41,250 nucleotides of DNA from Actinomycetota bacterium (GTDB lineage Bacteria; Actinomycetota; CADDZG01; JAHWKV01; JAOPZY01), in contig JAOPZY010000135.1 in NCBI GenBank assembly GCA_025963875.1, forward strand, positions 1-41,250. Direction: 5' to 3'. A program made the translations under genes and the position numbers. Positions 1-41,250 of the stretch are shown here, piece after piece; the first letter of the stretch is position 1, and each line of letters begins with the position of its first letter. The notes under the pieces were generated by a model. The model was not told the origin of the DNA, did not search any database, and saw only the letters and a list, made by a program, of their open reading frames with translations.

Positions 1-2
1 GC

Positions 3-284
3 TCGTGGAAGGTCCAGGTCACGCTGCGCTCCGGCCTGATCGAGAACACCGCGGAGGCGCTCCTGCAGGTCCCGGCCACCTCGGGGCCGGCGCAGACCCC
101 CGTCCGGGCGACACCCGTCAAGAAGCCGGGCCCGGGCGCCCCCGTCCTCATCGTGGCCGTGGTGCTCGTCGGCGCAGTCTCCGTGGGGCTGGCCCTGACG
201 TTCCGGCGTCGCCGGCGCCAGCGCCTCGCCCCCCGGGGGGGCCGGCCTCTGCCGCAGCAGCGGGCCCGCGCCGCCGTGCGCTGA
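3..284 (+). CDS. 3' end of a membrane-anchored surface protein (partial)
   Basis: Frame 3 is open from the window edge to TGA 282-284: SWKVQVTLRSGLIENTAEALLQVP, a Pro/Ala linker, a hydrophobic helix (VLIVAVVLVGAVSVGLALTF) and an RRRRR tail. Not in the ORF track because there is no start in the window. Confidence 0.7.
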   Translation, partial: SWKVQVTLRSGLIENTAEALLQVPATSGPAQTPVRATPVKKPGPGAPVLIVAVVLVGAVSVGLALTFRRRRRQRLAPRGGRPLPQQRARAAVR

Positions 285-458
285 GGGGGATCCCCGCTCG
301 CACGTCCGGGAACCCGCACCCCACCTCCCCCAACCGTCCCGGCGGAACGGATATGGGGGCTACGCGAAAACGGTGCCTTTGCGTTATGGGGAGCGCCCGA
401 GGATCTCCCGATACCTCTACTGAGGCGGGAGGCACCTGCCACCGGAGGCCCCCTCGCG

Positions 459-1391
459 ATGAAACTGGTGGTGAACTTCGCAACATTCCGAAGGATCTGG
501 CCGGCCCCGGCGGTCGCCCTCGCACTCGCACTCGTCGCTGGAAGCTCCGCCGTCCCGGCTTCGGCGGACACGTTGATCCCCCTCCCACTGCCCGGCATCA
601 GCCTCTCCCCCAACGCCTCCGTCCCCCCGGCGCCATCCGTGGACGCCCTCGAGACCACCATGTTGGCAAAGCTGAACGCCGAGCGGGCCGCAGGAGGTCT
701 CGGCGCCCTCGCGCTGCAGCCCTGGGCGTCGTCGGTGGCGAGGGCCCACTCGAACGAGATGGCCGCCGGCCGCGACATCTGGCACAACCACACCGGCTAT
801 CTCGACATCGCCCAGCAGGCGATCGGCGCCTACCTCACGGGCGAGAACGTGGCGGAGGCCGGTACCCTCGACGAGACGGACAGCCTCCTCATGAACAGCC
901 CCCCGCACCGAGCCAACATCCTGTACCCAGCCTTCAACTACGTGGGGATCGGCGTGGCCCTCGATGCCGTCGGCTACGTGTACGTGACCCAGGACTTCGT
1001 GACGATCAGACCCGCCCCCGTGGTCCGGGTCGCCGCCATGGCGAGCCCTGCCGCGCCCGTCGCGACCGTGCCCAGGGTGGCCGCTGCGGCGGTGCCAGCC
1101 ACCAAGGTTCCCGCTCCGCCGCGCAGCGTCCCCAAGCCGGCCACGGGCATGACCGCCGCCGGCCCTGTTTTGATCCGGCGCCTTGAGGGGCGCCTCGGGG
1201 TGCCTGTGCCACACCTCAGCCCCCTCGTCGCCTCGCCCGTGGCCGCCACCAGGCTCGTGCTGACCCGGCGCGTGACGGGGCCGGCGGTTCTGCCGGTCGT
1301 TGTCTGGGTCATCGTCCTGGCGGCGCTGGCTGGTGTCGTGCACGCCCGGGTCACGTGTGGCCGCCAGACCCCCAATCGGGGGGGTCGATGA
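459..1391 (+). CDS. CAP/SCP-domain secreted protein with Pro/Ala-rich linker and C-terminal TM helix
   Basis: Signal peptide; CAP motifs LNAERAAGGLGAL, ARAHSNEM, GENVA, MNSPPHRANIL, VGIGV, YVTQDF; GGAGG RBS upstream. Confidence 0.85.
   Translation: MKLVVNFATFRRIWPAPAVALALALVAGSSAVPASADTLIPLPLPGISLSPNASVPPAPSVDALETTMLAKLNAERAAGGLGALALQPWASSVARAHSNEMAAGRDIWHNHTGYLDIAQQAIGAYLTGENVAEAGTLDETDSLLMNSPPHRANILYPAFNYVGIGVALDAVGYVYVTQDFVTIRPAPVVRVAAMASPAAPVATVPRVAAAAVPATKVPAPPRSVPKPATGMTAAGPVLIRRLEGRLGVPVPHLSPLVASPVAATRLVLTRRVTGPAVLPVVVWVIVLAALAGVVHARVTCGRQTPNRGGR
1175..1195 (+). repeat. 21-bp palindromic dispersed repeat, copy 1 (inside CAP gene)
   Basis: CCGGCGCCTTGAGGGGCGCCT, identical to 11817-11837 and 23811-23831. 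Confidence 0.85.
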
Positions 1392-1634
1392 CCTGCCCGG
1401 ACTACTGCACCTAGTACTTCCGGGGTGGGAGACATGGCCCGCTCGTGGGGAGGTCCACGCCTGGCAAGGGCCAGCATAAACCATCCCAAGTACCCATATG
1501 CCCAAGGAGCCGGCTAACCGATAACTGTGAATGTCGCCCCAGAGACATCCAGCGGCGAGCCCGGAATCGTGAATCTTCATAGCCCAGGAATTTCAGTTCC
1601 TTCGCGTCAGCAGCTCGACATCATGAAAGGGAAG

Positions 1635-1868
1635 GTGAGTTCGTTGATCCAGTTCGTCCAGTGGATGCAAGCCCGCATCGCCGCACTTCGCAGTGGAGCC
1701 CAGCGGGGCGCCGCAGCCGTTGAGTACGGCCTCCTGGTGGCTCTCATCGCCGTTGCCATCATTGCGGCCGTCATCCTCCTCGGCAACAAGGTGAAGGGGA
1801 CGTTCACCTGCGTCGCGAACTCGCTCCCGCAGACGTCGACCTCCACCGCCACCTCCGCAGCCTGCTAG
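1635..1868 (+). CDS. flp: Flp family type IVb pilin
   Basis: RG|AAAVEYGLLVALIAVAII Flp motif (G-1, E+5, Y+6). RBS GAAAGGGAAG; start is GTG 1635 or TTG 1644. Confidence 0.92.
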   Translation: MSSLIQFVQWMQARIAALRSGAQRGAAAVEYGLLVALIAVAIIAAVILLGNKVKGTFTCVANSLPQTSTSTATSAAC

Positions 1869-1905
1869 ATCTGCCAGAGGACGGCCGTCAGATAGGCCAG
1901 CACCA

Positions 1906-1933
1906 GGGCCGGCCGGCATCAGCCGGCCGGCCC
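1906..1933 (+). terminator. GC-rich hairpin after flp (terminator or mRNA-stabilising stem)
   Basis: Perfect 12-bp stem GGGCCGGCCGGC-atca-GCCGGCCGGCCC, no U tract. Confidence 0.6.
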
Positions 1934-2232
1934 GCTCAGCACCGCGACCCACCACCGCATCGCAGCAGGGCAGCACCAGTTCCACTCCCCGAGTCCCAGC
2001 AAATGGAGTCGACGCTCATGTTCGAGATCCGCGCCGTTACCACGGCTGCTTTTGTTCTCATGAACGCGGCCGGGATCTCCCTACATGTCCGCCGCCAGGG
2101 CCCCGGGGCGACGCTCGTCGTCAGCCGGAGCTTCACCATGCTCCGATCGTTTCTTGGCAGCGAGCAGGACCGTCGTGCCGCCGCCGCCCCCGGCATCCCA
2201 GGAGGGGCGGAGTGCAACGAAAGGAAGCGACC

Positions 2233-2958
2233 ATGAAGAGCCGATCGAGCACCATCATCGGAGCGGGAGTCGCGTTGGCGATTCTCGGTGCGGCGCTGGT
2301 CTTCCTCTACGCCCACAGCCTGCAAGGGTCTGCGGGCGCCGCCACAGGGACCGACGTCGCCGCCTTCGTCGCCAAGACCGCCATCCCCAGCGGCACGAAA
2401 GCCGACTCCCTCACCACCTACGTGAAGGGCCAGGCAGTCCCTGCAGCAGCCCGGCCGGCCGACGCCCTCACGTCGCTGTCGCAGATCGCCAACCTCCAGA
2501 CGCTCCGCAACATCAGCGCCGGCGAGGTCGTCGCCGTCTCACAGTTCGGCACGGCCGGCGCCGCCACCGCCACGACGACCGCCTCGACCGACGGCCTCGC
2601 CATCCCCGCCGGCAAGAACGCCATCACCGTCACGGCGCCGGTGCCCCAGGCTGTGGCGGGCTACGTGTCGGCCGGCGACCTCGTCAACATCTACATGACC
2701 GGCAAGGGCGACCAGAGTGCCCGACTCCTGCTCAGCCACGTCGCCGTCCTCGCCGTCGTCCCGGCCAACACCCCCAAGATCGCCGCCGCCGCTCCGCCGA
2801 CGACCGATATCAACTTCACGCTCGCCCTCTCCCCCCAGGACGCCGAGAAGGTCATCTTCGCCCAGACCTACGAGGCCCTGTGGTACGGGCTGGTCCACCC
2901 CGGTGACGGCCCCGCAACCAGCGCCGGCCAGACCCTCAAGTCGCTCTTCGTGCCGTAG
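2233..2958 (+). CDS. cpaB: Flp pilus assembly protein CpaB/RcpC
   Basis: N-terminal TM helix, SAF-like VAKTAIPSGT...ISAGEVV, RcpC-like AVAGYVSAGDLVNI and TLALSPQDAEKV; RBS AAGGAAG; tad context. Confidence 0.88.
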   Translation: MKSRSSTIIGAGVALAILGAALVFLYAHSLQGSAGAATGTDVAAFVAKTAIPSGTKADSLTTYVKGQAVPAAARPADALTSLSQIANLQTLRNISAGEVVAVSQFGTAGAATATTTASTDGLAIPAGKNAITVTAPVPQAVAGYVSAGDLVNIYMTGKGDQSARLLLSHVAVLAVVPANTPKIAAAAPPTTDINFTLALSPQDAEKVIFAQTYEALWYGLVHPGDGPATSAGQTLKSLFVP

Positions 2959-2974
2959 GCGGGGGGTGATCGAT

Positions 2975-4978
2975 ATGAGCCAGGAGTACCTGAACAACCG
3001 CAGGGTGCCGCATTCGACGCTCTCGAACTACGACCTCGACCCCGAGGAGCAGGACCTCGATGCCGACGACGCCTTTGATGCACCCCTGAAGCTGCTCGTG
3101 GTGGACCGGCGAGGGAGCTTCAGCTCGGACATCGAGCGGGCTGCCCGCGCCCTGGAGTACGCCCCCACGGTCGTCACGGTCTCGCGTCTCACCGGGCTGC
3201 TGGAGGAAGTGCGCCTCGAGTCGCCGGACGTCGTCCTCGCAGCACCGGAGGAGATGACGGTCACCGGGCTCCGGCGCCTTGCACAGATCCACCGGGCGTC
3301 GCCGAAGACCGTGATCGTCCTGACGCAGGGAGCCACCCCCATCTCCATGACGGAAGCGGCGTCCTGTGGTGCGGGCGAGGTCATCGCCTACCCCGCGTCC
3401 ACCACCAGGCTCCGCAACGCCCTGCACCGCATCCTCGACACCGCAGAGGCGGTCCGGGGGGAGCGGGTCGTGATCCGGGAGGTCCCGACAGCCGCGCCCG
3501 AGCAGGCGCCGGCCTCCGCTGCACGGGCTCGGGTGAGCAACGCCATGGTCTTCACCGTGACCTCCCCCACGGGCGGCTGCGGCAAGACCTTCTTCGCCAC
3601 CAACCTTGCCGCCTACCTCGCCGGTGTGACGGGTGGCCGCGTCCTGCTGGTCGACCTCGACCTGCAGTTCGGCGAGGTGTCGCTCGCCCTCGGCCTGCGG
3701 CCCCAGCGGACCATCTCCGAGCTCATCAACGAAGAAGACATGGACGAGGCGCTCCCCGAATACCTCATGGAACACTCGTCGGGCTACCAGGTGCTGTCGG
3801 CACCCGCCGATCCCTTCGCAGCCGAGCTCGTCGGCCCCCGGGAGGCCACGCGGGTCCTCGAGTGTGCCCGGCGCCACTTCGACTACATCGTGGTGGACAC
3901 GCCCCCCTCGCTCAACGAGGTGGTCCTCGCCGCCTACGACCAGTCCCGCTACCTGGTGGTCATGGCGACGCTCGACGTGCCCTCGCTGCGCAACCTCCGG
4001 GTGTTCCTCGAGACCATCGAGCGCCTGAAGCTGCCGGCAGAGGACGTCTCCTGCGTCCTTAACAAGGCTGAGCCCGACAACGGCATCGACCTCCAGGAGC
4101 TGCTCCGGGTCTACCCTCGGGGCTTCGCAGCCGTGCTGCCGTACGCCAGGGAGGTCTCGCGCTCCCTGAACGCCGGCCAGCCGGTCCTGATCATCGAACC
4201 CAGGGCGGAGATCTCCCAGAAGCTGCTCGAGGCGGGGGCCAAGCTCGTGCCCGCCTCCCAAGTCATCAATCCCACGTGGGGGGCCCGGCCGGCTGGCAGG
4301 GTGTCCTGGTCGGCCCGGCGCAAGGAGCGCCAGGCACAGCTGGCGACGGCGACGCCGACCCACACCGCAGCGGCCGTGCACTACGAAGCACCCTCAGCTG
4401 CCGAGTGGCCGCAGGCCGGATCGTCAGTGGAGCCCCCCGCCGCCCGGGTCCCGGACGAAACGGTGCTGCGCGAGCCGTTCGTTGAAGACGAAGGGTCGTT
4501 GGTCCGGGCGCCGGGACACGGCCCCGCACGGGCAACGACCCAGAGGAGGCCGGCATCCGCAGCCGCTCCGAACGGCAACATGGCCGGAAGTCACTCCGGC
4601 CGCACCGATCGGGCCCCCGTCGCAGCCGGCCTGAGGGACAACGGGCTGACCCGTTTCCGGCTGAGGATAGGGGCGCGGCTCTGGGGGCCAGGCCTGGAGA
4701 CATCGCAGGCCCAGCAAGGGGCACTGCCGTCCCTCGCCACCCAGATGCAGGTGGGGCCTCCGTCTTTGTCCGGGCCCTTGAGCGATCCGGACCCCTCGTC
4801 CGAGCCATTGAAGAGGCCCTCGTCCTCATTCGGCCCCTTGAGTGGGCCCTTGGATGCGTCCTCGCCGCTGGTGTTCTCGGGGAGCCGTCAGGCGGCCTCG
4901 CCACCGCAACGGCCGCAGAGTCGCCGCGAGCGCCCAACTGAAACTCCGAAGACGAATCGGAAGGAGCCGAGACGATGA
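2975..4978 (+). CDS. cpaE: CpaE/TadZ pilus assembly ATPase (receiver-like domain + MinD/ParA domain + long low-complexity tail)
   Basis: Receiver-like LLVVD...PDVVL; Walker A variant SPTGGCGKT; VLLVDLDLQFG; DYIVVDTPP; VLNK. ATG 2975 chosen because the ORF-track start overlaps cpaB. Confidence 0.88.
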   Translation: MSQEYLNNRRVPHSTLSNYDLDPEEQDLDADDAFDAPLKLLVVDRRGSFSSDIERAARALEYAPTVVTVSRLTGLLEEVRLESPDVVLAAPEEMTVTGLRRLAQIHRASPKTVIVLTQGATPISMTEAASCGAGEVIAYPASTTRLRNALHRILDTAEAVRGERVVIREVPTAAPEQAPASAARARVSNAMVFTVTSPTGGCGKTFFATNLAAYLAGVTGGRVLLVDLDLQFGEVSLALGLRPQRTISELINEEDMDEALPEYLMEHSSGYQVLSAPADPFAAELVGPREATRVLECARRHFDYIVVDTPPSLNEVVLAAYDQSRYLVVMATLDVPSLRNLRVFLETIERLKLPAEDVSCVLNKAEPDNGIDLQELLRVYPRGFAAVLPYAREVSRSLNAGQPVLIIEPRAEISQKLLEAGAKLVPASQVINPTWGARPAGRVSWSARRKERQAQLATATPTHTAAAVHYEAPSAAEWPQAGSSVEPPAARVPDETVLREPFVEDEGSLVRAPGHGPARATTQRRPASAAAPNGNMAGSHSGRTDRAPVAAGLRDNGLTRFRLRIGARLWGPGLETSQAQQGALPSLATQMQVGPPSLSGPLSDPDPSSEPLKRPSSSFGPLSGPLDASSPLVFSGSRQAASPPQRPQSRRERPTETPKTNRKEPRR

Positions 4979-6477
4979 GCCTGTCAGAGCGTGCCGAACG
5001 GGTGGACCAGGAAAGCTCCCGTACCACCGGCACCCCGACGCCGCGCGCCAACACGAAGCGCGTCGTCACCAAGGAGGCAACGAGCTGGGGACAGATGAAG
5101 CGGCGGGTCCGCGACGTCCTCCTCGAGGTCCTCGGCCCCAAGCTGTCGCAGCGGATGAAAGCCGACGAGCTCGCCACGCTCGTGTCCAGCCACCTCGACG
5201 AGGCGCTGCGGAGCGCCGAGGTGTCGCTGCCGTCGTCCAAGCGGGCGCAGTTCGTCCGGGAGGTTGCGGCGGATCTCCTGGGCTACGGCCCGTTGGAGCC
5301 CCTGCTCCACGACCCGGACGTCACCGAGATCATGTGCAACGGCATCGACGAGATCTACGTCGAGCGCCACGGCAAGATCGTGCGGACCGACGCCAGCTTC
5401 ATCGACGAGAGCCAGTTCCGCCAGGTCATCGAGAAGATCGTCGCCCGCGTGGGCCGGCGCATCGACGAGTCGTCGCCCATGGTCGACGCCCGGCTGCCCG
5501 ACGGCTCCCGAGTCAACGCCGTCATCCCGCCCGTGTCGGTCCACGGACCGGTGCTCACCATCCGGCGCTTCCCCGAGAAGGCCTTCGAGGTCAAGGACCT
5601 CATCGCCTTCGGGTCGCTCACCGTCGACACCGCGGTGTTCCTCGAGGCCTGCGTGCGGGCCAAGCTGAACATCCTCGTCACCGGGGGGACCGGCACCGGC
5701 AAGACGACCATCCTGAACGTGATCTCGAGCTTCATCCCTCTCGACGACCGCATCATCACCATCGAGGACGCCGCTGAGCTCCGGCTCAACCAGCCCCACG
5801 TCGTGACGCTCGAGTCCCGGCCCCCGAACGTCGAGGGGGCGGGCGAGATCAAGATCCGGGACCTGCTCCGCAACGCCCTGCGGATGCGGCCCGACCGCAT
5901 CATCGTCGGCGAGGTCCGTGGGCCGGAGGCGCTCGACATGCTCCAGGCCATGAACACCGGTCATGAGGGATCGCTGACCACGCTGCACTGCAACTCGCCC
6001 CGGGACGCCCTCTCCCGCCTCGAGACCCTGGTCCTGATGGCGGGCTACGACCTGCCGGTCCGAGCCATCCGCACCCAGATCGCCTCGGCCATCGACCTCA
6101 TCGTCCACCTCGATCGCTTCGGGGACGGGTCCCGCCGCACGACCGCGATCACCGAGATCCAGGGCATGGAAAGCGACATCATCACCATCCAGGACGTCTT
6201 CTCCTTCGTCTTCACCACCGGCGGCAAGGAATCGGCAAAGATCACCGGCAAGCTCCAGGCAACGGGCCTTCGTCCGAAGGTCATCGAGCGGATCCGGGCG
6301 GCGGGGCTCGACCTGCCCGCCAAGCTGTTCCAGCCCGGCGGCCTCACGCCGGTCCCCCCGCAGCGGACCGAGAGCTGGAGCACGGCGAACCTCGGGGAAG
6401 CGGCGGGTGGCCAGGAGACGGCCGACCGGGCCAAGATTCTGGCGAACCTGGCTCGCCGCAGAGGAGGGTCGCGGTGA
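4975..6477 (+). CDS. cpaF: CpaF/TadA pilus assembly ATPase
   Basis: GYGPLEPLL, DARLPDGSRVN, Walker A GGTGTGKTT, IEDAAEL, ALRMRPDRIIVGEVRG, AMNTGHEG. Confidence 0.95.
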   Translation: MSLSERAERVDQESSRTTGTPTPRANTKRVVTKEATSWGQMKRRVRDVLLEVLGPKLSQRMKADELATLVSSHLDEALRSAEVSLPSSKRAQFVREVAADLLGYGPLEPLLHDPDVTEIMCNGIDEIYVERHGKIVRTDASFIDESQFRQVIEKIVARVGRRIDESSPMVDARLPDGSRVNAVIPPVSVHGPVLTIRRFPEKAFEVKDLIAFGSLTVDTAVFLEACVRAKLNILVTGGTGTGKTTILNVISSFIPLDDRIITIEDAAELRLNQPHVVTLESRPPNVEGAGEIKIRDLLRNALRMRPDRIIVGEVRGPEALDMLQAMNTGHEGSLTTLHCNSPRDALSRLETLVLMAGYDLPVRAIRTQIASAIDLIVHLDRFGDGSRRTTAITEIQGMESDIITIQDVFSFVFTTGGKESAKITGKLQATGLRPKVIERIRAAGLDLPAKLFQPGGLTPVPPQRTESWSTANLGEAAGGQETADRAKILANLARRRGGSR

Positions 6478-7424
6478 TCGTCGTTCTCGCAGCCCTCCTC
6501 GTCGCCGGTGGTGTCGTCGCCATCGCCTGGGGCGTCGCGTCCGGGGAGAAGGCAGGCCGTCAGTCCCTGGTCCAGCTCCTCGACCTGGAGCGGGTCGACC
6601 CGACACAGTCGCCGCAGACGCTCGTTGCCCTGATGGAGAGGGCGGGCGCCCTGGCGGACCGAGCCTTCAAGGGCACTGCCACCTCCTCCAAGCTCCAGGC
6701 GTCGCTGGCCTCCGCCGGCGTGAAGCTGCGCCCGGGCGAGTTCGGTGTGGTGTCCGCCGGCGCCGGTGTCCTGGGGGCGCTCGTCTCGTTGCTGTTCGTC
6801 CCGCTCGTGATCTCGGTTGCCATCCTGGTCGGCCTCCCCCTCGCCATCTACTTCTGGATGATCCGCAAGGGCAAGAAACGGCGGATCGCTCTCGAGAACC
6901 AGCTCCCGACGGTGCTCCAGCTCCTCGCCGGGTCGCTCGACTCGGGCGCCTCGATGCTGCACGCCATGGAGATCGTGGCCCAGGAGGGCAATGCCCCCCT
7001 GGCCGACGAGTTCGCCCGGGTGGTGATCGAGACGCAGGTGGGCCGGCCGATGCTGGACTCGCTCCAGGCAATGGCAGACCGCTGCGCCTCGCAGGACCTC
7101 GACTGGACGGTGGAGGCCATCCGCATCCAGTACACCAGCGGCGGCAGCCTCTCCGAGACACTCCGCACCCTCGCCGAGTTCATGCGGGCACGGGTGGAGA
7201 TCCGTGCAGAGGTGCGGGCCCTGTCGGCAGAGGCGCGGCTGTCCGGCAAGGTCCTCACCGGCCTTCCGCTGCTCGTCGGTGGCTTCCTCATGCTGTTCCG
7301 GCCCGACTACGTGGCGCCGCTCTACCAGACGGGGACCGGCAAGATGATGCTCGTCGCCGCCGGCTTCGGAATGCTCACCGGGACGATGTGGATGCAGCGG
7401 ATCATCAAGAAGGTGGAGGTGTAG
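6474..7424 (+). CDS. tadB: TadB (T2SS-F family) platform protein
   Basis: QLPTVLQLLAGSLDSG, EFARVVIETQVG, GGSLSETL, ALSAEARLSG; GTGA overlap with cpaF. Confidence 0.9.
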   Translation: MIVVLAALLVAGGVVAIAWGVASGEKAGRQSLVQLLDLERVDPTQSPQTLVALMERAGALADRAFKGTATSSKLQASLASAGVKLRPGEFGVVSAGAGVLGALVSLLFVPLVISVAILVGLPLAIYFWMIRKGKKRRIALENQLPTVLQLLAGSLDSGASMLHAMEIVAQEGNAPLADEFARVVIETQVGRPMLDSLQAMADRCASQDLDWTVEAIRIQYTSGGSLSETLRTLAEFMRARVEIRAEVRALSAEARLSGKVLTGLPLLVGGFLMLFRPDYVAPLYQTGTGKMMLVAAGFGMLTGTMWMQRIIKKVEV

Positions 7425-7426
7425 TG

Positions 7427-8359
7427 GTGAGCATGATCCTGTGGTTTGGTCCGGCGACGGTCGGGGTCGGGTTAGGTTTCGTGGCAGTGGGAGTGGCCGG
7501 TCGCTCCTCCGACCGCCGGTCCAGCGCCGCGGCGCTGGAGTCCATCGTCGGCGAGGGGCTGGACAGCAGGGAGGCGGAACTCTCCGCTCCCCTGTCGCTC
7601 CGGCTCCTCGGGCCGGTCGGTCGGTCGCTCACCAGGATCGCCCGGGCGGTGACGCCCAGCACGATGGTCGCCCGGCTTCGGCAGAACACGTCGCTGGCAG
7701 GCCTCGGAGACCTCGGGGTCGAAGGTGCCCTGGCGCTGAAGGCCGCCGGTGCCGCCCTGCTGGCCGTCATCTTCCCGCTCCTGCTGGCACTCCTCGGCGT
7801 GGGCTTCGGCAACGTCATCCTGTTGGGACTCTTCGGGGCGGCCATCGGCTTCATGCTGCCCGACGTCTTCATCGCCGGCAAGGGCAAGAAGCGCCAGGCG
7901 GAGATCCGCAGGGCGCTGCCCGAGACCCTCGATCTGCTGGCGATCGCCGTCGGCGCCGGCATGGGCCTGGAGGCCGCTATCGAACTGGTCATCCAGCGCC
8001 TCCCGGGACCGTTGGGCCAGGAGTTCCACCGGATCCTGCAGGAGCTGTCGCTCGGCGTTTCCCGCCGGGAGGCGTTCGGCAACCTCCGGACACGGACCGA
8101 GGTCGAGGAACTGTCGACGTTCGCCCTGATCCTGACCCAGGCGGACGCCCTCGGCACCCCGCTGTCCGTCGTCCTCAAGAGCCAGGCGGCGGAGATGCGG
8201 ATGCTGCGCCGGCAGCGGGCGAGGGAGCAGGGGGCCAAGACCCCCGTTGCCCTGCTGTTCCCACTGCTGCTCGGAATCTTCCCCGCGCTGATGCTGATCG
8301 TCATGGGCCCCGCAATCATCTCGATCATGAAGGCCTTCGGCGCTGGGCGGGGCGTGTAG
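7427..8359 (+). CDS. tadC: TadC (T2SS-F family) platform protein
   Basis: LPETLDLLAIAVGAGMGLE, QADALGTPL, LLFPLLLGIFPALMLIVMGPA; GGAGG RBS before GTG 7427 (ATG 7433 is an alternative). Confidence 0.9.
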   Translation: MSMILWFGPATVGVGLGFVAVGVAGRSSDRRSSAAALESIVGEGLDSREAELSAPLSLRLLGPVGRSLTRIARAVTPSTMVARLRQNTSLAGLGDLGVEGALALKAAGAALLAVIFPLLLALLGVGFGNVILLGLFGAAIGFMLPDVFIAGKGKKRQAEIRRALPETLDLLAIAVGAGMGLEAAIELVIQRLPGPLGQEFHRILQELSLGVSRREAFGNLRTRTEVEELSTFALILTQADALGTPLSVVLKSQAAEMRMLRRQRAREQGAKTPVALLFPLLLGIFPALMLIVMGPAIISIMKAFGAGRGV

Positions 8360-8428
8360 TCGCAAGCTCGTCTGCCCAACCGAACAACCCCATCCCGCAC
8401 GCTCTGAAAAAGGAAAGGAAGTGTCGTT

Positions 8429-8650
8429 TTGCTCGCGATCCTGCTCTTCATCAAGGACCGGTTTGCAGTTCTTCGACCCGTGGGTGAGCGGGGGGCGGCC
8501 GCCGTGGAGTACGGCCTGCTCGTCGCCCTGATCGCGGTCGCCATCATCGGCGCGGTGTTCCTGTTGGGCGGGAGGATCAACAACACCTACACGTGCGTCG
8601 GCAACAGCATGCCTACCGGCTCCTCGGCATCACCGAGCGCAAGCTGCTAA
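8429..8650 (+). CDS. flp: Second Flp family type IVb pilin
   Basis: ERG|AAAVEYGLLVALIAVAII motif; RBS AAGGAAAGGAAG; TTG start. Confidence 0.92.
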   Translation: MLAILLFIKDRFAVLRPVGERGAAAVEYGLLVALIAVAIIGAVFLLGGRINNTYTCVGNSMPTGSSASPSASC

Positions 8651-8716
8651 GTCAGGAGATGTGCCGCACGAGTGCGCGCCCACGGGCGACGGCGCTCGGG
8701 CGGCCGAGCCGGGAGA

Positions 8717-8755
8717 GGCCAGCGGGACCGGGTCTGGGAACTGGTCCCGCTGGTC
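8717..8755 (+). terminator. Hairpin after second flp
   Basis: GGCCAGCGGGACCGG...CTGGTCCCGCTGGTC long stem with G-U pairs. Confidence 0.55.
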
Positions 8756-8791
8756 GCCCTGCTGACGAGTGCGGGAAGCTATGCTCGGGCC

Positions 8792-9703
8792 ATGGAGGAT
8801 TCGCCGGCGATCGTCGCCAGAGGCCTGAAAAAGTCCTACGGCGATGTCGAGGCGGTGCGGGGCATCGACCTCCACGTTGCGAGAGGTGAGGTCTTCGCCC
8901 TGCTCGGCCCCAACGGAGCCGGCAAGACGACCACCGTCGAGATCCTCGAGGGACACCGCAAAGCCGACGCCGGCGAGGTGCGGGTCCTGGGCCACGACCC
9001 AGCCCGCCGGGAGCGGGCGCTGCTGGAGCGCATCGGCATCGTGCTCCAGGAGACGGGCATCGAGCCCTTCCTCACCGTGGAGGAGGCTATCGAGCTCTAC
9101 CGCGGCTACTACCCGCATCCGCGGCCAACCGACGAGATCCTCCACGTCGTGGGACTGGAGGAGAAGCGCAGCTCGCGGGTCAACAAACTCTCCGGCGGCC
9201 AGAAGCGCCGCCTCGACGTGGGGATCGGCCTCGCCGGCGACCCCGACCTCCTCTTCCTCGACGAGCCCACGACGGGCTTCGACCCCTCCGCCCGGCGCAA
9301 CGCCTGGCAGGTCGTGAAGAACCTCGCCGCCCTGGGCAAGACGATCGTGCTCACGACCCACTACATGGACGAGGCGCAGAACCTCGCCGACCGCGTTGCC
9401 ATCGTCGTCGGGGGCAGGATCGTCGCCGAGGGTCCTCCGGGGACGCTGGGTGGGACCGAACTCGAGCAGACCCGCATCTCGTTCTCGCTTCCCTCAGAGG
9501 CGGCGGCGCTGCCTGCCTCGTTCGGAGCAACCGCATCGGGCGCTGGCTACGTCATCGTCACCAAGGAGCCGGTCCGGGTGTTGTACGACCTGACGGGGTG
9601 GGCGCTGACCGAGGCCGTCGAGCTGGCGGACCTCACGGTCTCGAAGCCGTCGCTCGAGGACGTGTACCTGGAGTTGACAGGCGGCGTGGCGGGGACGGAG
9701 TGA
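8792..9703 (+). CDS. ABC transporter ATP-binding protein (DrrA-like ABC-2 exporter)
   Basis: GPNGAGKTT, LSGGQ, LFLDEPT, TTHY; ATG lies 6 nt after TATGCT. Confidence 0.92.
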   Translation: MEDSPAIVARGLKKSYGDVEAVRGIDLHVARGEVFALLGPNGAGKTTTVEILEGHRKADAGEVRVLGHDPARRERALLERIGIVLQETGIEPFLTVEEAIELYRGYYPHPRPTDEILHVVGLEEKRSSRVNKLSGGQKRRLDVGIGLAGDPDLLFLDEPTTGFDPSARRNAWQVVKNLAALGKTIVLTTHYMDEAQNLADRVAIVVGGRIVAEGPPGTLGGTELEQTRISFSLPSEAAALPASFGATASGAGYVIVTKEPVRVLYDLTGWALTEAVELADLTVSKPSLEDVYLELTGGVAGTE

Positions 9704-10476
9704 GCACCGCCCGACTGGCCCTGCGCCAGGTGCGCTACGAGAACAAGTCGTTCTGGCGCAACCCTGCCGCCGCCTACTTCACCTTCGCCTTCCCCATCGT
9801 GTTCCTGGTCATCTTCAACCTGCTGTTCGGCAACGCCAGGCTCACCCTGCCCGGGGGCCATATCGTCAAGCAGTCGACGTTCTACGTGGCGGCCATCGTG
9901 GCTTTCTCCGTCATCACCGCCTCGTTCACCAACCTGGCGATGAACGTGGTGTTCGCCCGCGAGCAGGGCGTCCTCAAGCGCAAGCGGGGCACCCCGATGC
10001 CGCCGCTCGCCTACCTCTCGGGCAAGATCCTGCATTCGGGCGTGATCGCGCTCCTCCTCGTGGCGATCATCATGGTCTTCGGCAAGGCGTTCTACGGCGT
10101 GAGCCTGGCGGGCAACCGCATCCCGGCCTTCCTTGCCAGCCTCGCCATCGGGGCGCTGTCGTTCTCGGCGATGGGCCTGGCGATCACGACCGTGGTCCCG
10201 AACGCCGATGCGGCGCCGGCCGTCGTCAACGCGGTGATCCTGCCGCTGCTGTTCATCTCGGACATCTTCATCCCGCTGACCACCGCCCCGAAGTGGTTGA
10301 GCACGGTGGGCAACATCTTCCCGGTCCGGCATTTCGCCGAGGCGATGCACCAGGTCTTCAACCCGTTCGCACCCGGGTCGGGCTTCCAGGGCAAGGACCT
10401 GCTCGTGATGGGGATCTGGGGCCTGGGCTCCCTGCTGGTGGCGGCCAAGTTCTTCCGCTGGGAGCCCACCCGGTAG
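9700..10476 (+). CDS. ABC-2 type transporter permease
   Basis: Multi-TM; FWRNPAAAYFTFAFP, REQGVLKR, ends FFRWE; GTGA overlap. Confidence 0.9.
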   Translation: MSTARLALRQVRYENKSFWRNPAAAYFTFAFPIVFLVIFNLLFGNARLTLPGGHIVKQSTFYVAAIVAFSVITASFTNLAMNVVFAREQGVLKRKRGTPMPPLAYLSGKILHSGVIALLLVAIIMVFGKAFYGVSLAGNRIPAFLASLAIGALSFSAMGLAITTVVPNADAAPAVVNAVILPLLFISDIFIPLTTAPKWLSTVGNIFPVRHFAEAMHQVFNPFAPGSGFQGKDLLVMGIWGLGSLLVAAKFFRWEPTR

Positions 10477-10486
10477 GACCTTCGAC

Positions 10487-10535
10487 CTTCTTTGGGTGAT
10501 GAACGATGCATAGCATTGATAATCACCCAAAGAAG
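10487..10535. repeat. AT-rich ~49-bp palindrome between convergent genes (possible bidirectional terminator)
   Basis: CTTCTTTGGGTGAT / ATCACCCAAAGAAG perfect 14-bp arms with inner CGATGC-ata-GCATTG. Confidence 0.75.
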
Positions 10536-10537
10536 CT

Positions 10538-11785
10538 TCACGACGTGTGGCGCTGGGCCTTGCCGGGGTCGGGGACTTTCCGGAACTGGAGGTAGATCAG
10601 GACGTCGTAGAGGATCTTCACGCCCCCGGCGGCGAAGAAGGGGCTGCCAAGGGCGACGTGGCTCATGAGCGCACCGCCAACCGAAGGCGCGACGGGGCGG
10701 GTGAGGTACCGGGCCGTGTTCGTGTAGGCGGCGGCGGCCACCCGTTCCTCGGGGTCGACCATCGTCATCACGTAGGCCTGGCGGGCGGGGACGTCCATCT
10801 GCGAGATGGCGAAGCGGGCCATCAGGATGGCGACGGCGATGGGGAGGTTGGGTGCCAGGGGCACCGCCATCAGCGCCAGGTTGGACGGCAGGTGGCTGAA
10901 GACCATCGTGTTCAGCAGCCCGATCCTGGCGGCGATGGGGCTGGCCAGCATCGAGGACCCCGCCTGGAGGATCCCGGCCACGGAGAAGACCACCGCCAGC
11001 AGGCCGGTGGAGGCCCCCAACGCCCTGCCGAACCAGAACACCAGGAACGTCTGGGTGATGAAGCCGCCCCCGAAGGAGTCGAGAGCGAACAACACGGCCA
11101 GCTTGCGCACGGTTGCCCGCGAGCGCACGAGGGGCGCCGGCTTGCCGGGCAGCGTCGAGGGGACCGGGCCGACCTCGACGGCCGGGGAGAGGCGAGCCGC
11201 CAGCACCCGGCAGACGATCCCGATCACCGGGAACATCAGCAGCCACCACTGGTTGGCGGGCACGCCGGAGATGGCCCTCCGGAGCAGGGCGGGCAGGCCG
11301 GCGGCGAGCGAGCCCACCGACCCGGCGGCGAAGGCCACGGCGTTGTAGCGGCCGAAGGCCCGCACCCTCCGGCTGGCACGGACCCCGCCGATCATGGCCT
11401 GCTCGAGGGAGGTGATCGGCCCGGACTCGTTGGGGTCGGGCGAGAGGGTCCCGCTGAGCGCCGCGAGCAGCAGGGCCGGGAACCAGCGAGTCAGGGCGAA
11501 CACCGCCCCCGCGACACCCATCAGCGCGAGCAGCGAGCCGTACAGCCTCCGCCGGCCCACCCGCTCGCCCCACCGGCCGACGGCGACGGAGGTGAGGGCC
11601 ATCCCGGCGAGCATGGCGGTGAGGATTGCCCCCACCTGGAGGTCGGAGAGCTTGGCGGCCGCCAGCACGACGCCGAGCAGCACGCTGGCGAAGCCGTAGG
11701 CGAAGGCCCGGAGTCCCTGGATGGTGAGGATGATGCGGATGTCGCGGGGGAGCCCCGCCGCCTGCAGCTCGTCAGCGTCTGCCAT
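10538..11785 (-). CDS. MFS transporter
   Basis: About 12 hydrophobic segments; motif A-like GRWGERVGRRR; DSFGGGF; SQMDVPARQAY. Confidence 0.9.
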   Translation of the reverse strand: MADADELQAAGLPRDIRIILTIQGLRAFAYGFASVLLGVVLAAAKLSDLQVGAILTAMLAGMALTSVAVGRWGERVGRRRLYGSLLALMGVAGAVFALTRWFPALLLAALSGTLSPDPNESGPITSLEQAMIGGVRASRRVRAFGRYNAVAFAAGSVGSLAAGLPALLRRAISGVPANQWWLLMFPVIGIVCRVLAARLSPAVEVGPVPSTLPGKPAPLVRSRATVRKLAVLFALDSFGGGFITQTFLVFWFGRALGASTGLLAVVFSVAGILQAGSSMLASPIAARIGLLNTMVFSHLPSNLALMAVPLAPNLPIAVAILMARFAISQMDVPARQAYVMTMVDPEERVAAAAYTNTARYLTRPVAPSVGGALMSHVALGSPFFAAGGVKILYDVLIYLQFRKVPDPGKAQRHTS

Positions 11786-11816
11786 CCCGGGAGCCTATCC
11801 GCCGCGGGGTTTTTAT

Positions 11817-11837
11817 CCGGCGCCTTGAGGGGCGCCT
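11817..11837 (+). repeat. 21-bp palindromic dispersed repeat, copy 2 (between divergent MFS and relaxase-like promoters)
   Basis: Identical CCGGCGCCTTGAGGGGCGCCT preceded by TTTTAT. Confidence 0.85.
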
Positions 11838-11857
11838 GGAGGGACGAGAATGGCCCG

Positions 11858-12496
11858 ATGGACGCCCGACTCGGCCAGCGGGATCTCGAGGCCCTCCGGT
11901 GGGTCGGCGAGCAGTACGCCTGCCGGCTGGACCAGCTCCAGATCCTGCTGGGGCGCCTCGGCGACCGGGGCGCACTTTCGGCATCGGCAGCTCGCTCCGT
12001 CGTCAGCCGCTGGGAGACGCTCGGCATGGCCTCCCGGGCCAGCTTCATCGCCGGCGAGCCGTCGTGGGTCTGGCTGACCCGCCGCGGCCTCCGGCAGGCG
12101 GGCCTGGCGTTCCGGGTCGTGGAGCCCAAGGCCTGGACGCTGCCCCACACCGCAGCCGTGAACCGGGTGCGCCTGTTCGTCGAACCGCGCCGTCCCGGCG
12201 CCCGCTGGCGTCCCGAGCGGGAGCTCCGGGCTGCCGGCGGTGCCGCAGGTCCCGGCGGGCCGGTGCCCGACGCAGAGATCCACGACGCGGGCGGTAACGT
12301 CATCGCCGTGGAGGTCGAGCTGTCCCCGAAGTCGCCCGCCCGCCGCCGGCGGGTCATGCAGGCGCTGGTGGCCCGCTACGACTCGCTCTGGTACTTCGCC
12401 TCCGCCGACTGCTGGGTGGCCCTCCACGACGCGGTCTGCCACGTACCGCCACAGCTTGCCGACCTCGTCCGCATCTACGCCCTGGAGGACCTCTAG
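11858..12496 (+). CDS. Replication-relaxation (Replic_Relax/MOB_C-like) protein: wHTH + PD-(D/E)xK nuclease
   Basis: RDLEALRWVGEQY wHTH start, WVWLTRRGL, LPHTAAVN, W.PEREL, catalytic-type PDAE...IAVEVELSPK. ATG 11858 lies 6 nt after GAGAAT. It is the 3' part of ORF 10547..12496. Confidence 0.72.
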   Translation: MDARLGQRDLEALRWVGEQYACRLDQLQILLGRLGDRGALSASAARSVVSRWETLGMASRASFIAGEPSWVWLTRRGLRQAGLAFRVVEPKAWTLPHTAAVNRVRLFVEPRRPGARWRPERELRAAGGAAGPGGPVPDAEIHDAGGNVIAVEVELSPKSPARRRRVMQALVARYDSLWYFASADCWVALHDAVCHVPPQLADLVRIYALEDL

Positions 12497-13782
12497 TGCA
12501 AGCCCACGTCGGGGTCGACGGCCTCCTGGGCGCCCTGGTCTCGGGCGACCTCTTCGAATGGGGCCGCCGGGACGCGGGGCGGCTGTGGCTCGCCTATCCC
12601 GAGGCGGACCTGTCCCGGCACGGCGTGGTGGTGGGGGCGGCGGGGTCGGGCAAGACCGAGACGCTGCTGCGGCTCTCGTACCTGGCGGCGAAGGTCTACG
12701 GCTGGCACGTCGTCTTCCTCGACGCCAAGGGCGACCCCGCCACCCGGGACCGCTTCGTTGCGGCCATGCTGCACGCCGGCGTCGATGCGGCAGCGATACG
12801 GGCCTTCCCCGCCCAGCCGTACGATGCCTGGCGCGGCGACGCCAGGGCGCTGGTCAACCGCCTCATGGAGGTCTCGGACTTCAGCGAGCCCTACTACCGG
12901 GCGATGGCGCTGCGGGTCCTGGACCTGGCGACGTCGGCGCCTCCCGGGCCGCCGCGGTCGTCCGCCGACCTGCTCGGCCGCCTACGGAAGCCGGCGCTGC
13001 GGATGGCCTACCGGGGGCGGCCCGAGGCGACCGAGATCGACGACCTCGCCGAGCGGGACGTGGCGGGCGTCGCCAACCGGTACCGGGCCTTCTTCGGGGC
13101 GCTGGGCGGCTCCCTCGACGGGACCTGGGCGTTCGAGGACCCGGCAGCCTGCTACGTCCTGCTCGAGGGCCTGGCGCTGAAGGCCGAGGCGGCGCGGCTC
13201 GGCCGCTTCTTCCTCGAGGACTTCGCCCACTACGCGGGCGTCCGCAAGGAGGCGGCGCGTCGGGTGCTGCTGGTGGTGGACGAGTTCTCCGCGCTGGAGT
13301 CGACGGCCGACGCCGCCCATCTCTTCGAGCGTCTGCGGTCGTTCGGTGCGGCGGTGATCGTCTCGGCACAGGGCTACGCCGGACTCGGTGTGGCGGGGGA
13401 CCGCATCCTCGACGCCGCCCAGACGCTCGTGCTCCACCGCTGCGCGGAGCCGGAGCGCCTCATCGCCCGGGCTGGGACGGTGCCCCGCGTGGAGCACACC
13501 CGGTACCTCCCCGGGCGGGACGCCGCCGGAGGCCCTGCCGGGAGGGAGGGGGCCGTGACCCGGCGGGAGGGATGGCGGGTCCGGCCGAACGACGTCCGCC
13601 AGCTTCCCGTGGGCGAGGCCGTCGTCGTCTCGGGCGGCAAGGCGGCCCGGGTGCGCGTGGAGCGGCTCCTCCCGCCCGAGGAGCTCCTGGCCGCCGCGGC
13701 CGGGATCGCCAGCCGCGCCGGCACGTCCCGGGCGGCGCCGGTCTTCCACCCGTCTCCGCCGCCGCAGGTTCCGGGCCTGTAG
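12496..13782 (+). CDS. VirD4/TraD-like type IV coupling protein ATPase (FtsK-HerA superfamily), no N-terminal TM anchor
   Basis: RHGVVVGAAGSGKT Walker A, FLDAKGD, LLVVDEFS Walker B, ERLRSFG...SAQ, VRPNDVRQLPVGEA C-terminal motif; 1-nt overlap with the upstream gene. Confidence 0.78.
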   Translation: MQAHVGVDGLLGALVSGDLFEWGRRDAGRLWLAYPEADLSRHGVVVGAAGSGKTETLLRLSYLAAKVYGWHVVFLDAKGDPATRDRFVAAMLHAGVDAAAIRAFPAQPYDAWRGDARALVNRLMEVSDFSEPYYRAMALRVLDLATSAPPGPPRSSADLLGRLRKPALRMAYRGRPEATEIDDLAERDVAGVANRYRAFFGALGGSLDGTWAFEDPAACYVLLEGLALKAEAARLGRFFLEDFAHYAGVRKEAARRVLLVVDEFSALESTADAAHLFERLRSFGAAVIVSAQGYAGLGVAGDRILDAAQTLVLHRCAEPERLIARAGTVPRVEHTRYLPGRDAAGGPAGREGAVTRREGWRVRPNDVRQLPVGEAVVVSGGKAARVRVERLLPPEELLAAAAGIASRAGTSRAAPVFHPSPPPQVPGL

Positions 13783-13786
13783 CCCG

Positions 13787-14683
13787 ATGACACCGGCCGG
13801 GATCGGGCTCGTCGCCGCCTCGATCCTCCTGGACCTACCCTCCGCAATCGCCCGGCTGTTCCTGACCGCGGTCATCGCCGGGCTGGCGGGCGCGCTCGAC
13901 TGGCGGGCCGACCTCGTCGTCTTCCTCGTAGCCTTCGGCCCGTACCTGCGAAGCATCGCCGCCCTCGTCTTCCCCCTTCCGGCTGGGGCATTCCTCCGGC
14001 AGGCGGCGGGGGCGCGGAAGCCGTCGGAACGCGAACGCGCGGCCATCGGGAATGCGTTCTCGCTGCTACCCGGCGGCGCCGCCCCGGCGAGCGTCCTCGT
14101 GATCGACGGTCCGGACGAGAACGCCTGGGTGCTCGGGTGCACGCTCTTCGTCGAGCGGGGCCTCTTCGAGAGCCCCCACCTGGTGGCGGTGCTGGCCCAC
14201 GAGGCGGGCCACCTGGCCGCCGGGGACGGGCGCGTGGCCCTGGCGGCCTGGTGGCTCCCCGTTCGCTCCGCGGCTTGGGTCGCGGCCCGCCTGATCGGCA
14301 GCAGGACCGGCGGTCTGCCCCAGGCGGGCAAGACCCTCCCGCAGCCCCGGGCCGCCGGTGCGGGCGCCGGGATCCTCCCCGACCCCCGGTTCCGCGTCCT
14401 CGGCGGCCTGCTCCGGCTCCCCGGCATCGCCGCAGGCACCGTGGCGCTACTCTTCGCCGGCGGCCTGTTCCCGATGCTCCTGCGCCAGGTGTGGGCCGCC
14501 TACCGCCGCAGCCGCGAGTTCGCGGCGGACGCCTTCGCGGCGTCGGCGGGCCATGGGCCGGCGCTCGTCGAGGCCCTCGCCGAGTGGCAGGTGCTCGACG
14601 TGGCCACGCCGTGGTGGCTCCGGCTCAGCCATCCCTACGTCGAGCAGCGGATCGACCAACTTCAGCGGCTGCAAGTAGAGTAG
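13787..14683 (+). CDS. M48 family (HtpX-like) membrane zinc metalloprotease
   Basis: ENAW, VLAHEAGH (HExxH), REFAADAFA (ExxAD), SHP...RI; TM segments. Confidence 0.82.
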   Translation: MTPAGIGLVAASILLDLPSAIARLFLTAVIAGLAGALDWRADLVVFLVAFGPYLRSIAALVFPLPAGAFLRQAAGARKPSERERAAIGNAFSLLPGGAAPASVLVIDGPDENAWVLGCTLFVERGLFESPHLVAVLAHEAGHLAAGDGRVALAAWWLPVRSAAWVAARLIGSRTGGLPQAGKTLPQPRAAGAGAGILPDPRFRVLGGLLRLPGIAAGTVALLFAGGLFPMLLRQVWAAYRRSREFAADAFAASAGHGPALVEALAEWQVLDVATPWWLRLSHPYVEQRIDQLQRLQVE

Positions 14684-14687
14684 GCCC

Positions 14688-15149
14688 ATGTTCGCACTCC
14701 TCCTGAGCGTGCACATCCTCGCGGCGATCATCGGGTTGGGGCCGTCGTTCTCGTTCGGTTTCCTCGGGGTCATGTCCGAGAAGCAGCCCGCCGCCGCCCG
14801 GGCCCTGCAGGAGACCATCCTCCTGATCTCGACCCGCATGGTCATCCCCCTCGTCGTGATCCTCGGCCTCAGCGGTGTGCTGCTGGTCGGCAACACCCAC
14901 GTCAACCTCAGCAAGAACCCCTGGCTGGGGGCCGGAATCGTCCTCTACGTCCTCGTGCTGGCGACGGCGATCTTCTACCAGGTACCCACCCAGAAGAAGA
15001 TCCTGGCGCTGCTCGGGCCAACCGGCGGGATGGACCAACCCGGGGTGCGCAAGCTCGCCACCGGCCAGCGGGTCGTCGGCATCTCCATGGGGCTGGCCGT
15101 TGTCGTCACCGCGGTCCTGATGATCTGGAAGCCCGGCGCCGGGTCGTAG
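14688..15149 (+). CDS. DUF2269-like 4-TM membrane protein
   Basis: LSVHILAAIIGLG...PWL...LMIWKP pattern. Confidence 0.75.
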   Translation: MFALLLSVHILAAIIGLGPSFSFGFLGVMSEKQPAAARALQETILLISTRMVIPLVVILGLSGVLLVGNTHVNLSKNPWLGAGIVLYVLVLATAIFYQVPTQKKILALLGPTGGMDQPGVRKLATGQRVVGISMGLAVVVTAVLMIWKPGAGS

Positions 15150-15158
15150 CGGTTCCCA

Positions 15159-16457
15159 ATGGGCACACTGGTCCTGCTGCAGCGCATCCAGGAGCGGAAG
15201 GCCGCCGTCGCCGTCGTCGGCCTCGGGTATGTCGGGCTCCCGCTGGCCATGGCCGCGGCGGCGGCCGGCTTCGACGTCACCGGCTTCGACACCGAGGCCC
15301 ACCGGGTGGAGTCGCTGACCCGGGGCGAGTCCTACATCCTCGACATCGACGCAAGCGACCTGAACGCCCAACTGGCCGCCGGACGCTTCCACCCGACCAC
15401 GGAGCCCACATCGCTGGCCGGCGCCGACGTCATCGTCATCTGCGTGCCCACCCCGCTGCGCAACGAGCTGCCGGACATGACCTACATCGAGGAGGCCGGC
15501 AAGATGATCGCGGCGGTCCTCGCCCCGGGGCGCCTCGTGATCCTGGAGTCCACCACCTACCCGGGCACCACAGAGGAGTACCTGCGGGGCATTCTCGAAT
15601 CCTCGGGTCTGCACTGCGGTTCGGACTTCTCGCTCGGCTTCTCGCCCGAGCGCATCGACCCGGGCAACACCCGCTTCACGCTCGCGAACGTGCCGAAGAT
15701 CGTCGGCGGCATCGACGCCGACTCCACGAGCCTCATGAAGGCCTTCTACTCGGCCTTCATCGACCGTGTCGTGACGGTCTCGTCGCCCAAGACCGCCGAG
15801 ATGGCGAAGCTGCTGGAGAACACCTACCGCCACGTCAACATCGCCCTTGCCAACGAGATCGCCATCCTGTGCCACGGGCTCGGTGTGGACGTGTGGGAGG
15901 TCATCGACGCCGCGGCCACGAAGCCGTTCGGGTTCCAGCCCTTCTTCCCAGGACCCGGCTGGGGCGGCCACTGCATCCCGGTGGATCCCGCCTACCTGTC
16001 GTGGCGGGTTCGCCAGATGCACCAGACCGCCCACTTCGTGGATCTCGCCCGTGAGATCAACGACCGGATGCCGGCCTATGTCGTCGAGCGCATCGGGGAC
16101 TGCCTGAACGAGGAGGGCAAGTCGCTGAAGGGATCGAAGGTGCTGGTGCTCGGCGTGGCCTACAAGCCCGACGTGTCCGACGTCCGCGAGTCGCCGGCGC
16201 TCGCCATCATCACCCGCCTGCGCCGCAGCGGGGCCGTGGTGAGCTTCCATGACCCGCACGTGGAGTCGGTCGACCTCGACGACGGCCAGCTCGACGGCAT
16301 CGAGCTCGACGACCAGCGCCTGCGAGAGGCCGACCTCGTCGCGGTGGTCACCAACCACTCCAGCTACGCCTGGGACGTGGTGGCACGCCACGCACCGCTG
16401 ATCCTCGACACCCGCAACGCTCTCAAGGGCATCGAGGGCCGCATCGTGCGGCTTTGA
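15159..16457 (+). CDS. Nucleotide-sugar dehydrogenase (UDP-N-acetylhexosamine 6-dehydrogenase, WecC/WbpA-like)
   Basis: GLGYVGLP, ICVPTP, ESTTYPGTT, SPERIDPG, KLLENTYRHVNIA, GGHCIPVDP, AYKPDVSDVRES. Confidence 0.92.
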   Translation: MGTLVLLQRIQERKAAVAVVGLGYVGLPLAMAAAAAGFDVTGFDTEAHRVESLTRGESYILDIDASDLNAQLAAGRFHPTTEPTSLAGADVIVICVPTPLRNELPDMTYIEEAGKMIAAVLAPGRLVILESTTYPGTTEEYLRGILESSGLHCGSDFSLGFSPERIDPGNTRFTLANVPKIVGGIDADSTSLMKAFYSAFIDRVVTVSSPKTAEMAKLLENTYRHVNIALANEIAILCHGLGVDVWEVIDAAATKPFGFQPFFPGPGWGGHCIPVDPAYLSWRVRQMHQTAHFVDLAREINDRMPAYVVERIGDCLNEEGKSLKGSKVLVLGVAYKPDVSDVRESPALAIITRLRRSGAVVSFHDPHVESVDLDDGQLDGIELDDQRLREADLVAVVTNHSSYAWDVVARHAPLILDTRNALKGIEGRIVRL

Positions 16458-17245
16458 CCTCACCGCCCGACGGCGGGACTGCGGGGCGCGGCCAGGGTTC
16501 GCACGTCCTGCGCAACCGCAAGGGGTGGGACGTCCTGGCGGCGGAGTACGAGGGGCCTGGGCGCCGGAACTGGGCTGCTGACGAGCCGACGTGGGGACTC
16601 TGGAACATCCCCGAGTCCGAGCTCCACGCCCTGCCGGCCGTCGCGGGCCGTGACGTGGTCGAGCTGGGCTGCGGGACCGGCTACGTGTCGGCGTGGCTGG
16701 CACGCCTGGGGGCTCGGCCGGTGGGGATCGACAACTCCCTCGCCCAGCTCCGCGCGGCTCGGCGCTTCCAGCGCGAGTTCGGCCTGGAGTTCCCCCTCGT
16801 GCAGGCCGACGCAGAGGCGGTCCCGCTGGCTGACGGGAGCTTCGACGTGGCGATCAGCGAGTACGGGGCCAGCATCTGGTGCGACCCCTACCGGTGGGTC
16901 CCCGAGGCGGCCAGGCTGCTGCGCCCGGGTGGAGACCTGGTGTTTTTCGTCAACGGGACGATCCTGATGCTGTGCGCCGCCGACGAGGACGACCGGCCGG
17001 CCGGAGACCGGCTCCTCCGGCCCTACTTCGGGATGCATCGCTTCGAGTGGCCGGGGGAGGAGTGCGTCGACTTCCACCTCGGCTACGGCGACTGGATCAG
17101 GCTCCTGCGGGCAAACGGCTTCGAGATCGAGGACCTGCTCGAGCTGCGACCTCCGGAGGGGGCCAGCACCCGCTACCCGTACGTGGATCTCCCGTGGGCA
17201 CGGCAGTGGCCGAGCGAAGAGGTGTGGAAGGCGCGGAAGCGCTAG
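16454..17245 (+). CDS. Class I SAM-dependent methyltransferase
   Basis: VVELGCGTG, DAEAVPLADGSFD, SEYGASIW, RLLRPGG. Confidence 0.88.
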   Translation: MTSPPDGGTAGRGQGSHVLRNRKGWDVLAAEYEGPGRRNWAADEPTWGLWNIPESELHALPAVAGRDVVELGCGTGYVSAWLARLGARPVGIDNSLAQLRAARRFQREFGLEFPLVQADAEAVPLADGSFDVAISEYGASIWCDPYRWVPEAARLLRPGGDLVFFVNGTILMLCAADEDDRPAGDRLLRPYFGMHRFEWPGEECVDFHLGYGDWIRLLRANGFEIEDLLELRPPEGASTRYPYVDLPWARQWPSEEVWKARKR

Positions 17246-18168
17246 AGCGAGCCGAGGTCCTCGCAGCGGGCCTTGATCGCAGCCGCTGCAGCCCGGAGCT
17301 GGTCGAGCTCGGCAGGCTCGAGGTCGAGGGTGACGATCTCTTCCACGCCGCGCCGGCCGAGGCGGGCGGGTACGCCGAGGTAGGTGTCGGAGACGCCGTA
17401 CTCGCCCGACGTCCAGGCCGAGACCGGCATCACCTCCTTGGTGTCGCCGAGGATGGCGTTGGCCATCTTGGCGGCCGCCGACGACGGGGCGTAGTAGGCG
17501 CTCCCCTTCTTCAGCAGGCCCACGATCTCGGCGCCGGCGTTCTGGGTGCGCTTGTACAGCTTGTCAAGCGTCTCAGGGCTGACGAGCTCCGTGAGCGGCT
17601 TGCCGTCGACCGTGGCCTGCCGGGCCAGTGGGACCATCTGCTCGCCGTGGGAGCCCAGCGTCATGGCCTCCACCGCCAGCGGAGAGACCCCGAGCTCGGC
17701 GGCGATGAAGGCGGCCAGCCGGGCCGAGTCCAGCACCCCGGCCATCCCCATCACGCGGGACTTCGGGAAGCCGCTGACCTCGGCGGTCAGGTAGGTCATC
17801 TCGTCGAGGGGGTTGGTGACGACGATGATGACGGCGCCGGGTGAGTGCTCGGCAAGCTTCTTCGTGACGTCGGTGACCACGGCGGCGTTCTTGGCCAGCA
17901 GGTCCATGCGGCTCATGCCCGGCCCCCGAGGGAAACCGGCGGTGATGATCGCCAGGTGGGAGCCCGCGGTGTCCCGGTAGTCGTTGGTCCCGGTGCAGGC
18001 CACCTCGAAGCGCTCGATGGGGGCCGACTGGTTCAGGTCGAGGGCGAGGCCCTGCGGCAGCCCCTCGACGACGTCGATCAGGCAGACGTCGGCGAGCCCG
18101 CGCTGCAGGATCCGCAGTGCCGTGGTCGAACCCACGAATCCCGCACCTACCACGGTGACTTTGGCCAT
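17242..18168 (-). CDS. mdh: Malate dehydrogenase (LDH-like)
   Basis: VVGAGFVG, TAGFPRGPGMSRMDLL, VTNPLD, GVLDSAR, GSHG, GSAYYAP. Confidence 0.95.
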   Translation of the reverse strand: MAKVTVVGAGFVGSTTALRILQRGLADVCLIDVVEGLPQGLALDLNQSAPIERFEVACTGTNDYRDTAGSHLAIITAGFPRGPGMSRMDLLAKNAAVVTDVTKKLAEHSPGAVIIVVTNPLDEMTYLTAEVSGFPKSRVMGMAGVLDSARLAAFIAAELGVSPLAVEAMTLGSHGEQMVPLARQATVDGKPLTELVSPETLDKLYKRTQNAGAEIVGLLKKGSAYYAPSSAAAKMANAILGDTKEVMPVSAWTSGEYGVSDTYLGVPARLGRRGVEEIVTLDLEPAELDQLRAAAAAIKARCEDLGSL

Positions 18169-18171
18169 CGT

Positions 18172-19251
18172 CTACCTCATCGCCGCGATCACGGCGTCGG
18201 CGACGTCAGAGGTGCCGACGGCGGTCGGGTCGGTGCGGGAGGGCTTCATGTCCCACGTGACGCTGACCCCTTCCGCGATGACGGACGCGATGGCCGCCTC
18301 GAGTCGAGCGGCGGCCTCAGCCTCCCCGATGTGGCGGAGCATGAGGACCCCGGAGAGCATCATCGCCATGGGATTGATCCTGTTCAGCCCCGCGTACTTC
18401 GGCGCCGATCCGTGCGTCGGCTCGAACACGGCCACGTCGTCGCCGAAGTTTGCACCCGGTGCGACGCCGAGCCCCCCGACCAGGCCGGCGCCGATGTCGC
18501 TCAGGATGTCGCCGTAGAGATTGGGAAGGACGAGCACGTCGTACTCCTCCGGGCGCGTTACCAACTGCATCGAACAGTTGTCGACAATTCGATCCTGGAA
18601 CTCGATATCCGGGTACTCCTCGGCCACCGCGCGCGCGGTGGCGAGGAACAGCCCATCGGAAAACTTCATGATGTTGGACTTGTGGACCGCCGTGACCTTG
18701 TGCCGGCCATACCGACGGGCATACTCGAAGGCGAAGCGGACGATGCGTCGGCTTTCGGTGACGGAGATCGGCTTGATGGAGATCCCTGAGTCCTCACGGA
18801 TCCGTGGGGCCCCCAGGTCCTCGAGGACGTCGATGAGCTTCAGGGCTTCTGCCGATCCCTCCCGGAATTCGATGCCGGCGTAGAGATCCTCGAGATTCTC
18901 CCGGACGATGACGATGTCCACGTTGTCATAGCGGGACCGCACGCCCTTGTACGTCTTGCAGGGCCGAAGGCAGGCGTAGAGGTCCAGTTCCTTGCGAAGG
19001 GCGACGTTGACGCTGCGGAACCCATGGCCGACCGGCGTGGTGATGGGTCCCTTGATGGCCACCTTGTTGCGCCGGATGGACTCCAGGACCGCCTCGGGCA
19101 ACGGGGTCCCCGCCGACTCGATCACTCCCTCGCCCGCGTGCTGGATATCCCAATCAAAGGCCACGCCGGTCCCCTCGAGCACCCGGCGTGTGGCCTCGGC
19201 AATCTCAGGCCCGGTCCCGTCTCCCGGGATGAGGGTGATCTTGTGGGGCAC
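18172..19251 (-). CDS. icd: Isocitrate/isopropylmalate dehydrogenase family, probably isocitrate dehydrogenase
   Basis: [56 protein letters not shown]; adjacent to mdh; start GTG 19251. Confidence 0.85.
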
Positions 19252-19349
19252 GTCGACACCATTCTCTCGTCGTGGATGCCCCGGCAAGATAGCATCACCC
19301 GCCGCCTACCCAGGCGGAGGCTTCAGGGACCTGGGCCCGACGAGCCAGA

Positions 19350-19568
19350 CTACGCCGAGACTGCCTTCGATCGCCGCTGGCGCGTTACCGGCGATGCGTG
19401 AGCGGTGAGCTTGTTGGAGCACGAACCGTGAAATGCGAGACCGAATTCACGGCCGAGACCCCGCGCGCCCTGCTTGCGGACCGCCAGGCGGCCCACCAAC
19501 ACGTCGCCACCAGAGATCGTCTTGCCGCAAAAATCGCACACGTACTCTTCCTTCAAGATAACACCCAT
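19350..19568 (-). CDS. Small (72 aa) putative zinc-binding protein, CxxC...HxxC, basic tail
   Basis: RBS AGAAAGGAAA before ATG; MGVILKEEYVCDFCGKTI...LAFHGSCSNKL...RQRRSK. Confidence 0.65.
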   Translation of the reverse strand: MGVILKEEYVCDFCGKTISGGDVLVGRLAVRKQGARGLGREFGLAFHGSCSNKLTAHASPVTRQRRSKAVSA

Positions 19569-19714
19569 GCCACGTATTTCCTTTCTGTGAGTGACATTCG
19601 CGCGGCCGTTTCCAAACAATGATATACCAACGTCAAGCAACATCCAAAATATCATAATAACTGCGCTAAAGCGTCTAATTAGGGAACAGGCTCTGCGTGA
19701 GCCCACAGAAATGG

Positions 19715-20578
19715 CTAAGAGATGGTGGCTTCGGCTGCCTGCACGGTGTTCGCAAGCAGCATGGCCCGAGTCATCGGACCCACGCCCCCCGGCACCGGTG
19801 TGATCGCACCGGCGACGTTCACAGCACTTTCAAAGTCGACGTCACCGACGAGCTTGCCGTTTGCGGCTCGTGTGATTCCGACATCGATAACGGTAGCTCC
19901 CGGTTTGATGTGCTCCCCGCGCAGCGCGCCGGGACGGCCCGCAGCCACGATGAGAATGTCGGCGGTGCGAGTGAAAAACCCTACGTCCGGAGTGCCGGTA
20001 TGGCACAACGTTACCGTGGCATTGGCATTGGGCGCCTTGCTGGACAGCAGCACAGAAACCGGCCGCCCAACGAGCTGCGAGCGACCCACGACGACGACAT
20101 GCGCCCCGTCCACCCGCGTGCCCGACCGCTCGAGCAGCACCTGAATGCCCAGCGGCGTGCAGGGGACAAAGCGGGGACGTCCGAGGGACAGCAGCCCGGC
20201 ATTCTCCGGATGCAATCCGTCGACGTCCTTCAAAGGATTGAGCGCTTCCTGAGCTGCAACCGCGTCGAGCTGTGGGGGCAACGGCATCTGCACGATGATG
20301 CCGTGCACCGCGGGGTCCCCGTTCAAATCACGGACAAGGTCCATGAGCTCATCCTGGCTTGTGGATGCGGGAAGCCGGTGAACGAATGAGGCCATTCCCA
20401 CCGCGTGCGCGTCTTTTTCCTTGCCGGCAACGTAGGCGGCCGACGCCGGGTCGTCGCCCACGAGGACGGCGGCAAGCCCAGGCGTGACGCCGGAGTCCTG
20501 GAGGTTCCGGACGCGGCTTTGCAGCTCTTCCAGGATCGTTGCGGCGACGGCTTTCCCGTCGATGATCCGAGCTGGCAT
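19715..20578 (-). CDS. folD: Bifunctional methylenetetrahydrofolate dehydrogenase/cyclohydrolase
   Basis: MPARIIDGK, LVGDDPAS, KDVDGLHP, PCTP, GRSQLVGRP, TPVPGGVGPMT (3' part of ORF 19715..22669). Confidence 0.95.
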   Translation of the reverse strand: MPARIIDGKAVAATILEELQSRVRNLQDSGVTPGLAAVLVGDDPASAAYVAGKEKDAHAVGMASFVHRLPASTSQDELMDLVRDLNGDPAVHGIIVQMPLPPQLDAVAAQEALNPLKDVDGLHPENAGLLSLGRPRFVPCTPLGIQVLLERSGTRVDGAHVVVVGRSQLVGRPVSVLLSSKAPNANATVTLCHTGTPDVGFFTRTADILIVAAGRPGALRGEHIKPGATVIDVGITRAANGKLVGDVDFESAVNVAGAITPVPGGVGPMTRAMLLANTVQAAEATIS

Positions 20579-20583
20579 CGGCC

Positions 20584-22089
20584 CTAGTGCCGGAAGTGGC
20601 GGACGCCGGTGAACACCATGGGGATGTCGTGCTCGTCCGCGGCTGCGATGACCTCGGCGTCGCGCACCGACCCGCCCGGCTGGATCACTGCGCGGACCCC
20701 AGCCTTGGCCGCCACGTCCATGTTGTCGCGGAAGGGGAAGAAGCCATCCGACGCCAGAACGCTGCCCATGGCTCGGTCTCCGGCACGCCGGACCGCCATC
20801 TCGACCGCCTCGACTCGGCTTGTCTGGCCCGACCCCATCCCGACGAGCTGGCCCCCGTTGGCGAGGGTCACCGCGTTGGACTTCAGGTGCTTGGCGACGG
20901 TCCAGGCGAACACGAGGTCGTCCCAGTCCTCCTCGCTCGGCTGCACCTGCCCCGCCACGGTCAGCTGGGGCCGTGCTTCGACGGCGGTGTCGATCTCCTG
21001 CACCAAGACTCCGCCGGCCGCCGAGCGGAACTCGGTCCCACGGCCGAAGGGGCGGGCATGGATCACCCGGAGGTTCTTGCGCTGGGCGAACTCGGCGAGG
21101 GCCTCGGGCGTGTAGGACGGGGCGATGACGATCTCGGTCATGATCTCGATGATCCTGCCGGCGGTGGGCCCGTCGATCTCGCGGTTGGCCGCCACGATCC
21201 CGCCGAACGCCGAGCGCCGGTCGGAGTCCAGGGCAAGCCCGTAGGCCTCCTCGACATCGGCGCCCAGTGCGCAGCCGCAGGCGTTCGTGTGCTTCACGAT
21301 GGCGACGGCCGGCCGCTCGAACTCGCACGCAAGCCGCCACGCCGCCTCCAGGTCGAGCAGGTTGGTGTACGACAGCTCCTTGCCGGCGAGGCGCTGCCAG
21401 CCCGGGTCCCCGGTTGCGTAGAAGGCACCGGCCTGGTGCGGGTTCTCCCCGTAGCGCAGCGGGAACTGCTTGCGCAGGGCAAGGTGCAGGGTCTCGGGGA
21501 ACGTCGCCGGCCCCGACAGCCACGTCGCCACCGCGAAGTCGTAGTCGGCGGTATGGGAGAACGCCTCGGCAGCGAGCAGGGCACGGGTCTCGTCCGACAG
21601 CGACCCGCCCCGCGCCTGCATCTCCTCGAGGATGGCGGGGTACCGCGCGGGGTTCACCACGACCGCCACGCTGGGGTAGTTCTTGGCCGCCGCCCGGACC
21701 ATGGCCGGCCCGCCGATGTCGATCTGCTCGAGGGCGGAGTCCTCTGCAGCCCCTGCGGCGACCGTCTCCCGGAAGGGGTAGAGGTTGCACACCACCAGAT
21801 CGATCAGCGGGATGTTCTGGCTCTTGAGCTGCGCAAGGTGCTGCGGCTTGCGCCGGTCGGCGAGGATCCCGGCATGGATGTGCGGGTGGAGGGTCTTGAC
21901 CCTGCCCTCGAGCATCTCCGGAACACCGGTGACATCGGCCACCGGGGTGACGGAAACCCCCGCCCGTGAGAGGAAATGAGCGGTGCGGCCCGTGGAGACG
22001 ATGGTGATCCCCAGCGCGGCGAGGCCACGAGCCAGCTCCTCGAGCCCGGTCTTGTCGCTGACGGAGATGAGTGCCCGGCGGATCCTCAC
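20584..22089 (-). CDS. purH: AICAR transformylase/IMP cyclohydrolase
   Basis: ALISVSDKTG, GRVKTLHP, IDIGGP, LRYGENPHQ, KHTNACG, ASDGFFPF, RHFRH. Confidence 0.97.
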   Translation of the reverse strand: MRIRRALISVSDKTGLEELARGLAALGITIVSTGRTAHFLSRAGVSVTPVADVTGVPEMLEGRVKTLHPHIHAGILADRRKPQHLAQLKSQNIPLIDLVVCNLYPFRETVAAGAAEDSALEQIDIGGPAMVRAAAKNYPSVAVVVNPARYPAILEEMQARGGSLSDETRALLAAEAFSHTADYDFAVATWLSGPATFPETLHLALRKQFPLRYGENPHQAGAFYATGDPGWQRLAGKELSYTNLLDLEAAWRLACEFERPAVAIVKHTNACGCALGADVEEAYGLALDSDRRSAFGGIVAANREIDGPTAGRIIEIMTEIVIAPSYTPEALAEFAQRKNLRVIHARPFGRGTEFRSAAGGVLVQEIDTAVEARPQLTVAGQVQPSEEDWDDLVFAWTVAKHLKSNAVTLANGGQLVGMGSGQTSRVEAVEMAVRRAGDRAMGSVLASDGFFPFRDNMDVAAKAGVRAVIQPGGSVRDAEVIAAADEHDIPMVFTGVRHFRH

Positions 22090-22712
22090 CGGGCGCCCAC
22101 CGGGGATGTGACCTCGACCCGCCGGCCTCTGACCCTGGTGTGACCGGAAACGACGAGGCGGACGGCTTCGGGGTAGAGGCGGTGCTCCACGGCCTTGATG
22201 CGCTTGTGGAGGGTCTCCTCGTCGTCCCCGGGCAGTACCGGGACCGACTCCTGGGCCACGATGGGGCCATGGTCGACGGCCTCGTCGGCGAAGTGCACGG
22301 TGGTACCGGCCACCTTGACCCCCCAGGCGAGGGCGTCGCGGACAGCGTGGGCGCCGGGGAAGGCCGGCAGGAGGGCGGGATGGATGTTGAGGATCCTCCC
22401 CTCGAAGGCTGTGATGAAGCCCGGCGACAGGATGCGCATGAAGCCCGAGAGGCAGACCAGGTCCACGTCGCGCTCCTGCAAGGCGGCGACGAGGGCGTCG
22501 CTGTAGGCCGCACGGCCCGCATGCGGGCCGGGATCGACGAACAGCGCCTCGACACCCGCCCGGTCAGCCACCGCGAGGGCCCCACAGCCCGCCTTGTCGG
22601 CGAGCAGGGCCACGACCCTGGCATCGCCGAGCTCACCGCGGCTGGAAGCGTCCAGCAGAGCGCGGGCATTGGTACCGGCGCCGGAGGCGAGGATGGCGAT
22701 GCGGGTGGTCAC
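22086..22712 (-). CDS. purN: Phosphoribosylglycinamide formyltransferase
   Basis: ILASGAGTN, GFMRIL, NIHPALLPAFPG, DHGPI, EHRLYP. Confidence 0.95.
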   Translation of the reverse strand: MTTRIAILASGAGTNARALLDASSRGELGDARVVALLADKAGCGALAVADRAGVEALFVDPGPHAGRAAYSDALVAALQERDVDLVCLSGFMRILSPGFITAFEGRILNIHPALLPAFPGAHAVRDALAWGVKVAGTTVHFADEAVDHGPIVAQESVPVLPGDDEETLHKRIKAVEHRLYPEAVRLVVSGHTRVRGRRVEVTSPVGAR

Positions 22713-22918
22713 TGTTCCCGAGGATACTCCGCACGGACTCCTTGCTGCCCCGCAGCGAAATTCTACTAAGGGGAGCCTCCGAGGTTGCATGCGGACCGTT
22801 TTCCGCCCGAATTGCTCCGTTTCCGACCAGCCCTGGTCCGAAGTTGGGAGCGAATCGCGCGTAGGCGCGCGCTAGGCTCCCAACCTCCTCCTAACTCCGC
22901 AGTGGGCATGACCGGCGG

Positions 22919-23791
22919 TCAGACGAGGACCCGCGCCACCAGCTGCGCCACCTCGCTCGGGTTCTTCGCCACCGCGACCCCTGCGGCCCGGAAGGCGTCC
23001 GCCTTGGCGGCGGCGGTCCCCTTCGACCCCGAGATCAGGGCACCGGCGTGGCCCATCCGCTTGCCTGGCGGGGCGGTGAAGCCGGCGATGTAGGCGACGA
23101 CCGGGGTCCGCATCCCCTGAGCGACGAACGCCGCTGCCTGCTCCTCCTCGTCGCCGCCGATCTCGCCGATGAGCACGACGGCCCGGGTGCCGGGGTCGGC
23201 CTCGAAGCGGGCCAGGCAGTCGATGAATCCGGTACCGACGATGGGGTCGCCGCCGATGCCCACACACGTCGACTGCCCGATGCCGGCCGCCGTCAACTCG
23301 TGGACGATCTGGTAGGTGAGGGTGCCGGAGCGCGAAACCAGGCCGACCGGGCCGGGGATGCAGATCTCGCCCGGGATGATGCCGAGGTTGGACTCCCCCG
23401 GCGAGATGACGCCGGGGCAGTTCGGACCGATCAGGGTGACGCCGCCGGTGCGCCGGATCTGCGCCCGGACCCTGGCGGTGTCGTTGGCGGGAATGCCTTC
23501 GGTGATGCAGACGATGAGGCCCACCCCTGCGTCGGCGGACTCAAGGACGGCGTCGGCCGCCGCGCGAGCGGGGACGAAGATGACCGAGGCGTTGGCGCGG
23601 GTCGCCGCCACCCCTTCCTCCACGGTGTCGAAGACCGGAATGCCATCGACGTCGGTGCCCCCCTTGCCCGGGGTGACGCCGGCGACGACCTGCGTCCCGT
23701 AGGAGCGGTTGCGCAGGGCGTGGAAGCGGCCCTCACGGCCGGTGAGGCCCTGGACCAGCACGAGGGTCTTTCGGTCGACGAGGATCGGCAC
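22919..23791 (-). CDS. sucD: Succinyl-CoA synthetase alpha subunit
   Basis: [40 protein letters not shown]. Confidence 0.97.
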
Positions 23792-23810
23792 CGGGGCATC
23801 CTAGTATTAC

Positions 23811-23831
23811 CCGGCGCCTTGAGGGGCGCCT
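23811..23831 (+). repeat. 21-bp palindromic dispersed repeat, copy 3 (upstream of sucD)
   Basis: Identical CCGGCGCCTTGAGGGGCGCCT preceded by TATTAC. Confidence 0.85.
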
Positions 23832-23868
23832 CGGGCGGGTGCTCTCCTGCTGGGCCGAATCGAGCGGT

Positions 23869-24840
23869 CTAAGCGAAGGCCACGGCGTGGAGGTCGCCCA
23901 GGTCCTCGGCGACGAGGTCGAAGGATTCCCCCCCGTCGTTCGAGTACCACAGCTCGCCGGTGGTGGTCCCGAACGCCGCTTCGGACGGCACCCGGGGATT
24001 GATGACGAGGCCCCGACGCCGTACGCCGCCCTTCAGATCCTTCACCACCGTCCGGAACCGCCGGCCGGAGTCGGTGGAGAGGTAGAGGTCGCAGCCGGCA
24101 TTGGACTTCCACGTGGACGGCGCACCCTCGGCGGCCGACAGGATGACCCGGTCGGGTTCCGTCGGATGGGCAGCGAGGCCCATGGTGTACTGGCACCGGT
24201 TCGCCTCGCCCATCTGGCGCCACGAGATCCCCTCGTCGTCCGAGCAGAACGCTCCCCCGCTGCCATTGTTGGCGCACCCGGTGGTCACGAACACCCGCTC
24301 GGGCTTGGCCGCAGAGAGCTGGATGGAGTGGACGTCGGGGCACGGGAGGCCGAGGTTGTACCAGCTCTTGCCTCCGTCGCGGGATCGGTAGACGCCGCCC
24401 ACCTGGATGCCGACGTAGATGGTCTTGGAATCCTTGTGGTTGGTGCCCACCGCGGTGACCGCCGCCGCGGCGGCGGGAAGGGAGCCCGCGCCATCGCCGG
24501 CGGTCCACGAGTCGGCCCCCGGCGAGCCCGCCAGGCTCTTGATCGGCGTCCACGACTCGCCGGCGTCCTTGCTCCGCCAGGCCCCGACAGGGAGGCAGCC
24601 CGCGATAAGCCGGCCGCTGCGGGCAAGGGCGAGCGAGGTGACCGCGTCCCCGAGGTCCTTCGCCAGGACCGTTGCGCCGCCCGCGCCGGACCACGCCAGC
24701 ACCTGCCCGTCGGCGGTCCCCGCCAGGACGCCGCCCTCGACGGTCCGCACGAGGCAGAGCACGCGCTGTGTGGACGCCTGCGTGACGTCGCCGTCCTCGT
24801 ACAGACTGAATCCCTTCGAGCCGCCCAGAAACATTCTCAT
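23869..24840 (-). CDS. BNR/Asp-box repeat beta-propeller protein (WD40/YVTN-like)
   Basis: Asp boxes SKDAGESW, SRDGGKSW, SDDEGISW, STDSGRRF, SNDGGESF; no signal peptide; ATGA overlap with sucC. Confidence 0.8.
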   Translation of the reverse strand: MRMFLGGSKGFSLYEDGDVTQASTQRVLCLVRTVEGGVLAGTADGQVLAWSGAGGATVLAKDLGDAVTSLALARSGRLIAGCLPVGAWRSKDAGESWTPIKSLAGSPGADSWTAGDGAGSLPAAAAAVTAVGTNHKDSKTIYVGIQVGGVYRSRDGGKSWYNLGLPCPDVHSIQLSAAKPERVFVTTGCANNGSGGAFCSDDEGISWRQMGEANRCQYTMGLAAHPTEPDRVILSAAEGAPSTWKSNAGCDLYLSTDSGRRFRTVVKDLKGGVRRRGLVINPRVPSEAAFGTTTGELWYSNDGGESFDLVAEDLGDLHAVAFA

Positions 24841-25970
24841 GACTTCGCCGCCTCCACAGCTTGCCGTGCCGCCTCCAACATGCCCGCGGCAGCACGGACT
24901 CTTGGATGGTGCGCTCGGGCGAGGATCTCCCTGCCCTCGGGTGCGTTCGTCCCCTCCAACCGAACGACGATCGGTACCTCCACGTTTGTCCGGCCGAGGG
25001 CCTCGAGGATGCCGTCGGCGACCAGGTCGCAGCGGGTGATCCCCCCGAAGATGTTGACGAGCACGGAGCGTACCGCCGGACCGGCGACGACCACCTCGAG
25101 CGCCTTGGCGAGGGACTCCGCCCCGGCGCCGCCGCCCACGTCCAGGAAGTTGGCAGGCGCGCCGCCCGCCTGGGCAACGACGTCCAGGGTCGACATCACG
25201 AGCCCTGCGCCGTTGCCGATGATGCCCACGTCACCGTCGAGCTTCACGAAATTCAAGCCGGCCTCCGCCGCCATCGCCTCCTGCGGGTCGGGCCGGCCGG
25301 TGCCGCCCTTGAAGGATGCGAAGTCGGGATGACGGAAGAGCGCCGAGTCGTCCAGCGAGACCTTGGCGTCGAGGGCGATCAGGCCGTCCGGCGTGAGTGC
25401 GAGGGGGTTCACCTCGACCAGCGAGGCGTCGGCCTCGACGAACAGGCGGTACAGCAGCGGCAGCAGGCGGGCGGCGTCGGGCCGCGCTCGGGGATCGAGG
25501 CCCGCCCCGAACACCATGCTGCGCACCTGGAAGTCGGCCAGGCCGAGCAGCGGGTCGACGTGGACCGTTGCCATCGAACCCTCGACGGCCGACTCGACTT
25601 CGATGCCACCTCGCGACGAGACCATGAACATCGCCGTGCCGGCACGGCGGTCGAGCGTGACCGCTGCGTAGTACTCGGCATCGATCTGGGAGGCCGCCTC
25701 GACGAGCAGGCGCTCGACGGGGTGGCCGCCGATGTCCATGCCGAGGATGGCTGTCGCTGCCTGCTCGGCATCGTCGGGGGTGCCGACCACCTTCACCCCG
25801 CCGGCCTTGCCACGGCCACCGGTGGCCACCTGCGCCTTGAGGGCCACCTTGCCACCCAGGTCCGCCGCTGCCTGGCGGGCCTCGGCCGGCGTCGAAACGA
25901 CGCGGCCCTCCGGCACGGGGATCCCCCAGCGCGAGAACAGCTCCTTGCCCTGGTATTCGAAGAGATCCAA
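24837..25970 (-). CDS. sucC: Succinyl-CoA synthetase beta subunit
   Basis: (M)DLFEYQGKELF, GGRGKAGGV, EVNPL, GNGAGLVM, NFLDVGGG, NIFGGI, RLEGTN; TTG start. Confidence 0.96.
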   Translation of the reverse strand: MDLFEYQGKELFSRWGIPVPEGRVVSTPAEARQAAADLGGKVALKAQVATGGRGKAGGVKVVGTPDDAEQAATAILGMDIGGHPVERLLVEAASQIDAEYYAAVTLDRRAGTAMFMVSSRGGIEVESAVEGSMATVHVDPLLGLADFQVRSMVFGAGLDPRARPDAARLLPLLYRLFVEADASLVEVNPLALTPDGLIALDAKVSLDDSALFRHPDFASFKGGTGRPDPQEAMAAEAGLNFVKLDGDVGIIGNGAGLVMSTLDVVAQAGGAPANFLDVGGGAGAESLAKALEVVVAGPAVRSVLVNIFGGITRCDLVADGILEALGRTNVEVPIVVRLEGTNAPEGREILARAHHPRVRAAAGMLEAARQAVEAAKS

Positions 25971-25987
25971 ATGAGTCCCCGGCGTCC

Positions 25988-26407
25988 TTAAGGCTGGGAG
26001 GGCCGGTCGACCGTGTGGTGCAGCCACGCGATGATCTCGGCGGTGTTGGTACCCGGCGTGAAGATCTCGGCGATGCCCGCAGCCTTCAGCGGCGCCACGT
26101 CCTCCGCAGGGATGATGCCGCCGCCGAAAATGGGGATGTCGCCTGCCCCCTTCTCGGCGAGCAGCTGCACGACCCGTGGGAACAGCACCATGTGAGCGCC
26201 GGACAGGCAGGAGAGACCCACCGCATCCGCGTCCTCCTGGAGGGCCGCCTCGGCGATCTGTTCCGGCGTCTGGTGCAGCCCGGTGTAGATCACCTCGAAA
26301 CCAGCGTCGCGGAGCGCCCTCGCCACTACCTTTACCCCCCGGTCATGCCCGTCCAGCCCCGGCTTTGCCAGGACGATGCGGATCCGGCTCCCCTCGACAC
26401 GTGCCAC
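25988..26407 (-). CDS. Cobalamin B12-binding domain protein (methylmalonyl-CoA mutase C-terminal/small subunit)
   Basis: [11 protein letters not shown] (DxHxxG), [20 protein letters not shown]. Confidence 0.92.
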
Positions 26408-26488
26408 TAGAAGACCCCGGACCCGACTCCACTGAGGGGCTTCACCCGCCGGAACCGCAAGGGAACCACACTAGTCGAATTTGCCGGC

Positions 26489-28690
26489 TCAGTCGATGGG
26501 TTTGATGGGAGCGTAGCCCAGGAGGAGACGCTTCTCCCCGATGCCGGCGAACCATACTCTGGCCTCGGCCTTGGCTTCGCTGCCTTTGAGCTCCTGGATG
26601 ACCCCCGACCCCCAGCGGTCGTGCTCGACGGTCTGCCCCACCCGCCAGTTCTGTGCCGCACGCTCGAGGTCGGGATACTGCGGGTTGCGGCCGCTCGAGA
26701 CGGCGCTCGAGACGCCAGTGGGGGCGTTGTCGCCGATGTGGCGCATGACCTCATCCGGGATCTCCTTCAGGAAGCGCGACAGGCTGTTGTAGCCGAAGTG
26801 GCCCGAGAGGCTGCGCTGGCGGGACGCCAGAAGGTAGAGACGCTCCTTCGCCCGGGTGATCCCCACGTAGGCGAGGCGGCGCTCCTCCTCCAGTTCGTCG
26901 GGGTTGGCGAGGGAGCGGATGTGCGGGAACACACCGTCCTCCATGCCGAGCAGGAAGACGACGGGGAACTCGAGGCCCTTGGCGTTGTGCAGGGTCATGA
27001 GCGAGACCGATGAGGACTCCTCGTCGTAGTCGTCCTGCTCGCTGACGAGCGCTTTGTCGCTGAGGTAGTCATCCAAGGAGCCGTCAATATTGTCCCTGGC
27101 AAACTGACGGGCACCTTCGGCCAGCTCCTTCAAGTTGTCTTGGCGGCCGAGCGCGTCGAGGGAGCCGTCCGCATGCAATTCGGCCATGTAGCCGGAGCGC
27201 TCCGCGGTGACCTCGATCAGATCCGCGATGCTCGCCCCGCGCTTAAGGAACCCCTTCAGCTCCGCGATGAGGTCGACGAACTCCCTGAGTCCACGCTGCG
27301 TCCTCGTCGGGATACCCTCGACGGCGCCGTTGACGGCGTCCTCGAGCGCCTCGTACAGAGTGATCCCCTGCAGCGCAGCGTGGGCGTCGATCATCGACAC
27401 CGTGCGGTCCCCGATGCCCCGCTTCGGCGTGTTGACGATCCGCCGCAGCGACGCCGCGTCGGCGGTGTTCACCACGACCCGGAGGTAGGACAGGATGTCT
27501 TTGACCTCCTTGCGCTCGTAGAAGCCGACCCCGCCAAGCACCCGGAAAGGAACGCCGAAGCGTTTGAACTCCTCCTCGATCACACGGGACTGGGCATTAG
27601 TCCTGTAGAAAACCGCGATGTCCCGGTAGCGACAGCCGTCCGTATTTCGCAACCGGTCGACCTCGACCGCGACGAAGGCCGCCTCGTCGTGTTCATCGTT
27701 GGCGAGGTAGTAGCCGATGAGATCGCCGGCTCCCTGGTCGGTCCAGAGGCTCTTGGGCTTACGGAGCCGGTTGTTGTCGATCAGGGCGTTGGCGGCGGTG
27801 AGGATGTTCTGGGTCGACCGGTAGTTGCGGTCGAGCGTGATGATCCGCGCCGTCGGGAAGGCCTGCTCGAAGCGCATCAGGTTGCGGTAGTCCGCCCCTC
27901 GGAAGGCATAGATGGACTGGTCCATGTCGCCGACGACGCAGATGTTGCCGTCGGGTGCCTTGAGGAGCCTCACGAGCTCGAACTGTGCGGCGTTGGTGTC
28001 CTGGAACTCGTCGACGAGGAGGTGGCTCCAGCGCGCACGGTAGGCCTCGTTGACCTCGGGGTCGCGGAGCACCTGGACCGTGCAGCCGATGAGGTCGTCG
28101 AAGTCCATGGCGTTGGCCTCCTTGAGGAGGCGCTGGTACTCGCGGTAGACCGGTGCCATCGCCTTGCGCTCCCAGTTGGGGCTCGCCTCCAGGACCTCGG
28201 GGCCGAGCATCTCGTCTTTGACCCGCGAGATGGCGTGGAGCACCTGCGAGGGCTTCAGCCGCGAGGCGCCCGGCAGCGTCGCCTCCTTGAGGATGTGGGC
28301 GATGAGGCGCTGCGAGTCTGCCGAGTCGTAGATCGTGAACGACGACCGGTAGCCCAGCCGCGGGGCCTCCTTGCGCAGCAACCGGGCGCACATGGAGTGG
28401 AAGGTCCCGATCCACATCGTCTTGGCGACGGGGCCGATGAGGGCCTCGATGCGGTCCCGCATCTGGCCGGCTGCCTTGTTCGTGAACGTGATGGCGAGGA
28501 TGGAGTACGGGGGGACCCCGTGCTCGCGGATCAGGTGGGCCACCCGCCGGGTGAGGACGGCCGTCTTGCCGCTCCCGGCCCCCGCGACGACGAGCAGGGG
28601 GCCGTCGTGGTGCATGGCAGCCTCCCGCTGGGCGGGGTTCAGGTCCCCGAGCAGGTCGTCGTCGTTGGCGGCGAGGGCGAGTTGTTCCAT
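26489..28690 (-). CDS. pcrA: ATP-dependent DNA helicase PcrA/UvrD
   Basis: LNPAQ, AGAGSGKT, TFTNKAA, VDEFQDTN, VGDMDQSIYAFRGA, NYRST, YRTNAQSR, TLHNAKGLEFP, EERRLAYVGITRA, C-terminal Tudor-like domain; ATG 6 nt after GATAAT. Confidence 0.96.
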   Translation of the reverse strand: MEQLALAANDDDLLGDLNPAQREAAMHHDGPLLVVAGAGSGKTAVLTRRVAHLIREHGVPPYSILAITFTNKAAGQMRDRIEALIGPVAKTMWIGTFHSMCARLLRKEAPRLGYRSSFTIYDSADSQRLIAHILKEATLPGASRLKPSQVLHAISRVKDEMLGPEVLEASPNWERKAMAPVYREYQRLLKEANAMDFDDLIGCTVQVLRDPEVNEAYRARWSHLLVDEFQDTNAAQFELVRLLKAPDGNICVVGDMDQSIYAFRGADYRNLMRFEQAFPTARIITLDRNYRSTQNILTAANALIDNNRLRKPKSLWTDQGAGDLIGYYLANDEHDEAAFVAVEVDRLRNTDGCRYRDIAVFYRTNAQSRVIEEEFKRFGVPFRVLGGVGFYERKEVKDILSYLRVVVNTADAASLRRIVNTPKRGIGDRTVSMIDAHAALQGITLYEALEDAVNGAVEGIPTRTQRGLREFVDLIAELKGFLKRGASIADLIEVTAERSGYMAELHADGSLDALGRQDNLKELAEGARQFARDNIDGSLDDYLSDKALVSEQDDYDEESSSVSLMTLHNAKGLEFPVVFLLGMEDGVFPHIRSLANPDELEEERRLAYVGITRAKERLYLLASRQRSLSGHFGYNSLSRFLKEIPDEVMRHIGDNAPTGVSSAVSSGRNPQYPDLERAAQNWRVGQTVEHDRWGSGVIQELKGSEAKAEARVWFAGIGEKRLLLGYAPIKPID

Positions 28691-28803
28691 ACCTCGATTA
28701 TCCACTGGGGCTACCCGGGAAGGCCGGAGCCGCCGGATGATAGTCGCCTTTCGCGCGCATGTGCGCGTTGTGCTCCTAAGTTCGGCGGCCGCCAGGTACG
28801 CGG

Positions 28804-29649
28804 TCAGGCCAGGGAGGCCCAGGGGTTGCCGCTGAAGGTCACCGGGCGCTCCAGCTTCAGGATGCGGGCCGTGCCGGGGGGGCCGTCGGGGTCGGGGGCG
28901 AACGCGCAGGCGACGACTTCTCGGCCGGCGTGGTGGACGGCAAGCGTCTTCCCGCTGCGGCCGTCCCACACCCGGACGGTGTCGTCGGCGGCCCCCGAGA
29001 CGACCACGGGGACCTGGTCGAGGACGCCCACCGTCACGCCCCAGATCGGCGCCCCGTGGCCCCGCAGGACCCTCGGCGAGCGCCCGCCGGTGGGGTCCCA
29101 CACCCGCACCGTTTGATCCGCCGCCCCGGAGGCAACGACGTCGTTCCCGTCGATGCTGCCGATGGCGACCGCCGACACCACGCCGGGGTGGCCCTGGAGC
29201 ACCACCGGTGGCTGCTGCCCGGTGAGGTCCCACACCCGGACGGTCCGGTCGTCGCCACCCGAGACGGCCACCGGGCCTCGCCACAGCGTTCCCACGGCCA
29301 CGGCCCGGACGGTGTCGACATGGCCGGTAAGGACGATGGGGGGCTCGTCGCCGGTCACGTTCCACACCCGGACGGTGGAGTCGCCGCCTCCCGAGACGAG
29401 CACCGGCGCCTGGCCGATCCAGCCAACGGCCGCAGCCCACACCAGGCCGGTGTGGCCGGGGAACGACCGAGACGGCCGCTTGCCGGTGGGATCCCAGAGG
29501 GTCAGGGTGTTGCGGGCGCCCACCGAGACGACCGCTGGCTCGCCGCCGATCTGGCTTACCGCGAGGTGACAGCCGAAGGGGAAGCGCCACATGGCGAGCA
29601 GCGGTCCCGGCGAGGGGGCCTGGTAGGCCTGGAGCTCTTCTACTCCCAC
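28804..29649 (-). CDS. WD40-repeat protein (start uncertain: GTG 29649 or ATG 29592)
   Basis: Repeats GH..V.AVAVG...VSGGxDxTVRVWD four times plus degenerate flanking blades. Confidence 0.8.
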   Translation of the reverse strand: MGVEELQAYQAPSPGPLLAMWRFPFGCHLAVSQIGGEPAVVSVGARNTLTLWDPTGKRPSRSFPGHTGLVWAAAVGWIGQAPVLVSGGGDSTVRVWNVTGDEPPIVLTGHVDTVRAVAVGTLWRGPVAVSGGDDRTVRVWDLTGQQPPVVLQGHPGVVSAVAIGSIDGNDVVASGAADQTVRVWDPTGGRSPRVLRGHGAPIWGVTVGVLDQVPVVVSGAADDTVRVWDGRSGKTLAVHHAGREVVACAFAPDPDGPPGTARILKLERPVTFSGNPWASLA

Positions 29650-29713
29650 TCGGTGGTGCCGGTCATTGGCTGCGACCTTCCGGGTGATTTTGGAGCGGTT
29701 GCGAAAGGATAGC

Positions 29714-29742
29714 GTAGGCCCGGACTCACGGTCCGGGCCTAC
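29714..29742. repeat. GTAG-bounded perfect hairpin (REP-like or terminator)
   Basis: GTAGGCCCGGAC-tcacg-GTCCGGGCCTAC 12-bp perfect stem. Confidence 0.65.
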
Positions 29743-29764
29743 ATTCGAACGCTCGCGCCGTCCA

Positions 29765-30205
29765 TCAACGTGACGGCCATCCGAGCGCGTCGAAGACCGC
29801 CACGGGGTCGAGGTAGTCGCGCCAGTGAGTGACCTTGCGATCGGTGATCGTGAGTACCGAGACGTACCGGTTGGTGTACGGGGCCCCGGTCGAAACGACT
29901 CGGCCTTCGGAAGCGTACTCGAGCACGACGACGCCGGTCTTGATGTCGTGATGGACCGCGAGGTCATGACATCGGTCCAGGACGATCATGGTTCCGTACG
30001 GGCGGTAGAGCTCGGCGACGGCCTTGCGGCCCTCGACGTGCCTTGGGTAGCCGGGGGTCGTGATGATGTAGTCGAAGATGACGTCCTCGGCCAGCAGGTC
30101 GAAGAAGTGCCCACCATCGGCAATGCCATCGAGGCCCTGCTCGATGATGCGAAAGAACGGGTCGAGCGCCTTGAAGTCGTCGAGGTCGGTGATCGTCGTC
30201 GTCAC
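29765..30205 (-). CDS. SnoaL/NTF2-like fold protein
   Basis: DLLAEDVIF, YPRHVEGRKAV, YTNRYVSVLTI, HWRDYLDP. Confidence 0.85.
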   Translation of the reverse strand: MTTTITDLDDFKALDPFFRIIEQGLDGIADGGHFFDLLAEDVIFDYIITTPGYPRHVEGRKAVAELYRPYGTMIVLDRCHDLAVHHDIKTGVVVLEYASEGRVVSTGAPYTNRYVSVLTITDRKVTHWRDYLDPVAVFDALGWPSR

Positions 30206-30216
30206 GATGGGCCCGT

Positions 30217-31053
30217 CTATGTCCACGCCTGCGCGGTTCGCCGGGCGAAGTCAGCGAACTTGATCGGCGGCGCTCCAGTGACCTTCTGGACGTTGTCGTT
30301 CGGCCGGGAGCCCATTCCGGAGGCGATGGTCTCTGTCAACATCCGCAGCACCTCGCCGTACTCGGCGGGCACGCCAGCCGCCACGCTGCCCTGGATCCAC
30401 ACGTCGCGGTCGATGTCGTTGTGCTTCAGCGGTTTTCCGGTAACGCCAGCGATGACCTCGGCGGCCTCGCTCACCGTGATCGCCTCAGAGCCGGTGAGCG
30501 CGTATGCGGCGCCGGCATGAGCATCCGGGCTGGCCAGAGTCTCGGCGGCTACCGCGGCGATGTCCTCGGCGTCGATGAACGCCTCCGAGCCGTCAGCCGT
30601 AGGTACCGTGATAACACCGTCGACGGGCTTGAGGAAGGTTTCGCTGAAGTTCTGCATGAACCAAGCGGGACGCAGGATGGAATGGGTGAAGGCGCCGCGG
30701 CCGATGAGGTCGAGCTCGACGGCTCGCAGGGCGACCTGCGGCGGGGCCTGGTCGATGCCGTAGGCGCTCAGATACGTGACGTGACGCACGCCAGCGGCCT
30801 CCGCAAGATCGAGGAAGGTCGCTACCTGGTCAGCGAAGTCCGTTCGCATGACCGGCGCGACCAGGTAGAGGCGGTCGACCCCCTGCAAAGCGGCCCGATG
30901 GGTCGTTGCATCGTCCCAGTCGAAGTGGACATCGGCGCCGTTGCGTGCGGCGGTGCGGACGCTGAGACCGAGCTTCGCGAGTTTCGCGGCGAGCCGAGAG
31001 CCAGTCTTGCCTGTGCCCGCAAGCACGAGGGTGTCGGAAGGAGCGTTCGTCAT
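30217..31053 (-). CDS. NmrA-like NAD(P)H-binding oxidoreductase
   Basis: LVLAGTGKTG, FDWDD, LRPAWFMQNF, FIDAEDIA, YALTGSEA; ATG 6 nt after TACGCT. Confidence 0.88.
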   Translation of the reverse strand: MTNAPSDTLVLAGTGKTGSRLAAKLAKLGLSVRTAARNGADVHFDWDDATTHRAALQGVDRLYLVAPVMRTDFADQVATFLDLAEAAGVRHVTYLSAYGIDQAPPQVALRAVELDLIGRGAFTHSILRPAWFMQNFSETFLKPVDGVITVPTADGSEAFIDAEDIAAVAAETLASPDAHAGAAYALTGSEAITVSEAAEVIAGVTGKPLKHNDIDRDVWIQGSVAAGVPAEYGEVLRMLTETIASGMGSRPNDNVQKVTGAPPIKFADFARRTAQAWT

Positions 31054-31129
31054 ATCTTGAGCGTACAGGGGTCCATGGAAGCGAATCAATGCGCTTGACG
31101 CTTCATTCATTGTGTAGGACGCTCATGCG

Positions 31130-32074
31130 GTGGACGTTCTGCAAGCTCATCTTGTGAGGGCTCGCGCCTCGGGCGGCGTCTTCGCGCGGTCAGTCGCACA
31201 ACCTCCATGGGGCCTACGCCTACCTGGCACGATCCAGTTGGCCGTGCACGCGGTCATCCAGGGGCGTCTGTGGTTATGGCTCGACGATCCGCGATCTCCG
31301 CTGGAGCTCGCGCCCGGTGACGTGGCGCTCGTCCGCGGCGGCCCCGATCACTTCATAGCTCACAAGCCCAACGCCGCCTGCCTGCCGCCTGAGCAGTTCC
31401 AGGCACGCCACGCAGATGACGAACGCGCCTCGGCTCATGGCGCAAACGTGTTCCTCTGCGGGGCATACGTGCTCTCAGGCGACGTCGGCCGAGGGCTACT
31501 GGAAGCTCTTCCACCGATCCTGAGTCTGTCGGCCGCGGCGGACGACCCATTGCACGACGTCATCGGTCTGTTGTCATCCGAGCTCGCCGCCTCCGCGCCC
31601 GGTCAACAGACTGTGCTCGACAGACTTCTGGATGTCCTGCTGGTGCTCGCGATTCGCGCGTGTTTCCAGCGAAGCGAGCATGCGCCCCGCTGGTATCAGG
31701 CTTCGGCCGATCCGAGGCTCGGCCCAGCCTTGAGCGCAATGCATGCCGACGCCGCCCGCGCGTGGACGGTGCCGGAGCTGGCAGCTGTCAGCGGGCTGTC
31801 ACGCGCTGCGTTCGCACGGATCTTTCAGCTCGCGCTCAGTCAGGCGCCTATGCAGTACCTGACCGAGTGGCGCATGACGCTGGCACGAGATCATCTGCGT
31901 GCCGGCGAGTTGACGCTCGCGCAGATCGGCGCACGGACCGGCTATGCCTCGCCCTACGCTTTCGCGGCGGCGTTCCGTCGCCACCACGGAGTTCCACCTG
32001 GCCAGTGGCGTCAAAGGGAGATGACAAGCCCGTTCGCCGAGCAGGCGGCTGAGGACCGGATCCACGCTACTTAA
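31130..32074 (+). CDS. AraC family transcriptional regulator (cupin + HTH)
   Basis: HAVIQG, LAPGDV, DRLLDVLL, WTVPELA...LSRAAFAR, PMQYLTEWRM, GYASPYAFAAAFRR; divergent from nmrA. Confidence 0.92.
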   Translation: MDVLQAHLVRARASGGVFARSVAQPPWGLRLPGTIQLAVHAVIQGRLWLWLDDPRSPLELAPGDVALVRGGPDHFIAHKPNAACLPPEQFQARHADDERASAHGANVFLCGAYVLSGDVGRGLLEALPPILSLSAAADDPLHDVIGLLSSELAASAPGQQTVLDRLLDVLLVLAIRACFQRSEHAPRWYQASADPRLGPALSAMHADAARAWTVPELAAVSGLSRAAFARIFQLALSQAPMQYLTEWRMTLARDHLRAGELTLAQIGARTGYASPYAFAAAFRRHHGVPPGQWRQREMTSPFAEQAAEDRIHAT

Positions 32075-32100
32075 CTGTGCGCCGCTTCACCGGGAGGGAA

Positions 32101-33651
32101 TCACTCCCACTCGATCGTCGCCGGGGGCTTCGACGAGATGTCGTACACGACCCGGTTGACGCCGGGGACCTCGGCGACGATGCGCCCGGCGATGGTGTCG
32201 AGGACCTCGGCCGGGATGCGTGCCCAGTCCGCGGTCATGGCGTCCTCGGACTCGACCGCCCGGACGGCGACGACGTTGCCGTAGGTCCGCTCGTCACCCA
32301 TGACGCCCACCGTCCGCACCGGGAGCAGGACCGCGAAGGACTGCCAGATCCGCCGCGACAGCCCCGCCCGGTGCAGCTCGCCGACGACGATCGCATCCGC
32401 GGCCCGGACCATCTCGAGCCGCTCGGGCGTGACCTCGCCGAGGATCCGCACCGCGAGGCCCGGTCCCGGGAAGGGCTGGCGCCAGACGATCTCCTCCGGC
32501 AGGCCCAGCTCCTCGCCGACCTTGCGGACCTCGTCCTTGAACAGGTCCCGCAGCGGCTCGATCAGCTCGAAGGTCATGTCGTCGGGGAGCCCGCCCACGT
32601 TGTGGTGGGTTTTGATCCGGGCCGCCACGCCGCTGGAGCCCCCGGACTCGATGACGTCGGGATACAACGTCCCCTGCACGAGAAAGGGTGCGGCGCCGCT
32701 GTCGCCGGCGATCTCCAGGGCAGCCTCCTCGAAGACCCGGATGAACTCGATGCCGATGACCTTGCGCTTGCGCTCCGGGTCCTCCACACCGGCGAGGCGC
32801 TCGAGGAACCGGTCGGCGGCCTTGATGTGCACGAGGTTGGTCGAGAGGTGGCCGCCGAAGGTGTCCACCACCTGCTCCGCCTCCCCGGCCCGCAGGAGGC
32901 CGTGGTCGACGAAGATGCACGTGAGCCGGTCCCCGACCGCACGGTGGACCAGGGCAGCCGCCACCGCGGAGTCGACACCCCCGGAGAGCCCGCAGACCAC
33001 CCGGTGATCGCCCACCTTGGCCCGGATCGCCTCGATGGCGCTCTCGATGACCCCCGTGGGCGTCCAGGCGGGGAGGCAGTCGCAGGCCCGGTACAGGAAG
33101 TTCTTCATCAGCTCCAGCCCGTTGGGGGTATGGGCGACCTCGGGGTGGAACTGGACCCCGAAGAGGCCGCGTTCCAGGTCCTCCATCGCGGCGACCGGCG
33201 AGGCGGGGCTGGCAGCGGTCGCCCGAAACCCCTCGGGCGGAGCGACGACTGCGTCGTTGTGGCTCATCCAGGCGGTCTGCTCGGCGGCCAGGCCCTCGAA
33301 GAGAAGGCCACATCCCCCGGAAACCGCCGTTCGACCGAACTCCCCCGCTTCGGCCCGGGCGACGTCGCCCCCCAGGGTCTTCGCCATCAATTGGTGGCCG
33401 TAGCAGATGCCGAGCACGGGGATGCCGAGGGCGAAGATGCCCGGATCGGCCTGGTAGGCGCCGGGCTCGTACACGCTGCGGGGGCCGCCCGAGAGGATGA
33501 TTCCCTTGGGGGCACGCCGCCGGACCTCCTCGGCGGAGATGGAGGCGGGGACGATCTCGGAGCGCACCCGGCACTCCCGGACCCGCCGGGCGATGAGCTG
33601 GGCGTACTGGGCGCCGAAATCGACGACCAGGACCGTGTCGAAGTCCGACAT
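32101..33651 (-). CDS. guaA: GMP synthase (glutamine-hydrolysing)
   Basis: [53 protein letters not shown]. Confidence 0.97.
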
Positions 33652-33656
33652 CGGGA

Positions 33657-34817
33657 TCAGGCCCCCTGGCCCACTCCTTGCTGGCGCTGGAGGTGCTTGC
33701 CCTCGCTGGTGATGGCCGGGGCGATGACGATCTCAGCCTTCTGGAACTCCTTGATCGAGGCGTAGCCACAGGTGGCCATCGAGAACTGGAGCGCTCCGAA
33801 GAGGTTCATCGTGCCGTCGTTGACCTGGGCCGGGCCGAGCAGGATCTCCCGGAGCGTCCCCAGGGCGCCCGATGCCACGCGCACGCCTCGCGGCAGCGAG
33901 GAGTGGAAGCTCGCCATCCCCCAGTGGTAGCCGCGGCCGGGGGCCTCGACCGCCCGGGTGAGCGGGGAGCCGATCATGACGGCGTCGGCCCCGCAGGCGA
34001 TGGCCTTGGCGATGTCGCCACCGGTGCGCATCCCGCCGTCGGCGATGACCTGGACGTAGCGGCCGGTCTCGTCGAGGTGGCGCATCCGGGCTGCCGCCAC
34101 ATCGGCGATGGCCGTCGCCTGGGGCACCCCGATCCCGAGCACCTGCCGGGAGGTGCAGGCGGCACCGGGGCCGACCCCGACGAGGACACCCACCGCTCCG
34201 GTGCGCATGAGGTGCAGGGCGGCGGGGTACGAGGCGCAGCCGCCGACGATGACCGGCAGGTCGTACGTGGCGATGAACTTCTTCAGGTCGAGGGGCTCGG
34301 TGCGCGACGACAGGTGCTCAGCGGAGACGACCGTGCCCTGGATCACGAGGATGTCGAGGTCCGCGTCGAGGACGAGCTTGGCGTACCGGGCGACGTTCTG
34401 CGGCGTGAGGCTGGCCGCAGCGGTGACCCCCGACTCCTTGATCTGTCCGATGCGCTTGTGGATCAGCTCCTCTTTGATCGGCTCCTGGTACAGCTCCTGC
34501 ATGCGCCTGGTGGCGGTGTCCTGGGGGGCGGAGGCGATCTCCTCCAGGACGGCGTCGGGGTCCTCATAGCGCGTCTGCAGCCCTTCCAGGTTCAGGACGC
34601 CGAGGCCGCCGAGCCGGCCGATCTCGACGGCGGAGGCCGGCGAGACAACCGCGTCCATCGCGGCAGCGAGCAGCGGGATGTCGAAGCGGTAGGCGTCGAT
34701 CTCCCAGGAGAGATCGACGTCGTGCGGATCCCGGGTCCTCCGGGACGGGACAATCGCGATGTCGTCGAAGCCGTAGGCCCTCCGGGCCGTCTTTGCAATG
34801 CCGATCTCAAGATCCAT
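33657..34817 (-). CDS. guaB3: GuaB3 family IMP dehydrogenase-related protein
   Basis: [54 protein letters not shown]; no CBS domain. Confidence 0.92.
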
Positions 34818-34847
34818 GCTGGACCCTCCCCTAGGTGATGTCGGTCT

Positions 34848-35207
34848 CTAGCCGGCTATTCCGGTCATATAGGCGCGAACCAGAAGACCGAAGACGATTG
34901 CACTGGCTACTGCGAAAACCGCCCATTCCACGCCCTCGAACCTTTTCGAGATGCGGTGGGCGGCATAGAGGGCGAACACGGAAAAAAGGCCGTAGGAGTA
35001 ATGGAGCCAGACTCTGGACTTGCCCATCGCGAGCAGGATCACGCCGAAGAGAATCTGCACCCCGAGCAGCACCTGGCCAAGCCCGAGGAGGCCCCAGAAG
35101 TACCTGCCGGGATTCTTGTTGCGGATCCATTGGATTGTGCCCCACACGAACAGGATCAAGAAGACGGCCGCGGTGCTCTCGCCCACGTACTTGTGCAAAG
35201 TCGGCAT
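34848..35207 (-). CDS. Hypothetical 4-TM membrane protein
   Basis: Hydrophobic 119-aa ORF with LH...Q..FG..L...LHYSYG...RAYMTG pattern. Confidence 0.7.
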   Translation of the reverse strand: MPTLHKYVGESTAAVFLILFVWGTIQWIRNKNPGRYFWGLLGLGQVLLGVQILFGVILLAMGKSRVWLHYSYGLFSVFALYAAHRISKRFEGVEWAVFAVASAIVFGLLVRAYMTGIAG

Positions 35208-35381
35208 GCAGTCCGGTCACCGTTCTTGAGGCCCCGCTTGGCGTGGACACACCCGCCAGACACTGCGACACAGGCGCAACGGGCTCTTCCATCGAGGCTA
35301 TCACAGCGGTGTAAGCATCCCGGGGAGCAGGTTGTCGTAAAGTTGACACCCGTCGCGGCGTCCCGTTAGCCTGCCCCCCGC

Positions 35382-36533
35382 ATGTCGCTCCCGTTTGATT
35401 TTGCGCGCACGCGAGCGTCGGCTCGCAGCATTGTCCGGCGCTCGATCGTCCTAGGGCTCGCACTCGTGCTGCTCGGCCCCTTGCTCGGCCCTGCCCCTTC
35501 CGAGGCAAGCAACGACCAAAGTCAGCTCGACCAGACGCGCAAGCAGCTTGCCGCCATCCAGCAGAAGCTGGCGCAGTCCAAGGGAGAGGCGGCGAAGATC
35601 CAGGCGCAGGTCAAGGCCCTCGACAAGCAGATCGGCGCTTTGGACAAACAGGTCGGGGTCGATACCCGGGCGGTCGCCGATCTGGAGTCCACCATCCGCA
35701 CCGACGACGCCAGGATCGCCCAGCTGGAGGCGCAGTACCAGGGGGCCCACGCCGCTGCCGACGCCCGTGCCCGGAGCATCTACATGGGCGGCCCTGCCAG
35801 TTCCCTTTCGAGCCTGCTCTCGGCCAACTCCATCAGCGACTTCATGCGCAAAACGGTCGTCTGGCAGGTGGCGGCGGATCTCGACTCCAAGGTCATCGTC
35901 CAGTCCGCCCGCCTGCGCGATGCGGTGGCCGTCGAGAAGCAGGACCTGGCGAAGACCACCGACGCCCTCCACGCCAAGGAGGGGTCCCTGCGCTCCCGGG
36001 CCGACCTGCTCACCAGTGCCCGCGGCCAGCGCAGCGCTGCCCTCGATGCCGTCAACGCCGAGATCGCCGCCGAGCAGAAGGCCGAGAACGACCTCGAACG
36101 GCAGTCGATCGCCCTGACCAACGCCCTCGCCAACAACCCTCAGATCTCCCACGGGCCCGACACCGTCTCGCCCAGCGGGCTCTCCTGGCCCGTGAAGGGT
36201 CCGATGGGATCCCCCTTCGGCCCCCGCGGCGGAGGGTTCCACTACGGCATCGACATCCTGGCCCCCACTGGCACGCCGATCCGTGCCGCCAGGGACGGGA
36301 TGGTGGCCGGCGTCTCCTGCGGCACGGGGTACGGGATCTGCACGATCATCGACCACGGCGGCGGCGTCGCCACGCTGTACGCGCACATGAGCCGCAAGAT
36401 CGTCACGGGGGGCCACGTGAGCGCCGGCGAGGAGATCGGGCTCGTGGGCTGCACCGGGTACTGCACCGGGCCGCACCTGCACTTCGAGGTCCGCATCAAC
36501 GGGACCCCGCGAAACCCCCGAAATTACCTGTAG
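35382..36533 (+). CDS. Coiled-coil + M23 peptidase (murein hydrolase, EnvC-like architecture)
   Basis: Signal peptide, long coiled coil, HYGID (HxxxD), TLYAHM, TGPHLHFEVR (HxH) with intact zinc ligands. Confidence 0.9.
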   Translation: MSLPFDFARTRASARSIVRRSIVLGLALVLLGPLLGPAPSEASNDQSQLDQTRKQLAAIQQKLAQSKGEAAKIQAQVKALDKQIGALDKQVGVDTRAVADLESTIRTDDARIAQLEAQYQGAHAAADARARSIYMGGPASSLSSLLSANSISDFMRKTVVWQVAADLDSKVIVQSARLRDAVAVEKQDLAKTTDALHAKEGSLRSRADLLTSARGQRSAALDAVNAEIAAEQKAENDLERQSIALTNALANNPQISHGPDTVSPSGLSWPVKGPMGSPFGPRGGGFHYGIDILAPTGTPIRAARDGMVAGVSCGTGYGICTIIDHGGGVATLYAHMSRKIVTGGHVSAGEEIGLVGCTGYCTGPHLHFEVRINGTPRNPRNYL

Positions 36534-36551
36534 GGCGCGCTCTTCTAGACG

Positions 36552-36597
36552 TTCTTGAGTAAAAAACGGTGTAGAGCAGCACTTTTTACTCACAGAA
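36552..36597. repeat. AT-rich ~46-bp palindrome related to 10487-10535
   Basis: TTCT-TGAGTAAAAA...TTTTTACTCA-C-AGAA. Confidence 0.7.
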
Positions 36598-36625
36598 GGT
36601 TCCGGGTTTTGTACGCACCGAGCGA

Positions 36626-36723
36626 ACCGGGTCGCCGGACCTGGGGCGACTCACCCGGCCAACGAGCCTGGTTCGGACGCGAGCTAAGCCGGGTGGTCGG
36701 AGCCCCAGGCCGGCGAACCCGGT
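36626..36723. repeat. ~98-bp long imperfect hairpin (REPIN-like element or ncRNA)
   Basis: Stacked stems ACCGGG/CCCGGT, TCGCCGG/CCGGCGA, CCTGGGG/CCCCAGG, CGAC/GTCG, CACCCGGC/GCCGGGTG. Confidence 0.6.
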
Positions 36724-36737
36724 GAGCCGAGGACGCG

Positions 36738-36761
36738 AAAAGGCCCCGCGCTGGCGGGGCC
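36738..36761 (-). terminator. Intrinsic terminator of groES
   Basis: Minus strand GGCCCCGC-cagc-GCGGGGCC followed by TTTT. Confidence 0.75.
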
Positions 36762-36781
36762 CCTGCGCTGCAAACGGCTGG

Positions 36782-37066
36782 CTAGCCGACGACGCCGAGG
36801 ATGTCCCGCTCCGCGAGGATGAGAAGGTCCTCTCCCTCGACGATGACTTCGGTCCCTCCGTACTTGGAGTAGACGACCCGGTCGCCCTCCTTGACATCGA
36901 GGGGCACGCGTACGCCATCGTGGAACCCGCCTGGGCCGACGCCGAGGACGATGCCCTCCTGGGGCTTCTCCTTAGCGGTGTCCGGGATCACGAGACCCGA
37001 GGGCAGCGGCTTGTCGCTGTCGTCGGGGCGGACGAGCACCCGGTCACCGAGTGGTCGCAGCTTCAT
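36782..37066 (-). CDS. groES: Co-chaperonin GroES
   Basis: MKLRPLGDRVLV, SGLVIPDTAKEKPQEG, YSKYGGTEV; RBS GGAGGT before ATG 37066. Confidence 0.97.
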   Translation of the reverse strand: MKLRPLGDRVLVRPDDSDKPLPSGLVIPDTAKEKPQEGIVLGVGPGGFHDGVRVPLDVKEGDRVVYSKYGGTEVIVEGEDLLILAERDILGVVG

Positions 37067-37092
37067 CGAACACCTCCAACTCTTATTGTGAA

Positions 37093-37119
37093 TTAGCACT
37101 CACGGATTGAGAGTGCTAA
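37093..37119. promoter_or_regulatory. CIRCE element (HrcA operator)
   Basis: Perfect TTAGCACTC-N9-GAGTGCTAA upstream of groES. Confidence 0.97.
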
Positions 37120-37124
37120 TTCGC

Positions 37125-37154
37125 ATGCTAACCGAGGCGCCCGCTGAGCGTCAA
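37125..37154 (-). promoter_or_regulatory. Housekeeping sigma promoter for groES
   Basis: Minus strand TTGACG-N18-TAGCAT immediately upstream of CIRCE. Confidence 0.75.
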
Positions 37155-37171
37155 CCGGTCGCGGAGAAGTC

Positions 37172-38356
37172 CTACGTGATGGGGAAACTGGGGTCCGGGG
37201 CGGCGTCGAGGCTGGTACGGATCCCCCGCCGGTACCGGTGGTACCCGCAGCCGGCCACCATGGCCGCATTGTCGGTGCAGAGGGCCATCGACGGGTGGTA
37301 GACCTTGATCTCGGCCGCCGTGCAGGCCACCTCCAGCGACGCTCGCAGCTGCGAGTTGGCTGCGACGCCGCCGCAGAGCAGCACCGTGGGGATCTCGTTG
37401 TCCACCGCGGCCCGGACGGTCTTGGTCACCAGCACGTCAACGACCGCAGCCTGGAACGAGGCGCAGATATCGGCAACGTTCGGCTCCCTGCCCGCCCGCC
37501 GCTCCCGGTCCACGTAGGTGAGGGCTGCGGTCTTCAGCCCCGAGAACGAGAAGTCGTAGCCCTCGTTCAGCATCGGACGGGGAAACGGGATGGCCTTGGG
37601 ATTGCCCTCGGCGGCGAGGCGGTCCACGACCGGACCACCCGGGTACCCCAGGCCCAGATAGCGGGCCACCTTGTCGAAGGCCTCCCCGGCCGCATCGTCC
37701 AGTGTCTCGCCAAGGACCTCGTACATGCCGTGGTCCGTCATTTCGACCAGCAGCGTGTGGCCCCCGGAGACGATCAGCGCCAGCGCCGGCAGCGAGGCCT
37801 CGGGGTGCTCGATGAAGTTCGCGTAGATGTGTGCCTCCAGATGGTTGACCCCGATCAGGGGGACCTCGAGGAGTGCCGCCAGCGATTTCGCAGCGGCCAC
37901 GCCGACCACCAGCGACCCCATGAGGCCGGGCCCGAGCGTGACGGCAACGGCGTCCAGGTCCCAGAACGTCACATCGGCCTGGCGGAGCGCCTCGGCCAAC
38001 GCCGGATTGATCGCCTGGACGTGGGCCCGGGAGGCGAGCTCGGGCACGATGCCCCCGTAGCGCTCGTGCAGGGCCGACTGCGAGGAGACGACGTTGGCCA
38101 GGATCGTCCGGTCGCCGCGCAGCACCGCCGCCGAGGTCTCGTCGCACGACGTTTCGATGGCGAGGATGAGCGTCTCGGGCGAGTCGGGGACCGTTTCCCT
38201 GGGGTGCGGCAGCGTCGCTGGCTCCAGGCCCGCCGTGGTGAGCTCCAGCTCTTCGACCAGGGGCTCGGCGAACGAGACGTCGGGCACCGACAGCGTCCAG
38301 GGGGCGGGGCCGGAGGTCGGGATCGCCCAGGAGGCGTTGGGAGCCGGCTCAGACAC
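37172..38356 (-). CDS. tsaD: tRNA N6-threonylcarbamoyltransferase TsaD
   Basis: AIETSCDET, GGIVPELASRAH, NHLEAH, VSGGHT, DDAAGEAFDK, FSFSGLKT, GGVAAN, TDNAAM. Confidence 0.96.
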   Translation of the reverse strand: MSEPAPNASWAIPTSGPAPWTLSVPDVSFAEPLVEELELTTAGLEPATLPHPRETVPDSPETLILAIETSCDETSAAVLRGDRTILANVVSSQSALHERYGGIVPELASRAHVQAINPALAEALRQADVTFWDLDAVAVTLGPGLMGSLVVGVAAAKSLAALLEVPLIGVNHLEAHIYANFIEHPEASLPALALIVSGGHTLLVEMTDHGMYEVLGETLDDAAGEAFDKVARYLGLGYPGGPVVDRLAAEGNPKAIPFPRPMLNEGYDFSFSGLKTAALTYVDRERRAGREPNVADICASFQAAVVDVLVTKTVRAAVDNEIPTVLLCGGVAANSQLRASLEVACTAAEIKVYHPSMALCTDNAAMVAGCGYHRYRRGIRTSLDAAPDPSFPIT

Positions 38357-38906
38357 GGTCGTTGCCCCCGTCTCCTCTCGCCGCTGCCCGGAGGCCGTCG
38401 AGGACCTCCCTGTACTTCGGGAGGTCGATGCCCTCCACCCACATCACGATGGCGTCCTCGCCGGTCTCGACGTAGTAGCCCCGCCGGACGCCGACCGGAC
38501 GGAAGCCGAAACGCTCGTACATCCGCTGCGCTCCCAGGTTGGACTTGCGGACCTCGAGCGACACCGACCGGGCCCCCTTGGCGGCGGCTGCGTCGATGAG
38601 GCCGAGCATGAGTTTGGTCCCGACGTGGTTGCGGTGCCAGGCCGGGTCGACGGCGATCGTGGTGATATGGGCCTCGGGGGGGGCCAGCATGACGCCGCCG
38701 TAGCCGATCACCTGGGCGTCCCAGCGAGCCACGAGGTAGACCCGGTCCGACTTGCGGGTCATCTCCTGCAGGAACAGGGCCGCGCTCCAGGGCCGGGGAT
38801 ACACCTGCGACTCGATGCGCAGCACCTGGCGCAGGTGGCGCCGGCGCATGGCGGCGAGCTCCACCTCCGAGGGGTCGAGGCCGGGCTGGCGCATGAGGGC
38901 GCTCAC
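38349..38906 (-). CDS. rimI: Ribosomal protein S18 alanine N-acetyltransferase
   Basis: PWS, EAHITTIAVDP, LEVRKSN, RRGYY...EDAIVM; between tsaB and tsaD. Confidence 0.92.
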   Translation of the reverse strand: MSALMRQPGLDPSEVELAAMRRRHLRQVLRIESQVYPRPWSAALFLQEMTRKSDRVYLVARWDAQVIGYGGVMLAPPEAHITTIAVDPAWHRNHVGTKLMLGLIDAAAAKGARSVSLEVRKSNLGAQRMYERFGFRPVGVRRGYYVETGEDAIVMWVEGIDLPKYREVLDGLRAAARGDGGNDRV

Positions 38907-39604
38907 GGCTTCAGACTCCGGGCTTCCCAGTTGATCTCGGCCTGCGTGCGTCGCATGTAGAGCGGCTCGATGTCGTAGAGGCGGTCGAAGTCCTCCCTGA
39001 CGATGCGGGGAAGCGCAAGGTCGATCAGCGCAGCGGACCTGGGAAATGCGTGCGTCATGGTTCCGATCTCCACCCTCTCCGACTCTTCCAGCTTAGAACG
39101 GTACAGCAGGGCGCCGTTGCCGATGGCGAGCACGTCGGAGCCCTGGGCGTCGAACTCCGTGGCGAGGCGCTCGGGCGGACCCACCTGGTAGTCGCTCAGA
39201 CGGGTCACGCCGCCCGGCACCTGCCGGTAGAAGGCGAAGAAGACCTCGCTGCGCTTGGCGTCGAGAACGGGGCAGATGACCTTGGGCGTGTACCGGGCGT
39301 CGAAGGCCAGGAGGTCCAGGGACGGAACCCCGATGATGGGTACCGACAGGGCCTGGGCAAGCGTCTTGGCGGTCGTGACGCCGACGCGCATCCCGGTGAA
39401 CAGGCCCGGCCCGAGCCCGACGGCCACGGCGGAGAGCTGCCGGTAGGTGAGGCCGGACTGGTGCATGAGGAACTCGACTGCCGGGAGGAGGAACTCGCCG
39501 TAGGCGGCGCCGCGCGAGATCGTGCACGAGCCGATGATGCCCTGCTCGGACCCGATGGTGACCGAAGCCTGCGGCGTCGAGGTCTCGATGCCGAGCACCA
39601 GCAT
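38903..39604 (-). CDS. tsaB: t6A biosynthesis protein TsaB
   Basis: LGIETST, GLGPGLFTGMRVG, DAKRSEVF, PLYMR. Confidence 0.93.
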   Translation of the reverse strand: MLVLGIETSTPQASVTIGSEQGIIGSCTISRGAAYGEFLLPAVEFLMHQSGLTYRQLSAVAVGLGPGLFTGMRVGVTTAKTLAQALSVPIIGVPSLDLLAFDARYTPKVICPVLDAKRSEVFFAFYRQVPGGVTRLSDYQVGPPERLATEFDAQGSDVLAIGNGALLYRSKLEESERVEIGTMTHAFPRSAALIDLALPRIVREDFDRLYDIEPLYMRRTQAEINWEARSLKP

Positions 39605-40144
39605 CTAGAGCAGCTCCTGGGGCGGCGGATCGGGCGGGGAGCCCGGTGGGTAGAACAGGTCGTCCCGGTCCACCGAGAACAGCTCCTCGATCAGGACGCG
39701 CACCGTCTGCATCCTCAGTTCCCATTGGGAGCCGCGCGGTTGCAGGACGATCTCCCGGCGGGAATCCCCGTCCCCGTAGCTCATCTGGATCGAGAGGTGC
39801 TCCTTGGGCAGGAGGGGCTCCACCATGTCACCCCATTCCACGACGACGATATGGGACGGGTCCAGGAACTCGTCATAGCCGAGGTCGACGACCTCCTGCA
39901 TCCGCTCGAGCCGGTAGACGTCCATGTGGACGAGCGGGTAGCGGCCTCCGAGGTACTCCTTCAGCAGCACGAAGCTCGGACTGGTCACCCGCTCCAAGAT
40001 GCCCAGGCCCACGGCGAGGCCCTGGACGAACGTCGTCTTTCCTGCACCGAGGTCGCCGCCGAGCGAGACGACGTCGCCCGGGTGCAGCAGAGGGCTGAGC
40101 GCCACAGCGAGGCGCCGGGTCTCCTCCGGGGACCGGGACTCCAT
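39605..40144 (-). CDS. tsaE: t6A biosynthesis ATPase TsaE (start ATG 40144 or GTG 40171)
   Basis: GDLGAGKTT, VTSPSF, HMDVYRL, VVEWG. Confidence 0.93.
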   Translation of the reverse strand: MESRSPEETRRLAVALSPLLHPGDVVSLGGDLGAGKTTFVQGLAVGLGILERVTSPSFVLLKEYLGGRYPLVHMDVYRLERMQEVVDLGYDEFLDPSHIVVVEWGDMVEPLLPKEHLSIQMSYGDGDSRREIVLQPRGSQWELRMQTVRVLIEELFSVDRDDLFYPPGSPPDPPPQELL

Positions 40145-40177
40145 GGCGAGGTTGCGGTGGTTGTGGAACACGGCAGG

Positions 40178-40828
40178 CTAGAAGAGCGCTTCCTGCTCGG
40201 CGGTCTCCACCGCCGGCGCCTCCGCGGGCGCCTCCGGTACCGGCTCCGCCAGCACCGAGGCGATGAGCCGGAAGTCGTCCTGCAGGGCCTTGAACGCCGG
40301 TGAGGCGTTGCCGCCGCCGTGCAGGACCGCCGCGGGGTGGAACGTCGGGATCACCGTCACGACCCGTCCCTGCCCGGGCGGGACCTCGATCTCGAAGCGC
40401 TGACCCCGTACCCGGGAGATCGAGACCTGCTTGGCCAGGACGAACCGGGTGGCGAAATTGCCGAGGGTGACGACGACCCGGGGCTTGATGAAACGAAGCT
40501 GCGCCTCGAGGTATGGCCGGCAGGCCTCGATCTCGTCGGGCATGGGGTCCCGGTTGCCCGGAGGCCGGCATTTGATGACGTTGCAGATCGTGCACCGGCT
40601 CCGGTCGAGCCCGATCGAGCCGAGCATCGTGTCGAGCAGCTGGCCGGCCGCCCCGACGAAGGGCAGGCCCTGCCGGTCCTCGTGGAAACCGGGGGCCTCG
40701 CCCACGAACATGAGGGGGGCCTCGGGGTTGCCGTCCATCCACACCACCTGGGTACGGCCTCCGGCAAGCCGGCACTTGGTGCAGCCGAGCGCTTCGTCAC
40801 GGGCCTCAGCCAACGTCTGCCACGTCAC
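40178..40828 (-). CDS. Family 4 uracil-DNA glycosylase (4Fe-4S)
   Basis: CTKC, GEAPG, PFVGAAG, NVIKCRPPGNR, HPAA; RBS GGAGG. Confidence 0.92.
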   Translation of the reverse strand: MTWQTLAEARDEALGCTKCRLAGGRTQVVWMDGNPEAPLMFVGEAPGFHEDRQGLPFVGAAGQLLDTMLGSIGLDRSRCTICNVIKCRPPGNRDPMPDEIEACRPYLEAQLRFIKPRVVVTLGNFATRFVLAKQVSISRVRGQRFEIEVPPGQGRVVTVIPTFHPAAVLHGGGNASPAFKALQDDFRLIASVLAEPVPEAPAEAPAVETAEQEALF

Positions 40829-41066
40829 GGACCGCCTCCAGACTTCCTCAGAAAAAACCGCAGTGCCCCGTCGCGCTCGCCCGCGGCGCCCAGTGAGGGG
40901 CTGTCAACCCCACCTTCCCCCCGAGTCCCATTCGCCCATTTCGTGGACGGATTTGGGACGAAAAGCACCGCCATAATACCTAGTGCCCTGGGTGGAGGGT
41001 CGGTCCATTCCGTCAGAGGCTTTTACCCTTCCACTCGTGGACCGCTCCTCCGGACCGGGCCACGAG

Positions 41067-41127
41067 CCAGGGGGGATTCGCAGCTTGTCCGCCTCGCTCC
41101 GCTCAGCGGGCTGCTGCTCCCCCCTGG
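41067..41127. repeat. Palindromic element overlapping the alr stop codon
   Basis: CCAGGGGGG...CCCCCCTGG arms with inner GCAGC/GCTGC pairing. Confidence 0.55.
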
Positions 41128-41249
41128 ACCCCCCTGTAGACCCTCGGCACACGGGCGCCGATGCCGCAGACGACTTCGTAGGGGATCGTGCCGAGTGCGT
41201 CGGCGACCTCCTGGGCGGTGATCGCCTCGGCCCCCTGGGTGCCGAGCAT
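41103..41249 (-). CDS. alr: Alanine racemase, C-terminal fragment (partial)
   Basis: Manual translation [38 protein letters not shown]...TGA; the usual position upstream of tsaE. Confidence 0.9.
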
Positions 41250-41250
41250 G

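What the first reader, a model, noticed from the sequence alone, without database searches (positions are those of the whole stretch)
11858..14683. Stand-alone three-gene operon: MOB_C-like relaxase/nuclease + anchorless coupling-protein ATPase + M48 protease
Seen: three tightly coupled genes (1-nt overlap, 4-nt gap) start at a leaderless-type promoter (GAGAAT-6nt-ATG), and the next gene has its own promoter (TAGAGT-6nt-ATG), so the unit looks self-contained. All catalytic motifs are intact: PD...ExExxxK, Walker A/B, HExxH+ExxAD. No integrase, transposase, replication gene, VirB4 or other T4SS gene is in the window, and the flanks are ordinary transporter and metabolic genes. Established: wHTH + PD-(D/E)xK relaxases (MOB_C; Pfam Replic_Relax) pair with VirD4/TraD coupling proteins on mobilisable elements. 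Inference: this is either a domesticated chromosomal DNA-mobilisation module or a nuclease-ATPase-protease system repurposed for another job such as anti-phage/anti-plasmid defence (compare HerA-nuclease pairs). It is the best candidate for an undescribed system in this window.
Basis: partly seen in the sequence, partly recalled or inferred. Interest (0 to 1): 0.8.

Follow-up and report, generated by a model that had tools for sequence, protein, structure and literature searches.

The report
Chromosomally fixed relaxase–coupling ATPase–protease triad
Three linked genes of a soil actinobacterium are the transfer core of small integrating mobile elements (a DNA-nicking-type protein, a DNA-pump ATPase without its membrane anchor, a membrane protease) that has lost its integrase and become a conserved chromosomal fixture, possibly serving an equally fixed secretion channel elsewhere in the genome.

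Summary
The three genes are real: g1 11858-12496, g2 12496-13782, g3 13787-14683, with catalytic motifs intact and invariant in relatives. g1 is a distant Replic_Relax/MobC-type wHTH plus PD-(D/E)xK protein. g2 is the soluble part of a TrwB-like type IV coupling protein (T4CP) with no transmembrane domain. g3 is a polytopic M48 metalloprotease.

The module is not an orphan invention. The g1-g2 pair sits beside a tyrosine integrase in tRNA-flanked, defence-laden islands of other Actinomycetota. The full triad, always with anchorless g2, recurs next to integrases in two other families and in metagenomic contigs. Relatives of g3 also lie beside canonical VirD4-type T4CPs and integrases.

In the window's own family the triad has no integrase or tRNA. 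It holds one syntenic site (Tad pilus-ABC-triad-UDP-glucose dehydrogenase) across four genera. Its dN/dS is 0.13-0.42, like its housekeeping flanks.

The same family alone carries a fixed VirB4/TcpC/TcpE channel locus that lacks a T4CP and a relaxase.

Best reading: a domesticated mobilisation module. Whether it still moves DNA is inferred, not shown. Defence and decay readings are disfavoured.

This scan reached the same reading on another genome (e1-4933205). Novelty: new variant of a known kind.

The parts
11786..11857 (.). 72-bp divergent intergenic region between the MFS gene (- strand) and g1. It holds a -10-like GAGAAT at 11846-11851, 6 nt before the ATG, and two GGCGCC hexamers around TTGAGG.
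   Evidence: Sequence read. GAGAAT is conserved in G000, G001 and G002, and the GGCGCC-TTGAGG-GGCG motif in G000 and G001. No consensus sigma-70 promoter was found. No inverted repeat of 8 nt or more was found here.
11858..12496 (+). g1, 212 aa. An N-terminal MarR-like winged helix is followed by a C-terminal PD-(D/E)xK-type domain. It is a distant Replic_Relax/MobC-type putative relaxase.
   Evidence: MobC_subf 9.4e-8, 31.6 bits, cut-off 200; H97, D138, E152, E154, K158; 9 of 28 homologues hit Replic_Relax; pLDDT 94.2; wHTH Z about 10; Atlas: 'Replication-relaxation family protein' cluster 0.97; dN/dS 0.13-0.37.
12496..13782 (+). g2, 428 aa. It is the soluble nucleotide-binding plus all-alpha part of a TrwB/VirD4-like type IV coupling protein. 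The roughly 150-190-aa N-terminal transmembrane domain of most relatives is missing.
   Evidence: TrwB_AAD_bind 31 bits, cut-off 20.5; Walker A/B invariant; pLDDT 89.5; TrwBdeltaN70 1e9s, E 3e-13, TM 0.63; no TM segment; relatives have 2-3; match starts at model position about 150 of 590; dN/dS 0.15-0.25.
13787..14683 (+). g3, 298 aa. A polytopic M48 zinc metalloprotease of a subfamily found beside coupling-protein genes of actinobacterial integrative elements.
   Evidence: Peptidase_M48 2e-12, 47.8 bits, cut-off 20.3; HExxH and E..AD invariant in 27 sequences; 3 predicted TM segments; 30-31% identity over 287-298 aa to the M48 of the G189 and G324 triads; relatives beside T4CP genes; dN/dS 0.15-0.42.

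Best explanation
The triad is the mobilisation core of a family of actinobacterial integrative mobilisable elements. That core is a MobC/Replic_Relax-type relaxase candidate, the element's own coupling ATPase, and an M48 membrane protease. In this family of uncultured soil Actinomycetota the core has lost its integrase and cargo and has been fixed at one chromosomal site under purifying selection.

Shown:
- the homology of the three proteins;
- the mobile ancestry of the module;
- the loss of the integrase and of g2's membrane domain;
- synteny across four genera;
- selective constraint equal to that of the flanking housekeeping genes.

Inferred mechanism:
- g1 binds DNA through its winged helix and cuts or nicks it with its PD-(D/E)xK site.
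- g2 forms a TrwB-like hexameric motor that takes up the g1-DNA complex.
- g3 lies in the membrane with its active site on the cytoplasmic side. It tethers and/or proteolytically gates the anchorless g2, or it cleaves the HTH protein g1.
- The likely exit route is the family's own fixed VirB4/TcpC/TcpE/polytopic-membrane-protein locus. That locus lacks a coupling protein and a relaxase of its own.
For: Protein identities.

Mobile ancestry:
- g1 and g2 are adjacent in 14 of 16 genome loci.
- In 6 of the 12 non-family loci with g2, a Phage_integrase gene follows g2 directly. tRNA genes and defence cargo (GmrSD, Dcm, Mrr, McrB-like, ThsB-TIR) flank these loci.
- g1 is patchy: 17 of 401 Actinomycetota genomes and 13 of 249 genera, with up to 4 copies per genome.

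Triad outside the family:
- G189 has the integrase next to g1-g2(384 aa, no TM)-M48, followed by RM/SIR2-STAND cargo.
- G324 has g1-g2-M48-173 aa-integrase.
- Contigs L092 and L100 carry the triad with an integrase nearby.
- The M48 proteins share 30-31% identity over nearly their full length.

M48 and T4CP linkage: I examined 12 distinct metagenome loci with at least 30% M48 identity and at least 2 kb of upstream sequence.
- 8 have a T4CP gene within 2.6 kb upstream.
- 4 of these carry canonical VirD4-type T4CPs with a 121-127-aa HTH gene between them and the M48.

Fixation:
- The ABC-g1-g2-g3-UDPGDH synteny is seen in G001 and G005 and in part on the short contigs of G002 and G004. The Tad cluster is adjacent in G000 and G005.
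- All three genes are found in 4 of 5 family genomes. Leaving out the unpublished G003, that is 4 of 4.
- dN/dS is 0.13-0.42, against 0.07-0.40 for the flanks.

Partner channel:
- The AAA_10 VirB4 family is in 5 of 5 family genomes plus G000 (4 of 4 without G003). It was not found in 35 of 35 other relatives.
- That locus is syntenic beside lgt, with dN/dS 0.12-0.47.
- The own genome has no other T4CP. PF02534 gave none, and g2 matches only itself.

Complex prediction for g2 with g3: weak support.
- Scores were 0.43, 0.34 and 0.43, and the best of 3 controls was 0.00.
- The mark was reached by 116 of 157 solved complexes and 2 of 215 mismatched pairs.
- At 0.60 or under it was reached by only 18 of those 157, and by both mismatches that passed.
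- The runs agree in at least 65% of contacts, and the partner's pLDDT is at least 70.

Literature (passages read):
- The few mobilisable plasmids and IMEs that encode their own VirD4 coupling protein also encode a MobC relaxase (PMC5704250, section 3.3).
- MobB of CloDF13 is such a T4CP, with a three-helix membrane domain of about 150 aa (PMC7431656).
Against: - No experiment or expression datum exists for any member.
- g1 itself fails the curated cut-offs of both MobC/Replic_Relax models. Its C-terminal domain was not matched to a solved nuclease fold, because the wHTH filled the lists.
- Engineered T4CPs without their membrane domain (TrwBdeltaN70, MobBdeltaTMD, PcfCdeltaN103) are inactive in transfer (PMC7431656, passages). 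An anchorless g2 may therefore not dock to a channel.
- The M48-as-anchor idea is weakened. One contig (L093) pairs the M48 with a g2 that keeps its N-terminal extension, and M48 relatives also accompany fully anchored VirD4-type T4CPs.
- The link between the triad and the VirB4 locus rests on co-occurrence in one family of related genomes. G003 (unpublished) has the VirB4 locus without the triad.
- No oriT-like inverted repeat was found upstream of g1 in the window, L014 or L010. The mobile versions have 22-30-nt inverted repeats there: G189 (locus L079) and L100.
- The complex score is in the range that the tool calls more often wrong than right.
Confidence: 0.6

Rival explanations
1. Regulatory exaptation. 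The triad no longer moves DNA. g1 acts as a winged-helix repressor or site-specific DNA-binding protein, and the membrane protease g3 controls its level or activity in response to an envelope signal, in the manner of BlaR1/BlaI or ImmA/ImmR (mechanisms recalled, not read here). g2 serves as an ATP-dependent adaptor. The targets could be the neighbouring Tad pilus/ABC genes or the VirB4 locus.
For: - In canonical ICE-like contigs the M48 gene is preceded by a small HTH gene of 121-127 aa. This holds in L094, L095, L105 and L108. L107 has a 112-aa HTH_IclR-like gene in that position.
- In the triad this HTH gene is absent, and g1 supplies a MarR-like wHTH.
- The Tad-ABC-triad adjacency is conserved between genera.
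- No oriT-like repeat lies upstream of g1 in the fixed forms.
Against: - All PD-(D/E)xK residues of g1 and both Walker motifs of g2 are invariant or nearly so. A pure repressor-adaptor role would not need them.
- No target site has been identified.
- The analogy to BlaR1/ImmA is by architecture only.
Confidence: 0.17
2. Anti-phage or anti-plasmid defence system built from a nuclease (g1), a HerA/T4CP-like translocase (g2) and a protease effector or sensor (g3).
For: - g2 hits the PADLOC model mad8 of the MADS system (1.1e-13, residues 39-389 on profile positions 26-298 of 314).
- MADS contains a MAD7-MAD8 ATPase-nuclease module (PMC13662399, passages).
- g2 also resembles HerA and DndH-C structurally.
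- The mobile relatives sit in islands full of defence genes.
Against: - g1 and g3 hit no PADLOC model.
- MADS detection requires MAD6, MAD7 and MAD8 (bioRxiv 10.1101/2023.03.30.534895, methods passage). Only one of these is matched here.
- In the islands, g1-g2(-M48) always lies at the integrase end while the defence cargo varies. That is the pattern of a backbone gene, not of cargo.
- The best structural match of g2 is a conjugative T4CP, ahead of HerA.
- M48 relatives accompany TrwC relaxase and VirD4-type T4CP genes.
- Defence systems are rarely syntenic across genera, as this triad is.
Confidence: 0.1
3. A still-mobile element whose integrase lies outside the window, or that is mobilised in trans.
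For: - The module type is mobile elsewhere.
- G+C is higher over 11-15 kb (0.72-0.755) than in most of the window.
Against: - The same insertion site between the ABC transporter and the UDP-glucose dehydrogenase is kept in different genera at 65-88% protein identity.
- There is a single copy per genome.
- No tRNA gene, integrase or transposase was found in the 41-kb window.
Confidence: 0.05
4. A decaying remnant with no function.
For: The integrase, the cargo and the T4CP membrane domain have all been lost.
Against: - dN/dS is 0.13-0.42, indistinguishable from flanking housekeeping genes.
- There are no stops or frameshifts in the four family genomes that hold it.
- All catalytic residues are kept.
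Confidence: 0.03

Closest known systems
MOB_C mobilisation modules that carry their own coupling protein: CloDF13 MobC/MobB, and putative Streptococcus IMEs with a MobC relaxase plus VirD4 (PMC5704250 section 3.3 and PMC7431656, passages read)
   Same: A small non-HUH, restriction-endonuclease-like relaxase candidate sits directly beside the element's own T4CP. The anchored relatives of g2 have a three-helix N-terminal membrane domain of about 150 aa, like MobB. Outside this family the module sits in integrative mobilisable islands.
   Different: - g1 is below the curated cut-offs of the MobC and Replic_Relax models.
- g2 has no membrane domain, whose deletion inactivates MobB.
- A third conserved gene, an M48 protease, belongs to the module.
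- Here there is no integrase, no replicon and no sign of mobility.
TrwB of plasmid R388, soluble fragment TrwBdeltaN70 (PDB 1e9s, 1e9r, 1gki)
   Same: It is the best structural match over the whole length of g2 (Foldseek E 3e-13, TM 0.63, 16-17% identity). Like it, g2 has a Walker A/B NTP-binding domain plus an all-alpha domain.
   Different: TrwBdeltaN70 is an engineered truncation. g2 is a natural, selected, anchorless form. The profile search against PDB sequences finds TrwB only at E 0.27 and IcmO/DotL at 2.7e-7.
Protease-controlled regulation of mobile elements and resistance operons: ImmA/ImmR of ICEBs1 and BlaR1/BlaI (recalled from knowledge, no paper read here)
   Same: A zinc metalloprotease with HExxH is encoded next to an HTH protein inside, or beside, the transfer/integration module of an integrative element.
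   Different: ImmA is a soluble M78-type protease and BlaR1 is an M56 sensor with a penicillin-binding domain. g3 is an M48 without a recognisable sensor domain. No cleavage substrate is known.
Chromosomally fixed conjugation-type machines, for example the gonococcal genetic island T4SS that secretes chromosomal DNA (PMC6736028, seen in the search listing and abstract only)
   Same: Relaxase, T4CP and T4SS genes serve the host chromosome rather than a self-transmissible element.
   Different: Here the DNA-processing genes and the channel genes lie at two separate fixed loci. The T4CP is anchorless and an M48 protease is part of the unit. The function is not shown.

Membership tests
MOB_C relaxases (Pfam Replic_Relax PF13814; NCBIfam MobC_subf NF041423) | Match to the family model above its curated cut-off | tested here: not met
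   g1 has no Pfam family at E<=1. Its MobC_subf score is 31.6 bits against a cut-off of 200. PF13814 was not found in the own genome, but that search rang in no control genome. Triad orthologues do pass Pfam: G324 at 29.9 bits and L092 at 33.7 bits, against a cut-off of 25.3. Of 28 homologues, 9 match weakly. This is membership at superfamily level only.
MOB_C relaxases | N-terminal winged helix plus C-terminal PD-(D/E)xK core with conserved H, D, ExE and K | tested here: met
   H97, D138 and K158 are nearly invariant, and E152 and E154 are invariant, in 28 sequences. The model has pLDDT 94 with an alpha-beta-beta-beta-alpha-beta C-domain. The wHTH matches MarR-type structures at Z 9-10. The C-domain was not matched on its own to a solved nuclease.
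MOB_C relaxases | Site-specific cleavage at an oriT | not testable with these tools
   No oriT is known. No inverted repeat of 8 nt or more lies upstream of g1 in the window.
Type IV coupling proteins (VirD4/TrwB/TraD) | Nucleotide-binding domain with Walker A and B, plus an all-alpha domain, in the TrwB fold | tested here: met
   Walker A (G47..K53) and Walker B (D262 E263) are invariant in 37 sequences. TrwB_AAD_bind scores 31 bits against a cut-off of 20.5, but over residues 249-297 only. The top Foldseek match is 1e9s TrwBdeltaN70 at E 3e-13, TM 0.63.
Type IV coupling proteins (VirD4/TrwB/TraD) | N-terminal transmembrane domain | tested here: not met
   A hydropathy scan predicts no TM segment in g2, whereas relatives of 569-616 aa have 2-3. 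In all four family genomes with a g2 match, the match begins at profile position about 149-162 of 590.
Type IV coupling proteins (VirD4/TrwB/TraD) | Match to Pfam T4SS-DNA_transf (PF02534) | tested here: not met
   PF02534 gave no match anywhere in the own genome. g2 does not hit it.
Peptidase family M48 | Pfam model above cut-off; HExxH and a downstream E..AD; membrane-embedded | tested here: met
   Peptidase_M48 scores 47.8 bits against a cut-off of 20.3. H138, E139, H142, E244 and D248 are invariant in 27 sequences. Three TM segments are predicted. The HtpX equivalog models score far below their cut-offs, so it is not HtpX itself.
Integrative mobilisable element (IME) | Own integrase or recombinase, and att or tRNA boundaries | tested here: not met
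   No Phage_integrase, resolvase or transposase family was hit among the window ORFs scanned. No tRNA gene lies in the window. Relatives do meet this feature.
Integrative mobilisable element (IME) | Patchy, variable-site distribution among close relatives | tested here: not met
   Same site and single copy in the four family genomes that hold it. Outside the family the distribution is patchy and multi-copy.
MADS defence system | MAD6, MAD7 and MAD8 all present (mandatory in the authors' model; bioRxiv 10.1101/2023.03.30.534895, methods passage) | tested here: not met
   Only g2 matches mad8 (1.1e-13). g1, g3 and the next gene match no PADLOC model.
HerA-nuclease defence or repair pairs | HerA-family ATPase model match | tested here: not met
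   PADLOC HerA models match at E 0.0058-0.085. Pfam HerA_C scores 19.2 bits against a cut-off of 22, over the P-loop only. HerA structures rank below TrwB and Cag-beta.

The most novel reading that the evidence does not exclude
This family of uncultured soil Actinomycetota runs a host-owned, integrase-free conjugation-like DNA export (or exchange) machine assembled from two fixed chromosomal loci. One is the g1-g2-g3 processing and coupling unit beside the Tad pilus genes. The other is a VirB4/TcpC/TcpE/VirB6-like channel beside lgt. In this machine a dedicated M48 membrane protease has taken over the docking and gating role of the coupling protein's lost membrane domain. More widely, this M48 subfamily would be an undescribed regulator of coupling proteins in actinobacterial ICEs and IMEs.
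Probability: 0.3. Interest if true: 0.75.

Novelty: new variant of a known kind. Interest (0 to 1): 0.55.

Why it matters
Conjugation genes are usually read as markers of mobile DNA. Here a relaxase-type protein, a coupling ATPase and a protease are kept by the host itself for a long evolutionary time, together with a separately fixed secretion channel.

If the unit still works on DNA, it would be a chromosomal gene-exchange or DNA-release system in an abundant, uncultured soil lineage.

Two smaller points can be tested directly:
- Nature has repeatedly kept coupling proteins without the membrane domain that laboratory truncations show to be essential.
- A specific M48 protease subfamily travels with coupling-protein genes in actinobacterial integrative elements. 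Two literature searches listed no paper mentioning M48 in this context.

For annotation, such triads should not by themselves be counted as mobile elements.

Tried and rejected
- PHROGs gave only P-loop-level hits.
- The PDB sequence-profile search for g1 gave only MarR wHTH hits at E about 0.4.
- Foldseek and the wide VIA search with the whole g1 model were filled by wHTH proteins. PspGI and NucS appeared only at E about 0.01.
- I tested whether g3's N-terminal TM region is the detached membrane domain of g2. hhalign of A3 against A2 gave probability 0.5%, so I rejected the idea.
- I first found a clean rule, 'anchorless g2 if and only if M48 downstream'. It held for 3 of 3 anchorless lineages against 0 of 12 anchored loci. 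It then broke: L093 has a g2 with an N-terminal extension plus the M48, and M48 relatives lie beside anchored VirD4-type T4CPs. Only the one-way statement survives: every anchorless g2 whose downstream DNA was available is followed by this M48.
- Expression: no RNA holder was listed. The 20 holders are soil or other metagenome DNA runs.
- The promoter/terminator scan gave 0 promoter-like sites and 1 terminator-like site inside g2, with 0.6 expected by chance.
- The oriT search found no inverted repeat of 8 nt or more upstream of g1 in the window, L014, L010, L080 or L092. Repeats were found in L012, L079 and L100.
- The word-based homologue search for g3 found only close relatives, 43 hits of which 42 were at 53% identity or more. 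This wrongly suggested that g3 is lineage-specific. The distant triad M48s surfaced only through genomic context.
- An empty-site comparison in genomes without the triad was not done.

Full report
WHAT IS THERE. The window is contig C135 of a 3.84-Mb, 273-contig metagenome-assembled genome, 94.6% complete. Its G+C is about 70%, and its relatives are labelled 'Actinomycetota bacterium'.

- g1, 11858-12496
- g2, 12496-13782, a 1-nt overlap with g1
- g3, 13787-14683, a 4-nt gap after g2

g1 sits in a longer open frame, but its frame is the coding one. Its GC3 is 0.91, against 0.76 for the antisense ORF. It has 343 homologues.

GAGAAT is conserved within the genus, where the start codon varies between ATG and GTG.

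Nothing shows that the unit is a separate transcript. The consensus scan finds no promoter and no intergenic terminator. The downstream DUF2269, UDP-glucose-dehydrogenase-like and methyltransferase genes follow with a 4-nt gap, a 9-nt gap and a 4-nt overlap.

THE THREE PROTEINS.

g1 (212 aa) has no Pfam hit. It has a sub-threshold NCBIfam MobC hit (9.4e-8, 31.6 bits, cut-off 200).
- An alignment of 28 homologues shows H97, D138, E152-x-E154 and K158 conserved behind an N-terminal 'RDLxxLRWVGEQYA' helix-turn-helix.
- 9 of the 28 hit Replic_Relax weakly.
- Two triad orthologues pass the Pfam cut-off.
- The nearest protein-atlas clusters are 'Replication-relaxation family'.
- The AlphaFold model (pLDDT 94.2) is a MarR-like winged helix (Z 9-10) plus an alpha-beta-beta-beta-alpha-beta domain.
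- That C-domain was not matched on its own to a solved structure.

g2 (428 aa) carries invariant Walker A and B motifs.
- Its model (pLDDT 89.5) matches TrwBdeltaN70 best (E 3e-13, TM 0.63). Cag-beta, HerA, DndH-C and VirB4 follow.
- It has no predicted transmembrane segment.

g3 (298 aa) is an M48 metalloprotease. Its Pfam score is 47.8 bits against a cut-off of 20.3.
- It has three predicted membrane segments.
- HExxH and E244..D248 are invariant in 27 sequences.

WHERE THE MODULE COMES FROM. A scan of one genome per species returned 16 loci with g1 relatives, and g2 is adjacent in 14 of them.
- Outside the window's own genus, g2 is 550-616 aa with 2-3 N-terminal membrane helices.
- In six loci (L015, L018, L020, L021, L023, L028) a tyrosine recombinase follows g2 directly.
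- These islands abut tRNA genes. The same tRNA-Gly/tRNA-Pro pair flanks three genomes, and tRNA-His or tRNA-Met flank others.
- They carry variable defence cargo: GmrSD, Dcm and MTaX1; McrB-like, Vsr, Dcm and a ThsB-type TIR; Mrr; HNH and T5orf172.
- Across 401 Actinomycetota genomes, g1 occurs in 17 (13 of 249 genera), with up to four copies per genome.

This is the signature of an integrative mobilisable element whose backbone is relaxase, T4CP and integrase. The pairing is a known kind. The few mobilisable plasmids and putative IMEs that encode their own VirD4-type coupling protein also encode a MobC relaxase (PMC5704250, section 3.3, passages). MobB of CloDF13 is such a T4CP, with a three-helix membrane domain of about 150 aa (PMC7431656, passages).

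THE TRIAD IS OLDER THAN THIS FAMILY. The word-based search found g3 relatives only within the same clade (43 hits, 42 of them at 53% identity or more). Genomic context showed otherwise.
- In G189, a closed 3.5-Mb genome of another family, an integrase lies next to g1, an anchorless 384-aa g2 and a 257-aa M48. An Eco57I-type methylase, T5orf172/RAMA, SIR2-STAND and KAP NTPase genes follow.
- In G324, g1-g2-M48 is followed by a 173-aa gene and an integrase.
- The three M48 proteins share 30-31% identity over 287-298 residues, including the membrane part (E about 1e-25). The corresponding g1 and g2 share 34% and 53% identity.

A metagenome scan with an M48 alignment returned 64 loci.
- Six are close copies of the window's g2-g3 arrangement (L081, L082, L084-L087).
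- L092 (g1-g2-M48-integrase) and L100 (integrase, then g1-g2-M48) are further triads with anchorless g2.
- L093 has g1, a 606-aa g2 with an N-terminal extension, and the M48.
- In L094, L095, L105 and L108 the M48 relative lies beside a canonical VirD4-type T4CP (PF02534, 555-597 aa), with a 121-127-aa HTH gene between them.
- L094 and L108 also carry an integrase. L094 has a TrwC relaxase, and L108 has an HTH_17 excisionase-like gene.
- Of 12 distinct loci with at least 30% M48 identity and at least 2 kb of upstream sequence, 8 have a T4CP gene within 2.6 kb upstream. The exceptions are L096, L099, L109 and L111.

This M48 subfamily therefore belongs to the transfer and integration backbone of actinobacterial integrative elements. 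Two literature searches listed no paper mentioning M48 in this context.

WHAT HAPPENED IN THIS FAMILY. Among 40 relatives, strong g2 matches occur in 4 of 5 genomes of the window's family and in one genome of another family. That genome is G034, which has an anchored g2 in a mobile-looking context.
- g3 is in the same four family genomes.
- The fifth genome, G003, is unpublished. The '4 of 5' count rests on it; without it the count is 4 of 4.
- The gene order is ABC transporter, (MFS), g1, g2, g3, (DUF2269), UDP-glucose dehydrogenase, malate dehydrogenase. It is kept across genera at 65-88% (g1), 74-87% (g2) and 56-80% (g3) identity.
- The Tad/Flp pilus cluster lies directly upstream in G000 and G005.
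- No integrase, transposase or tRNA gene is in the 41-kb window.
- dN/dS is 0.13-0.37 for g1, 0.15-0.25 for g2 and 0.15-0.42 for g3. Six flanking genes give 0.07-0.40.
- In a maximum-likelihood tree of 37 g2 homologues, the family's short forms are one clade (100/100). A separate 387-aa short clade, the G189 type, is equally well supported. At least two length changes are forced.

The module is therefore neither mobile here nor decaying. It has been fixed and is maintained by selection.

A POSSIBLE PARTNER. The own genome has one VirB4-type gene (AAA_10, 4.4e-58) on contig C105.
- Its neighbourhood reads lgt, a two-TM protein with a LysM-like end, a TcpC-like protein, an 85-aa two-TM protein, TcpE and VirB4. 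In G005 a 508-aa protein with at least six TM segments follows.
- The locus is syntenic between G000 and G005, with dN/dS 0.12-0.47.
- The AAA_10 family is found in 5 of 5 family genomes plus G000 (4 of 4 without G003). It was not found in 35 of 35 other relatives searched.
- The locus encodes no coupling protein or relaxase, and the genome has no T4CP other than g2.

This complementarity is suggestive. It rests on one clade of related genomes, and G003 has the channel without the triad.

HOW IT MAY WORK. By homology, g1 binds DNA through its winged helix and cuts with its PD-(D/E)xK centre, and g2 is a hexameric NTP-driven motor. Both steps are inferred.

The open question is how an anchorless T4CP can function. 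Engineered deletions of the membrane domain inactivate TrwB, MobB and PcfC, though a TcpA deletion still works at reduced frequency (PMC7431656, passages).

Every anchorless g2 whose downstream DNA I could read is followed by the M48 gene: the window's family, G189, G324, L092 and L100. Twelve anchored g2 loci lack it (L015, L017, L018, L020, L021, L023, L024, L026, L027, L028, L074, L076). The converse fails, because of L093 and the VirD4-type loci. The protease is therefore not merely a substitute anchor.

A complex prediction of g2 with g3 gave weak support.
- Scores were 0.43, 0.34 and 0.43, and the best of three controls was 0.00.
- The mark was reached by 116 of 157 solved complexes and 2 of 215 mismatches.
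- At 0.60 or under it was reached by only 18 of those 157, and by both mismatches that passed.
- The runs agree in at least 65% of contacts, and the partner's pLDDT is at least 70.

An alternative is prompted by the small HTH gene that precedes the M48 in the canonical ICE-like loci. On this reading g3 is a regulatory protease acting on an HTH protein, which in the triad would be g1. No oriT-like inverted repeat lies upstream of g1 in the fixed forms, whereas G189 and L100 have 22-30-nt repeats there. This is weak evidence that cis-mobilisation from this spot has ceased.

RIVALS. The defence reading has one point in its favour: g2's hit to PADLOC mad8 (1.1e-13), with MADS containing a MAD7-MAD8 ATPase-nuclease module (PMC13662399, passages). 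Against it:
- g1 and g3 match no defence model.
- MADS needs MAD6, MAD7 and MAD8.
- The triad behaves as island backbone, not as cargo.

A still-mobile element is contradicted by synteny. Decay is contradicted by dN/dS.

EARLIER NOTES OF THIS SCAN (AI notes, used as leads only).
- e1-4933205 describes the same module with the same reading in another genome.
- e1-1377070 reports a fixed triad beside Tad genes in a Chloroflexota genome. I confirmed Tad adjacency only in my own family.
- e1-4288802 reports a fixed T4SS channel with DNA-processing genes at a second site in Solirubrobacteraceae.

VERDICT. The thing is a domesticated derivative of a MobC-plus-T4CP mobilisation module with an added M48 protease, which makes it a new variant of a known kind. 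Its present function is unproven, and continued DNA transfer through the family's fixed channel is the leading hypothesis.

Noticed in passing
window 459-8487: Tad/Flp pilus cluster with five genes: a CAP-domain protein (459-1391), an Flp pilin (1527-1868), a TadZ/CpaE-like ATPase with a receiver domain (2717-4978), TadA (4975-6477) and TadB (6474-7424). A probable TadC paralogue lies at 7441-8487. The cluster is separated from the triad only by an ABC-2 exporter and an MFS gene, and the same adjacency is seen in G005.
   Followed up: partly
G000 contig C105, 1-7145 (L029); G005 contig C4 (L040, 7212-13516): A fixed Gram-positive-type T4SS channel locus lies beside lgt. Its genes are a LysM-like 2-TM protein, TcpC-like, an 85-aa 2-TM protein, TcpE, VirB4 (AAA_10) and a 508-aa polytopic membrane protein. 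There is no T4CP or relaxase. It is found in all family genomes searched and in none of 35 other relatives.
   Followed up: yes
L094, L095, L105, L108 (metagenome contigs): A recurrent arrangement: VirD4-type T4CP (divergent strand), a 121-127-aa HTH protein, an M48 protease, and in some an HTH_17 excisionase-like gene and an integrase. L094 also has a TrwC relaxase. The arrangement suggests an undescribed HTH plus M48 regulatory pair in actinobacterial ICEs.
   Followed up: partly
L020, L023, L028 (genome contigs): Three genomes carry islands at the same tRNA-Gly(tcc)/tRNA-Pro(ggg) pair with the same g1-g2-integrase end but different defence cargo: ThsB-TIR, 8xMP, Dcm, Vsr and McrB-like; Mrr; or GmrSD, Dcm and MTaX1. 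This looks like a defence-island hotspot served by one IME backbone.
   Followed up: partly
window 11001-15000: G+C is 0.72-0.755 over the MFS-triad-DUF2269 stretch, against about 0.65-0.71 in most other 1-kb bins of the window. This may be a compositional trace of foreign origin, or it may reflect Ala/Arg/Gly-rich proteins.
   Followed up: no
window 11826-11838; L012 3557-3611: A GGCGCC-TTGAGG-GGCGCC motif lies in the divergent MFS/g1 promoter region. It is duplicated in G001 and absent in G002. It is a candidate operator for the g1 winged helix.
   Followed up: partly
L024/L011 (G034 contig C76): Here the g1 plus anchored-g2 pair is followed by a 211-aa protein, a 689-aa DUF559-like plus SF2-helicase protein and a 759-aa protein, not by an integrase or an M48. 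This is another cargo or backbone variant.
   Followed up: no
L112/L113 (metagenome contigs): One element carries g1-g2 and then two further g1-like paralogues before the M48. A fourth g1-like fragment lies before the integrase. This is a local expansion of the wHTH-nuclease gene.
   Followed up: no
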